Positions 1 to 64,000 of a stretch of 64,000 bases of DNA are shown here, piece after piece. Under the pieces are notes generated by a model that saw only the letters and a program-made list of their open reading frames with translations, did no database searches and had not been told where the DNA came from. The position numbers were made by a program, and so were the translations under genes. The number at the start of each line of letters is the position of its first letter. Within the stretch, counting starts at the first letter, position 1. Where the stretch lies: the IMG/VR virus record IMGVR_UViG_3300044568_003939, one strand, 5' to 3'. This DNA is from a virus.

Positions 1-43
1 AGGCCTGCCTAAGGATGACATTTACCATCTATATGGTATTCCA

Positions 44-817
44 ATGCGCGCTGGTAAGTGGGCTGACGTATGGTTCGTTATTCTTGAAGATGGCTATGCT
101 GTAGTTAATGATGAAAAGGTAACCATGTTTGATCACATGGGTGATGCTATCAAAGCTATTCAAAAGATTGGTGTTCAACAAAAGAAAACCGTTACTGAGG
201 AAACACTTGAAGAAAAATTAAGTGCAGACGATGATGCAGGTGTATGGATCAGCGATTTTGTAAAAAGCACCGACCCACGTTTTGAAGGCAAGAGCAAAAA
301 AGAACGCATCAAGATGGCACTAGGTGCTTACTATGCTGCTCAAAATGAAGATCTTGAGGAAAGCATCACTAAGAAACAGGCGAGCGCAATTACAGCAGCG
401 CAAATTGATGCCCTAAAAAATGCAATGAAAAGCATCAATGATAAGAAAGCAACTGCAGATTATTATGATAATTATGATGCACAGGCACGTAATTATCATA
501 ATAAACGTCTTAAAGAAATTCCAAATGAAATTAACAAATTACGTTCAAAACTGTTAGGAGAAGGTGTTCAATTGGACGAAGAAGTTGACTATTACAAATT
601 CAAACAGTTGGCTATCCTTGGATTGTTATCACCAGGCGATGCAAATAAAGCAGCTCTTGGCATGAAAGCTATTGAAGGCGGACATCCACCAACTCAAGAA
701 CAAAAGAAAATCATTGGTGATACTCTTGTTCTATTGGTTAGTATGATTACAGGCGATAGCGCAATATTAAACAAACTAAAGAAGACTGCTCGTGACGCTA
801 AAACACCTGCGGCATAA
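44..817 (+). CDS. Putative internal head/virion protein with repeated L-x-E sites (start may lie upstream of the window)
   Basis: Acidic/Lys-rich modular ORF with TLEE, DLEE and QLDE motifs like those in the late cargo genes elsewhere in the window. Confidence 0.5.
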   Translation: MRAGKWADVWFVILEDGYAVVNDEKVTMFDHMGDAIKAIQKIGVQQKKTVTEETLEEKLSADDDAGVWISDFVKSTDPRFEGKSKKERIKMALGAYYAAQNEDLEESITKKQASAITAAQIDALKNAMKSINDKKATADYYDNYDAQARNYHNKRLKEIPNEINKLRSKLLGEGVQLDEEVDYYKFKQLAILGLLSPGDANKAALGMKAIEGGHPPTQEQKKIIGDTLVLLVSMITGDSAILNKLKKTARDAKTPAA

Positions 818-819
818 AC

Positions 820-984
820 AGTCTAATGGTTCTTTCTCTATTGCAACGGTACTCCCTTCGGGAACCTACGGTAACAACTGATGTAACAAGATTGTTTAAT
901 TAAGCAACCTTAACGTATCATATGGTATACAATATTGCACCATTTCGTATAAAGTATTATACCATATGACATTAAACTTGTAAA
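820..984 (-). other. Promoter-linked non-coding element, copy 1 (inverted homolog of 50090-50265)
   Basis: Minus strand has TTTACA-17-TATAAT (984-956), then GTTACCGTAGGTTCCCGAAGGGA...GAGAAAGAACCATTAGACT, matching 50160-50225. Confidence 0.7.
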
Positions 985-1011
985 GGATAAAATTCATAAA
1001 TTACAAAATAA

Positions 1012-1782
1012 ATGCAATTCGACGGAAGAAAACAAATTGTTAAGAGTGTTCAAGCTGCATTGGGTTTGGATGCTGATGGTGTTGACGGCGCACACACATG
1101 GACTGCTATTGCAGCTAAGATTGGTGTAGCTGCAGCTACTGTTGCACCAGTATCAACCTCAACCGTTGTTGGTATTGGTGACGCTGCCTACAAACTTATT
1201 CTTAAGTATGAAGTGGGTGGAGGCCCAAGCTATTACAATAAAGCATTGAAGAATCCATGTTACCCAGGTGGTGAAAGTGGTGTTACCATTGGTATTGGTT
1301 ATGATATGGGTTACAATACTACTGCTCAATTTGCAACCGATTGGAAAGGGCTATTAAGCGCATCAGATTATACCCGACTTGTGCCACACCTTGGCAAAAA
1401 GAGCAGTCCTGCAAAAGATGCAGTGCGCATTCTTAAAGATATTAGCGTATCTTGGGAAGCAGCTGAAGTGGTATTCAAAGGCAACACGCTACCACGCTTT
1501 ATCAAGGAAACTGTTCGTGCATTCCCAGGCTCTGAACGGCTACACGAGGACGCCTTTGGTGCACTTGTAAGTTTAGTATTTAATCGTGGTGGCAGCATAA
1601 CTGGCAGTTCACGTGCTGAAATGTTAAACATCAAGAATGCAATTGCCTCCAATCGTGCTGACATTTATGCCTACATTGCAGATCAAATCGTTGATATGAA
1701 ACGTCTTTGGGTTGGCAAAGGTTTGGATGGATTACTTACACGCCGCGATGAAGAAGCAAAGATGGTCAAAAGCTGTGCTTAA
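1012..1782 (+). CDS. Endolysin / lysozyme-like muramidase with N-terminal peptidoglycan-binding segment
   Basis: VQAALGLDADGVDG peptidoglycan-binding motif; YEVGG..SGVTIGIGYDMG and GLLTRRDEE lysozyme/pesticin-like motifs. Confidence 0.75.
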   Translation: MQFDGRKQIVKSVQAALGLDADGVDGAHTWTAIAAKIGVAAATVAPVSTSTVVGIGDAAYKLILKYEVGGGPSYYNKALKNPCYPGGESGVTIGIGYDMGYNTTAQFATDWKGLLSASDYTRLVPHLGKKSSPAKDAVRILKDISVSWEAAEVVFKGNTLPRFIKETVRAFPGSERLHEDAFGALVSLVFNRGGSITGSSRAEMLNIKNAIASNRADIYAYIADQIVDMKRLWVGKGLDGLLTRRDEEAKMVKSCA

Positions 1783-1783
1783 T

Positions 1784-1791
1784 TATAAATA
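1784..1791 (+). promoter_or_regulatory. T4-type late promoter TATAAATA (other copies at 4535, 13933, 14317, 15157, 15844, 16557, 20321, 24595, 24942, 26126, 26401, 28938, 48898)
   Basis: Exact gp55-type consensus shortly upstream of start codons or RNA units. Confidence 0.85.
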
Positions 1792-1798
1792 GATTGTT

Positions 1799-3130
1799 AT
1801 GCCACACTATACTGCTCCACGCACGTTGTCTCGTAAGATTGAGGATTACCTTGACTATGGGTTTACTAGCAATTCTTCAAGTGCTGCAACTGCAACCTCA
1901 ACAGCATATGACGGGTTTGGGCGCCTTCGTGTGGCTGAACCTTATACATTATTTGATAGTCAGCATCGGTATTCAGAAAATAAAAAATGGAATAATGTTC
2001 TTACCGGAACTGGTGCAGTAGCTTATATACAAAGTGAAAGCGCTGTTGACTTAAAGGCGCCAGCCGGTGCTGGAACTGTGACGAGACAAAGCAATGTTGT
2101 ATTTCCTTATCAGCCAGGAAAATCATTGCTCTTAATGAATAGTTTTGCTTTCAGTGCCCGTACCACAACGGGATCACAAACAGTTACGCAACGAATCGGT
2201 TATTTTAGCAGTGATAATGGCATTTATCTTGAACAAACAAACGGCACCGCCGATGTAGTGACGCCTCGTAATGGTAATGGCTTACGATTTGTATTGCGAT
2301 CAGACAGCACAAATACAACAGTTGGCGATTCAACAGAAATTTCTGTTGAGCAGGCAAATTGGAATGGCGATAAGTTTGACGGAACCGGAATTAGTGGCAG
2401 AATTTTAGATATTAGTAAAGCAAATATATTCTGGATGGATATCGAATGGCTGGGTGTTGGTGATGTTCGTTGCGGATTTATTGTTGACGGCCGAATGGTT
2501 GTTGCACATACATTCCATAATGATAATATCAACACCACTTCCTATATGACAACCGCGGTGTTGCCTATAAGATATGAATTGACCAACACTGGTTCTACAA
2601 GCCCATTCATTAAACAGGTATGTAATACTGTAATTAGTGAAGGTGGTTTTAACCCAACTAGCATTACATATAATCAATTAGCAACCGCTAATATATCAAA
2701 TGCCAATCTTCGTACTGCAGCCACAGATGGATTATTCTATAATGTAGTTTCAATACGATTGGCCACAGGCAAAACTGATGGTATAATTATTCCTACTGAT
2801 ATTGAATTGCTAGGAGAAAGTAACAAATCATATCAATGGGCTTTACTTCGTAACGCTACATTTGGCACCGCTCCTACATGGACAACACATGCGGATTGTG
2901 ACACAGCCCAATTTACAACTAGTGTATCAACGATCACCGGCGGTGTGTTGGTAAAGACTGGATATTTCACAAGTAATAGTGGAAGTGTTGGTGCAACGCT
3001 TGCTGGTGATATTGCATTGCAACTTGGAAGAACTATAGCTGGAGTGTCTGATACGTATACTGTTGCAATTACAACTACTGGCACAAACGCAAAATATACA
3101 GGCGGCCTTGCATGGTATCAAATCATATGA
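1799..3130 (+). CDS. Virion structural protein (beta-rich, T4-like phage family)
   Basis: Late promoter; Thr/Gly-rich; DGFGRLRVAEPYTLFDS and IEWLGVGDVRCGF motifs seen in large myophage structural proteins. Confidence 0.6.
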   Translation: MPHYTAPRTLSRKIEDYLDYGFTSNSSSAATATSTAYDGFGRLRVAEPYTLFDSQHRYSENKKWNNVLTGTGAVAYIQSESAVDLKAPAGAGTVTRQSNVVFPYQPGKSLLLMNSFAFSARTTTGSQTVTQRIGYFSSDNGIYLEQTNGTADVVTPRNGNGLRFVLRSDSTNTTVGDSTEISVEQANWNGDKFDGTGISGRILDISKANIFWMDIEWLGVGDVRCGFIVDGRMVVAHTFHNDNINTTSYMTTAVLPIRYELTNTGSTSPFIKQVCNTVISEGGFNPTSITYNQLATANISNANLRTAATDGLFYNVVSIRLATGKTDGIIIPTDIELLGESNKSYQWALLRNATFGTAPTWTTHADCDTAQFTTSVSTITGGVLVKTGYFTSNSGSVGATLAGDIALQLGRTIAGVSDTYTVAITTTGTNAKYTGGLAWYQII

Positions 3131-3462
3131 AGACACTACAACAAATATTAGAGACTCCAACCTTTACGCTGTTTGAAGCGGCTGAATATGATGGTAAAGA
3201 AGTAACACTCAACAAGCCATTTCGCAGCGATGACGATAAACATAAGTTTTATGTATATGTCAAAAACGAAAAAGACAATGTAATCAAACTTGGTTTTGGC
3301 GATCCCAACATGGAAATCAAACGAGACGACCCAGCGCGTCTAAAAAGTTATCGTGCACGCCACGGCTGCGATACCGATCCTGGCCCAAAGTGGAAAGCTA
3401 ACTATTGGAGCTGCAGATTCTGGGAAGCAGGCAAGAGTGTTAGTGATTTGCTTAAAAAATAA
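3128..3462 (+). CDS. Conserved T4-like phage hypothetical protein
   Basis: Likely start MKTLQQILE; LNKPFR..KFYVYVK..FGDPNM..ARHGC..ANYWSC motif. Confidence 0.6.
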
Positions 3463-4187
3463 TGTACATTACAAAAAATGCAGTATACTTGCATGTGCCT
3501 AAAACCGGCGGAACATGGATGGATTCTGTATTAAGCAGCATTATAACAGAAGGCCATGATTGCAATTTGGATTGGATGCCAAAAGAATATACTCATTGCT
3601 TTGCAGCAGTAAGAAATCCTTGGGCATGGTATGTTTCTCTTTATAAGTTTTGTATATACGGTTCAGAAATGGAAATGCCAATTTGGCCGCAAAGCATTAT
3701 GATGACATTTGGTGTTAAGACTGTATCATTTGAAACATTCTTAAAAACTCTATTGTCACCATCACATCAATTTAAGCATGACCTTATTAAAAACAATCGC
3801 ATTGTAATGATGCAAAATTATTTTGTTGATTCGGATGATTGGGAATTGCAAAAAAGATTAAAGAATACATATAAGCCTATTGCTCGTGAATGGTTAAATA
3901 ATCAATATGATTATTATACACACGTTTGTAACCTTTATTTACAACATGCAACAGTAATTGGTAAAACCGAAACATTAAAAGATGACTTGTCAGCATTTAT
4001 AACAGCTGTAGGAGATATGACTCCACAGGTAAAGTACCAACTTGACAATATGTTGCCAATAAATACTACTACAAAGGATGACTATCGTGAATACTATTCA
4101 AAATCATTGCGTGATTTGGTATATGATCATGCTAAAGAAGTCATAAATAAATTTGGTTATACATTTGAATATGAAACGTACGCATGA
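3462..4187 (+). CDS. Sulfotransferase-family protein
   Basis: YLHVPKTGGT (5'-PSB loop) and AVRNPWAWYVSLY (3'-PB) motifs. Confidence 0.75.
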   Translation: MYITKNAVYLHVPKTGGTWMDSVLSSIITEGHDCNLDWMPKEYTHCFAAVRNPWAWYVSLYKFCIYGSEMEMPIWPQSIMMTFGVKTVSFETFLKTLLSPSHQFKHDLIKNNRIVMMQNYFVDSDDWELQKRLKNTYKPIAREWLNNQYDYYTHVCNLYLQHATVIGKTETLKDDLSAFITAVGDMTPQVKYQLDNMLPINTTTKDDYREYYSKSLRDLVYDHAKEVINKFGYTFEYETYA

Positions 4188-4539
4188 CTTGACAGAAAAG
4201 AATTTTCTACTGTATGCAGCTACCAATTATAACAATCCACGCTGCCTTGATGTAAAAGAATTTCATGAGGACCTTAATCGTCTTAAATATATCAAAAAGC
4301 TTCTAAACAAATACCAAGAAAAAAGTATACTTCAGGAGCGACTAATTTTAAACCATTTGATCATTATGCACAACGTGTTTAATATCTCTGCTGCAACGCG
4401 CATGTGCTTTTTTAAAATTAAAGAAACACATTGGCCAACACTAAAAACTTTTTTATTGTATCTTAACTATATACCTGAAGATCAGTATCTTAATATACCA
4501 ATTGACTTGCGCGTAGCGCGTGTTCTTCAAAAATTATAA
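4171..4539 (+). CDS. Conserved T4-like phage hypothetical protein
   Basis: NFLLYA..YNNP.C...EFHEDLNRLKYIKKLL..ERLILNH motif. Confidence 0.6.
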   Translation: MKRTHDLTEKNFLLYAATNYNNPRCLDVKEFHEDLNRLKYIKKLLNKYQEKSILQERLILNHLIIMHNVFNISAATRMCFFKIKETHWPTLKTFLLYLNYIPEDQYLNIPIDLRVARVLQKL

Positions 4540-4546
4540 ATACATT

Positions 4547-5131
4547 ATGGGATTCTTTTCAACTGCTACAGACACATACTTTGCATTTCGTTTTCTGCGA
4601 CTGCTTACAACTCCTTGGGAAAAAACAGGAGCTTACAAGCTGGGCATAATTGATGCTGAAGGAAAGATACTGCGTAAGCCAATCGACATGAGCGAACGCA
4701 GCAAATACAACATCTTTCACCGATTAGTATTTCGCATCAAGCGTTTGCTCAACAAGATTCCATTTGGTAAAACCACCGTAGCTAGCTATCTTGCTGCGCT
4801 ATGGCTTATTAAAGAACATACGGGCATCAGCGACAAAAGAATCCATAGTATATTGCATGAGGTTACTGGCGTTGACATTGATATGAATAGCTTGATTGAA
4901 AGCACATGGTATATCAACGAGGACTCAACACTCCAAAGCGGTGTGTATACACTTGCAAGAAATATTGCATTTGCAACCACAGGCGAAGAACTTCAAATTA
5001 TAAATACCCAAGTGGTTGTAAAAGAAAATGCAATTGCAGTTGGATCAATTTTAGGTGTGCCGGTTTATGAAGCATGCCATGTAAAAACTCGACAGACACT
5101 ATTTGTAACACCATACGACCTTAAAAGATGA
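4547..5131 (+). CDS. Conserved T4-like phage late hypothetical protein
   Basis: TATAAATA at 4535; FRFLRLLTTPWEKTGAYKLGIID motif. Confidence 0.6.
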   Translation: MGFFSTATDTYFAFRFLRLLTTPWEKTGAYKLGIIDAEGKILRKPIDMSERSKYNIFHRLVFRIKRLLNKIPFGKTTVASYLAALWLIKEHTGISDKRIHSILHEVTGVDIDMNSLIESTWYINEDSTLQSGVYTLARNIAFATTGEELQIINTQVVVKENAIAVGSILGVPVYEACHVKTRQTLFVTPYDLKR

Positions 5132-5649
5132 ATGCTAAAGAAGATACAACCACTGCAAATGTAGCATTGCCAGCGACTGGCAATCGCCCGCATGACAACA
5201 GCGACACTATGATTCGCCGTAAAAAGTTTATGCAGTTTGATGTTAATAGCGATACATTTCGTAAATTTGAAACCGGTCGCAATCGCTTTGAGCGCTGGAG
5301 CAAATACTTAAATCTGCAAGATGACTCTGAAAAAGCAATTTATGATTATGCAATGAAAAATCGTGATCATACCATTGTGTTGCGCAATGGAGATACTGGT
5401 GCAATGCGTAGTATCCGCCGTCGTGCACTCAATGAAGCAGACGCAAAAATGGCAGAGTTTAAAGGATTCTTTAAACCAGTAGACACTCAAATTGATTATG
5501 ATGCTGAACAATTAACAGTGGGGATAGAGGTAGAATCAGAACATACGCCTCATAAAGAAATTGCTACCATAATAGCTAAGCATCATTTGGCAGAAGATCC
5601 TGACTACTATGTTAAGCTCAAGAAGTATGTTGAAAAGAAAGGTGCCTAA
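5128..5649 (+). CDS. Hypothetical protein with C-terminal GIEVESEH...HLAEDPDYY domain
   Basis: ORF track; two modules joined at an ALNE site. Confidence 0.5.
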   Translation: MNAKEDTTTANVALPATGNRPHDNSDTMIRRKKFMQFDVNSDTFRKFETGRNRFERWSKYLNLQDDSEKAIYDYAMKNRDHTIVLRNGDTGAMRSIRRRALNEADAKMAEFKGFFKPVDTQIDYDAEQLTVGIEVESEHTPHKEIATIIAKHHLAEDPDYYVKLKKYVEKKGA

Positions 5650-5713
5650 AATTCGCAAAATGTAAAATAAAGATTTACATACTCAGAAATTCAATATATA
5701 ATTTATATAGAAG

Positions 5714-5743
5714 GTAGGCTACAGTAAAGTAGCCTATTTTTTT
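5714..5743 (+). terminator. Intrinsic terminator-like hairpin
   Basis: TAGGCTAC-agtaaa-GTAGCCTA followed by a T run. Confidence 0.55.
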
Positions 5744-5763
5744 GCTAATTTTCCTTTAACCAT

Positions 5764-6759
5764 ATGAATCCCGACAATACCAAAATGACCATCTTTGATG
5801 AGCAAATCTCACGTAAACCAAACCGCTACCCATGGACCGAGGGTTTTATTGAAGCTATGCATTCCGGGTTTTGGACCGACAAAGAATTTTCATTTCAACC
5901 TGACTTACATGACTTTAAAACAGTTCTTGATGATCGCCGCCGTGAAATTGTTATACGTACGCTAAGTGCTATTGGTCAAATTGAGGTTGCAGTCAAAACC
6001 TTTTGGGCTAAGTTGGGTGATAACTTGCCGCATCCATCATTGCAAGATCTTGGTTTTGTTATGGCCAATACTGAAGTGATTCACAACAATGCCTATGAGC
6101 GTTTGATTAGTGTATTGGATATGGAAGACATCTTTGAGGAGAATCTTAAATTGGAATGGATTCAAGGGCGTGTCAAATACCTAAAGAAATATACACACCG
6201 TTTTTATAAGGACAGCAATAAACAATATCTTTATGCACTAACTCTTTTTACATTGTTTGTTGAGAATGTTAGCTTATTTAGCCAGTTTTATGTTATCAAT
6301 TGGTTTAAGACATTTGAAAATGTATTGACACATGCTGACCAACAAGTTAAGTATACACGCAACGAAGAAAACATTCATGCACTTGTTGGTATTCAAATCA
6401 TCAATACCATGAGGCAGGAATTGCCTGACATGTTTGATGATGAATTGGAAGAGCGTATTATTGCGGCTGCACATGAAGCATACAAAGCAGAAAGTAAAAT
6501 TGTTGATTGGATGATTAATGGTATCAATGAAACTGGTCTAAGTGCGCCAATTCTTAAAGAGTTTATCAAAAATCGTATCAATGAAAGCATGACGCAAATT
6601 GGATTCCGTAAACCATTTGAGATTGATGAAGCATTGATTGCCGAAACAATGTGGTTTGATGAACAGTTGCATGGCAACAATATGACCGACTTTTTTGCAT
6701 CACGCCCAGTCGAATACAGCAAGAAAAATCAGAGCTTTGGTGAGGACGACTTGTTCTAA
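5764..6759 (+). CDS. nrdB: Ribonucleotide reductase class I beta subunit
   Basis: QIEVAVKTFW, EVIHNNAY, ENVSLFSQF and EENIH metal-ligand/radical Tyr motifs; DFF C-terminus. Confidence 0.95.
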   Translation: MNPDNTKMTIFDEQISRKPNRYPWTEGFIEAMHSGFWTDKEFSFQPDLHDFKTVLDDRRREIVIRTLSAIGQIEVAVKTFWAKLGDNLPHPSLQDLGFVMANTEVIHNNAYERLISVLDMEDIFEENLKLEWIQGRVKYLKKYTHRFYKDSNKQYLYALTLFTLFVENVSLFSQFYVINWFKTFENVLTHADQQVKYTRNEENIHALVGIQIINTMRQELPDMFDDELEERIIAAAHEAYKAESKIVDWMINGINETGLSAPILKEFIKNRINESMTQIGFRKPFEIDEALIAETMWFDEQLHGNNMTDFFASRPVEYSKKNQSFGEDDLF

Positions 6760-6775
6760 TATATAACTTTAGATT

Positions 6776-8437
6776 ATGAGTACAGAAGATATTTACTGGC
6801 TAAACAAAGACAGCCGAAAGTTCCTAAGCAGAGGTTATGTCCTTGAAGAAAACGGTGAAACTGCAGAAAGCCGCATGCGTGATATTGCTGTTGCGGCGGA
6901 AACACGATTAGGAATCGCTGGATTTGCTGACAAGTTTGAAAGCTATCTACACAAAGGATACTATTCACTAAGCAGCCCAATCTGGAGTAATAGCGGTCGT
7001 GAGCGTGGATTGCCAATCAGTTGTTTTGGTACATATATTGATGATACTCTTGAAGAGATTGCTGGTTATAAAATCGCTGAAATCTCCATGATGACAAAAA
7101 ATGGAGGTGGTACAAGTGCATACTTTGGCGCGCTACGCGGCCGCGGTACTCCTATTAGCACTGGCGGAACAAGCACAGGCGCTGTTCACTTCATGGAGCT
7201 TTATGACAAACTAATGAGTGTAGTATCTCAAGGCAATGTTCGCCGAGGCAGCTTTGCAGCATACCTACCAATTGACCATCCTGACATTGAAGAATTCCTA
7301 AAAATTAAAGGAGAAGGCCACACCATTCAGGACATGAGTATTGGTGTTACTGTTAGTGACGCATGGATGAAGCGCATGATTGATGGCGATAAAGAAGCAC
7401 GCAAGACATGGGGATTAGTCATCAAGAAGCGTTTTGAAAGTGGCTATCCATACCTGTTCTTTAGTGATACCGCAAACAATGGTGCGCCTCAAGTATACAA
7501 GGACAAAGGTAAACGCATCCATGCAAGCAACCTTTGCAATGAAATTTACCTGAGTACGTGTAAAGACGAAAGCTTTGTTTGTAATCTATCATCAATCAAC
7601 CTTGAGCGTTGGGATGACATGAAAGATACTGATGCTATTGAAACGTTGGTATACTTTCTTGACAGTGTCATGACTGAATTCATTGACAAGACTGAAGGTA
7701 TGGCGCACATGGATGCTCCACGTCGGTTTGCAATCAATCAGCGCGCATTGGGTGTAGGCGTTCTTGGATGGCATAGTTACTTGCAAAGCAAAGCCTTGCC
7801 GTTTGAGAGTATGGAAGCCAAGATGGAAAATATCGGCATCTTTAAAACACTTCGTGAAAAATGTGACTCTGCTACAGAGCAACTTGCGCAGATGTATGGC
7901 GAACCTGAATTGCTCAAAGGGTATGGGCGGCGCAATGCTACAACCATTGCAATTGCACCAACCACCAGCAGCTCATTTATTCTCGGTCAAGTTAGTCCAA
8001 GTATTGAACCTCTTAACAGCAACTACTTTGTTAAAGATCTTGCAAAAGGTAAATTCACATATAAGAATCCATACCTGACAAAGTTACTTAAGAGCAAAGC
8101 GTTGGACAACAGCGAAACATGGCGTGATATTCTTATTCATGGCGGCAGTGTTCAACATCTGACAACACTAACGGATGAAGAGAAAGCCACATTTAAAACC
8201 TTTGGTGAAATCCCTCAAAAGGAAATTGTTATACAAGCAGCTCAACGTCAACGATATATAGATCAAGGACAAAGTCTTAATTTAATGATTGCACCAAAAG
8301 CCAAACCAAAAGAAGTAAATGAACTAATGATTTTTGCGTGGGAAAGCGGAATCAAAGGATTGTATTATCAACGTAGTGCAAATCCTGCTCAAGAGCTAGC
8401 GCGCAGCATCATGACATGTTCAACCTGTGAAGCATAA
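6776..8437 (+). CDS. nrdA: Ribonucleotide reductase class I alpha subunit (short, no ATP cone)
   Basis: PISCF, SNLCNEI, VCNLSS, IAPTTSSS and GLYY motifs; C-terminal CSTCE. Confidence 0.95.
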   Translation: MSTEDIYWLNKDSRKFLSRGYVLEENGETAESRMRDIAVAAETRLGIAGFADKFESYLHKGYYSLSSPIWSNSGRERGLPISCFGTYIDDTLEEIAGYKIAEISMMTKNGGGTSAYFGALRGRGTPISTGGTSTGAVHFMELYDKLMSVVSQGNVRRGSFAAYLPIDHPDIEEFLKIKGEGHTIQDMSIGVTVSDAWMKRMIDGDKEARKTWGLVIKKRFESGYPYLFFSDTANNGAPQVYKDKGKRIHASNLCNEIYLSTCKDESFVCNLSSINLERWDDMKDTDAIETLVYFLDSVMTEFIDKTEGMAHMDAPRRFAINQRALGVGVLGWHSYLQSKALPFESMEAKMENIGIFKTLREKCDSATEQLAQMYGEPELLKGYGRRNATTIAIAPTTSSSFILGQVSPSIEPLNSNYFVKDLAKGKFTYKNPYLTKLLKSKALDNSETWRDILIHGGSVQHLTTLTDEEKATFKTFGEIPQKEIVIQAAQRQRYIDQGQSLNLMIAPKAKPKEVNELMIFAWESGIKGLYYQRSANPAQELARSIMTCSTCEA

Positions 8438-8622
8438 TGACTGAAAAACCATCATCAGCAGATAGCCTTTCACCATTCTGGTACGCAGTTGGAACGTTGT
8501 TTAGCGTTCCACTATTAGTAATCATACTATTGATTACGTCCGTTGCATTTTTATGCAGTTGGCCAATAGTTCCAATATTAGCTTATTATCAACGTAAAGA
8601 AGAATTAAAAGATAATGATTGA
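8437..8622 (+). CDS. Small membrane protein
   Basis: 61-aa ORF with a long hydrophobic stretch. Confidence 0.5.
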   Translation: MTEKPSSADSLSPFWYAVGTLFSVPLLVIILLITSVAFLCSWPIVPILAYYQRKEELKDND

Positions 8623-8827
8623 AACAAATAAATGTCCTGGTTGCAAACATGTGTATGAAATTGTTTGGGATGATGATAATAGCGAATATTATAATGATAA
8701 TGAAGATGAAGATGAGCTAGACCAATTTGACGAATCAGAAGAGCTATATCCTGAGTATTGCCCTTTCTGTGGTATTCATCGTGATTATAATGGAGAGGTT
8801 GATTCGTCCGATGATGAATTACTCTGA
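8615..8827 (+). CDS. Acidic zinc-ribbon protein
   Basis: CPGC...CPFCG. Confidence 0.55.
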   Translation: MIETNKCPGCKHVYEIVWDDDNSEYYNDNEDEDELDQFDESEELYPEYCPFCGIHRDYNGEVDSSDDELL

Positions 8828-8837
8828 TATATAATAC

Positions 8838-9269
8838 ATGGATTGGTATTACAATGGAGAAGTATTTAGCGTTACACATGCGGTTGAAAAGATAGCTGAA
8901 GGTTACATCGGATTCATATATGAAGTAACTGACAATACCAATGGGAAAAAATATATTGGTAAGAAGCTATTAACTACAACTAAAAAATTACCGCCACTTA
9001 AAGGAACAAAGCGCAAGCGCAAAAAAATTGTACACAGTGATTGGCAAACATATTATGGAAGTAGCGAACTCGTTAAGCAGTTGGTTGAAGAACGGGAGGA
9101 CACCTTCTCAAGAGAGATACTTGCGTTTGGTAAAGCAAAAGGCGAGCTGTCATACATTGAAGCAAAGTACCATTTTGACCGAGAAGTGCTCCTAAGTGAC
9201 GATTACTACAATGAATTTATTGGCTGCCGCATTCATTCAAAGCATGTACAAAATTTGTGGAAAAAGTAA
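8838..9269 (+). CDS. GIY-YIG nuclease, T4 endonuclease II (DenA)-like
   Basis: GFIY..TNGKKYIGKK..SDWQTYYGSS..YYNEFI. Confidence 0.75.
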   Translation: MDWYYNGEVFSVTHAVEKIAEGYIGFIYEVTDNTNGKKYIGKKLLTTTKKLPPLKGTKRKRKKIVHSDWQTYYGSSELVKQLVEEREDTFSREILAFGKAKGELSYIEAKYHFDREVLLSDDYYNEFIGCRIHSKHVQNLWKK

Positions 9270-9318
9270 TTTACATTCTTTCGTTTTTAGATTATAATTA
9301 CATAACAACCAAAACAAA

Positions 9319-10185
9319 ATGATTCTCATCGATTATAGTGGCATTGCCATTTCAAGTGTCTTTAGCCAAGCAAAGAGCAATAAGATTGAAGAAGACTTTC
9401 TTCGACATATTATTCTAAATAGCCTGCGCATGTATAACCTTAAGTACCGTGATAAGTATGGTAAGATGGTTATTGCCTGCGATGGCGGCAGCTGGCGCAA
9501 AGATTACTATCCACAATATAAAGCAGCCCGCCGTAAGAATCGTGAAGAAAGCAGCATGGACTGGAAGGAAATCTTCCGCATTCTCAACAACGTCAAAGCC
9601 GAAATTGTTGAGCATTTGCCATACACTGTAGTACAAACTGATAAGGCAGAAGCCGATGATGTTATTGCTGCACTAGTGGAAACCACTCAAGAATTTGGCA
9701 ACTATGAGCCTGTCATGATTATTAGTGCGGATAAGGACTTTATTCAATTGCAGCGATATGATAATGTCGCACAATGGAGTCCAATGACCAAGAAGCTTAT
9801 CACTGATAAAAATCCAGCAAGGTATCTGATGGAGCATGTTCTCAAAGGCGATAGCGGTGATGGCGTACCTAATGTTCTTAGTCCCGACAATACATTTACT
9901 GACAGCATTCGTCAAACAGCATTGCGTGCAACCAAGATTGACGAATGGATTTCAGCCGATAAAGCAGGCAAGCTGCAAAATGTTATGCCTGAAGAAACAT
10001 ATCGCAACTATATTCGCAACCGCACCGTGATTGATCTTGATTGCGCACCTACAGAGGTGCGCAATGCTATTCTTACAGAATACAATTCAGCTCCGGTTAA
10101 AAATAACAGTAAGGTTCTTAACTATCTGATATCCAAACGTTGCAACATGCTTATTAGCAGTGCATCAGAATTTTTTACCAAATAA
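9319..10185 (+). CDS. rnh: T4-type RNase H / 5'-3' flap exonuclease
   Basis: MILIDYS, WRKDYYPQYK, EADD, SADKDFIQL and GDSGDGVPN motifs. Confidence 0.9.
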   Translation: MILIDYSGIAISSVFSQAKSNKIEEDFLRHIILNSLRMYNLKYRDKYGKMVIACDGGSWRKDYYPQYKAARRKNREESSMDWKEIFRILNNVKAEIVEHLPYTVVQTDKAEADDVIAALVETTQEFGNYEPVMIISADKDFIQLQRYDNVAQWSPMTKKLITDKNPARYLMEHVLKGDSGDGVPNVLSPDNTFTDSIRQTALRATKIDEWISADKAGKLQNVMPEETYRNYIRNRTVIDLDCAPTEVRNAILTEYNSAPVKNNSKVLNYLISKRCNMLISSASEFFTK

Positions 10186-10189
10186 ACAT

Positions 10190-10624
10190 ATGATTAGAAG
10201 AATGAATGATAGGTTACCACATGAGGTATTTGAGTTGCTTGAAAAAACTACAAGTCTTGATGAACGTGTAGAGGTTTTAAGAAACAATTTTACACAACCA
10301 GTTCAAATGATTTTGCAGGCAGCATTCAAACCTGACCTTCATTTGGATCTTCCAGCAGGAGCTCCTCCATACAATCCAGATCCTAACGCAGCGGGATTGC
10401 AACCTTCTCCATTAAAACAACAAATTAAAATTTTGCCAAGCCTATTGAAACGAAATGATCGTTTGTCTAGTATTCGTAAAGAAACATTGTTTATTCGTCT
10501 TATTGAGGGAGCACATGCAAAAGACGCTATTATAATTATTGCAGCTAAAGATAAAAAGCTACCTGAATTGTATCCATTGCTTACGGAGTCTTTAGTACGT
10601 GCTGCATTTCCAAATTTAATTTGA
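10190..10624 (+). CDS. Conserved T4-like hypothetical protein
   Basis: LPAGAPPY..RKETLFIRLIEG.H motif; typical neighbour of rnh. Confidence 0.6.
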   Translation: MIRRMNDRLPHEVFELLEKTTSLDERVEVLRNNFTQPVQMILQAAFKPDLHLDLPAGAPPYNPDPNAAGLQPSPLKQQIKILPSLLKRNDRLSSIRKETLFIRLIEGAHAKDAIIIIAAKDKKLPELYPLLTESLVRAAFPNLI

Positions 10625-10625
10625 T

Positions 10626-10898
10626 ATGACTTATACATTTAAATGTACGTCGTGTGAGCATGAATGGGACGCTAGTATGAGTATGGCAGACCGTGATGTT
10701 CCATTGACACAGCATTGTGTAGCATGTGCAGCAGAAGGGCCCGGCGTAATCAAACGCATCATTAGCAGTGCGCCTCGCATTTCATATGACGGTGCTCAAA
10801 CGGTATTGCAACGCGCCGGTAGGGGATGGAACGATGTTCTGAAAAAAATCCAAAAGGCAAATGGCCGATACGCAAAGAAAAATATTGAAACACGATAA
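10626..10898 (+). CDS. FmdB-like zinc-ribbon protein
   Basis: YTFKCTSCEHEW...CVAC; GWNDVLKKI. Confidence 0.7.
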   Translation: MTYTFKCTSCEHEWDASMSMADRDVPLTQHCVACAAEGPGVIKRIISSAPRISYDGAQTVLQRAGRGWNDVLKKIQKANGRYAKKNIETR

Positions 10899-10903
10899 CG
10901 CAT

Positions 10904-11068
10904 ATGGGAAAGAGTCGAAAAAGCAAAGGATCTAATGGTCGTAAGCAATCATATTATGATGACGACTATAACGCTGAAAATAAAAAACTCAAAAAGAGTA
11001 AACATTCTGATAGCCGAAAAGACAAAAGTGTGGAAAAAGGTATCTTTATTGATTGGAGTGCGCTATGA
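10904..11068 (+). CDS. Small basic protein (54 aa, not in the ORF track)
   Basis: MGKSRKSKGS...DWSAL*; stop overlaps the next ATG. Confidence 0.55.
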   Translation: MGKSRKSKGSNGRKQSYYDDDYNAENKKLKKSKHSDSRKDKSVEKGIFIDWSAL

Positions 11069-11763
11069 ATGAGCGCAGAACTTTTGTGCATGATCCTGTT
11101 GAATTGGGTTATGCTGAGTTGGGCGATGCTAGCGTTCCAGGCACACGTGTATACGTTACACCTGAAGGGAAAAAGTATCCTAGTATTACAACCGTATTGG
11201 GTGCGCGCGGCAAGGAAGCTATCTATGAATGGCGCCGGCGCGTAGGTGAAGAAGAAGCTAACCGTATCACGCGGCATGCCTGTGCACGAGGAACGGCACT
11301 GCATACCATTGCTGAGAAGTATATTAATAACGAACTTGATATATACAAAAAGGATGAGATGCCCCATGTTGTAGCATTATTCCGTAGTATTCAACCAATC
11401 CTCGATAAGAACATTGGACGCGTTGTAATGCAGGAACGACCACTATATAGTGACCATCTTGGAATTGCTGGAAGAGTTGATCTAATTGCAGAATATGAAG
11501 GAAAACTTAGTGTCATTGATTTTAAAACCAGTAAGCGTGTTAAAACTCGAGAAGAGATTAGCAACTACTTTGTGCAGTCGTGTGCATATGCTATAATGTT
11601 TGAAGAGCGCACGGGTATACCAGTATCACGTACTGTAATTGTTATGGCTATTGATGACAATCCCGTTCCTATTGTATTTAAAGAAAAGCGAGACTCTTGG
11701 GCGGCTGAACTGCAAAAAGTAATTAAAGAATACAATACCAAAAAACTATTCGGACATGGATAA
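11065..11763 (+). CDS. PD-(D/E)XK exonuclease (T4-like phage type)
   Basis: YPSITTVL, RGTALH and AGRVDLIAEY..IDFKTS motifs. Confidence 0.85.
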   Translation: MNERRTFVHDPVELGYAELGDASVPGTRVYVTPEGKKYPSITTVLGARGKEAIYEWRRRVGEEEANRITRHACARGTALHTIAEKYINNELDIYKKDEMPHVVALFRSIQPILDKNIGRVVMQERPLYSDHLGIAGRVDLIAEYEGKLSVIDFKTSKRVKTREEISNYFVQSCAYAIMFEERTGIPVSRTVIVMAIDDNPVPIVFKEKRDSWAAELQKVIKEYNTKKLFGHG

Positions 11764-12379
11764 TACAAAAACTAAAAACAACAAAGGCCTGCTTGATCTG
11801 CTAACAAGTGGACCACCAGACAGTTTCTCAAGCGATTATGGATGTGTACGTGAGTATTACCTGAGCGATGAAATTGGATCACCAAGTGAATATATCAGTT
11901 GGTTCCATGAGATTCGCAACTGTCGTGAAACTGATGCAATAAAGATTCATATCAATTGCCCAGGAGGAAACTTATTTACAACCATTCAATTCCTTCAAGC
12001 ATTACAAGAAACTGAAGCACACATCATTGTAAGTGTTGAAGGCGCATGCATGAGCGCAGCAACACTTATCTTCTTGTCGGCCGATGAATATATGATTACC
12101 AATCACAGCATGTTCCTGTTTCATAACTATAGTGCTGGAACAGTTGGCAAAGGCGGTGAAATGTATCATGGCATGGTTCATGAGCGCAAATGGAGCACTG
12201 GATTGTTTCAAGACATGTATACCGACTTCCTTACACCTGAGGAAATTGTTGACATGACAAATGATAAAGATATTTGGCTGGATGCAAATCAGGTTCTTGA
12301 GCGCCTTGAAAAGCGCGGCAAGCTGATGGAGAAAAAAGCTAAAAAGGCTGGACAGCCCAAAAAAACTGAATCCAATTAA
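11756..12379 (+). CDS. ClpP-like serine protease
   Basis: HINCPGG, GACMSAAT (catalytic Ser), FLFHN (His) and DIWLDA. Confidence 0.8.
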   Translation: MDNTKTKNNKGLLDLLTSGPPDSFSSDYGCVREYYLSDEIGSPSEYISWFHEIRNCRETDAIKIHINCPGGNLFTTIQFLQALQETEAHIIVSVEGACMSAATLIFLSADEYMITNHSMFLFHNYSAGTVGKGGEMYHGMVHERKWSTGLFQDMYTDFLTPEEIVDMTNDKDIWLDANQVLERLEKRGKLMEKKAKKAGQPKKTESN

Positions 12380-12387
12380 AGAGACGA

Positions 12388-12423
12388 AAAAGCCGCTGCA
12401 ATTTGTTTTACAGCGGCTTTTTC
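12388..12423. terminator. Bidirectional terminator between convergent genes
   Basis: AAAAGCCGCTG...CAGCGGCTTTTT. Confidence 0.7.
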
Positions 12424-12424
12424 T

Positions 12425-13003
12425 TTACTTGCTTTGTCCAGCCTTAATCCAGTTTCTCGCTGCAGCAATCAATTTGGGATGAGCAGCGCCCAATACAGTT
12501 TCCCATGAGTCGCCTATAAGAGGTTTTAATCCAGCCTCACGGAGAAAAGCATATCGCTTAGGTCGCCCGACTTTCAATAGGTTTGGGTTGAGGATAAAAA
12601 GTTTCATGCTTTCAGCAAAAACTTCATAAGCATTGGGCTCATACGGACTTACAGCCTTTTCGCCTTTGACTGCTTTCTTAATATGCTTTGAAGGTTTTTT
12701 AAGCATGTCATCAACATAATGTCCGCATTCATGAGCAATAACACCAGCGCCTGTCAAGTCTGCTTTGTATCCAGTATATGACCAGCAAAACCCAGGCGTG
12801 CGCACAGGCGTCAAAACAATTTTTTCATTCACGGAAATCGTCCCGCTGCCCCAATCATAAAATCCGTAATATGAAGTATTAGCAGCATTCACAATATACG
12901 GAATTGGGAGTTTGTTGATTTTACAAAAGGCGACAACAATGTCCCGCCCATACTTTAGGTTTTCAGGCTTTTTTTGGCCTGGGTGTGGGTATTCAATTCG
13001 CAT
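12425..13003 (-). CDS. Putative zincin-like metallopeptidase
   Basis: AHECGH plus downstream EVFAE; own minus-strand TTTACA-17-TATAAT promoter; likely start MRIEYP. Confidence 0.55.
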   Translation of the reverse strand: MRIEYPHPGQKKPENLKYGRDIVVAFCKINKLPIPYIVNAANTSYYGFYDWGSGTISVNEKIVLTPVRTPGFCWSYTGYKADLTGAGVIAHECGHYVDDMLKKPSKHIKKAVKGEKAVSPYEPNAYEVFAESMKLFILNPNLLKVGRPKRYAFLREAGLKPLIGDSWETVLGAAHPKLIAAARNWIKAGQSK

Positions 13004-13068
13004 CAAGATTATTATAAACCAAAAAGTGCAGCTTGTAAAGGAAAAAATATGACAAAATGCATTCCTCC

Positions 13069-13168
13069 GTAACTTGTTGATATTCAACAAAACCGCAAAA
13101 TATGCATTTTATGGCAAAAAGTCCTTTACAGAGCACAAGATTTAGAGTATAATGATCTTGTAAGGAAA
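13069..13168 (+). promoter_or_regulatory. Repeated early promoter module (palindrome + A/T tract + TTTACA-17-TATAAT + GTAAGG)
   Basis: Near-identical modules at 17583, 30859, 31927, 37756, 44006/44052, 52034, 54736, 59443 and 61716; promoter-only versions at 52390 and 62364. Confidence 0.85.
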
Positions 13169-13173
13169 CTAAT

Positions 13174-13356
13174 ATGACACCTAATTTTTACGCTAGTCTC
13201 GCGGGAGCACTTAGAGGAACACTGCTTTCTCTAAAATATAATCGTGACATTGCTCACCTATTGGACAATGAAGCGGATAAACTAAAAGCCTTTCAAGCGA
13301 TTGTAGATAAGGCTATCATGCAAGCAGATAGGCAAAGTAAGGAGGTTGTTGAATGA
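13174..13356 (+). CDS. Hypothetical early protein
   Basis: First ORF after the promoter module. Confidence 0.55.
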   Translation: MTPNFYASLAGALRGTLLSLKYNRDIAHLLDNEADKLKAFQAIVDKAIMQADRQSKEVVE

Positions 13357-13937
13357 CACCTGTAGCGCCCAAAACAAAAACCACACTCGTCTTGACTGCA
13401 GGCTTTCAGGCCTGCGGATTCTTTAGTGCGCGCAGTACAGTTCGCAACATGATTGTGGGCGGCGTTAAAGCATATGACCTGTATGGCAATATTCATGATT
13501 GGGATAGCTGGATTGCAAATGATGAATATCTTGTGCCAGATCATCCAGCGTTGCGCAGTGTTGATAGCAGCTGGGCTGTGCCTACAATTGTAGTGATCCC
13601 AGGATGGTTTGGCACTTTTGGCAAGAGGCGCAATCGTGTCATCAACTTGAGACAGCTATACTATGTGTATGATGGCGAATGCCAATACTGTCTCAAAAAG
13701 ATTCCATTTACGGCTGCAACACGTGATCATGTATTGCCACGCAGTCGAGGTGGAAGCAATGATGACAGCAACATTGTATTGAGTTGCAAAAAGTGTAACA
13801 GCAAAAAGAGCAACAAGTTTCCATATCAGAACATCAAAGGCAGCAGTGTCAAACCAAAGATTCTTAATGATGTGGAGTTTACAGCACTAAGTGAAAAAGT
13901 AGAGATTCGAGAAGAGTGGAAAACCTTCCTTGTATAA
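13353..13937 (+). CDS. HNH endonuclease (McrA-like)
   Basis: CQYC...TRDHVLPRSRGG...NIVLSCKKCNSKK. Confidence 0.85.
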   Translation: MTPVAPKTKTTLVLTAGFQACGFFSARSTVRNMIVGGVKAYDLYGNIHDWDSWIANDEYLVPDHPALRSVDSSWAVPTIVVIPGWFGTFGKRRNRVINLRQLYYVYDGECQYCLKKIPFTAATRDHVLPRSRGGSNDDSNIVLSCKKCNSKKSNKFPYQNIKGSSVKPKILNDVEFTALSEKVEIREEWKTFLV

Positions 13938-13949
13938 ATAAACTATAAT

Positions 13950-14321
13950 ATGAATATCACAACTGCATATCGTCAAATGGCTCAAGAATCTTATGATGCG
14001 TCGATGGCGGCCGAACAAACGCAATTGGACGAGGCTGCAATTAAATCTCAAATCATTAAGGATGGTTACATATACTTTCCTGACGATGACGAACTATATA
14101 AGGTTAGCCCATACAAGCTTATTGGCAAAGCTAGTAAGCTAGGCGCACTTGGTGTGCAAAAGTGGTATAGCGTAAATGTTGCGACTGGTGAGGATCTTGA
14201 TGACGCTGGCCTAGCTGAAATTGATGCCGATGAAAAAGGACGCTGGTTTACTGTTACTAAAAACATTAAAGACACCGATGCGGCGCTTATTTCAAGCGAA
14301 CCCAATAACATTTACTTATAA
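13950..14321 (+). CDS. Putative internal head protein, leader family member 1
   Basis: Late promoter; MNITTAYRQMAQE...QLDE. Confidence 0.6.
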   Translation: MNITTAYRQMAQESYDASMAAEQTQLDEAAIKSQIIKDGYIYFPDDDELYKVSPYKLIGKASKLGALGVQKWYSVNVATGEDLDDAGLAEIDADEKGRWFTVTKNIKDTDAALISSEPNNIYL

Positions 14322-14335
14322 ATAAGGTACAATCT

Positions 14336-15145
14336 ATGAATCCAAATATCTCAATCCCACCAACAGCAGCTGACGCATATCGTGCAATGTTAGCAGAACA
14401 AACATACGCTTCTCTTAAAGAAGTTGCGCTAACCGAAGTAAAACAGGTTACACTTAGTATTCCATTTCCTGGCTCCAACGAGAAAAAAGTTCTCGCCCAG
14501 GCTAAAGAGATTGGTGTTAAGAATGGATTTACCGTTCTTGGTGGTGAATATGACCGCTATGATGAAGCAGTATATGTCACAATCAAAGGCGATCTTAGCA
14601 AGTTAGCTAAATTTGTTAATAAGTGGATGAGCTCCGACGATAGTGACGAAGAAATTTTAAATGACTATAGTGAATCATATGATTCCTCTATAAATGAAGG
14701 AAAGATGGTCACATTGACTGTTCCATTTCCTGGGTCAAACGAAGATAAAATTATGGCTCAGGCTAAAACTCTTGGTAAGACTCATGGCTTTACTGTTCTT
14801 GGTGGTGAATACAACCGTTATGACAAAACTGTTGATATTGAACTTAAAGGCGATCTTAGCAAGTTAGCTAAATTTGTTAATATGTGGATGCGTACTGACG
14901 ACAGTGACGAGGAAATTTTAAATGACTATAGCGAATCATATGATTCCTCTATAGCTGAAGAAACTGAAGCGCCTGATTATGGATTTGCTTCTAATCCTCC
15001 TAAAGTTAAGCTTAAGCAATTGAAGGCAGTCATTAAAAAAATTCCTGACAATAAAGTTGATTACATTGTACATGTTCTTGCGCGCCTTGCAAACTTTGAA
15101 CAAATCAAAGAGATTATGAAGGGTATGAGCGTAAAGAGTAACTAA
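14336..15145 (+). CDS. Putative internal head protein, leader family member 2, with a tandem ~85-aa duplication
   Basis: Late promoter; TAADAYRAMLAEQTYASLKE; two PFPGSNE...DDSDEEILNDYSESYDSSI.E repeats. Confidence 0.65.
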   Translation: MNPNISIPPTAADAYRAMLAEQTYASLKEVALTEVKQVTLSIPFPGSNEKKVLAQAKEIGVKNGFTVLGGEYDRYDEAVYVTIKGDLSKLAKFVNKWMSSDDSDEEILNDYSESYDSSINEGKMVTLTVPFPGSNEDKIMAQAKTLGKTHGFTVLGGEYNRYDKTVDIELKGDLSKLAKFVNMWMRTDDSDEEILNDYSESYDSSIAEETEAPDYGFASNPPKVKLKQLKAVIKKIPDNKVDYIVHVLARLANFEQIKEIMKGMSVKSN

Positions 15146-15175
15146 TAATCTAATTATATAAATAAACTACAATCT

Positions 15176-15679
15176 ATGGACAACAATATCTCAACTGCAG
15201 CCGATGCATATCGTGCAATGTTAGCAGAACAAACATACGCCTCTCTTGAAGAAGCTGCACATGAAGTGCTTTCAGAAGGTAAGTATATAATTTCAGTTGA
15301 CAACTTAAAGAAATCTTTTAAAGCGCTTTCATCGGCTCAAAACGGCTTAGATGTGGCAATAAAAGACTATGATTCAATTGAAGGCCATAGCGGTCATGGT
15401 TCAGGCCATCATCAAGCTGGAACGGTTATTGTATATTATCGCAAAAAAATTAAAGAACATATCAATGCGATGATTGAAATTCAAGAGGGTTTAATGGAGC
15501 AAGGTGAAATGACAAAGCTATTGCAACGTGCTTTCATTGATGAATTGGAGGATAATGTTGAATCATTGCAAAAACAAATTGAATCTCGTGATGATAATAA
15601 TTATATTCTTAAGACTCAATTAAGCTCACGTAAAGCAGTGCTCGCTAAAGCAAAAGCAGATCTTAAGACTTTTAAATAA
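15176..15679 (+). CDS. Putative internal head protein, leader family member 3
   Basis: Late promoter; ISTAADAYRAMLAEQTYASLEE. Confidence 0.65.
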   Translation: MDNNISTAADAYRAMLAEQTYASLEEAAHEVLSEGKYIISVDNLKKSFKALSSAQNGLDVAIKDYDSIEGHSGHGSGHHQAGTVIVYYRKKIKEHINAMIEIQEGLMEQGEMTKLLQRAFIDELEDNVESLQKQIESRDDNNYILKTQLSSRKAVLAKAKADLKTFK

Positions 15680-15689
15680 ACTACAATCT

Positions 15690-15833
15690 ATGAACGACCA
15701 CATCTCAATCCCACCAACAGCAGCTGACGCATATCGTGCAATGTTAGCTGAACAAACATACGCCTCTCTTGAAGAAGCAGCCGATGCCATTGAAAAAGCT
15801 GGTGGTAAACGACCAAAGATTGTAAAGGCGTAA
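15690..15833 (+). CDS. 47-aa leader-family mini-protein (not in the ORF track)
   Basis: MNDHISIPPTAADAYRAMLAEQTYASLEEAADAIEKAGGKRPKIVKA*. Confidence 0.6.
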   Translation: MNDHISIPPTAADAYRAMLAEQTYASLEEAADAIEKAGGKRPKIVKA

Positions 15834-15857
15834 CAACAACTTATATAAATAAAGTAT

Positions 15858-16553
15858 ATGAACAACAACAATATATCAACAGCGGCCAACGCATACCGTG
15901 CAATGTTAGCAGAACAAAGAAACCAATTAACCGAAGCTTTTTCATATAAGGATAATGGTGATAAAAATGAACTCTCTAAGAAAGAAGTAAAGTCTATAAT
16001 TGATAAGTTTTGCGATAAACACAATTTGACTGTAGATTGGTATCCGGCTGCTAAAGATAGATTAGGTTGGTTTAAAGATGATGGCGATTTAAGCGTCAGA
16101 GTTAAAAAAAGTGATGCAGATACTCCTTCGTCTCCGCACATTGTGATACAATTCTCATGGTATAATAATGGGATGTTGGTTGGTCTTCATGGCTATAAAG
16201 ACAATCTTATGAAAGCTAAGCCTATTGATAAGGTTACATCTTCTGACGTTGAAGGCGCATTTGAAGCACAAATTGCTGGAGTAAAACCGGTTAAAGGTAC
16301 TGTTGCTAAAATTAAAGAAGTTGCGCTTAAAACACTCTCTAAGATTAACAATGTTGATATTACAGCAGCCGATATTAAAACCGCAGAAGCAGACGTTGAT
16401 GATGCTGGTATTACTCGCATTTTGATTCCTAGCACGTGTGTCATATACCTCTTGACCAATGCTGACATTAAGGAATATGAATTTGGTGATAGTGACAATG
16501 AAGACCTGTTCTCTGTAGGCAATGGACAAAAACTTGTTGTTGTAGCAATCTAA
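15858..16553 (+). CDS. Putative internal head protein, leader family member 5
   Basis: Late promoter; ISTAANAYRAMLAEQRNQLTE. Confidence 0.65.
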   Translation: MNNNNISTAANAYRAMLAEQRNQLTEAFSYKDNGDKNELSKKEVKSIIDKFCDKHNLTVDWYPAAKDRLGWFKDDGDLSVRVKKSDADTPSSPHIVIQFSWYNNGMLVGLHGYKDNLMKAKPIDKVTSSDVEGAFEAQIAGVKPVKGTVAKIKEVALKTLSKINNVDITAADIKTAEADVDDAGITRILIPSTCVIYLLTNADIKEYEFGDSDNEDLFSVGNGQKLVVVAI

Positions 16554-16569
16554 TTGTATAAATAAAGCG

Positions 16570-16684
16570 TATGGTACAGGACAAACATAATAATACAGCA
16601 AACGAGCAGCTCGCAGGACCTGCGCCGTTCCGCTGCAGTATTATATCAAAGGGACTTCCGCCCGCATAGAATCCAGACACCGTA
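16570..16684 (+). ncRNA. Candidate late small RNA, long hairpin with central bubble (6S-like)
   Basis: Lies between TATAAATA (16557) and the terminator at 16700; TATGGT/ACCGTA and ATAATAC/GTATTAT stems. Confidence 0.35.
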
Positions 16685-16698
16685 AATTTAAAACACTT

Positions 16699-16732
16699 AC
16701 CTTTGTTCTGGAAACGGAACAAAGGTTTTTTA
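16699..16732 (+). terminator. Intrinsic terminator
   Basis: ACCTTTGTTC-tggaaacg-GAACAAAGGT-TTTTT. Confidence 0.75.
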
Positions 16733-16980
16733 TTTTTACATTTTAGACAAAAACTCCTTTACAAATCTCAATTTTTAGATTATAATAATCGCATAACAAA
16801 CGGCAACAACAAGTTGCCCAACATTTTTTCAAAATCTCAATGCGCGCCTTGTGCTACAAACAAGGTAACGACCGTGGTTGAACGGCTTGGATCTGAAAAG
16901 AGATGCAATGACAGTAAGTTTAAATATGGAGCCGTGAGTCCCTTAGCGCACACCAATGCGCAACTCACAAATTTTCAAAA

Positions 16981-17055
16981 CCTCCTGTAGCTCATCGGAA
17001 GAGCGGCTTCTTTATAAGGGGCGGGTAGTTGGGTCAGCACCAACCAGGAGGACCA
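16981..17055 (+). tRNA. tRNA-Ile(TAT), non-canonical T loop
   Basis: CCTCCTG/CAGGAGG acceptor, loop TT-TAT-AA, T arm GTTGG-GTCAGCA-CCAAC, ACCA end. Confidence 0.75.
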
Positions 17056-17159
17056 ATTTGCAAACGGACTCACGGAAAGTGGCGACGCACATGAGTGATT
17101 AAGTTCACGTCTTCGGATCAACATGACAAGTATGCCTGTAGAAGCTTTCCAAATTTTCA

Positions 17160-17236
17160 CGGATATTAGCTCAGCCTGTTAGAGCGCTGCGTTTGGGACG
17201 CAGAAGTCGTAGGTTAGAATCCTACATATCCGACCA
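17160..17236 (+). tRNA. tRNA-Pro(TGG)
   Basis: Cloverleaf, CGGATAT/ATATCCG, TT-TGG-GA, CCA. Confidence 0.9.
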
Positions 17237-17243
17237 GCTTAAA

Positions 17244-17333
17244 GGAACGGTGGCTGAGTGGTCTAAAGTACTCCCTTGCTAAGGGAACGTGGCAGCAATG
17301 TCACCGTGGGTTCAAATCCCACTCGTTCCGCCA
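17244..17333 (+). tRNA. tRNA-Ser(GCT)
   Basis: Long variable arm, TT-GCT-AA, GCCA. Confidence 0.9.
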
Positions 17334-17357
17334 ATCTCAAACCAATATATAAACTAT

Positions 17358-17594
17358 ATGAAACAAACATACACACTAGCAAGCAGCGAATTTTGCGGAC
17401 CATGCAAGATGATTAAGAAGTATCTCGCAGAGAATAGTATCTCCGTGGCTGTGATCAATATGGAAGATGATCAAAAGTTTTTCATGGAAAACGGTATCAA
17501 GACTGTTCCCGTTCTCCTAAGCTCTGATGGCGCCAGATATGCTGGTGTTGATGCCATTCTGGGCCATTTTTCAGCAAAAGCTGTAACTTGTTGA
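17358..17594 (+). CDS. Glutaredoxin/NrdH-like redoxin
   Basis: CGPC active site; GIKTVP cis-Pro motif. Confidence 0.75.
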   Translation: MKQTYTLASSEFCGPCKMIKKYLAENSISVAVINMEDDQKFFMENGIKTVPVLLSSDGARYAGVDAILGHFSAKAVTC

Positions 17595-17848
17595 TTTTCA
17601 ACGGCTAAAAATAAATGCAAAAACATGCATTTTTTCCTTTACAAAGCCGATTTTTTGTGGTATAATAATTCTGTAAGGCGAAACTAATTCCCCAAACCGA
17701 AGCTAAATAAGATCTGGATTTAATAATACTTTCTTGTTTACAAGTTGCAGAAATTAGTTTACAATTACAACACGATCAAACTGGTTGAGATTCAAAACCT
17801 CGGCTGATGCGATTCCTTCAAGGCAAAGTCTTGATTGTAGCTTGTTCT

Positions 17849-18003
17849 CCAAATATGATTGTTGCTAGGCGAAGGGCTAATAACCCTGCTGAACGGTGAA
17901 AATCCGTTCCGTTAATCACTACGCTCTAAATGAGGTTACCGCCTCGGAATGAGAAGCCCTAGTTAAAATCATTGAGGTCATGTTGAGTGACAATCATGTT
18001 TGG
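17849..18003 (+). ncRNA. Unknown multibranched structured RNA
   Basis: ~18-bp closing stem CCAAATATGATTGTTGCT/AGTGACAATCATGTTTGG enclosing three hairpins. Confidence 0.5.
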
Positions 18004-18290
18004 ACCACAACATTTCTTTGACAACATTTTGATTTTGAAACCCAGGAGCATTCAGTCCCTGGTACCAAACAAGAAGAATGTGATTCCGCTCCTCGCTTTG
18101 AGTTGAAGCCGTTCACAAGTAAAACTTCACTGAAAACACTTTTAGGTGCTCATCCAGCTGATCAAGGCGGTGAGTTAAACGTGCGATCAGTACGGCCTTT
18201 AAATTTTAATAGCACGTTTGATTATTGCGGCGAGCGACTGCAAGACCAGTGGTCGCAATAATCAAAAGGAATTAGTGTAATACTTTTAAT

Positions 18291-18365
18291 CGCGGGTTAA
18301 TCGAGTGGTTCAGATAGGTGTCTCATAAGCATCTCACGGGAGTTCGAATCTTCCACCCGCAACCA
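18291..18365 (+). tRNA. tRNA-Met(CAT), initiator-like
   Basis: C1:A72 mismatch (CGCGGG...CCCGCA-ACCA), CT-CAT-AA. Confidence 0.75.
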
Positions 18366-18370
18366 ATTTT

Positions 18371-18460
18371 GGGACGAAGGCAACTGTTAGATGCGTTGCG
18401 GCGGTCTGTAAAACCTCTACTTAAGAAACACCGTGGGTGCAATTCCCTCTCGGCCCACCA
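18371..18460 (+). tRNA. tRNA-Tyr(GTA), atypical
   Basis: CT-GTA-AA loop, ACCA end; imperfect stems. Confidence 0.55.
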
Positions 18461-18463
18461 TCC

Positions 18464-18610
18464 TTTATTGTTAAAGCATCTTTGGTTTGATGCTGTCCAT
18501 ATCGAGAACGGACTATGCCGGAGCATACGAACGAAGTACAAGTTCTATGGTGCAAACGGAAAATGCGCTCAAAGGCGCGCGAGGTGGTTCAATTCCACAG
18601 ACAATAAACA
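18464..18610 (+). ncRNA. Expanded tRNA-like RNA, copy A
   Basis: Homolog of 21273-21409; acceptor-, D- and T-like arms plus extra arms. Confidence 0.7.
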
Positions 18611-18622
18611 TTTTTGATTTTT

Positions 18623-18708
18623 GGGTAGGTATACCGTTAAGGAGACGGTTCAGACTGTAAATCTGACGCCGCAAGGCTCGCTGGGATCGTTCCCCAGACT
18701 GCCCACCA
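18623..18708 (+). tRNA. tRNA-Tyr(GTA)
   Basis: TCAGA-CTGTAAA-TCTGA, long variable arm, ACCA. Confidence 0.85.
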
Positions 18709-18808
18709 ATTTGTATGAACAGCCGCTTTTCGTGTCTAGGGAAAAGCTCCACAATATCAAGGTTATGATATGGCGCTGGTGAAATTCCAGAACGGATTCA
18801 AATTTTTA

Positions 18809-18883
18809 CCTGATGTAGCTCAGAGGAAGAGCATCCGCTTGATAAGCGGAAGGTCGAGATATCGTAATTCTCCATCAGGACCA
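18809..18883 (+). tRNA. tRNA-Ile(GAT)
   Basis: CCTGATG/CATCAGG, TT-GAT-AA, ACCA. Confidence 0.85.
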
Positions 18884-18885
18884 AT

Positions 18886-18959
18886 TGAGGATTAGCATAA
18901 TGGTAATGCATCTGACTTTGACTCAGAACATAGAAGTTCGATTCTTCTATCCTCTACCA
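18886..18959 (+). tRNA. tRNA-Gln(TTG)
   Basis: TCTGA-CTTTGAC-TCAGA, CCA. Confidence 0.85.
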
Positions 18960-18965
18960 ATTTAT

Positions 18966-19054
18966 GGGCTGGTATGATCGAGCTGAGCTGATGATTGCAT
19001 ATTGCAATTGTTCTAAGGAACCTTAAGTGAGTTTGAATCTCACACTGTCCACCA
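18966..19054 (+). tRNA. Degenerate tRNA (possibly Cys GCA)
   Basis: T arm GTGAG-TTTGAAT-CTCAC and ACCA end; weak anticodon stem around TTGCAAT. Confidence 0.35.
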
Positions 19055-19067
19055 ATTTCAATGAGAG

Positions 19068-19173
19068 ATTAGAGGTAAGTTGATATACAACACCTTCTAT
19101 AGCATTATGGTAATGCGCCGACATGATATGTTGGAGATTCCCGGGTTCAAATCCCGGAGAAGGGTGCTCTAAT
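19068..19173 (+). ncRNA. tRNA-like core (GAT loop) in an extended acceptor helix, no CCA
   Basis: Cloverleaf at 19091-19166 continued by ATTAGAG/CTCTAAT pairing. Confidence 0.5.
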
Positions 19174-19221
19174 AAACAACGAGGCGTCAGACCACGCCTA
19201 CAACATTGAGAAAATTTTAAT

Positions 19222-19296
19222 GGAGGTAAAGCTTTAATGGTGAAGCATCGAGCTTTTAACTCGAAGAACTGGGATCGTTACCCAGTGCCTCTACCA
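19222..19296 (+). tRNA. tRNA-Lys(TTT)
   Basis: TCGAG-CTTTTAA-CTCGA, ACCA. Confidence 0.85.
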
Positions 19297-19303
19297 ATTT
19301 CAT

Positions 19304-19378
19304 GGGGTTGTAGCATAACGGTAATGCACCTGCTTTGCAAGTAGTAGATTGTCAGTTCGAATCTGACTAGCTCCACCA
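19304..19378 (+). tRNA. tRNA-Ala(TGC)
   Basis: GGGG 5' end with G3:U70, TT-TGC-AA, ACCA. Confidence 0.85.
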
Positions 19379-19486
19379 ATTTCCCTTGGTATCTACCCGC
19401 AATTTGGGTATTGCTCACGAGTGTGAAGCAAGTCAGAAGTTAGGCTGGTCGCGACAGTAATCCTTCTGATGGCCAAGGCTCTTTTC

Positions 19487-19560
19487 GCGGGATTAGTTTA
19501 ATGGTAAAATGATAGTCTTCCAAACTGAAGTCGAGAGTTCAATTCTCTCATCCCGCACCA
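19487..19560 (+). tRNA. tRNA-Gly(TCC)
   Basis: GCGGGAT/ATCCCGC, CT-TCC-AA. Confidence 0.9.
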
Positions 19561-19568
19561 ATCACAAT

Positions 19569-19639
19569 GGGCGATCTCTGGCATGGAGGTCTAAAAACCG
19601 AAAGGTATCCTCTGGGTTCGATTCCCAGTCGCTCCACCA
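19569..19639 (+). ncRNA. Minimal tRNA-like RNA lacking a normal D arm and anticodon arm
   Basis: GGGCGA/TCGCTC acceptor, perfect T arm CTGGG-TTCGATT-CCCAG, ACCA. Confidence 0.55.
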
Positions 19640-19647
19640 ATCATAAC

Positions 19648-19722
19648 GGGCTGTTAGTAGAATGGATATAACGTTGCGCTACGAACGCAAAGATCTAGGT
19701 TCAATTCCTGGGCGGCCTACCA
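19648..19722 (+). tRNA. tRNA-Arg(ACG)
   Basis: TTGCG-CTACGAA-CGCAA, CCA. Confidence 0.85.
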
Positions 19723-19866
19723 ATTTTCGCTAATGTATTCGGGTACGATGCATCGGCAACTCTACCAGTGAAGCAAATCATATTTGCGAAGAATTCGTGA
19801 CCAGTGAAAGTCGGTTTAACGGTAGAGCAATTTTAATACATAGTGTAAAGGCATAAGATATAAAAA

Positions 19867-19943
19867 GATGCATTAGGGTAATTGGTTATCCCGCCACGCT
19901 TTCACCGTGGAGATTACGAGTTCAAATCTCGTATGCATTGCCA
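19867..19943 (+). tRNA. tRNA-Glu(TTC)
   Basis: CCACG-CTTTCAC-CGTGG, GCCA. Confidence 0.85.
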
Positions 19944-19950
19944 TTCTTTT

Positions 19951-20025
19951 GGGTCGTTCGTTCAACGGATAGGACTGAGGATTTCTACTCCTCCGATGCA
20001 GGTTCGATTCCTGCACGACCCACCA
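19951..20025 (+). tRNA. tRNA-Arg(TCT)
   Basis: GAGGA-TTTCTAC-TCCTC, ACCA. Confidence 0.85.
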
Positions 20026-20108
20026 TTTTCTGATACTGTGGTGGTATCGCTTACAGGAGTTTTCGGTCCCTACACTGTGTCTTTGCTACACGGAACCGAT
20101 AAATTTTT

Positions 20109-20185
20109 GAAGATGTAGCTCAGCTGGTTAGAGCACTTGCCTGTCGAGCAAGACGTCGTGGGTTCGAGCCCCATCATTTTCGCCA
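20109..20185 (+). tRNA. tRNA-Asp(GTC)
   Basis: CTTGC-CTGTCGA-GCAAG, GCCA. Confidence 0.85.
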
Positions 20186-20196
20186 TTCTTTTCATT

Positions 20197-20273
20197 GGCC
20201 GTGTAGCCGAATTGGTATAGGCAGCGAACTTAAAATTCGTAATCTGTCGGTTCGAGTCCGACCATGGCTACCA
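20197..20273 (+). tRNA. tRNA-Leu(TAA), short variable loop
   Basis: GCGAA-CTTAAAA-TTCGT, ACCA. Confidence 0.85.
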
Positions 20274-20333
20274 TTTTATAGCTTAAAGGTTAATGCAACA
20301 AACTCTGAAATTATGATTTGTATAAATACTTTT

Positions 20334-20963
20334 ATGTTATATACAATCTATCAAGTAACCAATTTGCTTAACAGCAAGATATACATTGGAAAGCATCAGA
20401 CAACTAATCCTGATGACTCTTATTATGGTTCAGGTGTTGCACTGAAGAAAAGTATTGCTAAACATGGTAAAGATAACTTTAAGAAGGCGGTATTATTTGT
20501 ATTTCAAACCGAAGAGGAAATGAATGCAAAGGAAACAGAATTGATTACTGAAGAATTTGTTGCTCGTAGCGATACATACAACATGGGAGTGGGTGGTGAA
20601 GGCGGCGCTCATTTTAAAGGCAAATCTCATTCGGCTGAAACTGTTGAACGTATCAAACAATCACTTGGTTCTGATGAGAATAAACAAAAACTCATTGAAG
20701 CTGGACGTAAAGCAGGCTCTTTATCCAAAGGAAGAAAGTTAAGTGCAACTGCTCGACAGAATATGTCTGACGCTCAGAGAAAAGCTATCTCCGATGAGAC
20801 CAAGAAAAAAATTTCAGAATCATTAAAGAAATTTAATGAAGAAAATCCAGGCCACCTCAAAGGTCTAGTAAAAAGAAAACGCAAACCTTTAAGTGAAGAA
20901 ACTAAGGAAAAGCTTAGACAAATTCAACTTAAACGTTGGCAAAATAAAAGGCTCGTAGCTTAG
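20334..20963 (+). CDS. Free-standing GIY-YIG homing endonuclease with NUMOD3-like repeats (Seg-like)
   Basis: YTIYQVTNLLNSKIYIGKH...YYGSG...YNMGVGGEGG; SEETKKKIS-type repeats; late promoter at 20321. Confidence 0.85.
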   Translation: MLYTIYQVTNLLNSKIYIGKHQTTNPDDSYYGSGVALKKSIAKHGKDNFKKAVLFVFQTEEEMNAKETELITEEFVARSDTYNMGVGGEGGAHFKGKSHSAETVERIKQSLGSDENKQKLIEAGRKAGSLSKGRKLSATARQNMSDAQRKAISDETKKKISESLKKFNEENPGHLKGLVKRKRKPLSEETKEKLRQIQLKRWQNKRLVA

Positions 20964-21026
20964 CGGTTTTAAAGCGTTCGACTCATAATCGAAGGATCCT
21001 CGGTTCGAGTCCGAGCGGGCCCACCA
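20949..21026 (+). tRNA. tRNA(CAT), Ile2/Met type; overlaps the endonuclease stop codon
   Basis: TTCGA-CTCATAA-TCGAA, T arm, ACCA. Confidence 0.8.
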
Positions 21027-21272
21027 TTTTATATACCGTCTCGCGGCGTCACCGCTAGTGTGTTCACGAAAGAACGTAACAAAACGGCAAGTTGTTACCC
21101 ATATGAAAGAAGCTTGTAGCGCAAGTAAAAATCGTAAGCCAAACGTTGAAGTGATGTTCAACAAAGGGTGCCCCGGCAGTTTGATGCCGTTATCTCGCAA
21201 TTTGCTGGAGCATGCGTTAAGCATTGCGCAGAAGGCAAATGATGCAATTCGTTGCAGCGAGAATCATTTACT

Positions 21273-21409
21273 TTTATTGTTAAAGCATCTTTGGTTGATG
21301 CTGTCTGCCCAGACTATGACAATACACCGAACGCTGATCATGTTCAAGTGTGTAATGTAAAATGTGCTCATAGGCGCGTGAGGTGGTTCAATTCCACAGA
21401 CAATAAACA
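21273..21409 (+). ncRNA. Expanded tRNA-like RNA, copy B
   Basis: Homolog of 18464-18610 with compensatory changes. Confidence 0.7.
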
Positions 21410-21615
21410 TTTTTACAATGGAAATCGGTGAGTTAGGTGCATATTAGGTTATGCATACAGGCTTGAAATTCCGTGTGGGTCAATATCCATACATTGTAAA
21501 TATAAAAAGCCATATGAAGGTTACGGGCTTCCTTCTCCAGCTATAAGGATTCATATAGCTAGTGCCAGTCCTGCATAACGCATTGAGAGTGCATACTCTA
21601 TGGACAAATTTTCAA

Positions 21616-21690
21616 TGGCTAGAGGGAATCTGGCGAGTGAATTCATAACGGGGTGCGACTCCCCGAGATTCCACAAACACTCTAGCCACC
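21616..21690 (+). ncRNA. CCA-ending RNA with a T-arm-like hairpin but non-cloverleaf topology
   Basis: GGCTAGAG/CTCTAGCC-ACCA; GGAATCT/AGATTCC; CGGGG-TGCGACT-CCCCG. Confidence 0.55.
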
Positions 21691-22084
21691 ATTTTTGGGT
21701 ATCACTCCTCTGATAGGGAGAAGAAAAGAACAAGTCCCTGCGCTAGCAATGCAAACCCTAACACCTGAATTGACAGGAACCCACCTTTTTTAGAAGAGTA
21801 ACATAACGGCAGTTATGGTTGAGGTTCGAATCCCCATTTGTTGGAAACAACAATCTGGCGACTTATATTGGTTCAATTCCAATCTCTTCTGCATTTTTAG
21901 ATATGTAAAGGGAAGGACGTTCAGTTAGTCCTATAGTTTGCAAACTCCCGCAATCAAACTTTATGCCATATCTATTTTTCAATGCAACACGCAACCGTAT
22001 AGGTTGCTTCGATATAGGAATAGTCATAAAAGCTTAATGACGTACCATATCTGAGAGGTTTTGACACCAGTGCTTGCTCCAATT

Positions 22085-22310
22085 TTAACATCGGCGTGGA
22101 AAGCAGACACGCAGGAAAATGTGGTTGGTATGAAAGTGCTCTTGGAGATACACCGAGATGAGAGCATGAGTAGGCCGACCTTGACCGAAGAGAAGAGCCG
22201 TGTATGGCGAGTAAACAGAATGCAAACCAACTCCGAATCGAGATTGAGAGGCATGTCCTGTTGGTAGTAATAACTACGTCTAATCAGAGTAGCGCCTGAT
22301 ATGTTAAACA
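22085..22310 (+). ncRNA. Giant tRNA-like RNA (~225 nt) with a large insert at the anticodon position
   Basis: TTAACAT/ATGTTAA, GCGTG/CACGC, CAGGA/TCCTG, GTAG/CTAC and ATCAG/CTGAT arms. Confidence 0.5.
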
Positions 22311-22811
22311 TTTTCTACTGCTCCAGCAGCGACCGTTCGCTACGGAAACTGTAAAGCATGGCTTACAACACTGGAGGAAGGAAGCCACAAAGCACCTGTC
22401 TGTTAAATGCGCGGTTCTTCCGCAATAGGGTGTAAAGATGACAGCCGGAAAGACGGCACAACGTCAGCAGGAAAAGCAGGTTCAATGCCTGTCGCGAATG
22501 GCCATAAACCTCAGCGGGCCGGTAGGGATCGGACTGACACCTTTATCTGTCGAGAATATCTACACACGGCTGTGAAGACCTATGCTGATGATCCGTCTGA
22601 GGCGATGTAAATCGCTACAAAGTGGCCCTTCCATGATTCAGCGAAGATGCTGTATATACGTGAGGGGTATATGCATATACAGGTCTGACAGATAAACAAT
22701 TTTTGCGTCCTATGCGTTTTCTCACCGTTTTTGCGACGATGCAATTGAAGCGCAATGAGCGGAAAAAACGGATCAGGTTAGAGGTTATCCAGTAAAAACC
22801 TCACCAATTTT

Positions 22812-23033
22812 ATGACAAACAAACAAGTAACATTATACAAAGGAACTCGTGAAGAGTTTGAAGCAAAATATGAAGATTACAAACCAGTGGGAAAATCATT
22901 CAAAGAACAATTGGATGCTATTCAATCTATTGGAATGGTATTTTATTTTTTAGAAACATCAACTAAGGATGAAGAAGGTAATTATCTAATAAATCGTTTA
23001 GTTGAAAATGATTTCATTATAATCGCATCATAA
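22812..23033 (+). CDS. Hypothetical protein inside the RNA array
   Basis: 73-aa AT-rich ORF with typical phage codon usage. Confidence 0.55.
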   Translation: MTNKQVTLYKGTREEFEAKYEDYKPVGKSFKEQLDAIQSIGMVFYFLETSTKDEEGNYLINRLVENDFIIIAS

Positions 23034-23279
23034 ACAATTTTGCGGTCATTGAGGGGTATTCGTCACTAAGACGTTTGTGCAAGGTAGTCAACATAAAACG
23101 CACGATTCAGCGATGAGTTAATGCAGTTGATAGAAATCGAGTCTTTCGAGGCGATTATTCGGTTGGGAACACATTGCACGATATAGCGACCTGAGCCGCA
23201 AACCCATTTCCAATTACCTGACTGCAAGCGGCTATACCTGATAAAGTAGTGCGCAGTAGGTCAGGAATTGGTCAATTTT

Positions 23280-23348
23280 ATGAGAGGATCATACGGAGAT
23301 CGCTAGGCCCATAGTCTAGAGAGGAGGTTAAATTCCTTCCCCTCATAA
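23280..23348 (+). tRNA. Degenerate tRNA-like element (CAT loop), no CCA
   Basis: CTAGG-CCCATAG-TCTAG; T-like arm GAGG-TTAAATT-CCTT. Confidence 0.4.
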
Positions 23349-23650
23349 TTCGTATTCATACGCGATAAAGTATGACGCTGCTAAGAGTGTATCCTTAGAT
23401 AGTCCCAGCCCTGGATGAGTCGTAGGCCGTAATGCTATGGGCACATCATTTTCTATCGTGCGTTTTGATCGCCCGAAGTATTCGAGGAAAACAGACTGGA
23501 AGGTAGTCTATATACACATTGAGTATGTAGGTGTTCGGCGAGACAGTACTTGTAGAAAAGTGAAGAGGGATCAATGAAAAGTGAGAGTCTGCAAAACGAC
23601 ACCACACCTCTTCAGCGATAGAAAAACTTTCGTATATATAACTATACAAA

Positions 23651-23737
23651 TCCACTGTACCCTAATGGCAAGGGACCGCACTGTTAATGCGGCGTATATC
23701 CGAGAGGATTATGAAGGTTCGAGTCCTTCTGGTGGAG
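23651..23737 (+). tRNA. tRNA-Asn(GTT) with long variable arm
   Basis: TCCACTG/TGGTGGA-G, CCGCA-CTGTTAA-TGCGG, ATCC-gaga-GGAT variable hairpin. Confidence 0.75.
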
Positions 23738-23766
23738 CCCTTTATTATTAACGACTTATATATAAT

Positions 23767-23841
23767 GGCTCATACGCATAGAAAGCGATGCACCGGATTT
23801 GTAACCCGGATAGGAGTGTGCATGTCACTCATGAGCCTCCA
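23767..23841 (+). tRNA. tRNA-Thr(TGT), non-canonical T loop
   Basis: GGCTCAT/ATGAGCC, TT-TGT-AA, TCCA. Confidence 0.75.
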
Positions 23842-23848
23842 CTTTTAT

Positions 23849-23929
23849 GCAGGCGTTAGCGTAGCGGCCGAACGCACCTGATTTACATTCAGGCAATCAC
23901 CGCAGGTTCGAATCCTGCCGCCTGTACCA
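23849..23929 (+). tRNA. tRNA-Val(TAC)
   Basis: CCTGA-TTTACAT-TCAGG, ACCA. Confidence 0.8.
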
Positions 23930-23953
23930 TTTCATAAGATGTATATATACTTT

Positions 23954-24589
23954 ATGAGAAAATTCATTTTGTTTTTAGCGCTGATGGCTGCCGTTCAATC
24001 ATGCGCACCACAAAAAGAAACGCTGTTGTTGTCAAACCCACCAGTTGCACAGCTTGTGGCTCCATCGGTTGAAAAAGCAATCAGTGTTAAAAACAAAATC
24101 AACAAAACGGTTGACTCACAGCGTGTTAATATAACAGCGGTTGACTCTGACATCAAACAGTCTATAGCGTATGCAGTGTTGGTCAAACCATACACTGATG
24201 TGGATGCAAATGGCACCACGCATTATTCAGCCTTGATTCGTTACTTAAATAGTGCCGACACACATATACAACTGCTTACAGCTGCAAACACAGCCTTGAT
24301 TGCCGATGAGCAATCGCTGCAAACTCTTTTGGATGCTAGTTTATCAGCCGCACAAAACAAGGATGCCGAAGCTGCGTCACTGATTGCAGCTGCCGCTAAT
24401 AAAGACTTAGTGATAGCTGAAGGTAAGATCAAACTTAATGCCGCGCTTGCTAAAGCTCGTGTGTTAGAGCTTGATCTTGAAAACGCTGCAGCCTATAAGA
24501 AAGGCGTGGTTGCATTGGTTGCTCTAATTTTTCTCTATTTTATTTTCCGAGCAGTTGCTAGCATATGGTCGCCATTCTCTAAATTTTAA
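23954..24589 (+). CDS. Lipoprotein with coiled coil and C-terminal TM helix (unimolecular-spanin-like topology)
   Basis: MRKFILFLALMAAVQS-C lipobox-like signal; Ala-rich helical middle; GVVALVALIFLYFIF. Confidence 0.5.
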   Translation: MRKFILFLALMAAVQSCAPQKETLLLSNPPVAQLVAPSVEKAISVKNKINKTVDSQRVNITAVDSDIKQSIAYAVLVKPYTDVDANGTTHYSALIRYLNSADTHIQLLTAANTALIADEQSLQTLLDASLSAAQNKDAEAASLIAAAANKDLVIAEGKIKLNAALAKARVLELDLENAAAYKKGVVALVALIFLYFIFRAVASIWSPFSKF

Positions 24590-24613
24590 TATAGTATAAA
24601 TACAATTTCTAAA

Positions 24614-24688
24614 GGGGATATAGCTCAGCGGTAGAGCAGATCACTTGCACTGATAAGGTCTGCAGTTCGATCCTGCATATCTCCACCA
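24614..24688 (+). tRNA. tRNA-Ala(TGC), second copy
   Basis: GGGGATA/TATCTCC with G3:U70, CT-TGC-AC. Confidence 0.85.
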
Positions 24689-24691
24689 AAT

Positions 24692-24765
24692 GCGTTGTTC
24701 GTCTAATGGTAAGACTATTGATTCCAAACCAATAAACGTGGGTTCGATTCCTACACAACGTGCCA
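24692..24765 (+). tRNA. tRNA-Trp(CCA)
   Basis: TT-CCA-AA loop, G73, CCA. Confidence 0.75.
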
Positions 24766-24770
24766 TTTTT

Positions 24771-24845
24771 CCCTACTTAGCTGAGGCGGATTAGCGCAAG
24801 ACTGAAAATCTTGAAAGGTTGGATCGTTACCAACAGTAGGGGCCA
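24771..24845 (+). tRNA. tRNA-Phe(GAA)
   Basis: CAAGA-CTGAAAA-TCTTG, CCA. Confidence 0.85.
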
Positions 24846-24858
24846 TTTTTTTATATAC

Positions 24859-24930
24859 GGAAGTTGTCCGGTTGGTCGAGGACACTGTCTTGAAAACGGA
24901 AGAGGGCGACGAGCTCTCCGTGGGTTCAAA
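24859..24930 (+). pseudogene. Truncated tRNA-Ser(TGA), broken in the T loop
   Basis: GGAAGTTG 5' end, CT-TGA-AA, variable arm, GTGGGTTCAAA, then no 3' T stem or acceptor. Confidence 0.75.
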
Positions 24931-24954
24931 GGTTCGTTTTGTATAAATAAACCC

Positions 24955-25800
24955 ATGGACTATAAGCGAATCTATAATGACCTTATTACATATCGTCAAA
25001 ATAATGTATTGTCTAATGGTTATATTGAAAAACATCATATAATTCCAAGATCGTTAGGTGGAAGCAATGATAAAGAAAACATTGTTTCATTAAGCGGGAG
25101 AGAACATTATATTGCACATTTATTACTTGCTCGATTTAATCGTTGTAGTAAAACGGCATATGCTCTTTGGATGATGCAGATGAAAAATTCTAAAGATTGT
25201 GATCGCCCTCGTATCAAGAGCGGCAGAATGTATGAATGGATTCGTAAGGAAATCATTAAGTATACTTCAAGGAATAATAGGATTACATCTAAAGGCGAAC
25301 GTAATAGCCAACATGGTACACGTTGGATTTGTAACATCAAATTGCAAGAAAACCGAAAGGTGAGTAAAGACGAACTTATTCTTGATGGATGGATTCTTGG
25401 GCGTAATAAATGGGTTGTCAGTACTTATGTTCCAAAGAAATATATTAACATATGTAATTTAGTTCTTCAATCAAATTCACGTATTATTTACGGCGAAGAT
25501 ATTCCCGATGGATGGGTAAAAGGAAAAAATAAATGGTTAACCCGTAAAAGAAAAGATACCAAGACTAGAGTTAAGAAAACTAGAGCCGAACTTAAATTTT
25601 TAAGTGATGAAAAACTCAAAGGATTGGCAAAAACATTATGGGCTGAATTTTTTATTAGTAATCATGAGTCTCTTAATTCTTTTGCAAAAGAAAAAGGCTT
25701 AATAAGAATGACAATAAAAGGATGGTTTAAAAAGTATATACCTGAGTATCCATCAGATATTACAACCAAATCATTAAAGAAACATATAACGGGTACTTAA
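24955..25800 (+). CDS. Free-standing HNH homing endonuclease
   Basis: MDYKRIYNDLI...YIEKHHIIPRSLGGSNDKENIVSLSGREHYIAHLLL; late promoter at 24942. Confidence 0.85.
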   Translation: MDYKRIYNDLITYRQNNVLSNGYIEKHHIIPRSLGGSNDKENIVSLSGREHYIAHLLLARFNRCSKTAYALWMMQMKNSKDCDRPRIKSGRMYEWIRKEIIKYTSRNNRITSKGERNSQHGTRWICNIKLQENRKVSKDELILDGWILGRNKWVVSTYVPKKYINICNLVLQSNSRIIYGEDIPDGWVKGKNKWLTRKRKDTKTRVKKTRAELKFLSDEKLKGLAKTLWAEFFISNHESLNSFAKEKGLIRMTIKGWFKKYIPEYPSDITTKSLKKHITGT

Positions 25801-25880
25801 CCAGAACGGCTTCTGGGACCGCCTTGAAAGCGAATCGTGGGATTATATCTCATGGGGATCGACACCTCAGGTACCCGCCA
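25791..25880 (+). tRNA. tRNA-Ser(TGA), intact; overlaps the HNH stop codon
   Basis: GGGTACT/GGTACCC-GCCA, CT-TGA-AA, long variable arm. Confidence 0.8.
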
Positions 25881-25934
25881 TTTTAAAACCATATCTTTAT
25901 AAGAAAAAGGATAATGTTGAATTTGGCGTTTAAT

Positions 25935-26011
25935 GCAAGTGTAGCCCAATTGGCAGAGGCGACAGATTTAGGATCTGTATAGTGTAGGTTCGAGTCCTAT
26001 CACTTGTACCA
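25935..26011 (+). tRNA. tRNA-Leu(TAG)
   Basis: ACAGA-TTTAGGA-TCTGT, ACCA. Confidence 0.85.
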
Positions 26012-26021
26012 TTTTTTTATA

Positions 26022-26096
26022 CGCACAGAGGGTGACTGGATAATCGACAGCCTGCAAAACTGTTTTTAGTGAGTTCGATTCTCACCTGTGCGTCCA
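26022..26096 (+). tRNA. tRNA-Cys(GCA)
   Basis: CGCACAG/CTGTGCG, CT-GCA-AA, U73-CCA. Confidence 0.8.
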
Positions 26097-26139
26097 TTTT
26101 AAACTTATTGTCAAAATCAAAATGTTATAAATACGGTAT

Positions 26140-26400
26140 ATGAATATATTTTCGTCATCATACATCGACAGCATGATTGAAGACGCCGCGGCCATTCTTG
26201 AAGGCAAGACGCCAGCAGAGCGCAAACAATTCCTGCGAGATCGAGTGCAAAGCTTACGTGATCGCATGGATAAAAATAAACAAAAGATGCGTGACTCTTC
26301 ACTTGAGCCTGAAGAAAAGAGCCGCCTTAAATTTCAGAATGATGCTATGACTAAAGAAATCACATGGCTTAATAGCAAACTCAATGCACCAACCGTTTAA
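26140..26400 (+). CDS. Putative internal head protein
   Basis: Late promoter at 26126; EDAAAILE leader. Confidence 0.5.
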   Translation: MNIFSSSYIDSMIEDAAAILEGKTPAERKQFLRDRVQSLRDRMDKNKQKMRDSSLEPEEKSRLKFQNDAMTKEITWLNSKLNAPTV

Positions 26401-26422
26401 TATAAATAACTAACAACCAATT

Positions 26423-27388
26423 ATGAAACCATTCCATTATCACGAAGATCCAATGTATGCTGCAGCTGCAGCAATTCTCGCTCAAAAAACTGTATCTGAA
26501 GAAGCAGTACAACTCGATGAAGGCGTAGAAGATATTGCAGCTGCTGTTGCCAATTTCAAAAAAGGTGACAAAACAAACTTTGGTGTAGTTACCGATGTTT
26601 CTTCCACTAGTATTAGCTTTAAAGCAAAAGACCTGCCGGTTACAAAGATCGCTTTTAACCAACGCAAGATGGGCAGCAAAGATTTTGTACTTGATAAACT
26701 GGTTAAACTTAAAGAAGGCGTTTCCCTTGAAGAAGGTGTTATTGAATTACAAGAAGCCGTTTCAATCCGTTTCATTGATGACCTAATTGATGCGGCTAAC
26801 AAAAATCAAAGTAAAAATAAGCAATTGCGTCAAGGTCAAAGTATGATGATTGCTTTGAAGGACATGAACTCAAAATTGTATTCTGATGTTACTGGTACCG
26901 ATTATGATCCGTTTTATAATGATAAGAAAATTCCAGCATTACTGAAACATTTAAATCCTAATTGGAAGTTTTCTGATCTGGACGAGATCATGAAAGAAGC
27001 TATGGCTATGGGTATGGGTACAGCAACCATCACTGCTCCAGGCAACAAGTTGCACGGCAAACAAGTTAGCATCTTCCACAAGTTTGACGATGGTCGCCTT
27101 AATGTTCAATACGCAAAGAGTGACAAGAAGGGCGATGTGATTAATCTCACACTCAACAAAGGTCAATACAAATTGGATGAAGCTGCGCTCAAGCAAAGTT
27201 TACCAACTAAAGAAAACAAACAGCGCCTTGAATCATTTATGAAGAAGTTTAATGCGCTTCGTGACGCATTTCCAGATGTAATATTTCGCGGTACACACGA
27301 TGAAAAAGTTGAAACAGGTTTAATTGATGATGACAATATCGTTCAATATCTTGGATCAAAGATTCCATTAGTTCACAAAGGAAAATAA
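26423..27388 (+). CDS. Putative internal head polyprotein
   Basis: Late promoter at 26401; modules separated by QLDE, KLKE, SLEE, ELQE, IMKE and KLDE. Confidence 0.55.
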   Translation: MKPFHYHEDPMYAAAAAILAQKTVSEEAVQLDEGVEDIAAAVANFKKGDKTNFGVVTDVSSTSISFKAKDLPVTKIAFNQRKMGSKDFVLDKLVKLKEGVSLEEGVIELQEAVSIRFIDDLIDAANKNQSKNKQLRQGQSMMIALKDMNSKLYSDVTGTDYDPFYNDKKIPALLKHLNPNWKFSDLDEIMKEAMAMGMGTATITAPGNKLHGKQVSIFHKFDDGRLNVQYAKSDKKGDVINLTLNKGQYKLDEAALKQSLPTKENKQRLESFMKKFNALRDAFPDVIFRGTHDEKVETGLIDDDNIVQYLGSKIPLVHKGK

Positions 27389-27396
27389 ATACTAAT

Positions 27397-27816
27397 ATGA
27401 ATAGTTTTGCATACAATATAAAAGGTGACGCACTTCTTAAAGCTGCGGAGTCAATTCTTCAAGATTCTTTACAAGAAGCAGATATTAAGAGAGTCAAATA
27501 TGACTTAGTTATTGCTAAACTTAAAGACGGAATTTGGGACACATCATATGATGTAAAACCTAGAACGCATCTTGAAGTTATTGACAACAAAGGACAATAT
27601 AAACTTGATGAATCGCACAAAGTAGGTTTTCCATTAACTAAAAAAGCAATCACAGCTGTAGCCAATTTAGATCATGACGAATTTGAAGAATTTCTTGGAG
27701 GTATCGCTGATTATTTTCATGAATTAGATGCCGGAGATGAAGGTATCAGTGTTCGCGTGACTACGCAAATTGCTATACATTTTGAACAGGCATATAAGAT
27801 CTGGAAAAACCGATAA
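27397..27816 (+). CDS. Putative internal head protein
   Basis: AAESILQDSLQE leader; shares NKGQYKLDE with the upstream gene. Confidence 0.5.
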   Translation: MNSFAYNIKGDALLKAAESILQDSLQEADIKRVKYDLVIAKLKDGIWDTSYDVKPRTHLEVIDNKGQYKLDESHKVGFPLTKKAITAVANLDHDEFEEFLGGIADYFHELDAGDEGISVRVTTQIAIHFEQAYKIWKNR

Positions 27817-27949
27817 TAAGTATTTTCAAACAAACCTCCCGCGCCTCTGCTTGCATGCGAAATTCGGGAGGTATTTTTTTGTCTTTATATATAAACTGTA
27901 ATGATTGCATACCGCGACATTACAAATTAACACAAACACACAAAAACAA

Positions 27950-28225
27950 ATGAATAAAAACGCATATGAAATTCGCCTTGAACTATTAAATCTTGCGCAT
28001 GGCGATTGTCAAAATCGCTTCTATGAAAAGCTTAACTTGCTTAAAGAAGCTGACAACCGTAACTTTGACTCTTATCTTAGAGCTGTTGAAAAAGACACTC
28101 CTGATACTGTAAGATTATCATTCATTAGCGAATGCACAGCCGAAAAGATTGACGCATTGCTTCCTAGCAGCGCTGAAATTATTACGCGAGCTGAGGAACT
28201 ATACCGCTTCATTGAAGGCAAGTAA
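27950..28225 (+). CDS. Conserved T4-like hypothetical protein
   Basis: MNKNAYEIRLELL...EIITRAEELYRFI. Confidence 0.6.
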   Translation: MNKNAYEIRLELLNLAHGDCQNRFYEKLNLLKEADNRNFDSYLRAVEKDTPDTVRLSFISECTAEKIDALLPSSAEIITRAEELYRFIEGK

Positions 28226-28338
28226 AGCATTCGCAAACACACAGAAGTTTCATAGCAAAACCTGCTATGAAACTTTTTTCATATCTGCAGCATTTTTCCA
28301 TTTACAACTTGACCCAAACATGTTACAATAATCTCACA

Positions 28339-28584
28339 ATGAAAATCAACGCAACTAAAAAGTTTGAAGCTGAAATAAGTGAAGCTGAAGTAAAGCGCAT
28401 TGCAGTTCAATGCATACGTGACGCTGTCGGCTGGCATACCGATCACTATGTTGAGAACGGCAAACTTTACATTAGCAAAACCATGAATACCTCTCACCGT
28501 TGGACCGAAGAAATTGTGGTTGGTGAAGCTTCGCCCACCGACATTGCAGCTCAACACGTTATCAATCAAATTTTAAAATCTTAG
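28339..28584 (+). CDS. Hypothetical protein
   Basis: Likely start MKINATKK after TTTACA-17-TACAAT; stop overlaps the tmRNA 5' G. Confidence 0.55.
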   Translation: MKINATKKFEAEISEAEVKRIAVQCIRDAVGWHTDHYVENGKLYISKTMNTSHRWTEEIVVGEASPTDIAAQHVINQILKS

Positions 28585-28906
28585 TGCCTGTTCCGGTTTC
28601 GACATGATTCACAGGCGCTGCTTGCAACCAAAAGTCTGCTCGACTCTAAGAGCACAAAGACAAAAGGCGAAAACACACTCGCATTAGCTGCGTAAGCTAC
28701 GTCACTTCACAGACTCCTCTATGTGAATGTGGCGACGACAGAGGATAGCTTGAGTGTGCAAATACACTCTAGATTGAAGCATTCAAATATGTTTCCCAGA
28801 TTCTTGGATTGAATATAATCAGGCACCGATGAAAAATGTGTTCTATAGTTGTAGAAGAGTAGCGTTAATGTTTCGTGGACGGGGTTCGACTCCCCCAGGT
28901 ACACCA
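28584..28906 (+). ncRNA. ssrA: tmRNA, tag (A)GENTLALAA
   Basis: GTGCCTG/CAGGTAC-ACCA acceptor with G3:U70; GGTTTCGAC D loop; GGAC-GGGG-TTCGACT-CCCC T arm; tag ORF at 28666-28695. Confidence 0.9.
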
Positions 28907-28950
28907 TCTTTTTAGGTTCAATTTTGCTCAGCTCCAGTATAAATACTTAT

Positions 28951-29730
28951 ATGAAAGTATGTAAACATTGTAACAGTGAATTCATTGCTACCGAAATTCA
29001 TAAGTCATTTGCAAATCATGTTAGATGGTGTAATAAAAATCCAAATAGCACTGATAGCAAATGGTCTAATGGTGCAGATTCACGATTGGGAATCTTTTCG
29101 GACTTTTCAGTTAATTGCTGTAAATGTAATAAAGAATTTACCGTTAATGAACGTGAAAAACTTTTTCCCAAAAAAGAAAAATACTTTTGTTCACGTTCAT
29201 GTGCAAATAGCAGAATATTTACAGACGAAACTAATTCTCTTAGAAGTCGATCGTGTTCTGCAGCGTCTAAAGTATTATGGCAAAATGCCGACTATCGAAA
29301 AATGATGGGGGAGCAAATGTCAAATAGCAAAAGATTCACAAGTAAAAACGAAGTTTTAATCAGAACATATTTTATTGAAAATTATGTAAATGATGAATGG
29401 ACTTTTGGCGGAATAATTTCACATAATGGTTATAATCTGTCACGTGATTTATATTCTAACAAATTAAAAGTATGTTTTGAATATGACGGCGTATGGCATT
29501 TTAAAGACATACATGGGCAATTGGAAACTAAACAGATTAAGGACGCCGCTCTTAATGATTGGTGTAAACAAAACAATTATCGTATGATTAGACTCTCTGA
29601 AAGTTTTGCTGCTAAAAATAAAGATTTTATTTCTATACTTGAAAACTTTATTTACAATGAAAGCGGAAATAAGAATTTTGGGAAAGAATACATTTTTCCT
29701 TTACATACACACACCAGTTTGATACAATAA
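28951..29730 (+). CDS. Zinc-finger plus PD-(D/E)XK/DUF559-like putative homing endonuclease
   Basis: CKHC, CCKC, FCSRSC; DLYS..VCFEYDGVWH..KD..YRMIRL; late promoter at 28938. Confidence 0.65.
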   Translation: MKVCKHCNSEFIATEIHKSFANHVRWCNKNPNSTDSKWSNGADSRLGIFSDFSVNCCKCNKEFTVNEREKLFPKKEKYFCSRSCANSRIFTDETNSLRSRSCSAASKVLWQNADYRKMMGEQMSNSKRFTSKNEVLIRTYFIENYVNDEWTFGGIISHNGYNLSRDLYSNKLKVCFEYDGVWHFKDIHGQLETKQIKDAALNDWCKQNNYRMIRLSESFAAKNKDFISILENFIYNESGNKNFGKEYIFPLHTHTSLIQ

Positions 29731-29734
29731 CAAC

Positions 29735-30646
29735 ATGAGATTAGGGTTAGTTTGCATCAGTGAGATGCTTAGAGATGAGAAGAAGTTGAGCGCCAAAACA
29801 ATGACACGCAAAGGATTCAATGCACTGCCTCGTGATGCCGCACTAGCGCTGTTGAGCGCTCGTATTTTGCACAATACCACAGTTGTATATGCTACACTTG
29901 GCGGCATGGTTGGGCGCGGCATTTTGCACTATCGTATTAGCAGCTGTATTTTTCCATGTGTTACCGATGCTACACTAAACATCAAGCTCGAAGACTTGCC
30001 TGACATTGACGCTATTCGAGCTAATCTTCGTGGTGCTGGTGATCTTGCGCGTGCAATGAATATCTCACTAAGTTGTCATCCAGATCAGTTTAATGTATTG
30101 TCGAGTTACAATACCGATGTGATTGATCGTAGTATCAAGGAATTGAATCATCAAAGCAACGTGTTGGATATGATGGGTTGCGCCCAAGATCTTAGCAGCC
30201 CAATGTGTTTGCATCTCAACAAGACGCCTGATCTCAAGCGTGAAACGGTGCAGGATTATCGTGAACGTTTCTTGCGCTCATTAAGCCGATGCAATAGTGG
30301 AGTGCGCGCACGTCTTGTATTGGAAAACGAAGACAAAGGCTATTGGACCACTGAACAGCTGCATCGCTGGTTTGGTGCACATCGCGCATTGGTATATGAC
30401 AACCTGCATGACCGCTGCAATCCTAGTATTGACCAAAACATTGCGGTATCACTATTCCGACAAACATGGAGTAATCATACGCCAGTGTTTCATTGGAGCG
30501 AAGGCACTGACTCAAAACCGCGCAGCCATGCTGAGCGCGCTAGTCACCTACCGCAGATTGTTTCAGCCAACTCTGACTGCATCTGGGAAGTGGAACTTAA
30601 AGACAAGGACTATGCAATTGTTGAAATCTTAACCAACCTATTATGA
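29735..30646 (+). CDS. uvsE: UV-damage endonuclease
   Basis: RLGLVCIS, YRISS, SCHPDQFNVLSS, LVLENED and EVELKDKD motifs. Confidence 0.85.
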   Translation: MRLGLVCISEMLRDEKKLSAKTMTRKGFNALPRDAALALLSARILHNTTVVYATLGGMVGRGILHYRISSCIFPCVTDATLNIKLEDLPDIDAIRANLRGAGDLARAMNISLSCHPDQFNVLSSYNTDVIDRSIKELNHQSNVLDMMGCAQDLSSPMCLHLNKTPDLKRETVQDYRERFLRSLSRCNSGVRARLVLENEDKGYWTTEQLHRWFGAHRALVYDNLHDRCNPSIDQNIAVSLFRQTWSNHTPVFHWSEGTDSKPRSHAERASHLPQIVSANSDCIWEVELKDKDYAIVEILTNLL

Positions 30647-30870
30647 AAGAATTATACTACCGCCTCCGTGATCGTTATGACTGGTGGATTTACCGTCGTG
30701 CATATCGCTCTCTCGCCCGCATGAGCGTCAAAAGCCCAGGATTCTCCTATCTGATGCAGTTACATCTTGAAGAATGGAATGGGAAGCGGCCGCTTCCCGA
30801 TCAACTGAAAACTGCCGCGGAAAGCTTCCATGCTAGCCTGAAAACTGCAGAAAAAGCCGTAACTCGTTGA
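30643..30870 (+). CDS. Hypothetical protein
   Basis: ATGA overlap with uvsE. Confidence 0.5.
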   Translation: MKELYYRLRDRYDWWIYRRAYRSLARMSVKSPGFSYLMQLHLEEWNGKRPLPDQLKTAAESFHASLKTAEKAVTR

Positions 30871-30974
30871 TTTTCAACAAAAACCTTAAAAGATGTAAAA
30901 ATATGCATTTTTGTTGAAAAAGTCCTTTACATTCTACTTTTTTTAGTGTATAATAATCCTGTAAGGCAACCACC

Positions 30975-32333
30975 ATGAATCACACCACCTACCAAACCCT
31001 CGATGCAGTCAAAGCTGCAGTCTCCGCCGGAGCCACCGTTTACTGGAGCAATCCTTCGTATGTTGTCAAATTGAGCAAGTCAGGTGACTACAACATTATC
31101 TGCTCAAACGGGCATGTTGCTTATATGGGAAATGCCTATACTGCAAAAGATTTTTACGCCATTGCTTAATTTTTATCTAACCAACACTAAGATGCACTGG
31201 AAAACTAAAGAGAAGATCACTCGGCTTATCAATGAGAAGCTTGAAGCATGCCCACGCAACAAATCAGTGTGGGGCAATTTGACCGCAGAAGAACGGGCGG
31301 TCTACAATGAACGCTTTGGTCCGGCGGACCGTACATATCCAATTGACTGGATTATGAAAAACCGCTAATACTTTTTATGAATACCGCCACACAAATTAAA
31401 GATCAGGTCATTAGCCTATTTGAAGTTCAACAACCCAATGGGCATATGTTGAGTACAACTGTAATGAAGAAAGGTAAGAAGCTGATTACAGGAACATCTG
31501 TCAAAGGCACTTTTTTTCGCAATGAATGGGCTGTCAACCTGAACAATTATGCTTCACTCAGTGAAGCACTTGATGACCTATACGAACAAGTTAAAGATAG
31601 CGCTCACGCTATGAACAGCAAACACCAATTGCTTTAATATTAAAAAAATATGAACGCTAAAAAAGAACTCTTAGAGCACGCAGCTGGTCGCACTATACAA
31701 TATGTGGAAGTCAAACATTGGCATTCATATGATGAAGAAGTTGTGATTTCCGGTGAACGGGGCGACGTATTACCGCATCTGAACTTTGAATATGATAACG
31801 GCTATGGCTGCCAACATCTAGAAGGAACCGTTTGGTATGCTGACGGAACATGGTCAGAGCGCGTAGAATATGATGGCTCGGAATGGTGGGAACACCGTGA
31901 GCGCCCACCATTGCCAAAGTAATGCTGTAACTCGTTGATTACCAACAAAAATGCAAAAATATGCATTTTTGCTGAAAAAAGTCCTTTACAAGTGGGATTT
32001 TTTAGTGTATAATAATCTTGTAAGGCAAACCACCACATCATGAGTTTAGAAAAAGCAATCATTCACCGGAAAGAAAATCGCAAACCATATCGCGGCAGCA
32101 AGGCATTTGATTGCTCTTGCCGCAACCACGGCAGCTGCGCCTATTGCGAAAGCAATCGTACGCTCTTCGACAAGAAAGCTCGGATGCGGGTCGAGGGTCA
32201 AGTGGATGAATGGTTTGGTTATTGGAACCTTCCAGACCCGTACGATGCCTCGAGCGATGCATACGATGAGCGTCTCAAGCAAATTGACGTTGACCCTTGG
32301 GACTTTGAGACACGTCGAGAATTAGATATCTAA
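30975..32333 (+). other. Cluster of small early hypothetical ORFs (30975, ~31192, 31377, 31650, 32040)
   Basis: Short co-oriented ORFs after the promoter modules at 30859 and 31927. Confidence 0.55.
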
Positions 32334-32352
32334 ACACAAATAAAATAAGCAT

Positions 32353-32814
32353 ATGAAACCACAATACATTGAAATTGATGAAGGCGGCAAAAAGCGTTAC
32401 TACTCTGACCGACATATGACTATTGCACATCGACTAGATGGGCCAGCAGTTGAATATGCTGATGGAAGTAAAGAGTGGTTTGTTAATGGTAAGCTTCATC
32501 GTACTGATGGTCCAGCAATTGAATGGGCTGATGGAGGTAGAGCATGGTGGCTAGATGGTAAGCTTCATCGTCTTGATGGTCCAGCAATTGAATGGGCTGA
32601 TGGAGGTAGAGCATGGTGGCTAGATGGTAAGCTTCATCGTCTTGATGGTCCAGCAGTTGAATATGCTAATGGAAGTAAAGCATGGTATGTTGATGGTAAA
32701 CGTCTCACTGAAGAACAATTCAATGCTCTCACAGCACCAACACTAGAGTTGACACTTGAAGACATTGCTGCTAAGTTTGGTGTTGATGTTGGTAAGATCA
32801 AGATTGTAAAGTGA
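32353..32814 (+). CDS. HRLDGPA-repeat protein with shared ELTLEDIAAKFGVDVGKIKIVK tail
   Basis: Four 22-aa HRxDGPA(I/V)E(Y/W)ADG repeats, two identical at DNA level. Confidence 0.7.
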   Translation: MKPQYIEIDEGGKKRYYSDRHMTIAHRLDGPAVEYADGSKEWFVNGKLHRTDGPAIEWADGGRAWWLDGKLHRLDGPAIEWADGGRAWWLDGKLHRLDGPAVEYANGSKAWYVDGKRLTEEQFNALTAPTLELTLEDIAAKFGVDVGKIKIVK

Positions 32815-32838
32815 CAGGAACAATAATATAATAAAAGT

Positions 32839-33273
32839 ATGCAAGAACAATACATCGAGACATTAAAGAACGGTACAAAGAAGTACTACAAAGACAAAGC
32901 TAAGACAATTCTTCACCGTGAAGACGGTCCAGCAATTGAATATGCTGATGGAGGTAAAGAATGGCTAGTTGATGGTAAGTATCATCGGCTTGATGGTCCA
33001 GCAATTGAAAGCGCTAATGGTAAAGAAGCATGGTGCATCAACGGAGAATCTATTTCTGAGGATGAGTTCTTCAAGCGTACCGATTGGCGTGAAGACCAAC
33101 ACATTGTAGATCTTCAATACCTGCGTAATTTACTCTCCATTGGCACAGTTGACACAGCTGACACAGCTAGCGAACTTCTCAAGACAAGCCTCATCAAGAT
33201 GGCCCTAGACAGTGTCAATGAAATGCATCGCGTCGCGATGGAGGAGAAGAGGGCTAACGGATTTGTTGGATAA
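32839..33273 (+). CDS. HRLDGPA-repeat protein
   Basis: Two repeats; MQEQYI start shared with 41262. Confidence 0.65.
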   Translation: MQEQYIETLKNGTKKYYKDKAKTILHREDGPAIEYADGGKEWLVDGKYHRLDGPAIESANGKEAWCINGESISEDEFFKRTDWREDQHIVDLQYLRNLLSIGTVDTADTASELLKTSLIKMALDSVNEMHRVAMEEKRANGFVG

Positions 33274-33298
33274 AGGGAACACCGATATAATAAAAATT

Positions 33299-36085
33299 AT
33301 GATTACAGAAAAAGAAATTGAACAAAAAGCAAATGATGCATTAAAAAGTTTGGAAGCTAAGGTTGACAAATTAAATGATGGTAGCAAACAAAGTAAAGTA
33401 ATCATTTGGGTTATTGCTGCAGTGATTGCTGTAATCATCATTTACTTTAAGCAACACTAAATTTATGGAAAAATTTGCAGTTAATTTTGACCGCTTTAAA
33501 GAAGAAGTATTGTTTGAATGTATCTTGCACGGCAGCTTAGTTGCATGTCAATATTCATTTGAAGATTTTTATACACACAATGGAGAACCAAAAAATTGGA
33601 AGGATGACTTCCTATCGGACGTTCATGCTTGCCGACGTATAGAATATGGTGAAGAAATTTTCTTTGTGAATCGTGATACGGAGATTGATAGTATCCGTTA
33701 TATTTTCCACGGGGGCAAAGTATATTCATTCGATTCTTACTATACTGACTGTCCCATCTTACAAAGAATCTTAAAATGAGCATTCTTTGGTTATTGAAAT
33801 TTTTAATTGCTTTTGGATGCGCATGTTGTATTTCGTACTGCACAGATTCTTTACATCGCAAAATTAAAATCATTGCATATCTGACCATCGCTTTATACTT
33901 CACATTACGTATTATTGAATAATTATGAAACACAATTTATGAAAATCACAGAAGAAATTATTAAAGAGTTAGATGAATTAGCAAGCTGGGACGGTTGCGA
34001 AACTGGAGGTTATTGCCATATGCTACTTGAATTGCGTGAATCATATTTACCTACATATTGCTCTATTGAATTTGCAGAGGCTTTAGATACAGAATTGATT
34101 GTTTTGTATAATTCTTTTAAAGAATTTAAAGCTGATGAAGATGAGTTGACCGCTGAATTGTCATATGCTGACAAAAGAGAAAACGCTTTAGATAAACTAA
34201 CTGATGAAGAAAAGAAAATCTTAGGATTGATTTGATATGAAAACAAAATACAAAATTATTAAAAGTGAGGGATGTACATCATTTGGCACTACGGTGAATG
34301 GTCAAAACGTTTATGGCGAATTTGAACCAATGTGCGAGTCTCAGATCAATGAGTTTGTGGATTATCTCTGCGAGAAATTCAAGGAAGAGTTAAAAGATAA
34401 TACTGTCAGCCTTGACGATTTGATTGGTTGTTTCCAATATGACTCTTGTGAAACTGAGGATGGTTACTGTGAGACATGCGGTGATTCTGTGACAGAAACT
34501 ACTTGGAATATTTAACATTTTCTTGTTTACCTTCCGAAGGAACTATGTTAAAATAATCATATGACGAACGAACAATACCTAGATAAACAAAGCAATCGCA
34601 CTAAAACTATCAAAGAAAAAACCATGAATCCTGAAGCACAACGGATCGCCATCGCGAAAGCGTGTGGGTGGGAAAAAATACCATTACCAAAAGACCTTGG
34701 ATGTGGAGCATCTGCGCCAGAGAAAAAATGGTATTTAATCCATCAACTCCCCGACTACATCAACGACCTCAACGCGATGGCAGCAGCCGAGTCCATCATC
34801 ATCAAGGCTGGGGCGCAAACCATTCGGCTTTATGAGGACGCACTCCAAAAGTTTGTTGCTAACATCGTATTTGCCACCGCCGCACAACGCGCAGAAGCTT
34901 TTCTCCGCACCATTGGCAAATAGAAGATAACGGAACTTTGGTATAATAATCATATGAAAGACAGTCTATCACTTATGCAAATCAACGACCTTATTGAATA
35001 TGAAAAGCTTCATAGTTTCGTTCGTTTAGTAGCATCTGGTCCTCGTCCAGATGGCACGTACAACTACTGCCGTGACGCTTTGCAGCGACGAGCAGAAAAT
35101 GTCTTGGCTGACATTAAAAAAGTAAGAAATGAAACCATAGAAAGTATGGGCTAAATGATTAACATCGACACATTTGAAATGATTTTCGCTATACCTGTTT
35201 TGATCGCAGGTTTTTGGCTTATTTACGACTCTTTTAAATAACAATAAAAAAATGATTCACACATACAAAACCAATCCATTGAGAGTGTTTAAGCACCCCT
35301 CACTAATCTTTAACAGTTTCTTCTGGTGGGATTTGAAATATCAAATTTCTGCATCGTTTAATCCACGACAAAAGTGGTTAACCAAAAGCATTCCAAATAC
35401 ATGGTGTGATAAGACAACACTCATACCACATTTGCTTTTTGAGTGTCTTATTCATTATGTAGAAAAGGAAGAGGGTCTTCGGGATCAAACAGACTGGAGT
35501 GAGGATCTTAAAGCGGGATACGTGTCTCAAGAATATATTAATACTTTAAAAACAAGAGACACTCTTCTTCGTGCAGTTTATAACTACGTAAAGACTGAGC
35601 GTACAGAACTTGAAGCAGCACACGACAACTCTCATCCAATTCCGTTATGCCCCAAAAAAGATTTATTCTCAATGAGAAGTTGTGATGATGTTTATGGAAT
35701 GCCATACGCAGAAGCATATGCCGAAACAAATCGTCTCGAAAAACTAATCGAAGAAAAAGACTTGTGGGCCATGAACATCATTGTTCAATATCATCAATAC
35801 CTTTGGACATAATATGTGTTTTATAATTATTATAATCCTGCTATGCATCATCATTTACAAAGAAAATAATTCATGACCGTAAAACAACTGATTGAAAAAC
35901 TAAGCGCTTATGATCCAGAAACGATGGTTATTGTTTCTGGATATGAGGATGGAGTCAATGAAGCGGAATATGCAGCTGACGTTAAGATTAAACTTAATGT
36001 GTATACCGAATGGTATTATGGTAAACATGAAGTTGCTGATCGTGATGATGATCCGTTTGACTGTGAAGCAATTTATATTCATTAA
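33299..36085 (+). other. Small hypothetical ORFs (33299, 33465, ~33939, 34237, 34561, 34954, 35252, 35873)
   Basis: Tightly packed + strand ORFs; 34561 belongs to the RIAIA.ACG...LPDY.NDLNAM family. Confidence 0.55.
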
Positions 36086-36088
36086 ATT

Positions 36089-36562
36089 ATGACAAACCGA
36101 GAAACAATTAAATTCCGAGTCTGGACTAAAAAATATAAACGATGGTTGAGTGCCGATGACGGAGGTACACACGCTAGTAGTAACTGGGTACTTGATATTT
36201 TTACTGGAAAAATCGTAGACTATGTAAACTGCAATGGTGAGTATATACCATCACCAGAACCAGATCATTACTTTGATGGACTTACACACATCAATGAATC
36301 TCCTCTCGTCATTCAACAATGCACTGGTCTAAAAGATAAGAATGGTATAGACATCTACGAAGGCGACATTTTAGAAATTTTTAATCACTCTCATCACGAG
36401 GAGGTTGAATATGAACCTGAAGGGAGCGGTTTTGGATTTTTTGCATATGATAGTGCAAATCGAGATTGCGGTGCATTTCAATTTCTTAGCGATTGGACCA
36501 CCTCTGAAGGCTATATGATTGTTGGCAACATCTTTGAGAACAGTGAACTATTAAAAGCATGA
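36089..36562 (+). CDS. YopX-family protein
   Basis: IKFRVW...QQCTGLKDKNGIDIYEGDI...IVGNIFENSELL. Confidence 0.85.
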   Translation: MTNRETIKFRVWTKKYKRWLSADDGGTHASSNWVLDIFTGKIVDYVNCNGEYIPSPEPDHYFDGLTHINESPLVIQQCTGLKDKNGIDIYEGDILEIFNHSHHEEVEYEPEGSGFGFFAYDSANRDCGAFQFLSDWTTSEGYMIVGNIFENSELLKA

Positions 36563-36971
36563 GAAAACTAAAATTTAGAGTGTGGTCAAAGACCTCAGAG
36601 AAGTTCTTTACAAAAGATGAATGGTTTTTGATTTTGATGGTGATTTATATTTTTTAGATATTGTAGAAAATGATATGATTAGAGTCCCTGACAATGAATA
36701 TCTCGTTCAGCAATATACTGGCCTAAAAGATAAGAATAATGTTGAGATTTATGAGGGAGATATTGTAAAATATCACGAATGTCCATTGGCTCCTGTTGTG
36801 TTCTCCCCATTTGTTGTTGGGTTTGTCTTAAACACGTCTGGTAGACATGCAATCGGCGACGATAAATATGGTAATTATATTCCCTTGGTGGCTAACTGCC
36901 CAAAAGAAGAGAATGTTTATTATGAAGTTGTTGGCAACATCTTTGAGAACAGTGAACTATTAGAAGCATGA
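36559..36971 (+). pseudogene. YopX-family gene with apparent frameshift at the T5 tract (36625-36629)
   Basis: MRKLKFRVW N-terminus is out of frame with the QYTGLKDKN...VGNIFEN part; one extra T restores the frame. Confidence 0.65.
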
Positions 36972-37607
36972 ACAGAGAAATTAAATTTAGAGTCTGGGAT
37001 AATCAGAGTGATTTTTATTGGGGTGAGGGAGAGGGAATGGATTTTAAAAAAATAGCTTTTAATTTTTATGATGCATTGTTTACTGATGAATCAAGATTTG
37101 TGTTTGAACAATACACTGGTCTAAAAGATAAGAATGGCGCTGAGATTTATGAAGGCGATATTGTAAAAGCGACATCTGATCAATACATAAATGAAAACTT
37201 TGTTGGCAAAGTGATTTTTGATGAAGGGTGTTTTTTTAACTTGGATTAATAAAAATGATATTCGGGGAATTTGGGGCGAGGAGGATATTGAGGTAATCGG
37301 CAACATCTTTGAAAACACTGAGCGTATTAGAAAAAGCATGAGCGTATTTGAAAAAGATAAAGAAAGAATGGGACTCCCGAAAGATGGCCAAAAGATTACA
37401 TTTACTCAACCTTGCACGCACGCATGGTTTACCAATGTAGTAGACGATCAAAAGTATCTTGTCATTGGACAGGAATATACCGTGCGTAAAACTCAACTTA
37501 ATTCCTCTTCGTCATATGTTTGGCTAGAAGAGATCGAGCCTTATGACGCTGAACGTGATGTGCCATTTTTCAATATGTGGAGTTTCGATTGGGAAGGTAA
37601 AAAATGA
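36968..37607 (+). pseudogene. YopX-family gene with apparent frameshift at the T7 tract (37231-37237)
   Basis: The EVIGNIFEN C-terminus lies in the other frame; one T fewer restores the frame. Confidence 0.6.
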
Positions 37608-37868
37608 GCTCATTGGATTCCATGAGCCAAAGTATTTTCGCTTTTTATGTAAAAAGATGTGTACAAAGGCCCTGAATACGGTAGGATACCCTTGTAACTG
37701 CCAAAAATCCTCGGAATCTGCAAAATCTTGCGGCCCTAGGATTTTTTATGCCTCTGTAACTCGTTGATTACCAACAAAAATGAAAAAATATGCATTTTTA
37801 CTGAAAAAAGTCCTTTACATGTGGGATTTTTTAGTGTATAATAATCTCGTAAGGCAAACCACCACATT

Positions 37869-40800
37869 ATGATTACACTCGCTCCAAAATACAAGAAACA
37901 TTCCCAATATCTCGGAAAGACAATTTATAAACGTCTCCCGAACACTGGCACCAGCGGCGGAATGTGGTTGGCAGATTCCACTACGTTTCAATCATTGGCT
38001 CGTGTCAAAGCATTTTTGGAATATTACTACGGTTCAACCACAATATGAAAGTCAAGATTCACAAATTCTGGATTCCAACTACTTCCTCTGTAGGAACATC
38101 CAAATATAAGAGCTTCGTAGCAAAAGCTGATTATGATCGTGCAATGAAACAAATCAAAGAGCTCACTGAAATTATTAATCGGCTCGACGGTCTTGATTAA
38201 GGGAACTCCAATATAATAAGACATGAAAAAGCACACAAAACTTCCAACTGGAAGACTAACTCAGATTCAAAATTACACTCAAGAAGAACAACTTGTATTG
38301 CTTACGCATATTTGTCATCAGATCTTCATTGCCAGAAATATTAGTATGAATCAAGAAGTAATCCTTGCTAATCTAAAGAAAATTGATACACTCTTCTGTA
38401 CGGGACCAGAAGACGGAAATTAAAATATGAAATCAACCGCAGAAATAATACTTGATCGTTTTGAAGAAATTGAAGCCGACAACAGGCATCTTATTAATCA
38501 AAATAAAGTATGGAAAATCAAGTGTGAAAAACTTGAAGCTGTAGTCAAAGGTGATACATATAATATAAAAAGGCTATCTGAAGAAAATGAAAAATTGAAG
38601 ATTGAACTTGCCGAAGCAAAAGATTATGCCGATAGACTTGTAGAGCATAAAGACATGGTATGTCTACCAGCTGACCTAGCTAACCTTCGTGAAGCCAACG
38701 CTCGATTTGCCTCTGAGAATGCAAAACTTAAAGAAGGAATCAAAAGCTTATCAGAAATACTATCTATTGTAAATTACAAAATATACACATGAGCAACACA
38801 CCAAAAACAGACGCCGCTGCTCGTCATATCGATGGATTTGCCGATCAATGGGTTCCACGATATATAAGCGAAGAAATTGAAAGAGAAATGATCGAACTGA
38901 GAAAAGCAACAACTACGCAGGAGGAATTAGATAAGTGGGAGCAATTAGCGTATGATAAACTTAGTGAAGTGTGCAAGCAAATCGAGAAAACAAGAATTGT
39001 CACCGAGCAACGAGATCAACTTAAACGTGAATGTGATGCGTGGAAAGCCGCTCACGACAATCAAGTAAAACTAAAGCAAATCATTAGTGACCGCCCTGAC
39101 TTGAAAGAGCGTGCTAAACTTGTAGCTGAGTTGATTGAAGAACGTGATGGCTGGAGAGAAGCCGCATACGCACTAGGCGAAGCAATTCCGCCATCATGGG
39201 ATGAACTACAACCTCCAGCAGCACAACTACAAAAATTTAAAGAAATGGTTGCACTTCAAAACGAGAAAACCAAAAAAGAACTTAATTTATGAAACAAGAT
39301 AGCCCGTTAATGTGTTTGGGTGTTGGTGTTTGTTTAGGAATAGCAATCCTTGCCTTAGTAATATCATTCTTTCCAAAAAATACTATTGCATATCGACAAG
39401 CAGTTAAGGATATTCATAAAGAAGCGTTTGAAAATGGCCTTATGATTAAAGAGATTAATAAAGATGATCAAGTAATTTACCGTTGGATTCACACAGAAAA
39501 ACTCGGCTACGAATAATATGAAAAAATGCAAAGACTGCAATGACACCCTCTTCACGGATCGTTATGAAACATGTATGACCTGTTATGAAAAATATCACAC
39601 CAAATTACTTATGAAAAAATGCCCTAATTGCGAAACCCACGCTAAAAATAGCGAGACGAAAAGCGACATCATTGGAGACTTGTGGAGCGTCTTAGACAAA
39701 ACACTCTATGAACTGCCTGTAGGCTATATTCCTGCACATACCTATGAAAGTATTCCTGAGCGAGTAGCTTATTATGTTAATGAATATACGAAACTAGTCA
39801 ATGATGTCATGAACACCGCCGATTATATCGAAAATGTGATACCTGATTTTTATCAGGATACTGAAGACATTACAATGTATAATACCACCAGAAAGTTATT
39901 CGCTATACTCAATAAGGCTGATCTTGAGTCTCGGGTAGATAGAGAAGCATTAGAAGCCCTACAAGGAGAGATTAAAATGACCTATAAGTATTATGCTGGC
40001 TTTGGAGCAAAGAAAGATCTTACGACTACTCAGATGTTGAATCATATCTTGAAGAACGTGGCAAACTATAAACCGACCAAAGAGGAGCACGATCTGGAAG
40101 ATATGAAGCAAACATCGAACTGAAAGAAAAATAACATGAAATGGGAAGACTTTAAAGACAAATTAAAAAGGGGAATGGGCATTCCAAATGCTTATATTGT
40201 TGTTGATTATAATTGGACTGCCGATATACTACATTCTTACAGAAACGCTATGGAAAAATTAATTCGTAATACAGATGCTACTGATCTTAATTTAGACGAG
40301 ATGAGTATTGATAAAGCAATTGAATATCTTAAATCACTACAAGAAAAATATTCAAAGGATTGGACCGATTTACAAATCTATGAAGATTATTGCTATGAAG
40401 GCGGGTATCATCTCAAGCTTCGTGGTAAACGATTTGAAACTGATCTTGAATACGCAAATCGATTAAAGTATGAAAAAGAACGTGACGAGGAAAAAATGAT
40501 CAGAGCTCGTTCTGAATATGAGAGATTAAAAGCTTTATTTGAAAAGCAATAATAATATGAAAACTAAAACCGTGAAAGAACTAAAAGAAAAAATCGAAGC
40601 AGAAGTCAAAGAAGATTTCGACTTTGAGCAACATCTGTTTAAAAAGTATCCGAGTCTTTTTTATACAGGAGAAGACGGCGAACTACTACCACAGTTTCAA
40701 AGATGCTGGAATGATTGCCCTAAAGGTTGGGAGACTCTCGTAGACAATCTTTGTGGAGCAATTGTAGACTATACCAAAAATACTTCTCGTTCGATTCCTA

Positions 40801-41249
40801 ATCCAAATAAGAAAACTATGCGCTTTTTCCAAAAAGCTTGGACACCTATTCGGATAAAAATTGATCAATGGTTTAACCCATATAAAAACTGTAAAATTGC
40901 TTTTACTTTGGAACAAAAACAAAAACTTAAAAATTCATTTGCTAGTAAAGTAAGAGCTGCAACCAGTAAGATTAGTCAATACTTTTACAATAAAGAGCTT
41001 TATGTCTATCAGAAACCACCAGCAGTAAAGGTTGACCAATATAAAGAAAAGTTTGGCACACTGAGATTTTATATTGATGGGGGTGATGAAACTGTTGAAG
41101 GTATGATTCGATTTGCGGAATATCTTAGTGGAAAGACCTGTCAGGAGACGGGTGAAGCAGGATCTACTGTTAGCAAAGGTGGCTGGTGGGCAACACTATC
41201 ACCGAAAGTAGCCAAGCGATTGGGTTACTCTTCAAAGAAGGAACAATAA
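37869..41249 (+). other. Small hypothetical ORFs (37869, ~38045, 38223, 38427, 38789, 39289, 39518, 40136, ~40557)
   Basis: Co-oriented packed ORFs; the last carries a QYKEKFGTLRFY motif common in phages. Confidence 0.55.
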
Positions 41250-41261
41250 TATAATAAAAGT

Positions 41262-41582
41262 ATGCAAGAACAATACATTCACATTGGCAAATATGGTAGT
41301 AAGATTTTCTACAAAGACCGAGAAATGAAAATATGTCATCGTCTTGATGGTCCAGCAGTTGAAGATGGTGATGGATATAAAGCTTGGTATGTTGATGGTA
41401 AACTTCATCGTCTTGATGGTCCAGCAATTGAATGGGCTGATGGAAGTAAAGCATGGTATGTTGATGGTAAACTTCTATCAGAAGAAGCATTCAATGCTCT
41501 TACCAAGCCAATTGAGTTGACACTTGAAGACATTGCTGCTAAGTTTGGTGTTGATGTTGGTAAGATCAAGATTGTAAAGTGA
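41262..41582 (+). CDS. HRLDGPA-repeat protein with shared C-terminal tail
   Basis: Two repeats plus ELTLEDIAAKFGVDVGKIKIVK. Confidence 0.7.
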   Translation: MQEQYIHIGKYGSKIFYKDREMKICHRLDGPAVEDGDGYKAWYVDGKLHRLDGPAIEWADGSKAWYVDGKLLSEEAFNALTKPIELTLEDIAAKFGVDVGKIKIVK

Positions 41583-41606
41583 CAGGAACAATAATATAAT
41601 AATAGT

Positions 41607-41843
41607 ATGCTGAACAACACTATGAAAACCAAAATCTTTGACACTCTCATCTTGATCTCGATGATCATCCTCTTCGCCCTCGCTCATGTCTCACCACTGG
41701 TCGGCATCATCATGATGTCACTAGCAGGTAATATGGTGTATCAAATCCTAGGAGCGATCTTACAAGTAGTATCTATTGCTGGACTTGTATACATTCATTA
41801 CTGGAACGGCACATTCCGCTCCGATAAGAAAGACCTCGACTAA
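41607..41843 (+). CDS. Small membrane protein
   Basis: Two to three hydrophobic segments. Confidence 0.5.
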   Translation: MLNNTMKTKIFDTLILISMIILFALAHVSPLVGIIMMSLAGNMVYQILGAILQVVSIAGLVYIHYWNGTFRSDKKDLD

Positions 41844-41861
41844 CACTAATATAATAATAAT

Positions 41862-42242
41862 ATGAAAACAACAATCGCACAACAATTAAAAATCAAAGAC
41901 TTTCCATTCGTCATCAAGGATAAAGATGGCAATACAATCTATCTCGAAAAATCCACTGGTTATTGGGACAAAAGTGAACGTGATGCACATGGCAATGAAA
42001 TCCGTTTCGAAAACTTCACTGGTTATTGGAGCAAAAGAGAATATGATGCCAATGGCAATGAAATTTATTACGAAAACTCCAATGGTTATTGGAGCAAAAG
42101 AGAATATGATGCCAATGAAATTTATTGGGAAAACTCCAATGGAAAAATCATTGACAAACGCCCAAAAGTGGTGGAGCTAACACTCCAAGACATTGCTGCT
42201 AAGTTTGGTGTTGATGTTGGTAAGATCAAAATTGTAAAGTGA
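41862..42242 (+). CDS. YD-like repeat protein (GYWSKREYDANGNEIY) with the same C-terminal tail
   Basis: ~22-aa repeats plus ELTLQDIAAKFGVDVGKIKIVK. Confidence 0.65.
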   Translation: MKTTIAQQLKIKDFPFVIKDKDGNTIYLEKSTGYWDKSERDAHGNEIRFENFTGYWSKREYDANGNEIYYENSNGYWSKREYDANEIYWENSNGKIIDKRPKVVELTLQDIAAKFGVDVGKIKIVK

Positions 42243-42448
42243 CGGGAACAATAATATAATATGCGATACTATATTGAAGGTAACAATGTGTTTTTTCCAA
42301 AACATGGCTTTGTTTTTCATTGTAGTTTCGCAGAAGTATATCGAAATTATTCCACTATAAACGCTAGACGAAAGCTGAAAAAGAGTTACACAAAATCACA
42401 ACAGGATGACATCATCCACTATTTAAAAGATCAAAAATATATTACAAT

Positions 42449-43135
42449 ATGAGCAATCCAATTTACATTATCGGAGACATCCACGGCGCATTTAATCGTC
42501 TAATGAAGAAAGTTACTGACCTCGATTTGCGCGACTGCACATTGATTTGTGTTGGTGATCTTGGTATGGGATTTAACTATTCACCAGAGGGCGAACGTAA
42601 AGGTTGCTTCCTTATGAATGAATTTTTTGAAGAGCGAAATATGATATTTATGTCGATTCGCGGCAATCATGATGATCCACAATATTTTAATGGTTCTGAT
42701 CGAATTGACCTGAGCCACTTTAAATTGCTGCCTGACTATCATACCGAAACGATCAACGGAGAAAAATTCTTGTTTGTCGGCGGAGCAGTAAGCATTGATC
42801 GAGTCTTTCGAAAAGAAGGTTTAAGTTACTGGAGTGATGAAGTATTCGTACTAAAACCAGAACTGGTTGAGAAGTGTGACGTTCTTATTACGCATTCTAC
42901 GCCAAGTTGGATCGGCCCCTTTGATAAGGAAGGTCTTAGCGGTTGGTGCGAAAAAGATCCTACGCTCTGGGACTTATGCTATAAAGAGCGTATTGAACAT
43001 AGCGAATTGATTAAACTCTGTCAGCCATCAAAATCATATCATGGCCATTTTCACGAAAGTCATTGGGTTGACTTTGCTGAATGTTATTCTACAATTTTAG
43101 CGATTGAGGAAATAAAAGAGCATCGAAAAGCTTAA
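42449..43135 (+). CDS. Calcineurin-like metallophosphoesterase
   Basis: GDIHG, VGD, RGNHD, ITH and HGHFH motifs. Confidence 0.85.
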   Translation: MSNPIYIIGDIHGAFNRLMKKVTDLDLRDCTLICVGDLGMGFNYSPEGERKGCFLMNEFFEERNMIFMSIRGNHDDPQYFNGSDRIDLSHFKLLPDYHTETINGEKFLFVGGAVSIDRVFRKEGLSYWSDEVFVLKPELVEKCDVLITHSTPSWIGPFDKEGLSGWCEKDPTLWDLCYKERIEHSELIKLCQPSKSYHGHFHESHWVDFAECYSTILAIEEIKEHRKA

Positions 43136-43158
43136 CAACTAACATATATTTTACACAC

Positions 43159-43977
43159 ATGATTACATCACAAATTGTTGCTGACAGCATTGCTCCTAAC
43201 GGCAAACGTATTACTACGTTTGAACTTGAATACCCGCGATTCATTCACAGTGAATTTATGACGCATCGTGCATTAAGCCGCAATGCAGCTAGCAGCAGAG
43301 CAATACCTGTAAGTGCTATGTTGTCGCGCATCTGGGAAGAACCGGCAGTTCCTGTACATTGGGGACGCAACGCGAGTGGCATGCAAGCCGCTGAAGAATT
43401 GCAAGGATGGCGGAAAGCATGCGCAGAATGTCTATGGGACTTGAGCGGGCGTGTGACATGCGGCTTTGCATGGCTTCTATCTAAAATTGGTGCACACAAA
43501 CAAATTGTGAATCGTATAGTTGAGCCGTGGAGCCACATCAAGGTTGTTGCTACCGCAACCGAATGGGATAACTTTTTTTACTTGCGCAATCATCCAGATG
43601 CACAGCCTGAGATTCATGAACTTGCGGTATATATGTATGATGACTATCTGCACAGCAAACCCAAGTTGTTAAAAGCTGGTGAATGGCACCTGCCGTATGT
43701 TCCTGATTATACTAACTCTGACATATCACTTGAAGATGCGTTGAAACTTAGTGCTAGCTTGTGTGCTCAGGTGTCATATCGTAAAGCAGATCAAAGCGTA
43801 AAGAAGGCGCTGTTCATTTATGACCGATTGGTTGCTAGCAAACCAGTTCATGCATCGCCATTTGAGCATCAAGCATCTCCTGCTCCTAAGAAAGGTGACC
43901 GTAGTGGTAATTTTGTGGGATGGCTGCAGTACCGTCAACAGATTGCTGACAATGTTTGCTCCTCATACAAGTCCTAA
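43159..43977 (+). CDS. ThyX-like (flavin-dependent thymidylate synthase) phage protein
   Basis: EFMTHRALSRNAASSRAIP, HKQIVNR, LRNHPDAQPEI and HASPFEH motifs. Confidence 0.75.
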   Translation: MITSQIVADSIAPNGKRITTFELEYPRFIHSEFMTHRALSRNAASSRAIPVSAMLSRIWEEPAVPVHWGRNASGMQAAEELQGWRKACAECLWDLSGRVTCGFAWLLSKIGAHKQIVNRIVEPWSHIKVVATATEWDNFFYLRNHPDAQPEIHELAVYMYDDYLHSKPKLLKAGEWHLPYVPDYTNSDISLEDALKLSASLCAQVSYRKADQSVKKALFIYDRLVASKPVHASPFEHQASPAPKKGDRSGNFVGWLQYRQQIADNVCSSYKS

Positions 43978-44593
43978 AATACGCCTCGGTTTTTAAGAAA
44001 AAGCCGTAACTAGTTGACAGTCAACGTGCATTAAAATGCCGATTTATTTGTGTAACTTGTTGATTTTCAACGGTTAGTAAATAAATCCCATTTTAATGCA
44101 TTTTTTATTTACATTCTCGGTAGTTTGTGGTACAATAATCCTGTAAGGAAACCACAATATGAAAGATTCTCAACAACTACTCGCTGACATTAAGGACGCT
44201 GAACGTGCCTTTGATGATGCCGCAACACACCTGTGCAGGTTGCTGTTTGCAGTCTCAACAAGTGAGCAGCTTAAAGATCGCTCACTACTATACGGCGAAT
44301 TTCTTGACAGCATCCATGCCGATATTAAAAAAGCATTTCCGAACAATTACTTTCCAAACTTCTAATATGAATCCATACGACACCATTATTGCGCGCTACT
44401 ATGAATTGCTCAACAGCAAAACTCCACTCATCATGAGTGAAGAAGCAGAATTCCGTGACATTTGCACAACGCTTCTGGGCTTCTTCTTGGAACAAAACAA
44501 GAATCGTTAATATGCCTCTTGATTATGACTCGCTATCCGAAGCTGACCTTTGGGATCTAACTGACTACTATTACTCTATAACACAATAAACAT

Positions 44594-44977
44594 ATGGGAC
44601 TTGACATGTACTTTACGCGGGAGCCAAAAGCAAAGAGCTCTAAGGATAGCCGCCGCTATACAAGCGAGGTTGGATATTTCCGCAAACACAATGCGCTTCA
44701 TGGCTGGCTAGTTGACAATGCACAAGGTGGCCTTGACGAATGTCAGCGAGTCGAACTCTCACATGAACTCCTAACCAAACTGTCCAGCTTGGTGGAAACT
44801 GCTCTGCAAACGCGAGAAGACACATTGTTTCCACCAGTCGCTGGTTTCTTCTTTGGACACAATACTGTTGATGAATGGTATTGGTCAAAGATGGCTGACA
44901 CAGATGAAACTCTAAAAACCATCATCAACACAACTGACTTTGAAACTGAAAGCGTATACTATCAAAGTAGTTGGTAA
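44594..44977 (+). CDS. Conserved phage protein (MGLDMY...YFRKHNALHGW...GFFFG)
   Basis: Recognisable widespread phage motif. Confidence 0.6.
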   Translation: MGLDMYFTREPKAKSSKDSRRYTSEVGYFRKHNALHGWLVDNAQGGLDECQRVELSHELLTKLSSLVETALQTREDTLFPPVAGFFFGHNTVDEWYWSKMADTDETLKTIINTTDFETESVYYQSSW

Positions 44978-44995
44978 ACACAGATATATAAAAAT

Positions 44996-46114
44996 ATGAG
45001 ATTTCACCTGTTAGGATTACCGCACACGGTATCAAATAAAGATTATGTTGCGTGCGCATATACGCAAAAAGTTGTCAAGTTTGGCAAGATGATGAAAGCA
45101 CTTGGCCATACAATTATTCATTATGGTCATGAAGATAGCGATCTTGAATGCGATGAACATGTTACAGTAACTACCAATCGTGACCTTGAAATTGCTTATG
45201 GCAATTATGATTGGCGTGCTAACTTCTTTAAGTATGATCCCGAAGATCATGCATATCAAACATTTTATGGCAATGCTATTCGAGAAATTTCTGCGCGCAA
45301 ACAGAAGAATGATTTCTTGCTTCCATTTTGGGGCAGCGGTGTTAGACCAATTTGTGATGCGCATAGTGATATGATTGTAGTTGAGCCTGGTATTGGTTAT
45401 GGTGACGGACATTGGGCTAAGTTTAAGATCTTTGAAAGTTATGCAATTTATCATGCATATTGTGGTTTGCAGAGTGCAGTAGAATGTAAACAAAGTTGGA
45501 GAGAAGTAGTTATTCCAAACTACTTTGATGTCAATGACTTTAAGTATAACGCAAAGAAAGAAGATTACTTTCTTTATCTTGGGCGTGTATATGATGGCAA
45601 AGGTGTTAACATTGCTATTGATGCTACTCAACGTGCTGGTGTTAAACTTGTGATTGCGGGGCAAAAAGAAAAAGGTTATAAGTTGCCTGCTCATGTTGAA
45701 TATGTTGGTTATGCTGATACTGAAAAGCGCAAAGAACTTATGAGTAAAGCAAAAGCTAGTTTCTTACCTAGCATTTATCTTGAGCCGTTTGGTGGAGTTC
45801 AAATCGAAAACCTGTTAAGTGGCACACCAACCATTACCACCGACTGGGGAGCTTTTGCCGAAAATAATTTGCATGGCATTACTGGTTATCGTTGCAGAGT
45901 AATGCAAGACTTTATTGACGCTATTCATCGTATCGACGAAATTAAACCTAAAGATTGTCGTGTATGGGGTGAAAACTTTAGTCTTGAAAAGGTTGCTCTT
46001 ATGTATGAAAAGTATTTTGTTGATGTTCTTAATATGTACACAGGCAAAGGTTTTTATGATGAGAAAACCAAAGGCATCGATTGGCTTACTAAAAAATATC
46101 CTAAGAGCAAATGA
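44996..46114 (+). CDS. GT4-family (GT-B) glycosyltransferase
   Basis: YLGR...KG; EPFGGVQIE..LSGTP.I motif. Confidence 0.85.
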   Translation: MRFHLLGLPHTVSNKDYVACAYTQKVVKFGKMMKALGHTIIHYGHEDSDLECDEHVTVTTNRDLEIAYGNYDWRANFFKYDPEDHAYQTFYGNAIREISARKQKNDFLLPFWGSGVRPICDAHSDMIVVEPGIGYGDGHWAKFKIFESYAIYHAYCGLQSAVECKQSWREVVIPNYFDVNDFKYNAKKEDYFLYLGRVYDGKGVNIAIDATQRAGVKLVIAGQKEKGYKLPAHVEYVGYADTEKRKELMSKAKASFLPSIYLEPFGGVQIENLLSGTPTITTDWGAFAENNLHGITGYRCRVMQDFIDAIHRIDEIKPKDCRVWGENFSLEKVALMYEKYFVDVLNMYTGKGFYDEKTKGIDWLTKKYPKSK

Positions 46115-46821
46115 AGAAGAATGTAGCGTTATGTTATAGCGGTCAAATCCGCAATTTTAAAGAGTGTTGGCCAACACACCTTAAACATATTATTCAATGC
46201 AATCGAGACCGCTATAACTTTTATATTTTTGGCCACTTTTGGAATGACAACTCTTTGCATGGCCAAAATTATTGGCCTGAGATTGCTGATCGTGATGGTT
46301 ATAGTTTAGCCAACGTATTATCATTTATTGATTGCAATCCCGACTCTTACATTTGCGAAAAACCTATAGACTTTAAAAGTACCTTGATACCCGACTCAAG
46401 GTTTCCTCATCCAATACAAAATACGCTGTCGATGTTTTCTTCAATGAATGGAGTTAATCTCGTCAAAAATGCTTTTGCATATAAACGCAATTTAAAGTTT
46501 GATATTACATTACGCTTAAGAACAGATTTGTATTTTTCGCAAAATTTAGATTTTAATAAATTTGATGAAAAATATGTATATGTAAATGCAGACTATTATT
46601 ATCAACATACTGAATATAGCGTGAATGATATTTTTGCAATTGGTAATGATGTGAATATGTGTAAGTACTTTTCAGTGTTTCAAAACATCAATCAGTTGGT
46701 AGCTGAAGGTTGTGCAATCAATCCTGAATGCTTTTTGGGTTTTAACTTGCAGAGACACGGCGTGCCAATACATAAAATTGAGATGCAGGACATTGCATAT
46801 AAATTGTTTAGACATGTATGA
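46111..46821 (+). CDS. Putative glycosyltransferase-like protein
   Basis: VALCYSGQIR...FDITLRLRTD...NDIFAIG. Confidence 0.55.
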   Translation: MKKNVALCYSGQIRNFKECWPTHLKHIIQCNRDRYNFYIFGHFWNDNSLHGQNYWPEIADRDGYSLANVLSFIDCNPDSYICEKPIDFKSTLIPDSRFPHPIQNTLSMFSSMNGVNLVKNAFAYKRNLKFDITLRLRTDLYFSQNLDFNKFDEKYVYVNADYYYQHTEYSVNDIFAIGNDVNMCKYFSVFQNINQLVAEGCAINPECFLGFNLQRHGVPIHKIEMQDIAYKLFRHV

Positions 46822-48173
46822 TTAAACTTATTATTTTTGACCTGGATGGCGTATTGGTAGATGCAAAGAAAATACATTATGATACGCTTAACCAAGCTCT
46901 TTACCAAATAGGTAAGCAGTATATTATAAGTGAAGCTGAACATTTGGCTGTTTATGATGGTCTTAAAACATTTGAAAAGTTAAACATACTTTCACAACGA
47001 AAAGCATTACCTATAGGAACGCACCAAACGGTTTGGGAAGAAAAACAAAGATTAACAATTGAAGCAATTTCACAATTGCAGTCTGACGCTAAACTTATTG
47101 GGATGTGTAGGCAGTTACGTGATGATGGTTTTAAACTTGCGTGTTGCAGCAACAGTATTCGCCGTAGTGTATTTGTAATGCTATCACGCCTTGGTATAGC
47201 TGAACATATGGATTTGATATATTCCAACGAAGATGTAAGACATGGCAAGCCTCATCCTGAAATATATTGGGCTGCAATGAGTGCTCTTGGATTGTTGCCT
47301 GAAGATACTCTTGTGGTTGAAGATAGCCCGCACGGATTGTTGGCTGCACAGCGTTGTGGTGCTGATGTATTGCGCGTTAAGAATTCCCAGGATCTCACAT
47401 TGCAAAAAATACAAACACACCTAAAAAGAAAAGACACTCTTATGAATACAACATGGCAAGATAAAAATTTAAATGTACTTATACCTATGGCTGGTGCAGG
47501 CAGTCGATTTGAAAAGGCTGGCTATACATTCCCAAAACCATTGATTAGTGTACATGGTTCACCTATGATTAAAGTGGTTGTTGATAACTTAAACTTTGAT
47601 GCACACCACATTTTCATTGCACAACGAGAGCATCGCGAAAAATACAATCTTACTTCATTGCTAGGTTTAATCTCTAAGGATTGCGACATTATTGATGTTG
47701 ATGGATTGACTGAAGGAGCATGTTGTACTACATTGCTAGCCAAGCATCTTATTGACAACGACTCTCCATTACTTATTGCTAACAGTGATCAGTATCTTGA
47801 TTGGAACACAAGTGAGTTTATGTACAAGATGCAAGAACAGGATGTTGATGCTGGTATGGTTACATTCCGCTCAACACATCCAAAATGGAGTTTTGCACGA
47901 ATTGATAGCGATGGATATGTAACAGAGGTTGCCGAAAAGAATCCTATTAGTGATATTGCTACTGCTGGAATTTACTACTGGAAACATGGACGCGACTATG
48001 TACGATATGCGGAACAAATGATTGCGAAAGAGATTCGTTTTAACAATGAATTTTATGTATGTCCAGTATTCAATCAGGCCGTTGCAGATGGTAAGAGAAT
48101 TAAAACATATGATATTGATGGTATGTGGGGGATTGGAACACCTGAAGACTTAAACACATTTTTAACACGATGA
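46818..48173 (+). CDS. HAD phosphatase fused to sugar nucleotidyltransferase-like domain
   Basis: FDLDGVL, KPHPE and EDS; IPMAGAGSRF..PKPLI, ANSD and EKNPIS. Confidence 0.85.
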   Translation: MIKLIIFDLDGVLVDAKKIHYDTLNQALYQIGKQYIISEAEHLAVYDGLKTFEKLNILSQRKALPIGTHQTVWEEKQRLTIEAISQLQSDAKLIGMCRQLRDDGFKLACCSNSIRRSVFVMLSRLGIAEHMDLIYSNEDVRHGKPHPEIYWAAMSALGLLPEDTLVVEDSPHGLLAAQRCGADVLRVKNSQDLTLQKIQTHLKRKDTLMNTTWQDKNLNVLIPMAGAGSRFEKAGYTFPKPLISVHGSPMIKVVVDNLNFDAHHIFIAQREHREKYNLTSLLGLISKDCDIIDVDGLTEGACCTTLLAKHLIDNDSPLLIANSDQYLDWNTSEFMYKMQEQDVDAGMVTFRSTHPKWSFARIDSDGYVTEVAEKNPISDIATAGIYYWKHGRDYVRYAEQMIAKEIRFNNEFYVCPVFNQAVADGKRIKTYDIDGMWGIGTPEDLNTFLTR

Positions 48174-48886
48174 AGGTAGCAATATTATTTTTTGGCCAAC
48201 CGCGTTTTATTGAAAATGCTCAGGTATTACATACATATAAAAATCTTATAAAAAGATATGATGCTGATGTATTTTGTCATGTGTGGTGGGAAGAATCTGG
48301 CATTTACGAAACAGCAACATGTAGTACATTAAATGGATGCCGCATTCACAAAAATGCAATAGATATAATTAAAGAAAATTATAGGCCAAAAGTTATTGAT
48401 GTAGAACAGTCTCGTAAATTTTTTATGCCTATTCAAGTTAAACAGTTTCTTGATGCAAAATTTACGAATAGATTTGAACATTGGAATGAGCGTAATTATG
48501 GATGTGTGTTATCACAATTGTATAGTATTCAAAGTGTTTCACGATTGTTTGAGCAGTATGAAAAAGAAAATAATCAGAAGTATGATTGGATCTTCTTGGT
48601 ACGATATGATGGCTATATTCACGCATTACCTAGATTAGATCATCCAAAATTGCCACAAGATAAATTTTATATTTCAGATCATCATCCTAATTTTCCTGAT
48701 TTGGTTTTTTGTTACTCACGACGTTTTTGTGATTGGTCGTCAAATGTGTTCGACGACATATCTAGTGTATATCATACAATATGGGAACCATCTGCTGAAG
48801 CGTTTAAGAGTGGTAGCTTTTACAAAAGATTTACTGCACATGATATAATGCCTACACATATGAAGTGCGATATCATAAGAAATTAG
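48170..48886 (+). CDS. Putative glycosyltransferase-like protein (paralog of 46111)
   Basis: MKVAILFFGQPR...YDWIFLVRYD. Confidence 0.55.
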   Translation: MKVAILFFGQPRFIENAQVLHTYKNLIKRYDADVFCHVWWEESGIYETATCSTLNGCRIHKNAIDIIKENYRPKVIDVEQSRKFFMPIQVKQFLDAKFTNRFEHWNERNYGCVLSQLYSIQSVSRLFEQYEKENNQKYDWIFLVRYDGYIHALPRLDHPKLPQDKFYISDHHPNFPDLVFCYSRRFCDWSSNVFDDISSVYHTIWEPSAEAFKSGSFYKRFTAHDIMPTHMKCDIIRN

Positions 48887-48963
48887 AGCCGCATTATTAT
48901 AAATAAACTCGATTACGCATGTTCTAGTGAACATGCAACTAATCACAACCAAAATATAAAAAT

Positions 48964-49146
48964 ATGGAAGTAATTATCTCACTGATCGAAAACCAACCAT
49001 GGTTTGTCATTGTTTCCGCTGTAGTCACACTTGCAAGTGCAATTGCTGCAGCAACACCAACTCCACAAGCTGGTACGGTATTAGCCAAAATTTATAGTGT
49101 TATCGACCTGTTAGCACTTAACATTGGAAAAGCAAAGCAAAAATAA
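48964..49146 (+). CDS. Small membrane protein, holin-like
   Basis: Late promoter at 48898; ASAIAAATPTP...IDLLALNIGKAK motif. Confidence 0.45.
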   Translation: MEVIISLIENQPWFVIVSAVVTLASAIAAATPTPQAGTVLAKIYSVIDLLALNIGKAKQK

Positions 49147-49210
49147 TTTGATCTGCTCTTGCAGATACTTTATTTTAATTTACATATGATGCAGTACGCA
49201 TCCGAAAAAT

Positions 49211-49261
49211 TGCCGATGCATCTTCTTAGGGTACCCCGCCCTGGGTTCCGATGCATCGGCA
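49211..49261 (+). promoter_or_regulatory. Strong hairpin upstream of phoH
   Basis: TGCCGATGCATC ... GATGCATCGGCA perfect 12-bp inverted repeat. Confidence 0.5.
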
Positions 49262-49306
49262 GTTTAGTTTTATAAGACAATCTCATTAAACAAACAACCA
49301 AACAAT

Positions 49307-50077
49307 ATGCCAATCAACCCAATCGCACACCGTAGAGAAAAGAAACGTAAGGCCGCCGAAGCAGCAATGTATCATGATGATGCGTTGGCTGGAATTGAAA
49401 ATGGAATGGCCGCTACCTTTTCATACAACTTTAAAATTAAAAAGCCATTTCACTTTAATGAAAATCACAAAGGGTTTTATGATAGTATCAAGTGCGATGA
49501 CTCCAACATGACTTTTGTTGATGGCCCTGCTGGCAGTGCTAAAAGTTATATTGCAGTACTCGCCGCGCTTGAGCTGTTCAAGGAAAAAAAGATTAAGAAC
49601 GTCATCTATATTCGTAGTGTAATTGAGAGCGCTTCACGCAGTATTGGTTCACTACCTGGGGAAGTTGATGACAAGTTCTTGCCATATGCAATGCCACTAC
49701 TTGAAAAAGTTAAGGAGATTACAGATGATGCAACATGCTTGCAACTAAAAACAGCCAACATCATTAGTGCTATTCCCGTCAACTTTTGCCGCGGCTTGAC
49801 ATTTAATGATAGTATAGTAATTATTGATGAAGCCCAAAACTTAACCAAAAGTGAGATTGTAACCATCCTTACACGCTTCGGTAAGAACAGCCGTTATGTT
49901 GTTTGTGGTGACCTTAAGCAAAGCGATATTGGCAAGCTTAGCGGCTATAAGGAAATCTACAATAAATTTGATACGCCAGAAGCGGCACAAAACCATATTC
50001 ATGTATATAAATTTGGACAAAACGAAATTGTTCGCAGTAAGATCTTGCGCTTCATTGTTAGCGTTCTTGAAGCATAA
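49307..50077 (+). CDS. phoH: PhoH-like ATPase
   Basis: GPAGSAKS, RGLTF, IIDEAQN, GDLKQSD and IVRS motifs. Confidence 0.9.
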   Translation: MPINPIAHRREKKRKAAEAAMYHDDALAGIENGMAATFSYNFKIKKPFHFNENHKGFYDSIKCDDSNMTFVDGPAGSAKSYIAVLAALELFKEKKIKNVIYIRSVIESASRSIGSLPGEVDDKFLPYAMPLLEKVKEITDDATCLQLKTANIISAIPVNFCRGLTFNDSIVIIDEAQNLTKSEIVTILTRFGKNSRYVVCGDLKQSDIGKLSGYKEIYNKFDTPEAAQNHIHVYKFGQNEIVRSKILRFIVSVLEA

Positions 50078-50089
50078 TGCATTTTTTCC

Positions 50090-50265
50090 TTTACAATATA
50101 ATATAACTTGTTATAATAATATAAGATTCCATTCCGCAACGGCTTCGCATTATACCTTAACAAATCTGGTGTTACCGTAGGTTCCCGCAGGGATGATTGA
50201 GAATCGGAGAAAGAGCAGTTAGACTCTAATCCCATGGCCGATATGATTCAGCCATGGGATTTTTT
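50090..50265 (+). other. Promoter-to-terminator non-coding unit, copy 2 of the GNA-triloop element
   Basis: TTTACA/TATAAT at 50090-50117; conserved core at 50160-50225; terminator ATCCCATGGC...GCCATGGGAT-TTTTT. Confidence 0.7.
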
Positions 50266-51980
50266 TATAATACACGAGCTAAGAAGCTGTCGCTGAAGTA
50301 TCGCTTGTTGCCTTTTATAAACTTTGCAGCACGATCATCGAGTATATAAGTTGTGCTCCAATCGTCAGCGTGACGAGTGCTGCGCCCTGCACTTTGTTCA
50401 AGTACAGCAGCCGTTTCTCCAAAGTAAACGTCTTTCTGAAATTTATAGCGGCGACTCCACAATTGGCTGCTTACATTTGGAAAGCTTAATTTGAATATGA
50501 TGTTGAATCGTGCCAGCTCGTCACTCAAGTCGATTCCTGTGAATAGTGATGGCCCGCACAATACAGCATTGCTAGGCAATTCACGAATGCGCTTTAACAG
50601 CTCAAGCTTTTCAGCAGTCCCATTGTAAGTGTATAGTCGAGCTGCATGTCGTGAGCGGTCAAGTAAACTATTCATAATGACATTTGTTGTTGTATGAATA
50701 ATGCCGCGTTCACTGCTGTGTGAGTCAAGCAAGCGATCAATCTTTTTGATTGCAGAGTCGACACTTGCCCGCCCATTGCTATATGACATGTTACTTGTTG
50801 CACAACAAACAATTGGACTTTTTAGCGGATCCCAATCGCTTTGAATATCAATTATGTGTGTTGTAGCTGGGTTTAAGTTCCAGCGCTGTATCAACAATTC
50901 AGGCTGCAGCGTAGCGCTCATGTATATACGCACACCTGCATGTCGCCGAAAATGCTTGTGAAAAAGGTTGTAATCGGAAAGATTATGATATGACCGATCT
51001 CCGCCGTCGCCATTGCAAGCAACAAGATTGCGAAGCCCATGCACTTCAATCATTTGTGTATAGTCTTCAACTTTACAATGTTGATCTTTAACGTCATCAG
51101 CCAGCACAAATAATGCACGTGCTTCGCGAGGAAGTTTAGCGCTATATTGTTTTAGTGCTTCAGGTGATAAGTTGGCTGGCAAGTATTTTGCAGTCACAGC
51201 GGCCTTAACAGTATGAATGTCGTGAAGAAGATCTGTATAAGCTTTATAAACTCGTTTGAGCGCATCGTGATGTAATGCTGGTGAAACACCTTCGGCATGA
51301 CTTAATGCATGCTGTAATGCGGTTTGCAGTGCTTTTGTTGATACCGTAAAAGTAAAGCCGCAATTGTTTAGTGCACCTATTACAGCGTCAATTCTATTAA
51401 CGACCTTTTCATTAAGGCGACACGCAAAGTGACTTTCAATGATGTCAGGTATTTTGTGCGCCTCATCGCATATAACAACGTCACGCCGACAAAACGGCGG
51501 GCTCTTATACATTTTGGGCAAGACATAATTCATTTGAATTAGCCAATAAGAATAATTCATTAAGACGCGATCGCTTTGGCGTGCAGTGTCCCATCGGGTC
51601 AAATAGCCGCATGTAGCAGCGCAAGGCATTGAAGCAATTGCTTCTTTATTGCTAAGGCCTAAATTGCGGCAAACACCCAATGAGAATTTTTCGCCATTCA
51701 CGTCGCACGTGTATGTGTCAATGCCAGAAATACTTGTCACGTCGGAATGAAGTGAAGAAAATTTTCCTTTGCAGTCAACTTCATACTGTTGCTGTAAACT
51801 TTTTTCGCTTGTTAGTATATATGACTTTTGCCCGTTTGCTTTAAGCAGCCGCGAAAGTTCAAGAGCAATAAGACTTTTTCCAGTGCCTGTTGGCGCTTGA
51901 ATAAAAATGTCATGTTTCCCATTTTCTATGGCTGCTTGAATTTCAAGCAGCGCCTCTTTTTGTGCTTCTCGTAATTGCAT
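50265..51980 (-). CDS. DinG/Rad3-like SF2 helicase
   Basis: QAPTGTGKS, DEAH, SAT, TGID and QSAGRSTRH motifs; Cys cluster. Confidence 0.85.
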   Translation of the reverse strand: MQLREAQKEALLEIQAAIENGKHDIFIQAPTGTGKSLIALELSRLLKANGQKSYILTSEKSLQQQYEVDCKGKFSSLHSDVTSISGIDTYTCDVNGEKFSLGVCRNLGLSNKEAIASMPCAATCGYLTRWDTARQSDRVLMNYSYWLIQMNYVLPKMYKSPPFCRRDVVICDEAHKIPDIIESHFACRLNEKVVNRIDAVIGALNNCGFTFTVSTKALQTALQHALSHAEGVSPALHHDALKRVYKAYTDLLHDIHTVKAAVTAKYLPANLSPEALKQYSAKLPREARALFVLADDVKDQHCKVEDYTQMIEVHGLRNLVACNGDGGDRSYHNLSDYNLFHKHFRRHAGVRIYMSATLQPELLIQRWNLNPATTHIIDIQSDWDPLKSPIVCCATSNMSYSNGRASVDSAIKKIDRLLDSHSSERGIIHTTTNVIMNSLLDRSRHAARLYTYNGTAEKLELLKRIRELPSNAVLCGPSLFTGIDLSDELARFNIIFKLSFPNVSSQLWSRRYKFQKDVYFGETAAVLEQSAGRSTRHADDWSTTYILDDRAAKFIKGNKRYFSDSFLARVL

Positions 51981-52126
51981 CAGGTATTATTATAATCAAA
52001 AAATAGGCATATGTAAACAAAAAAAATGACTCCGTTGAATATCAACGAGTTACGGCAAAAAATACATTTCACTAAAAAAAGTCCTTTACAAGTGGGCATT
52101 TTTAGAGTACAATGATCACGTAAGCA

Positions 52127-53496
52127 ATGGCAACCACCTACCTCACCGAACCTCAAATGGATCAGCTGATTATTCAAGTTCAGCGACTCCGAAAAGGACA
52201 TAAGCTGAATTCTTTGCGTAAAAGATACACCGTAATTGTTGATGATGCGCATCACTATTTCCGCAGCACAACCACTTTAAGGAAGTTCTTAAACTCCTGT
52301 GTTTTTCCTGAAAACTTTCGGATTTTCCGCAATTTTGACAAGGGCGTCAGCATAAATCTTGACTAAATGCATTTTTCTGAAAAAAGTCCTTTACAAGTGG
52401 GATTTTTTAGTGTATAATAATCTCGTAAGGAACCACAATATGTATAAATTCACTAAAACCGAATACTGCCATACACCAATATCCATGGGCGGAGGGACTG
52501 GAGTCGAAACCAAAGTTTCATTCAGCCGCTCGCCCAAGTTGGCTGCATCACTGCAAGGAGTAATTGTTCGCACTGTTCGCGGTGATTGTGAATGTCCTCA
52601 ACTAACCTACATCCGCTTTGAGCGCGATGGTATGATTCTTAGCGAAGGCTGGATTGACTAAACTACACTCATATGAAATTGATTGAAACCACCTCTTTTG
52701 GATATAAGTTTGAAACTAGCAACGGGTGCACTTTTACACGTGAGCGCTTGAAGCCGTGCCACATTGCATATGAACTTGATGGCTGGTATGGCTCACGTTC
52801 GCTATATGAACTTACTGAGCATGACCTCATAACTTTTCCTGAAGCTACTCACCGCATTGCATTGACACAAGATCGCTCGCAAGATGATCCATTTTTTATT
52901 ACTGTTCCTTGCTGGATTAAGAACGGAACCAAACATCAGCTGCAATACATTTCCGACGATGATCAAAACTTTGATCAAGTAAAAATCAAAAAAGTATACG
53001 ACTTCTCCTAAATTATGACAAAACTTGAAGAACTAAACATCGATCTTGAAATTCACGAAGCATCGTACGCAAAGCTGTTTGACCCAGCATACGTTGCGTA
53101 TTGGCTTAAATTTAAAAAACTTGATGTGAATCTTTTAATCCCATCTTATATTAAAATCATCAAAAGTATCAAGGATGAAATTGCAATGATTGAAAGCAAA
53201 AAGAAACCGAAGGCTGAGTCAACAGCTAAGGTGAAGAAAGCTACTAAAACAGCTGTAAAGACAAAGAAAACAGCTAAAACCGCGACAAAGAAAACACCTA
53301 AAAAATGAGTGAAATAAAACTTACTAAAGAAGAAGACGTATTGCTGCGAAGCATGCTAAGAGGAATCATCGCTATTGCGGCTGGTGAGCAACAAGCAGCT
53401 GCTCTGTTTGACAATCAACAACTACAAAGTGGAAATGTTCAAACCGTCAATCGTATGGTTGACTATACCAAAAATTTTATCAGAGAAAACGCTTAA
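52127..53496 (+). other. Small early hypothetical ORFs (52127, ~52440, 52673, 53015 with Lys/Thr/Ala-rich tail, 53305)
   Basis: Follow the promoters at 52085 and 52390. Confidence 0.55.
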
Positions 53497-53497
53497 A

Positions 53498-54496
53498 ATG
53501 AAACTAGCAACAATTGAACGCATTCAAAGCATCACTGCACATCCTAATGCAGACAAGCTTGATCTTGCCACCGTAAGCGGCTATACTTGTATTGTAGGTC
53601 GCGATCAATATGCCGTCGGAGAAGCTGTTGTGCTGATTCAACCAGATACACTATTGCCTGAAGCGCCGTGGAGCGAGATGTTCCGCAAGCGCAGTAATCG
53701 TGTTCGTGCTATGAAGTTGAGAGGCGAATGGAGCTTTGGTATTGTGATGCCATTTTCTACATTCTTTGATGGCATACTGCCAGTGCATTCACTAGCTCCT
53801 GGCTGTGAAGTAAGTCATCTGATTGGAGTCGCCAAGTATGAGCAGCCACAACCGCAGCAACTTGATGCAATGGGTTACCCACCATCTGGATTGCCAAAGA
53901 CTGATGAAGAGCGCTATCAGAACCTTGACGGAACTCTTCCTTATGGCGAACGCGTTGACATCACTCTTAAGATTGATGGCTCAAGTGCAACCTATTTCTG
54001 CAAGATGAATGCAGAGACTGGCGAATATGAAACTGGAATCTGCAGCCGTTCATTGCGCCTCAAACCAGAGTGTGAAAATAACTATACGCGAGCAGAAGCA
54101 CGCTACAACATTTTAGCTAAGCTTAAAGAATATTGCGTCAACAACGGCGTTAGTCTTGCGGTGCGAGGAGAGGTATATGGCGCCGGCATTCAAGCGTTTA
54201 GTACCAATCCGCATGCCGGAGGAGAAGTAAATTTTGCATTGTTTAGCGTATGGGATTTTGAGAAACATGAATACGCTAAACCGTCAGATCTTCACTATTA
54301 TGCTAACCTAGGCTATGCACTCAGCATTCCTTGCGTGCCTTGCATTGAAAAGGATGTGGTGTTGACTCCCGAGATTGTCAAGTATTACGCACAGGGGATT
54401 GATCGCATTGCTGACAAGCCGTTTGAAGGAGTTGTAGTCAAGCACCACTCTGGTTCTTTTAAAGTTTTGAGCCTATCATACGATGAGCGCAAATAA
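53498..54496 (+). CDS. RNA ligase, DRB0094/Rnl2-like with N-terminal OB domain
   Basis: MKLATIERI..HPNADKL; KTDEERYQN; KIDGSS; GEVYG; EGVV; SFK. Confidence 0.8.
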   Translation: MKLATIERIQSITAHPNADKLDLATVSGYTCIVGRDQYAVGEAVVLIQPDTLLPEAPWSEMFRKRSNRVRAMKLRGEWSFGIVMPFSTFFDGILPVHSLAPGCEVSHLIGVAKYEQPQPQQLDAMGYPPSGLPKTDEERYQNLDGTLPYGERVDITLKIDGSSATYFCKMNAETGEYETGICSRSLRLKPECENNYTRAEARYNILAKLKEYCVNNGVSLAVRGEVYGAGIQAFSTNPHAGGEVNFALFSVWDFEKHEYAKPSDLHYYANLGYALSIPCVPCIEKDVVLTPEIVKYYAQGIDRIADKPFEGVVVKHHSGSFKVLSLSYDERK

Positions 54497-54834
54497 AAAC
54501 ATTGACCTGAGCAAATACCGCTATGTCTATTATGTAGATTCTGGAGAATTGTATGAAGTTGATGGATGGCATAACCTAGGGCGTTACTCTGATGTAGGCG
54601 GTCTTGTGGCCTATGAAGTAAAGAGCTGGAAACCGTTTCGAGTACGCCGTCTTATTGACGGATTGGTGGTTGACAATAAAGCTGACAATAAAGCTGCATT
54701 TCTCGGTTTTCTCCGCATTCTCCAGCCATGCATTATCAACGAGTTACAACTTTTTTCACAATTTATGCATTTTTTCCTTTACAAGCCGCTTTTTTTAGTG
54801 TATAATAATCTCGTAAGGCAAACCACCACACCAT

Positions 54835-56228
54835 ATGACCAACACCACACTATCATCCCACATCGTCAGTCTCAATGCCGCAACTCTCGCTTGGGTTGCA
54901 GAAGATCCGACAAACCGCGGTGCGTGCACCTACACTGAGGATATGTCCTATTGGAATGAGATGGGCGTTTGCACAGTGGAAGACTTTCAACGCAACGAGC
55001 TGGAATCCACAATTTGGGATTTGTACAAAAGCGTGCATGGAATCCGCCCTCGTTGGGTAAACTTCAAGGAAATGTCAATCGAGGATCTTGAGAAAACCAT
55101 TACAAGTCTCCACGAGACGGCCGCATGGCATGCCGAAATGGAGGAGAAATATGCCGCTCAACAAAAGATTGAGGACGCATGGCGTGCCGAAGTGGATGCA
55201 CACGAAGTCACTCTTTGCATTCCAGGTGAATTGCAATTCGTCCGTGGAACCTGGGCTGTCGCTTAATATTTAAATCTAACATTATGAAAAAACAAGAAGT
55301 TAAAAAAACATTGGACAGCAATTGCCTGTATGAATTGGACGGTCTCACTCTTCGTGAAGCTGCAGCTTATTTGCTTAAGCGTTCTACTGAATATGAAGCA
55401 GAAGGCTATACCTACATTTCGTTTGATACCGACACGGATTATGACAATACATGCTTGATGATCAATGGCTCTCGCCCTGAAACGACTGAAGAAGCAATTG
55501 CACGATCTGAAGCTGAAGCACGTAGAGCAAGAGTAAGTCATGAACACGATCTGAAGGTCTTTAAGGCTACTGCGGAACGTCTGGGAATTAACATTGAAAA
55601 CATCTAACAGTATGAAACATATTAAACATCTATTGGTGCTGCTCGCTTGCGGCATATCTTTTACCAGTTGTGCTGTAAGCTATGACGCTTATGGCGTGAC
55701 TGTTGCCGCTCCGGTTATATACACTCCTCAGTACTATACATACCGCTGTCGCCCTAGCGTATACTCACATTATGATTATTCCATTGCACGTGCGCATGGC
55801 ATTCAGAATCGTTATATGCGGCGCTGTCATTATTAAGACCAAAATTTTTCCTTTACAACTCTTGTTTTTTATTGTATAATAATCTTATGGAAGTAGAATA
55901 TACATGTACTGAAGATGGAATGATTCAATTTCATTGCACTGACTCTGATGGCGCAGTGTATGGTGTTGCAGACACCGTTAGCGATGGGCTGATCACCGAT
56001 ACACTCGTCATTAATATGGAAACATATGATGAAGTTGAAGATAGCGAGCTGTTTAAGCGTATTGTGATTGCGCGCGCGGCTTTTATGAATGACAATTACT
56101 TTGTGCAGGAAGCACTCACCGTAAAAACCACGGAACGCGCCAAACGTGCCTTGGGACGTGCCGCATTTTCTTCGCTGAACGTCCAAGGTGACGGATCGTC
56201 CGTCACTAACACTCAACCAACAAAATAA
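54835..56228 (+). other. Small early hypothetical ORFs (54835, 55284, ~55612 lipoprotein-like, ~55887)
   Basis: Follow the promoters at 54778 and 55852. Confidence 0.55.
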
Positions 56229-56455
56229 TGCCACTACCACCAACACCCGCCGACAGCCCAGTCATCTATGGTGCATCGCTTGTGATCCCAACAAACCCAT
56301 CGTGGGCAAACAGTCCGATCCATCAAGAGGTTCAGGAGTGGGAGAAGGAGTCGATCCATTCCCAGTATGTGAACAAACCAAGTGAGACATTGGTCGCCGC
56401 GCTCGATGAGCTGGACGATCAACTGGATCAAATAATACTCCGACTTGGCGAAACG

Positions 56456-57904
56456 CAAGAACGCATGATTGATGCGGAGAGGCAGCGGGACAGGCTGGCT
56501 GAGGCTTTGAATAGAGCGTGTGCCAATCCAACGACTGGCACCTGGTATCGAGAAGCCCAAGACGCTTTAGCTGCATGGAAGGTGGCGCGCTGTGAATCCT
56601 GAACAACAAAGAATCGCCATAGCGGAAGCGTGTGGGTTTGCTAAAGACTGGGATTTTAAAAGGGCGCAACCTTGCCGTGGATGGTGTGTCACTAGCCTTC
56701 CCGACTACCTCAACGACCTCAACGCGATGCACGAGGCGGAGAATGTGCTGACGAACGAACAATGGTGGTTGTTTGTGGAGTTTCTTACTGAAATCCGTGG
56801 TGGTGGTGTAGCTCTTTGTATTTCAGCCACCGCTGCTCAACGCGCTGAAGCCTTTTTGAAAACACTGAACCTATGGAAACCATGAATACAGACACACCAG
56901 AAACAGACGGAGAATGGAACCGCCTAGCTTGCCAAGACCACCCGGAATTTGAACGGAACCTAGCTGACTTCGCCCGTAAGCTCGAACGCGAGCGCGATGA
57001 GGTGCTGGAGCAGGTGCAACAACTGAACCACCAACTCGATAGATCGCAAGCAGCCGGAACAATCTGGTATCGCCGCTGTTTCAGCGAGGATGCGGAATGG
57101 AATCTAGGAGAGTTGACCAAGCTGACTGAGGAGCGCGATGAACTCCGCGACATGCTACAAGAAGAACAACGGCTGCACATCCAGACGCTTAATGAGCGCG
57201 ACGAGGCGCGGGAGGAGACGATCCGAACCCGCGAGTTCATGGGTCGCGGATTTGCTAAGGCTAAAGAGGAACTCGCGACAATGGAAACCCGCCATGCCGC
57301 CACGATGATGCACACTCAGAGCGTTGTCGAAGATGCTAAACAATTACGGGAGCAGCGGGATGCTGTAACACTCAGATTAGGCAATACTCAAGAACGCATG
57401 ATTGATGCGGAGAGGCAGCGGGACAGGCTGGCGGAGGCTTTGAATAAAATACAATTAGTTATGGTAGATGGCTTCGACAAACTAAAAAGAATTGATGAGA
57501 TTGCAACCGAAGCACTCCAATCCCTAACCCCGAAGGAACTATGAACAAAGAACAACAAAGAATCACCATCGCGGAAGCGTGTGGATGGACGAAAATTTCC
57601 GATTGGAAAGCGGCAGGAATTAACGGGCAACACCCAACTGAACCGTGGATAGAAGTAATTCCCGACTACCTCAACGACCTCAACGCGATGCACAAAGCGG
57701 AGGACACAATGTATGATGGTCAACTGTGGATTGAATATGAAATCGAACTCACCACTGCAATGGACCATGTTGGATGGCAATTTCACGCTACCGCCGCTCA
57801 ACGCGCTGAAGCCTTCCTGAAAACACTGAACCTATGGAAACCATGAAGACAGACACACCAGAGACAGACGGAGAATGGAACCGCCTAGCTTGCCAAGACC
57901 ACCC
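56456..57904 (+). repeat. Imperfect tandem duplication (~0.95-kb period) of a three-gene module
   Basis: QERMIDAERQRDRLAEALN, PDYLNDLNAMH..ATAAQRAEAFLKTLNLWKP and TDTPETDGEWNRLACQDHP each occur twice, near-identical at DNA level. Confidence 0.85.
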
Positions 57905-58840
57905 CGCAACTGGATGGGGCTTCGCCAGAAAGTCACCCGACACCACTAACCACGAAAATACTATGCAAACCGAAAATGATACATCGAAGCTGGAAGACTC
58001 ACCCGAACAAGAGGATGGTGAGGGTTGCTCAGGAGCGTCTTGTTCGCGGTCTTTGTTGACCGATAGACTGCGATCTGAGTTGCACGAATCGAACGCCCCT
58101 CAAGTGGTGTGCTACAATCAAATGATGCTGCTGGCACGCAAACTGGAATCAGCATTGCGAGACATGATTGATGCGGAGGATAGACACGGATACGGGGCGA
58201 GCATGAGTCATCCGCGCGTCACGAGGGCGCGTTCCGCTGCGGTCAAAATTCTTTCCGCGAAGCCCTCAACCAACTAAATCTATGAACACTGACACACCGA
58301 GAACGAATGAAGCCCTTGTCGCCATACTTGAGAGGGACGGCGAGCTGTCCGAAAAGAATGCGCCCGAGGCACTAGTGAAACTTTGCAGAGCGATGGAATG
58401 CAAAGTAAAGGAACTGAACCACCAACTCGCCAGATCGCAAGAAGCCGCGGATCGGCTTGAAGAGTTGCAGGCACAGCTGCAGGAAGCACAGGACTATGCG
58501 AACCGATTGGTAGCGCATAAAAATATGCTGTGTCTGCCAAAGGATTTGCAAAATCTCCGTAGCGTGAATTCACAGTTTGCGGCGGAAAATCACATCTTAA
58601 AAGAACAGATGAGAATACTAGAGAGTTCTAAAAACCAAATAACATGGACATAAAAGATAAACGAATAACTGTTACTGTTGTGAATCATAATAAGTTCAAC
58701 AGCGAATTGCAATTAACGATGAACTGGGATGCCAATCTCGATGATTGGATCGGTGCATTCAAGACGATCTTGATTCATCAGACGTTTGCAGAAGATAGCG
58801 TCAAAGAATTATTTGAAGACGCTATCCAATACACACTATT

Positions 58841-59446
58841 ATGAGCAGCACTGCATACAATGGATACAAGCACTTCTTTCTTGATGTTGAAACCACTGGC
58901 ACTGATCGGTCATTACACAACATTTTTCAGATTAGTGGAATCCTTACAGACGAGAACTTTAATATTCTAGAAGAATGTGACCTTAAGTTTAAGCCGTTTA
59001 GTCTTGAACATTGGGAGCAGGGCGCATTGGACAAGACGGGCATGACATTAAAATCACTTGCCGAACTAGAGTTGAATAGCGCCGGTGCTTACCTGCAATT
59101 CTCACAGTTGCTATCACGTCATTGCAATAAGTTTGACAAGAAAGACAAGATTCATTTTGTTGCCTATAATGCAAGCTTTGATGCAGACTTTATTCGTGAA
59201 TGGTTTGCCAAACATGGAGACAACTATTTCGGCAGCTGGTTTTGGCATCCGCAGATTTGCGTAATGCAAGCCGCGGCATGGATGACCCAACGAGTACGTG
59301 GCGCATTGCCCAATTTTCAGCTGGGAACGCTCTGTCAATGTGCTGACCTGGGATGGGATGAAACACAAGCACATGATGCAAAATATGACATTCTGAAGAC
59401 TCTGCAGCTGTTCCGATACATTCAGGCAAATGTGCCTACGCTGTAA
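58841..59446 (+). CDS. DEDDh 3'-5' exonuclease (DnaQ-like)
   Basis: LDVETTG, AYNASFD and AHDAKYD motifs. Confidence 0.85.
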   Translation: MSSTAYNGYKHFFLDVETTGTDRSLHNIFQISGILTDENFNILEECDLKFKPFSLEHWEQGALDKTGMTLKSLAELELNSAGAYLQFSQLLSRHCNKFDKKDKIHFVAYNASFDADFIREWFAKHGDNYFGSWFWHPQICVMQAAAWMTQRVRGALPNFQLGTLCQCADLGWDETQAHDAKYDILKTLQLFRYIQANVPTL

Positions 59447-60421
59447 CTCATTGAAAATCAACGGAAACCCAAAAAATGCATATTTTTGAAGATTTATGTA
59501 TTTTTTCCTTTACAAGTCCTCAAAAATGTTGTATAATAATTCTGTAAGGAAACCACCACAAAATATGTCAAAACCAACTGTTGCTACCCTCAAGTCGTTT
59601 ATCGCTAAAAACCGAGCAAACCTATTCGTTCAACAAAAAAGTGCATTTGACGGCATGCATGATTGCGTGATGCAAAATGAGCATGCTGGCTTTACTCCTG
59701 CAACCGCAAGTGACGGTTATAAAAATACTCTAGGCATCAACGGAGTGTGGGTTGTGGGCCGAGACGCAATCTCGCCTTTTGAAGCTAAAGGTTTTAAAGG
59801 CTATAGCGTCTACAATTGCTGCGGCTCGTTTGTCCTTGCTGTCCGTGCCTAATTTCTAAAACTAACCTCTACCTATAAATTATATTATGAAAGACCAAAA
59901 CTACATTGTACTTGATAAGAATGGAAACGAAGTGATTGTGCCAGCGCGCACAGCATCTGAAGCATTAGGTATCTTCCTTAAGCGCGGCCGATTCGGTTTG
60001 GGCGCTGGCTGGACGCTTACTCGCCAACCAGACGGTTGGATTGTGGCTAGCAATAAGACTGGCAGGACGCTTGAGCGTACCTACCACAAGCTGCGCGAAG
60101 CAGACTACAGCCGCGCGCACAAGCGCTATTCCAACATTGCCTAATCTCCTAATACACACCAACTACTATATCATGAAACTAAAATTTAATTCGCAAACAT
60201 CTTTTAATACCGCTTACAATGCACTTAGTGGCAATAACTTTAAGTTTGACAACTATCGCGATGAACTCGCACTAAAGTTCTTTACTACAGAATGTGTCGG
60301 CAATGCAATTCTCGACTTGACCTCAAAAGGATTGATTGAAGGTACTGACTTTAATTTTTATCGTTATGCTGCTTAATGAATCGGGCGGTTACGCAGCCCG
60401 ATTTGATTATATCACTAAATT

Positions 60422-61537
60422 ATGAAATTACCTACCCTTTATAGTCGCACGAGCACGGGAGCCATTCAAGTATGGACCGTCGAAATTCAAGAAAACGCTT
60501 ACCGCACATTGCATGGTCAATACGGTGGCAAGATTGTCACCACCGAATGGTTTACGGCGTCTCCTACTAATGTGGGGCGAAGCAATGAGCGTGACGGCGT
60601 TGCACAAGCTCTGTTTGAGGCTCAGGCATGCTGGAAGAAAAAGTGTGACAGCGGAATGTTTGAAGACATTCTTGCAGTTGACACCTTTACATTCGTCGAG
60701 CCGATGTTGGCAAAAAAGTGGGAAGATCGCCGCAGTAAGGTTTCGTTTCCGCTCTATTGTCAACCCAAGCTGGATGGCATGCGCGCAGTCATTACTCGAC
60801 ATGGTGCAACAAGCCGCAACGGCAAGCCATGGGTAACCATCCCGCACATTCTCAAAGCATTGGAACCAGTGTTCGCAGCATACCCAGATTTGATTCTGGA
60901 TGGTGAATTGTATTGCCACGGGCTACACGATGACTTTAACAAGATCAGTTCGCTTATCAAAAAGACTAAGCCTACCACTGCAGATCTTGAGGAAAGCGCT
61001 GCAACCATTCAATATCACTGGTATGATATTGCGGACAACAAGCTAAAGTTTGTTGATCGTAACCAAAAGATTGGGAGCATTTGCGCAACATATGATTTTA
61101 ACGAAAAGTCTGTGGTTGTTCCAGTACCAACATATGTTGCATGTGATGAGCTGCATCTTGATGAGCTGTATGGTATTCTTCTTGAAGATGGTTATGAAGG
61201 TCAAATGGTTCGCACCAATGAGCCTTATGAATTTAAGCGCAGCAACACACTGCTTAAGCGCAAGGAGTTTCAAGATGATGAATATCGTATTGTGGAAATT
61301 TGTGAAGGTAATGGCAACAAGACTGGAATGGCTGGTTATGCTGTTCTTGAGCGCGAAGATGGTGTTCGTTTCCGTAGCAATATCAAAGGCAATCATACGT
61401 TCCTAAAAGCGCTGCTGCCACAGGCTGCAAGTTATGTTGGGCAATATGCAACCTGCAAGTACTTTAATCTTACACCTGACGGGATCCCAAGATTCCCTTA
61501 TGTGATTGGATTCCGTGCTGGACGTGGAATGGACTAA
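60422..61537 (+). CDS. ATP-dependent DNA ligase
   Basis: QPKLDGMR, LDGELY, YEGQMVR, LLKRK and PRFP motifs. Confidence 0.9.
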   Translation: MKLPTLYSRTSTGAIQVWTVEIQENAYRTLHGQYGGKIVTTEWFTASPTNVGRSNERDGVAQALFEAQACWKKKCDSGMFEDILAVDTFTFVEPMLAKKWEDRRSKVSFPLYCQPKLDGMRAVITRHGATSRNGKPWVTIPHILKALEPVFAAYPDLILDGELYCHGLHDDFNKISSLIKKTKPTTADLEESAATIQYHWYDIADNKLKFVDRNQKIGSICATYDFNEKSVVVPVPTYVACDELHLDELYGILLEDGYEGQMVRTNEPYEFKRSNTLLKRKEFQDDEYRIVEICEGNGNKTGMAGYAVLEREDGVRFRSNIKGNHTFLKALLPQAASYVGQYATCKYFNLTPDGIPRFPYVIGFRAGRGMD

Positions 61538-61825
61538 CATATGAAACGATTTTACTGCATAAAACACTCCGCTATGATGATTAGCGTGATTGTAGCTAAC
61601 TTTGCTGCATGGATACTAATCGTGTATGCATTCGCCGCCTTAATTAAGCATTATCTCTGATTCCGCATCAGTTATGCCGCAAATCTGGATTTTTCTGGAT
61701 TTGCGGCATTTCTATGTAACTTGTTGGTAGTCTGTAGCGGAAAAATATGCATTTTTCTTCATTTTTTCCTTTACAAAGCCGATTTTTTGTTGTATAATAA
61801 TTCTGTAAGGAAACCACCACAAAAT

Positions 61826-64000
61826 ATGACTACTCCAACCGTAATTAAGACCACCACCTCCGATATTGACAGCCAAAACCGCCAGTTTATCTGGACGCAA
61901 TATTCCGATGGCAGCGCGCTTAGTTGCGAAATTACTCGCTGCACCGGCGATGCCGCACGCCCCGCCAAAGAAACTTGGCGGGAGTTTCACGAAGCTGGCA
62001 GCACCATGGCGCTCATGATTTGCGCTTGGTAATTGCTGGTGTGCCTAAAATTAAACTTTACCTATAAATTATATTATGAAAAACTATACTATGTACGAAA
62101 CCTATAAAACCGAAGCTGAAGCACTCGCGGCAGCTGAAAAGTACGCTACTGAAAACTGTGGTGTTGATACATTCGACGGTATGAACTGCAATGATTACAA
62201 AGAGGATCATGAGCCTGAATGCACTGGTTGGGACGGCTTTGATCGTCGATGTGACTGCGGTAACCGTCGCGTATCATGGGACATTGAGAAGAACCTCGAT
62301 GGTACCTTCGCCGCCTGGGCCCGAGCCTACTGAAAAATAAATGAAAATCACAGCATTTTATCCTTTACAAGCTTCCCACATTTTGTTATAATAATTCTGT
62401 AAGGCAATCAATTAACCACAAGACAAATATGAATACCAATCGTTCCACTAATTACCTCAAGACAATTGTCAATGACCAATCTGCAACAGCTGAAATCCGA
62501 AGGGTGCAGGCATCTGCACGAATCTTCAATCTCGAGCAAAAACTGATGCAGGAAAAAAATCCAGCTCACATTCGCCTTGTTCAACGTGTTGACCGTTTTG
62601 GTCGACTTGGGAAGAATAATCCTGCAGCTGTCGGTTACCGCGAGCGTGCAGAGAAGCAGAGGCGCAATTATAACTATGGTGCCAACCCTTATCAGCGCAT
62701 TGCAATCTCTGATGCTGCAACGGTTGACATTTACATTCGCACAATTCATCATGAGTCATGCGCACGTCGGCAATTTGTTAATATGACCACAGGTGAACTC
62801 TATTACGCTTAATCTTTATATGAATGAAACACCGCTAATACCAACCGCAGCTTTCGATAGGAGTGCAGCACTCCCAGACTCTAGGTATATTTTTAGCGGC
62901 AACTATGTGATATTTACGCGCCGCCGATTTGTTTTTCACATCACCTTTGGCCGAAGTTATGCTAACATGACTCTGATTGAAGCACGGCGTAAACTTAAAA
63001 AATACTATACCAAAGGTGAACAGAATGACATCCTGCATTATCTCAAAACCAACAACATTTTAAAAGCATGACCAATGGGATTCAGGTGGTAGCAAACTAC
63101 AAAGCGTCCATGATGGGTGGAATGGAAATCGTTCAAGTTTATCTTAAAACTGATGAAGGTGAAATTACCTTGAGTAAGAAGCAATGGGATGAAATCAAAA
63201 CAACTATGGCTGGGCATCGCAAGAGTGGATATTCAGAAGAGTTTGATGGTTATACTCCACACACAGCAGCTTTTTGGAATTAAGAAAATATACATATGAC
63301 AGAAGTAGAAATTTATTTTAACGTAGACAAGCAGCATCGCTTTACTGAAACAGAGGATGCAGATCGTGAGTTTGCATTGTGGTACTATAGCGACAAAACT
63401 GGAGAGGCTGCTGCGGAAGAAGCCTTTCACATTTCAAATGCTCCAGATGAATTGCTGACTGATAAGCAAAAACACATCAGACTCCGTTGGAAAGGTCGTT
63501 CACTATCCATTGGTGATGTTGTCGGTCTAATTGAAAAATCAGATGATCAAATAGTCACTCAACGGTACCTGTGCTGCAGCTGTGGATGGAAACAAATTTA
63601 ATATGACAGACACTATTAGAAAAGCAATTTTATCTTCAGGATTTTTGATATGCCCGGGATGCAATGGCGAAGGAGAAATTGGTTGTTGGAGCGGCCATGA
63701 ATCATTTTCAACATGTTATTTTTGTGCAGGACATGGAATGATTCGATCCTTAAAGAAAGTAAAACAAAGGAAAGAATGTATAATTTGTCAAGGGAAAGGA
63801 TGTCTGGGCGGTTGCAACCACAGAGGATATCACGAATGGGAAAGTTACGAATTGGTATGAAACATTACACAGCAGAATGGTTACTAGTACTTGCACTAAT
63901 TACATTGCTTATTACAGCATTTTTAGTTGCTCAACAAAGAGATGATCTTAAAGCCGAAGCGGTAAAGCGTGGAGCCGCAGAATGGGTTGCCGATTATAAT
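61826..64000 (+). other. Small early hypothetical ORFs (61826, 62076, 62429, ~62820, 63068, 63296, ~63602 CxxC protein, 63858 partial)
   Basis: Follow the promoter modules at 61716 and 62364. Confidence 0.55.

Follow-up and report, generated by a model that had tools for sequence, protein, structure and literature searches.

Two tRNA-Shaped RNA Genes in a Phage tRNA Array

The 64,000-nt stretch analyzed here (the window) belongs to an uncultured T4-like phage (IMGVR_UViG_3300044568_003939). Within its tRNA gene array we identified two copies of a ~140-base RNA (defined as copies A and B), which share 85% identity in a pairwise alignment and are paralogs of one family. Both have a common six-helix tRNA-like shape, and their MFE folds match the structure drawn for them (z = -2.8 and -2.5). 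The features, with scores from two covariance models (R1 and R2), are:

18464..18610, + strand: copy A, expanded tRNA-like RNA, 147 nt (MFE fold; R1 167.7 bits, R2 155.4 bits)
18464..18472, + strand: copy A acceptor-like terminal stem, 5′ strand, 9 bp; partner 18600-18608
18475..18494, + strand: copy A D-like arm AGCAUC-UUUGGUUU-GAUGCU, 6 bp, with the GG of the tRNA D loop kept in its loop
18495..18513, + strand: copy A extra hairpin abutting the D arm, GUCC/GGAC, 11-nt loop
18518..18559, + strand: copy A long arm, 3+4+4 bp with internal loops; double-sided change at 7/11 pairs family-wide
18533..18541, + strand: copy A tip loop GAAGUACAA, 9 nt; palindrome GUAC at 18536-18539
18563..18580, + strand: copy A variable-arm-like hairpin; double-sided change at 4/7 pairs family-wide
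18584..18598, + strand: copy A T-like arm GUGG-UUCAAUU-CCAC, with the canonical T-loop letters U54, U55, C56 and A58 and G53-C61
18600..18615, + strand: copy A terminal stem, 3′ strand, then CA and UUUUU, without CCA
21273..21409, + strand: copy B, expanded tRNA-like RNA, 137 nt (MFE fold; R1 145 bits, R2 140.6 bits)
21284..21302, + strand: copy B D-like arm, 7-nt loop (alignment with copy A)
21319..21358, + strand: copy B long arm (MFE fold, family alignment)
21333..21341, + strand: copy B tip loop GCUGAUCAU; 6-nt palindrome UGAUCA, with GAUC at 21336-21339
21383..21397, + strand: copy B T-like arm
21399..21414, + strand: copy B terminal stem, 3′ strand, then CA and UUUUU

The two copies had been noticed earlier from the sequence alone, and every structural element listed in that original prediction is present where it was placed: the 9-bp terminal stem (TTTATTGTT/GACAATAAA), the 6-bp D-like arm (AGCATC/GATGCT), the extra hairpin (GTCC/GGAC vs. 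GTCT/AGAC), the long arm with a covarying base (CCG/CGG vs. ACA/TGT) and a tip of GAAC-9 nt-GTTC, the T-like arm GTGG-TTCAATT-CCAC, and a hairpin 3′ of the long arm, which at 7 bp is longer than described. The account given of the 3′ end was also correct. Both copies run ...AAACA and then TTTTT (...AAA-CA-UUUUU in the RNA) with no gene-encoded CCA, unlike most tRNAs of the array: 19 of the 22 called with Rfam encode CCA directly and a 20th has it offset by one base.

Every copy in the family lies inside a phage tRNA array on the same strand as the tRNAs, and in six of eight contexts the RNA starts 1–3 nt past an upstream CCA. No promoter-like site of its own was found for either window copy; strong sites occur upstream at 16758, 17638, and 17737. 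Copy A had been described as sitting between two tRNA-Tyr(GTA) genes. Neither neighbor is called by ARAGORN or the Rfam tRNA model, and both are non-canonical tRNA-like units, but the second (18624-18710) does fold as a cloverleaf with a CUGUAAA loop, and has an odd T loop (AUCGUUC). The array holds many further units of this kind. A sizeable share of the content of phage “tRNA arrays” is overlooked by tRNA gene finders. Tyr-like and Ile(GAU) tRNAs, a GIY-YIG homing endonuclease ORF near the copies (20313-20963) and an RNA ligase gene (53375-54496) are also encoded in the window. In a related complete genome, G006, the RNA repair gene RtcB directly follows the array.

The RNA Matches No Known Family

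Searches with sequences from three lineages returned no Rfam family at E ≤ 10, in agreement with the earlier impression that this is not a named family. At E ≤ 10, the general tRNA model (RF00005) still had no match across 18350-21750 or on the homologs in L272 and L273, and ARAGORN made no call on either copy; both tools had been suggested as checks, and neither recognizes the RNA. No match to the family was detected among GenBank phages. A canonical tRNA can be set aside given these results, the arm of ~11–14 bp in place of a 5-bp anticodon stem, the 9-nt loops (7 in the B type) where a tRNA has 7 nt, and the lack of an encoded CCA. The hallmarks of tmRNA are a tRNA-Ala-like domain with G3:U70, a tag reading frame and pseudoknots. 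The RNA described here has a U3-A pair rather than G3:U70, is 140 nt long and lacks a tag ORF. The window does encode a bona fide tmRNA elsewhere, at 28584-28906 (76.9 bits).

Homologs and Conservation of the Fold

Using R1 and R2 on viral and metagenome collections, we identified homologs in five lineages on about a dozen phage contigs. The family is new and rare, and belongs to a small clade of uncultured T4-like phages that are probably aquatic. The complete G006 genome has a single, intact copy. L087 and L176 each carry a copy in which A-type and B-type parts are combined as a mosaic. A single-copy relative was also found in metatranscriptome contigs from estuary libraries (contigs only, with DNA carry-over possible), with junctions from 18572 to 21378 and from 21030 to 18464.

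The original prediction had proposed covariation among homologs as a test, and the structure is conserved far beyond chance. Among nine distinct homologs, 97.8% of pair cells are standard, compared with 28–44% in slid-partner controls. Changes on both sides occur at 20 of 41 pairs vs. 5.9 ± 1.7 in shuffled alignments, and none of 500 shuffles reached 20. Compensatory changes were found in seven of eight helices between lineages that are ~50–60% identical outside the core, which indicates selection on the RNA fold. In detail, the terminal stem is 9 bp in the window copies, 7 bp in G006 and 6–7 bp in the G007 lineage, with compensatory changes (U-A to C-G); both copy B and L090 have U-A in place of C-G in the extra hairpin, whose loop varies from 4 to 11 nt; and the T-like stem covaries in G006 and G007.

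The D-like arm behaves differently from every other helix. All six of its pairs are unchanged in nine of nine homologs, and the arm with the first bases after it (AAAGCAUCUUUGGYUUGAUGCUGUC) is the same in all lineages, while the other helices diverged through compensatory changes. This full invariance suggests a sequence-specific partner, and the D arm is likely a contact site. Almost no variation occurs in the GUGAG linker or the T loop. The T loop (UUCAAUU, or UUCGAGU in G007) is closed by a G-C pair, and together with the D loop (UUUGGYUU) has the letters of the tRNA elbow, so a tertiary contact between the D-loop GG and the T loop may well form. The proposal that the RNA mimics a tRNA holds for the acceptor/T-arm stack and the elbow; the anticodon display that was part of it fares less well, as described below.

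A Self-Complementary Tip Loop

The GAAC/GUUC stem beside the tip loop stays constant while the loop itself is exchanged, as had been predicted: the tip of the long arm is swappable on a constant scaffold. The identity of the loops as anticodons is not supported. The central triplets are halves of palindromes. A palindrome occupies loop positions 4–7 in each of the three 9-nt types (GUAC in the A type, GAUC in the B type, GGCC in G006), and its middle letters change as complementary pairs (UA, AU, GC). The B-type palindrome extends to UGAUCA, and in the L090 variant (UGAUCG) a U.G pair is still possible. Positions 1 and 9 of the loop are G.U in copy B and G-C in L087. At the tip of its long arm, the G007 lineage has a GGCA tetraloop and no 9-nt loop, and UCGCGA occurs in the loop of its extra hairpin.

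The joint chance of these palindromes is ~2e-4 under independence and ~1e-4 in a centred test, but with shared ancestry allowed a rough estimate is p = 0.03–0.1, given only three independent 9-nt types from related lineages. Nearest-neighbor energies predicted for loop duplexes are -4.6 kcal/mol for A:A, -6.6 for B:B, -8.9 for G006:G006 and -1.3 for A:B, so self pairing is favored over cross pairing.

Two further observations argue against the anticodon display. The position of purine 37 is occupied by C in all three loop types, and that of U33 by A in two of them (A and G006). In addition, the link drawn between loop and tRNA does not hold, as loop type shows no correspondence with the neighboring or phage-encoded tRNAs. 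A GAU-loop RNA lies directly downstream of a Tyr-like tRNA in L087, the A-type copies in L080, L084, and L176 lie beside other neighbors, and the G006 loop is centred on GGC, yet in the array region examined ARAGORN called only a tRNA-Ala(TGC) and no tRNA-Tyr. From its letters, the tip loop is better read as a putative short self-complementary pairing site than as an anticodon.

Possible Roles of the RNA

We tentatively favor a non-decoding, tRNA-shaped stable RNA that is processed from a tRNA precursor and bears a swappable, self-pairing (kissing) loop. Such an RNA would be transcribed within the precursor of the array and cut out, tRNA-fashion, by enzymes including RNase P, as the features read by processing enzymes appear to be kept (an acceptor-like stem on a 4-bp T arm, a canonical T loop and the D-loop GG). 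It would not be aminoacylated because no CCA is encoded. Three hairpins would stand in for the lower half of a tRNA, one of them the long arm of about 11–14 bp, whose tip loop would serve as a lineage-specific module containing a tetramer or hexamer able to pair with itself. Loop-loop pairing via the palindrome would be the most likely mechanism, giving tail-to-tail homodimers in which A (GUAC) and B (UGAUCA) are orthogonal.

Three observations count against kissing. The GUAC helix, at 4 bp, is weak; the long-arm tip of G007 has no palindrome; and a palindrome equally fits pairing to a G34-N-N′ anticodon loop. The partner suggested by the invariant D arm lies outside the kissing model.

A more specific downstream role is possible but rather doubtful. 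Programmable palindromic “pseudo-anticodon” loops may join the tRNA-shaped RNAs tail to tail into a GUAC and a UGAUCA homodimer, orthogonal to one another. Each would hold a pair of tRNA upper halves a set distance apart and might, for instance, act as a bivalent trap or scaffold that captures tRNA-recognizing enzymes or defense nucleases, with the invariant D arm as a protein contact.

A similarly doubtful alternative is a tRNA look-alike whose upper half and D arm bind or titrate a tRNA-recognizing factor, such as RNase P, the CCA-adding enzyme, a modification enzyme, a host defense sensor or a phage protein, with incidental palindromes. The identity of the D arm despite divergence elsewhere, the near-invariant GUGAG linker and T loop, the scaffold kept in G007 under a different tip and the RNA repair genes in these genomes (RtcB, RNA ligase) are all in line with it. 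It leaves unexplained why the tip is exchanged with its flanking stem kept and why palindromes recur, and no Ro60/TROVE gene (PF05731) was detected in the complete G006 genome or four partial relatives, in a search that matched control genomes.

It is unlikely that the tip loop instead pairs, as a codon plus purine (UAC-A, AUC-A/G, GCC-A), with the anticodon loop of tRNA-Tyr(GUA), tRNA-Ile(GAU) or tRNA-Ala(GGC), so that the RNA would sequester, shield or sense its target by analogy with a T-box specifier. In T-boxes a conserved purine follows the specifier codon and C is favored at its third position. In every loop there is an N-N-C-A that complements U33-G34-N35-N36 of a G34 tRNA, and Tyr-like and Ile(GAU) tRNAs are encoded in the window. 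This reading does not account, however, for the G conserved at position 4 of the loop, or for the fact that letters 1 and 2 of the “codon” always complement each other (a chance of ~1 in 64). The loop is absent in G007, and ARAGORN called neither tRNA-Ala(GGC) nor tRNA-Tyr in the G006 array region examined, though host tRNAs may be the targets.

We consider improbable the idea put forward originally, in which a non-aminoacylated mimic presents an anticodon (GUA, GAU) and so either decoys the anticodon nucleases of the host or acts as a ligand for a synthetase. The triplets GUA, GAU, and GGC are indeed centred, the loops are exchangeable modules, CUGAUCA of the B type shares six of seven letters with the anticodon loop of tRNA-Ile(GAU), and RtcB and RNA ligase in the phage clade are consistent with conflict over tRNA cleavage. 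Against this, besides the C at position 37 and the A at position 33, the 9-nt loops on an arm of ~11–14 bp give a geometry unlike that of tRNA, a GAU loop follows a Tyr-like tRNA (L087), a GGC loop occurs where no tRNA-Ala(GGC) was called (G006), and one lineage (G007) has no such loop.

Finally, the copies might have no function as RNA, being tRNA genes in decay or recombination repeats that, as 85%-identical direct repeats, just promote gain and loss of the 2.7-kb tRNA block between them. This would fit the single mosaic copies that resemble A × B recombination products (L087, L176, metatranscriptome contigs) and the numerous other non-canonical units, but is highly improbable given that seven of eight helices changed in a compensatory way and that G006 keeps its single copy intact.

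To our knowledge, stable tRNA-like RNAs from phage tRNA clusters have been recognized since the T4 “species 1 and 2” of the 1970s, none with an assigned function. The family reported here offers an unusually clean handle on them, with its covarying fold, invariant D arm and exchanged yet self-complementary tip. It reduces “function unknown” to two questions, whether the RNA dimerizes via its loop and what binds the D arm.

Comparison with Known Systems

The closest known analog is T4 RNA C (species 1 RNA, rnaC; NC_000866 70908-71046), to which there is no detectable homology. This ~139-nt stable RNA is similar in size and setting, being encoded in the T4 tRNA cluster, and a GIY-YIG homing endonuclease gene is nearby in both cases (segB in T4). 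It has been assigned no function in decades (PMC3014915, PMC9697503). The modeled fold of RNA C resembles ours in its acceptor-like terminal stem, canonical T arm, long variable-position hairpin and long central arm. It differs in lacking a D-like arm and an extra hairpin and in its 4-nt, non-palindromic tip loop. The sequences align poorly, and the T4 tRNA region (L082) was matched by neither R1 (E ≤ 10) nor R2 (E ≤ 5).

tRNA-Sec and allo-tRNAs stack the acceptor and T stems into a fixed 13 or 12 bp (9/4, 8/5 or 8/4 cloverleaves), and have a long variable arm and a D stem of 6 bp capped by a 4-nt loop. The window copies are comparable in their 9-bp acceptor and 4-bp T stems, 6-bp D stem and long variable-type hairpin, but the acceptor stem is shorter in G006 and G007, and the D loop has 7–8 nt. 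The extra hairpin, the long arm with its 9-nt loop and the absence of a UCA anticodon and of CCA are further differences, and the Rfam tRNA-Sec models gave no match to the RNA at E ≤ 10.

YrlA-type Y RNAs (RF02553; Ro60/Rsr partners linked to RtcB operons) share the tRNA-like elbow, and RtcB lies beside the G006 array. In YrlA the ends belong to the stem bound by Ro, at the far side from the tRNA-like module, whereas those of the phage RNA form the acceptor stem. We rejected this assignment, as RF02553 has no match on the RNA and the phage genomes searched (G006 and four partial relatives) have no PF05731.

For the loop, the HIV-1 DIS provides a functional analogy, not a homology. Its 9-nt loop consists of two purines, a 6-nt palindrome and one A, and tRNAs with near-self-complementary anticodons, such as yeast tRNA-Asp (GUC), form dimers in crystals. 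The 9-nt loops here have the same order of flank, palindrome and flank. The B type is 2+6+1, exactly as in DIS. Loops of the A and G006 types follow a 3+4+2 pattern, the flanks being rich in A, and their 4-nt palindromes are shorter than that of DIS. As in kissing loops, self-complementarity is kept via compensatory change (GUAC, GAUC/UGAUCA, GGCC), here among three independent types only.

ROOL and GOLLD, RNAs of phages and prophages, occur near tRNA islands and form RNA-only homo-oligomers (PMC12286853). They differ from our family in their length (500–800 nt), unrelated folds and assembly into 8-mers or 14-mers, and neither has an Rfam match anywhere in the 64-kb window. All are structured, phage-encoded RNAs located by tRNA islands. 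If the kissing-loop reading is true, it would link small phage RNAs to the self-assembling ROOL and GOLLD.

A conserved family of tRNA-shaped RNAs

The two oversized tRNA-like RNAs of the window, copy A and copy B ("the twins"), belong to a real and conserved family, not described before, of tRNA-shaped RNAs that do not decode and that occur in a rare clade of T4-like phages. They are 85% identical, and each folds independently into the structure drawn in the original prediction, which had proposed twin RNAs on a shared tRNA-like scaffold. In this fold the terminal stem has 9 bp and the D-like arm 6 bp, abutted by an extra hairpin of 4 bp; an interrupted long arm ends in GAAC-9 nt-GUUC, a hairpin of 5–7 bp occupies the variable-arm position, the T arm has 4 bp and the loop UUCAAUU, and the 3′ end is CA followed by UUUUU. 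The view that the RNAs match no named family holds: Rfam returned no family for the twins even at E ≤ 10, and ARAGORN made no call at their positions. An ORF overlapping copy B (21058–21360) is treated as spurious, because it has no Pfam match and crosses the conserved RNA.

Features of the window
18371–18459, tRNA-Tyr-like unit flanking copy A (CUGUAAA loop, encoded CCA)
18464–18610, copy A
18624–18710, second tRNA-Tyr-like unit flanking copy A (CUGUAAA loop, encoded CCA)
19562–19640, tRNA-like unit ending in CCA (short D arm, loop region UCUAAAAAC)
20313–20963, GIY-YIG homing endonuclease gene inside the tRNA array, between copies A and B
21273–21409, copy B
21792–21897, structured unit (AGAAGAG/CUCUUCU stem, T loop UUCAAUU, end GCA-UUUUU)
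22085–22312, structured unit ending ACA-UUUU
22543–22696, structured unit with a twin-like terminal stem, UUUAUCUGUC/GACAGAUAAA-CA-AUUUUU
24811–25800, HNH homing endonuclease gene embedded in the tRNA array
28584–28906, tmRNA (Rfam match, 76.9 bits; no ARAGORN call)
53375–54496, RNA ligase (PF09414)

Every long ORF of the window is on the + strand. The ORFs include ribonucleotide reductase, T4-type RNase H, PhoH, DNA ligase and RNA ligase, and a virion protein is ~40% identical to its counterparts in T4-like cyanophages. Megablast of the first 20 kb found no close GenBank phage at the DNA level, and IMG/VR holds near-identical and 83–97% identical fragments. Gene content and these matches thus identify the source as an uncultured T4-like myovirus. 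ARAGORN called 23 tRNAs between 16981 and 26096. In G008, a relative phage, a tmRNA whose long tag ends in GELALAA (contig L282, 9386–9766) lies upstream of the twin-family RNA; compared with its placement in the window, this indicates that array order has been rearranged between relatives. These phages carry RNA repair enzymes. Besides the ligase of the window, the tRNA array of the relative G006 is followed directly by a gene for RtcB RNA ligase (L280, 15519–16724; PF01139, E = 3.5e-64), and a copy 68% identical to it is on L287, a contig of L002, the 97% relative of the window.

Homologues and covariation

Homologues, found by blast of related viral records and by pattern searches for D-arm and T-arm DNA, group in five lineages. 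A-type RNAs, in which the long arm ends in the tip loop GAAGUACAA, occur on contigs L080, L084 and L176 (the L080 RNA is also present in L083, L086 and L169, and is incomplete in L091), and B-type RNAs, with the loop GCUGAUCA(U/C) or GCUGAUCGU, on L087 and L090. More distant is the RNA of the complete 146.9-kb genome G006 (L089; loop AAAGGCCAA), and beyond it that of G007 (L088), the most distant lineage. Covariance models built from seven (R1) and nine (R2) sequences score members at 105–175 bits, with L088 at 53 bits under R1 and no other convincing match.

Blastn of both copies against GenBank phages gave no matches. A first T-arm/3′-stem pattern had none in IMG/VR, because the relatives carry a one-base difference, and further IMG/VR pattern scans added no members. 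The 18-base D-arm pattern matched at least 117 metagenome loci and 62 loci of the genome collection, nearly all by chance; among the matches listed, L130, L150, L169 and L176 are real members, and bacterial genomes contributed none. Another locus, L363, was rejected as a chance pattern match. With R2, neither 47 whole records from related T4-like phages nor 79 RtcB-neighbourhood loci yielded another member. A 156-nt element of L085 has the T arm and GAAC/GUUC stem of the family, lacks the D arm and scores 21 bits; its membership is uncertain. Across the record, pattern and bacterial-genome searches the family is rare, its metagenome members being at least those listed. The window alone carries two copies. 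A single copy is present in the complete G006, and the fragments G004, G007 and G008 each yielded one as well.

Covariation, seen between the two copies in the original prediction, extends to the homologues. In the nine-sequence alignment, which was fitted to the model and is therefore biased toward the drawn structure, standard pairs make up 97.8% of pair cells, and pairing falls to 28–44% when partners are slid. Double-sided changes occur at 20 of the 41 pairs, against 5.9 ± 1.7 in shuffles, none of which (0/500) reached 20. The RNAs of G006 and G007, folded unaided, give the same six-helix shape.

Seven of the eight helices covary, and the D stem is the sole helix without any variation. The 25-nt stretch AAAGCAUCUUUGGYUUGAUGCUGUC (window 18475–18497) is invariant in all homologues, with a D loop 1 nt shorter in copy B, in contrast to the compensatory divergence of the other helices in the same lineages. 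From this pattern we suspect that the D arm has a sequence-specific protein or RNA partner. The main alternative to the loop-pairing reading developed below is a tRNA look-alike that binds a protein, with the invariant D arm as the site of contact.

Position in the array and processing

All twin-family copies lie within tRNA arrays, on the same strand as the tRNAs. In six of eight contexts the terminal stem begins 1–3 nt after the CCA of the upstream tRNA or tRNA-like unit, and in G006 only 5 nt separate the RNA from the next tRNA. No promoter-like site was found ahead of copy A or copy B; strong TTTACA-17-TATAAT sites lie upstream of the twins at 16758, 17638 and 17737. The T loop retains U54, U55, C56 and A58 with the closing pair G53–C61, and the D loop retains GG; therefore, the tRNA elbow and the acceptor/T stack are intact. 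RNase P reads these features, and it would cut the twin-family RNA out of the tRNA-array transcript. An encoded CCA directly follows 19 of 22 Rfam-called tRNAs and is offset by one base in a 20th; the twins have none, and the 3′ tails of the remaining lineages are U runs only. The context suggests that these RNAs are processed like a tRNA and not used as one.

The tip loop

The original prediction read the tip loop as a displayed anticodon, and this part of it is not supported. C occupies the purine-37 position in all tip-loop types, A occupies the U33 position in the A and G006 types, and the long arm of G007 ends in a GGCA tetraloop. By tRNA geometry, an arm of ~11–14 bp with a 9-nt loop cannot present a triplet at the ribosomal decoding position. 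The placement of copy A between two tRNA-Tyr is correct insofar as Tyr-like units flank it, but these are non-canonical and escape both ARAGORN and the Rfam tRNA model; the unit at 18624–18710 forms a cloverleaf in which the D stem has 6 bp and the T loop, AUCGUUC, is odd. Loop type does not track the neighbouring tRNAs, since in L087 a GAU-type RNA lies immediately 3′ of a Tyr-like unit, the A-type RNAs of L080, L084 and L176 have other neighbours, and in the array region examined in G006, whose loop is GGC-centred, ARAGORN finds only tRNA-Ala(TGC) and no tRNA-Tyr.

All three 9-nt loops carry a palindrome at positions 4–7 (GUAC, GAUC and GGCC), the middle two letters of which swap as complementary pairs (UA, AU, GC). 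In the B type the palindrome grows to the six letters UGAUCA, laid out as 2+6+1, and the L090 variant UGAUCG permits U·G pairs; in G007, UCGCGA is present in the extra-hairpin loop. The joint chance of the palindromes is ~2e-4, and that of three centred palindromes ~1e-4, with lineages taken as independent; with shared ancestry allowed, our own estimate is nearer 0.03–0.1, and the signal is suggestive. Predicted nearest-neighbour duplex energies favour pairing of like loops, at −4.6 (A:A), −6.6 (B:B) and −8.9 kcal/mol (G006:G006), over A:B, at −1.3 kcal/mol.

We tentatively favour a stable RNA, processed from a precursor, that pairs through its self-complementary tip loop. Once released from the array precursor the RNA would persist, and its loop would pair with a like loop, most likely as a homodimer. 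Pairing of the tip loop with the anticodon loop of a G34 tRNA stays a live rival, because each palindrome also includes the triplet's own complement (UAC-A, AUC-A, GCC-A). The idea that GTAC, GATC and GGCC are kept as restriction or methylation sites is unsupported, because all three 4-mers turn up often in the window (observed/expected 0.61–0.87), neither specially kept nor avoided.

Modularity and neighbouring units

The interchangeable loop of the original prediction is borne out by mosaics in which loop types are exchanged on a constant scaffold. L087 joins a 5′ flank and an extra hairpin of the A lineage to a long arm and a 3′ flank of the B type, and L176 is A-type all along except for a B-type 3′ flank. 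Estuary metatranscriptome contigs fuse 21030 to 18464, and 18572 to 21378, and represent a relative in which just one RNA sits between tRNA-Met and the B flank. Such single-copy relatives occur in estuary RNA libraries and one soil library, as contigs that carry neither transcript ends nor strand and are no proof of transcription. Thus, copies A and B are direct repeats that swap parts, and they can delete or duplicate the intervening 2.7-kb block with its 12 tRNAs and the endonuclease gene. The tip of the long arm acts as a cassette, exchanged while the scaffold stays fixed.

The ~2.2 kb at 21410–23650 are nearly ORF-free and composed of self-closed structured units, several of which end in NCA and a U run, as the twins do. 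R2 gives the three units listed (21792–21897, 22085–22312 and 22543–22696) no family-member score. The unit at 19562–19640, which has no ARAGORN or Rfam call, possibly carries a CUA or UAA-type triplet; in L084 this unit lies directly 3′ of the A-type RNA. Two expanded tRNA-like units of 105 nt in L087 (3898–4002 and 4291–4395, equivalent to L282 9769–9873 and 10162–10266) have two variable-region hairpins and each lie immediately 5′ of tRNA-Gly(TCC). They match R2 weakly (~22 bits), and their anticodon-like arm aligns with the extra hairpin of the twins, which suggests that this hairpin is an anticodon-arm remnant and the long arm an expanded variable region.

Comparison with known RNAs

Identity with YrlA/Ro60 Y-RNAs is excluded to the extent that the RNA gives no RF02553 match and that the complete G006 and four partial relatives have no TROVE gene. 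The 9/4 stack, 6-bp D stem and long variable-type hairpin of the twins recall tRNA-Sec and allo-tRNAs; unlike in these, the acceptor length varies within the family, and there are no model matches. By analogy, the closest counterpart in size, place and general design is T4 RNA C (139 nt), which lies in the T4 tRNA cluster beside segB, an arrangement resembling that of the GIY-YIG gene inside the window array. Homology between RNA C and the twins is undetectable, and RNA C has no assigned function (PMC3014915; PMC9697503). For self-assembly of phage RNAs near tRNA islands, the precedent is ROOL and GOLLD, self-assembling phage RNAs encoded beside such islands (PMC12286853).

Follow-up and report, generated by a model that had tools for sequence, protein, structure and literature searches.

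The window analysed here is 64,000 nt of DNA from an uncultured lake phage (IMG/VR record IMGVR_UViG_3300044568_003939) and encodes about 28 tRNAs, as judged by ARAGORN and the Rfam tRNA model. Two of them, tRNA-Met(CAT) at 20949-21026 (ARAGORN; Rfam tRNA 61.2 bits; CCA end, then UUUU) and tRNA-Asn(GTT) at 23651-23739 (ARAGORN; Rfam tRNA 53.4 bits), flank the segment 21030-23650, which lies inside the tRNA gene cluster and consists of about 17 separately folding small-RNA units of 65-230 nt and one 73-codon gene. The flanking tRNAs are on the + strand, as are all the units below and the gene. The units are non-coding and are read on the + strand, since many G-U pairs in the alignments of units I, K, L, D and F are compatible with that strand only. 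The array extends outside the segment; a paralogue of unit B, for example, lies on the + strand at 18464-18610. The cluster also holds two homing endonuclease genes, one GIY-YIG (20313-20963) and one HNH (24811-25800), and a gene of the PHROG family 'RNA ligase' is found at 53375-54496.

A preliminary description of this DNA had reported a string of self-closed structured RNAs, more than ten in number, with almost no ORFs or canonical tRNAs. Comparison with about 120 related lake-phage loci confirms the observation overall: there are more than ten distinct non-coding units, and most are conserved for secondary structure. All seven terminal helices quoted in that description are present where it placed them, and those at 21617-21690 (unit D), 22542-22696 (I), 23039-23202 (K), 23210-23271 (L) and 21412-21500 (C1) stay paired in relatives despite changes on both sides. 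The helices at 21792-21890 (E1) and 21898-21975 (E2) belong to sequences that fold better than shuffles, and comparative support for the closing helix itself is lacking in both. Nor is every part proven: segment H has no relative among these loci, and E0 and E2 have one near-identical relative each.

Compensatory support is clear against shuffle and slide controls for units I, K, L, D, F and NO, modest for C1 and weak for C2. Between 97 and 99% of paired cells in I, K, L, D, F and NO are maintained, compared with 27-58% when the partners are slid, and pairs changed on both sides number 19 of 48 in I, 9 of 47 in K, 6 of 23 in L, 5 of 21 in D, 9 of 30 in F and 7 of 35 in NO. For A, B, E1, G, M and J the support comes from few sequences; for H, E0 and E2 it is absent among the roughly 120 loci. 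At least eight RNAs of the array are thus conserved with compensatory base-pair changes, and none of them is a family catalogued in Rfam.

Unit I (22542-22700, about 160 nt) is the most widespread, with 30 distinct sequences from 56 loci; in 33 of the 36 loci that are at least 4 kb long, a tRNA is found no more than 2 kb away from it. It has a 10-bp closing helix with both-sided changes at 7 of the 10 pairs, a GNRA-capped hairpin and long invariant unpaired stretches. Its alignment is 98.5% paired, and its number of both-sided changes is reached by none of 500 shuffles, the slid controls giving 2-4 pairs. All 30 sequences have stops in all six frames. A candidate pseudoknot, CCCUU/GAGGG, is invariant on both sides. 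Unit K (23039-23205, about 165 nt), closed by UUUGCGG/CCGCAAA, is represented by 19 distinct sequences that are 99.4% paired, with a score matched by 0 of 500 shuffles. Unit L (23210-23274), which almost always neighbours K, is a long hairpin of 65 nt whose top 18 nt are invariant and which has the helix CCAATT.CCTGAC/GTCAGG.AATTGG (14 distinct sequences; 0 of 500 shuffles; folding z -3.72). A candidate complementarity between the loops of K and L is likewise invariant on both sides. Unit NO (23453-23622, about 170 nt), closed by CUAUCG/CGAUAG, has a variable inner hairpin; its 12 distinct sequences are 98.3% paired, its compensatory changes are equalled by 1 of 500 shuffles and its covariation score by none. 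Invariant unpaired stretches occur in K, L and NO as well as in I. Folding z scores of K (-0.95) and NO (-1.44) are not used as evidence, because z does not separate the long units from coding controls (-1.26, -1.42 and +0.52 for ORFs).

Other units vary in their support. C1 (21412-21500), closed by UUUACAAUG/CAUUGUAAA, has 16 distinct sequences and 22 pairs (98.6% paired, 3 changed on both sides, 0 of 500 shuffles, z -3.22), and its variable internal hairpin takes six different sequences, each of which forms a stem. The adjacent C2 (21508-21606), closed by CCAUA/UAUGG, is weakly supported (11 sequences; 22 pairs, 2 compensatory; score reached by 1 of 500 shuffles), and with a folding z of 0.02 it folds no better than shuffles, as is also the case for unit M. 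The 3' half of C2 recurs within unit M of three related loci (L026, L117 and L121). Unit J (22706-22808, about 100 nt) is conserved and forms its own cassette (7 distinct sequences, 2 compensatory pairs, folding z -2.18), being found apart from the 73-codon gene in L015, L044 and L063. Unit A (21054-21197) is a structured RNA with few relatives, stretches of about 75% identity in L044 and L115; among these three sequences, pairing survives both-sided changes at 8 of the 34 predicted pairs. Segment H (22318-22538) has a GC content of 0.54 and a T-loop-like hairpin, CAGG-UUCAAUG-CCUG; it is unverified, with a folding z of +0.35 and no relative in the roughly 120 loci. E0 (21698-21790; folding z +0.44) has L088 as its sole relative (95%) and is likewise unproven, and E2 (21898-21975), closed by UAGAUAUG/CAUAUCUA, is unproven beyond its folding energy (z -2.38; one relative, 98%).

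Units B, D, E1, F, G and M carry features of tRNAs. Unit B (21273-21409) is an expanded tRNA-like RNA of about 137 nt with a 9-bp closing helix, a D-like arm and the T-arm GUGG-UUCAAUU-CCAC. Its relatives in L121 and L026 provide compensatory changes at 4 of 41 pairs (folding z -2.15), its paralogue has 87% column identity to it, and a scan of IMG/VR with the exact pattern of its 3' end found nothing. E1 (21792-21893) has a 7-bp closing helix (AGAAGAG/CTCTTCT), the T-arm AUUGG-UUCAAUU-CCAAU and a GAAA-capped hairpin, and ends in GCA (folding z -2.07). Its inner hairpins contain 5 compensatory pairs in comparison with the relatives in L088 (80%) and L100 (72%), whose 5' end differs from that of E1. 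With the Rfam model of tRNA-Sec, for which the gathering score is 47, E1 reaches only a chance-level 21.6 bits (E 0.43). Unit G (22086-22312, about 225 nt), closed by UUAACAU/AUGUUAA and ending in ACA, has relatives of 77-99% identity in L088, L121 and L019 (4 of 43 pairs compensatory; folding z -1.44). Unit M (23282-23447) combines a near-cloverleaf part, M1 (23282-23356), which has CAU in its anticodon-like loop and lacks CCA, with a second domain; ARAGORN calls it at a relaxed threshold only, and its 5 sequences give 2 compensatory pairs and a folding z of about 0. As reported earlier, T-loop-like hairpins recur in the array, in B, D, E1, H and M.

Two further units have a closing stem followed by a CCA-like end. 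Unit D (21617-21693) has an 8-bp acceptor-like stem followed by N-C-C-(A/U), a 7-bp stem, a T-arm-like hairpin and an internal palindrome; it is known from 10 distinct sequences (98.6% paired; covariation score matched by 0 of 500 shuffles; folding z -4.44). Unit F (21984-22082, about 100 nt) ends in a closing stem and NCCA, and has a hairpin loop in which the invariant palindrome AAGCUU is carried on covarying stems (9 distinct sequences; 0 of 500 shuffles; folding z -2.86). Covariance models of D and F find no diverged paralogues in the window and 44 loci, and the G3:U70 pair is absent from both. The stems and ends of D and F may mimic those of tRNAs, which is a weaker proposition.

Could these units be tRNA genes in decay, or spacers that drift neutrally between the tRNAs? 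Their position within the cluster, the T-loop-like hairpins, the near-cloverleaf of M1 and the lack of support for H, E0 and E2 speak for such an origin. In dozens of contigs from phages, however, the units are 83-97% identical; they show compensatory changes, 97-99% of their pairs are maintained, and I, K, L and NO have their invariant unpaired stretches. A tRNA signal is also missing from Rfam: no row of RF00005 (gathering threshold 29 bits) falls in 21027-23650 at E<=10. ARAGORN at default settings likewise finds no tRNA at 21027-23650, so that the earlier statement on canonical tRNAs stands; relaxed settings alone produce calls, at 21762-21844 and 23276-23368 and in the form of intron-containing models. 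The anticodon-like loops of B (CUGAUCA) and M1 (CCCAUAG) have C at positions 37 and 33, where tRNAs have a purine and U, respectively. Conservation, selection on structure and the modular gain, loss and reordering of the units refute neutral decay, which the preliminary description had itself named as an alternative, in the case of I, K, L, D, F, NO and C1; for the array as a whole we regard it as very improbable.

The expected scarcity of ORFs holds except for one real, conserved gene that the preliminary description missed. This gene (22812-23033) encodes a 73-aa protein, is the only conserved ORF of 21030-23650, and has 14 homologues of 68-93% identity without indels. It too behaves as a cassette, moved or absent in relatives (absent in L036 and L063). 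The protein belongs to no Pfam or PHROG family, and its AlphaFold model (pLDDT 88.6) has no PDB match at E<=0.001; an RNA-binding role can therefore not be claimed for it. Gene callers overlay other units with ORFs of 60-90 aa in related contigs, as over the K/L/NO region in L002-L005, and D (+2, -0) and F (-2) do contain open frames, as they would if the units were unannotated small protein genes. These ORFs are unconserved, and stops occur in all six frames of unit C and of the window copies of K, L and NO. Indels of 1, 2 and 4 nt separate relatives of C, D, F, I, J, K, L and NO, compared with none in the 73-aa ORF, and they would shift the frame; because 1-nt indels occur among relatives of F, its 39-codon ORF on the minus strand is disfavoured. 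The tblastn matches are fragmentary, being partial for the ORFs of G and H, and the ORF of A is disfavoured as a conserved protein because its L115 match consists of two overlapping pieces. The substitutions in helices are moreover compensatory. A test of the codon phase of variable columns is uninformative, as it gave p 0.40 even on the real ORF. That the units encode small proteins is hardly credible in the light of this evidence.

Each unit stands on its own: related phages may retain it, lack it or carry it in another position, as a check for modular gain and loss bears out. More than 30 different arrangements occur among the related loci, and the units are therefore independent cassettes. 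In relatives, G is joined directly to J or I, skipping H, and the B paralogue directly follows tRNA-Met. Joints of 22304 to 22693, 22808 to 23038 and 21030 to 18464, the last being that of the B paralogue, are present in metatranscriptome contigs, and the near-constant neighbours are K-L, N-O and C1-C2. BLASTN of the segment and of window positions 1-16000 against 50,697 GenBank phage records, in near and distant modes, gave no match, so that no cultured relative is apparent among those records. Of 79 metagenome matches to 17-mers, many arose by chance, and only those confirmed by BLAST were used. Four matches to MAGs in an 18-mer scan of one genome per prokaryote species were rejected as a clue to the host; none of them carries unit I, and they are therefore taken as chance.

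The short A/U linkers said to separate both the units and the real tRNAs are real. ATTTT motifs mark unit boundaries in 13 of 15 cases within 21000-23700, and 12 of these 13 coincide with independently found BLAST breakpoints. A terminal helix, commonly 5'-UUU...AAA-3', clamps the ends of each unit; N-C-A at the 3' end is followed by the U run with which the next unit opens. The tRNAs of the cluster have the same punctuation, CA followed by UUUU, in that their CCA ends precede (A)UUU. CCA as such is conserved in F only, and as CC(A/U) in D; the 3' ends of K, J, L and I are variable, N-C-A-like letters.

The conserved linker could serve recombination instead of RNA processing. The units would then be processing spacers or recombination cassettes shuffled through their linkers, with a role in cis or at the DNA level and none in trans. 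CA-TTTT does lie at every recombination breakpoint, and homing endonucleases are encoded in the cluster; in T4, SegB drives inheritance of the tRNA region (PMC2330249). Selection maintains an elaborate internal structure as well as long invariant unpaired stretches, far more than spacers or crossovers need, and the GNRA loops and covarying palindromes suggest a function at the RNA level. We therefore consider a purely cis or DNA-level role improbable.

We favour the view that the array is a set of independent small RNA genes within a phage tRNA cluster, co-transcribed with the tRNAs and processed like them, together with the 73-aa gene, and hold it to be likely. Sigma-70-like promoters upstream of the cluster would drive units and tRNAs together, and the units would then be excised in tRNA fashion. 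Since an N-C-A 3' end precedes a U run, cleavage of the A/U linker by a host enzyme of the RNase E/G type, followed by 3' trimming, would release them; in B, E1, G and M1, which copy the acceptor/T-arm end of tRNAs, RNase P would cut the 5' side. One polycistronic transcript resolved by host tRNA-processing enzymes is plausible in view of the shared punctuation, the acceptor/T-arm-like ends, the lack of terminator-like sites on the + strand of the cluster (none between 16819 and 26500) and the metatranscriptome contigs that cover units. Promoter matches of 10-11 of 12 positions lie at 16758, 17638 and 17737, while the scan as a whole does not exceed shuffles (21 found, 24.4 expected). No gene for a CCA-adding enzyme or an RNase is found among the 30 window ORFs scanned with Pfam. 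Contigs over array units occur in four lake or estuary metatranscriptomes, which were chosen for holding this stretch and may include DNA carry-over and relatives. Uncovered parts and differences in depth between bins provide no basis for ranking expression; a weak hint comes from metatranscriptome X20, where short contigs within K reach a depth of 365-483 compared with 27.8 for the contig that runs from J across the ORF into the start of K. Loose contig ends at 23197 and 23601 bear adapters and were rejected as RNA ends.

Several known systems resemble the array in part. The closest are T4 rnaC and rnaD (species 1 and 2), 139 and 119 nt, which are annotated as 'small, stable RNA' and adjoin tRNA genes at the end of a cluster that holds the GIY-YIG homing endonuclease gene segB, just as the cluster studied here holds a GIY-YIG gene. 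The array shares their setting, namely non-tRNA RNA genes within or at the end of a phage tRNA cluster, on the same strand and with short spacers; they represent a kind of RNA and not a curated family. Like unit B, rnaC has a T-arm (CCGGG-UUCGAAU-CCCGG) beside its 3' end and extra arms, and the two are of near-equal length and similar layout; alignment of B and its paralogue with rnaC alone shows sequence shared in the T-arm letters only. T4 has two such RNAs, whereas the array has about 17, of many unrelated folds, mostly not tRNA-like and shuffled among relatives. To our knowledge, no function has been assigned to rnaC and rnaD for decades. Mimicry of the acceptor/T-arm and CCA-type ends on a body that does not decode are also known from tmRNA, YrlA Y RNA-like RNAs and viral tRNA-like structures, and are shared by B, E1, G and M1 and, as a stem with NCC(A/U) or NCCA, by D and F. 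The array has no Rfam match to tmRNA, Y RNA or any tRNA-like family. The Rfam 15 search, which the preliminary description had proposed, gives no usable match for 21030-23650 at E<=1 or E<=10; over 21027-23655 at E<=10 there are three chance-level rows and no ribozyme, group I/II intron, riboswitch, tmRNA, 6S or Y RNA. No Ro60 gene is found among the window ORFs scanned. A survey of IMG/VR describes thousands of covarying candidate RNAs in uncultivated phages, tRNA-like ones included, and some units of the array may be among them; arrays inside tRNA clusters or cassette shuffling are not described in the parts of that survey available to us (PMC10690425).

By genomic context, GOLLD and ROOL are also among the closest known systems. 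They are phage-encoded RNAs, often near tRNA islands, which assemble through kissing loops (Kretsch et al.). One or a few giant multi-domain RNAs of this kind, instead of many small ones, would explain why K-L, N-O and C1-C2 are nearly always adjacent and why a single metatranscriptome contig runs from D through G, and the candidate self-pairing palindromes of D and F fit such an assembly. Yet each unit closes on itself, the order of units is freely permuted and units also occur alone; GOLLD and ROOL each consist of one RNA of about 600-800 nt, whereas the units here are independent and of 65-230 nt. Rfam 15, the source of the GOLLD and ROOL profiles used by Kretsch et al., yields no GOLLD or ROOL row for 21027-23655 at E<=10 or for 16000-27000 at E<=1. 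We consider a giant RNA to have little probability and retain the array of small RNA genes.

Once released, these RNAs would be stable and might act in trans, with proteins or with one another as binding partners, a weaker part of the proposal. A candidate for mutual binding is unit D, whose palindrome of 6-8 nt is kept in 15 of 15 members, counted by motif anchoring, in four covarying versions (TGAATTCA, TACTAGTA, TGTTAACA and GATATC), which points to self-pairing. D would probably form a symmetric homodimer through it. Covarying palindromes of this kind have been taken as evidence of intermolecular pairs in OLE and the GOLLD bridges (Kretsch et al.). The palindrome of F is, in contrast, invariant and so offers no covariation test, and its self-duplex is weak (-4.3 kcal/mol). 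The F hairpin, with a loop of 9-10 nt and a 6-nt palindrome flanked by A (AA-AAGCUU-A), looks like the HIV-1 dimerisation initiation site, a likeness that is only a lead. The HIV-1 site forms a kissing loop.

Candidate biological roles of the array are taking over the host, a part in translation, and countering defences that rely on tRNA-directed nucleases; an anti-defence arsenal had been the preliminary description's suggestion. Anticodon nucleases are countered by phage tRNAs and by T4 Rnl1 and Pnk. Mimics of tRNA ends and other baits might similarly soak up tRNA-cleaving or RNA-sensing host defences and so complement the phage tRNAs and RNA ligase. The patchy, accessory and reshuffled distribution of the units, the tRNA-like ends of B, D, E1, F, G and M, the ligase gene and the roughly 28 tRNAs agree with such decoys; the most strongly conserved units (I, K, L, NO and C1) are, on the other hand, not tRNA-like, and none of the units has a canonical anticodon arm for nuclease recognition. 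As an account of the array, decoys are thus possible but rather unlikely. Equally tentative is a bolder form of our preferred reading, an 'RNA toolkit' of a kind without earlier description, made up of at least a dozen unrelated, structured RNAs that act in trans and use the tRNA pathway, in which small CCA-tailed mimics of tRNA ends (D, possibly F) would work as symmetric RNA-only dimers joined by a covarying palindrome. If it were true, large phages would in general use their tRNA islands to launch RNA-based manipulation of the host, and D would count as a very small natural RNA whose quaternary structure has evolutionary support.

GOLLD and ROOL set a precedent for elaborate machines among the phage RNAs encoded near tRNA islands. 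The array yields a set of new RNA classes, with alignments ready and none in Rfam, whose units gene callers mis-annotate as small hypothetical proteins. The presence, absence and reordering of units across dozens of relatives constitute a natural experiment, and two testable hypotheses follow from the array, tRNA-type punctuation for release and palindrome-mediated dimerisation of D. If the pattern is general, the share of non-coding RNA in the biology of large phages would far exceed what annotation suggests.

What occupies 21030-23650 is a genuine array of structured RNA genes, most of them new, which shuffle as cassettes within a phage tRNA island. The source phage is large, uncultured and from lake water, and when words were sampled from the stretch, as many as 98% of them recurred in DNA runs labelled lake or freshwater metagenome. 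It has no DNA relative among 50,697 GenBank phage records; its helicase shares only 27-33% identity with the helicases of Sphingomonas phage PAU, Chryseobacterium phages MA9V-1 and MA9V-2, and a 462-kb uncultured phage. The island (16981-26096, + strand; ARAGORN, Rfam) holds 23 tRNAs by ARAGORN, one more by Rfam at 23767-23838 (36.5 bits with the tRNA model, missed by default ARAGORN), and several further at relaxed thresholds. The other tRNA or tRNA-like genes missed at default lie at 18371-18460, 18623-18708 (a tRNA-Tyr(GTA) call once the threshold is relaxed), 18967-19054, 19569-19635 (97% conserved in two related loci, L017 and L019), 24855-24945 and 25791-25880. ARAGORN called no tmRNA in the window; a related contig carries one (L001:15276-15580, tag GKNNVVDSGLALAA). 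The array fills the island's largest tRNA-free gap, between tRNA-Met (end 21026) and tRNA-Asn (start 23651). The island also contains homing-endonuclease-like genes of GIY-YIG (20313-20963) and HNH (24811-25800) type, the HNH gene being flanked by two tRNA-Ser(TGA)-like genes; these two and a second HNH gene (13353-13937) are missing from most related loci.

About 120 related loci were gathered from IMG/VR, JGI, ENA and Logan assemblies, using as anchors a 73-aa protein encoded in the array and words that do not vary in units I, K and NO. When the window is compared with these loci by BLASTN, matches in the stretch break off again and again at the same sharply defined points, and the blocks between them give the unit map. 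The terminal helices quoted in the preliminary description were all found in the sequence. It had spoken of almost no canonical tRNAs; ARAGORN and Rfam find none in the array, and the Rfam search it proposed matches no family, even at E<=10. Related loci also conserve blocks at 17567-17678 and 18617-18712, which sit in other tRNA-free gaps of the island (17334-18290, 18366-18808), and thus the array probably extends past 21030-23650.

The structures are under selection. For each well-sampled unit, distinct sequences were aligned, an RNAalifold consensus was derived, and pairs were counted against shuffled and slid controls. Unit I (22542-22700; 30 distinct sequences) has 48 pairs, 98.5% of cells paired and 19 both-side changes (0/500 shuffles; 2-4 when slid). 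Its hairpin is capped by the GNRA loops GUAA, GAGA, GCAA, GAAA or GCGA, once by a longer insert, on a stem that covaries. Unit K (23039-23205; 19 sequences) has 47 pairs, 99.4% paired, with nine such changes (score 0/500); L (23210-23274; 14) has 23, 98.1% and six (0/500); D (21617-21693; 10) has 21, 98.6% and five (score 0/500); F (21984-22082; 9) has 30, 97.4% and nine (0/500); and NO (23453-23622; 12) has 35, 98.3% and seven (pair count 1/500, score 0/500). Unit C1 (21412-21500; 16 sequences) has 22 pairs, 98.6% paired and three changes (0/500), and its internal hairpin comes as six unrelated sequences that all form the stem; C2 (21508-21606; 11) is weak, with 22 pairs, 97.5% and two changes (score 1/500). 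With three to seven sequences, compensatory changes were found at 8 of 34 pairs in A (21054-21197), 4 of 41 in B (21273-21409), 5 of 24 in E1 (21792-21893), 4 of 43 in G (22086-22312), 2 of 40 in M (23282-23447) and 2 of 26 in J (22706-22808). Segment H (22318-22538) has no relative among the roughly 120 loci, and E0 (21698-21790) and E2 (21898-21975) have a near-identical relative only; these three are candidate RNA units, as yet unproven. Since G-U pairs are frequent, the units are read as + strand RNAs. One relative of K (L045:12-196) has a 24-nt tandem duplication (AAAUCGGGUCCUUCGGGGCGAUUA) in its inner hairpin.

The preliminary description's "almost no ORFs" is right but for 22812-23033, a genuine conserved ORF. 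Its 73-aa product has 14 homologues (68-93% identity, zero indels) and no match in Pfam, PHROG or PDB folds. All six frames carry stops in every sequence of units I and C, as they do in the window's own K, L and NO, and indels of 1, 2 and 4 nt separate relatives of C, D, F, I, J, K, L and NO. Because of these stops and indels, the ORFs placed over units by gene callers in related contigs were rejected as not conserved. Spurious window ORFs give fragmentary tblastn matches: that of A matches one related locus (L115) as two overlapping pieces, and those of G and H find partial query cover only.

The units are gained and lost as modules, as BLASTN against related loci bears out, with more than 30 different arrangements. 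The window reads A-B-C-D-E0-E1-E2-F-G-H-I-J-ORF-K-L-M-NO, and other loci read J-K-L-I-ORF-NO (L015), D-I-J-NO-K-L (L044), L-I-K-L-N-ORF-F (L006), D-I-K-L-NO without the ORF (L036) and B-C-G-D-I-K-L-M-NO (L121). Metatranscriptome contigs add joints from 22304 to 22693, 22808 to 23038 (skipping the ORF) and 21030 to 18464. K-L and N-O are linked pairs; the remaining units are mobile. Recombination also occurs inside units, since in three loci (L026:3801-3977, L117:13818-13993, L121:6300-6475) the 3' half of M is that of C2 (window 21560-21606). Of the 36 loci of at least 4 kb, 33 have a tRNA no more than 2 kb away from unit I.

Some units resemble tRNAs. B, E1, G and M1 (the near-cloverleaf part of M, 23282-23356) stack a T-arm-like hairpin on the closing helix; the 8-bp stem at the end of D leads into N-C-C-(A/U), and the terminal stem of F into NCCA (9/9 sequences). 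No likeness to tRNA is seen in I, K, L, NO, C1, C2, J and E2. The internal 17-nt strand of D contains a palindrome in each of the 15 members, which takes one of four forms (TGAATTCA, TACTAGTA, TGTTAACA and GATATC), and by our count switching between them takes at least six paired substitutions. To judge from sequence, such a pattern points to one copy pairing with another, because neighbouring bases would be unable to pair in one chain; the same reasoning was applied to the OLE and GOLLD bridges (Kretsch et al.). Predicted self-duplex energies are -4.2 to -7.4 kcal/mol. F has an invariant AAGCUU in a loop of 9-10 nt whose stem covaries, which is only suggestive of a self-pairing site.

The linkers are those found between the tRNAs, as first described. 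Of 15 ATTTT motifs in 21000-23700, 13 fall at unit boundaries, 12 matching BLAST breakpoints, and two within the ORF (chance probability ~1e-15 by a rough binomial, boundaries being ~5% of the stretch). A typical unit reads UUU-helix...helix-AAA-(N)CA before the next U run, and island tRNAs end in CCA followed by (A)UUU. RNase E is described as preferring U two nt 3' of the cut in single-stranded RNA (PMC5222698). No + strand terminator-like site occurs in 16819-26500. Three positions (16758, 17638 and 17737) strongly match a promoter (TTTACA-17-TATAAT), in a scan that overall did not exceed its shuffles. From this punctuation, the lack of an internal terminator and the promoter matches, we infer that the units would be co-transcribed with the tRNAs and then, likely, released by tRNA-type processing. 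A promoter-like cassette (TCCTTTACAAA...17 nt...TATAATAAT) occurs in two copies, 77% alike, upstream of the island (16755-16789) and inside its start (17635-17669). A conserved TATATATAACTATA between NO and tRNA-Asn (23622-23650), found at the same place in L026, L045 and L070, is possibly a promoter. The units are covered by contigs of four metatranscriptomes, which come from three lake or estuary studies, and in one set (X20) K-confined contigs reach a depth of 365-483, versus 27.8 for a contig that runs from J through the ORF to the start of K. These are only a hint of expression, as contigs show neither ends nor strand and DNA carry-over is possible.

The closest likeness is to the T4 tRNA cluster, which contains segB, as this island contains GIY-YIG and HNH genes, and at whose end lie rnaC (139 nt) and rnaD (119 nt), both with the annotation "small, stable RNA". 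Like unit B, rnaC has a T-arm adjoining its 3' end and extra arms; the two differ in having no sequence in common beyond the T-arm. Another gene of the window (53375-54496) matches PHROG's "RNA ligase" family at E 2e-51, and an enzyme of this kind repairs cleaved tRNA in T4. GOLLD and ROOL are phage RNAs close to tRNA islands (Kretsch et al.), and their Rfam models find no match in the array. Thousands of candidate viral RNAs are reported from an IMG/VR survey (PMC10690425), and some of these units may be among them. For the array itself, the anti-defence role first proposed is putative, and counter-defence may be one function among several possible ones.
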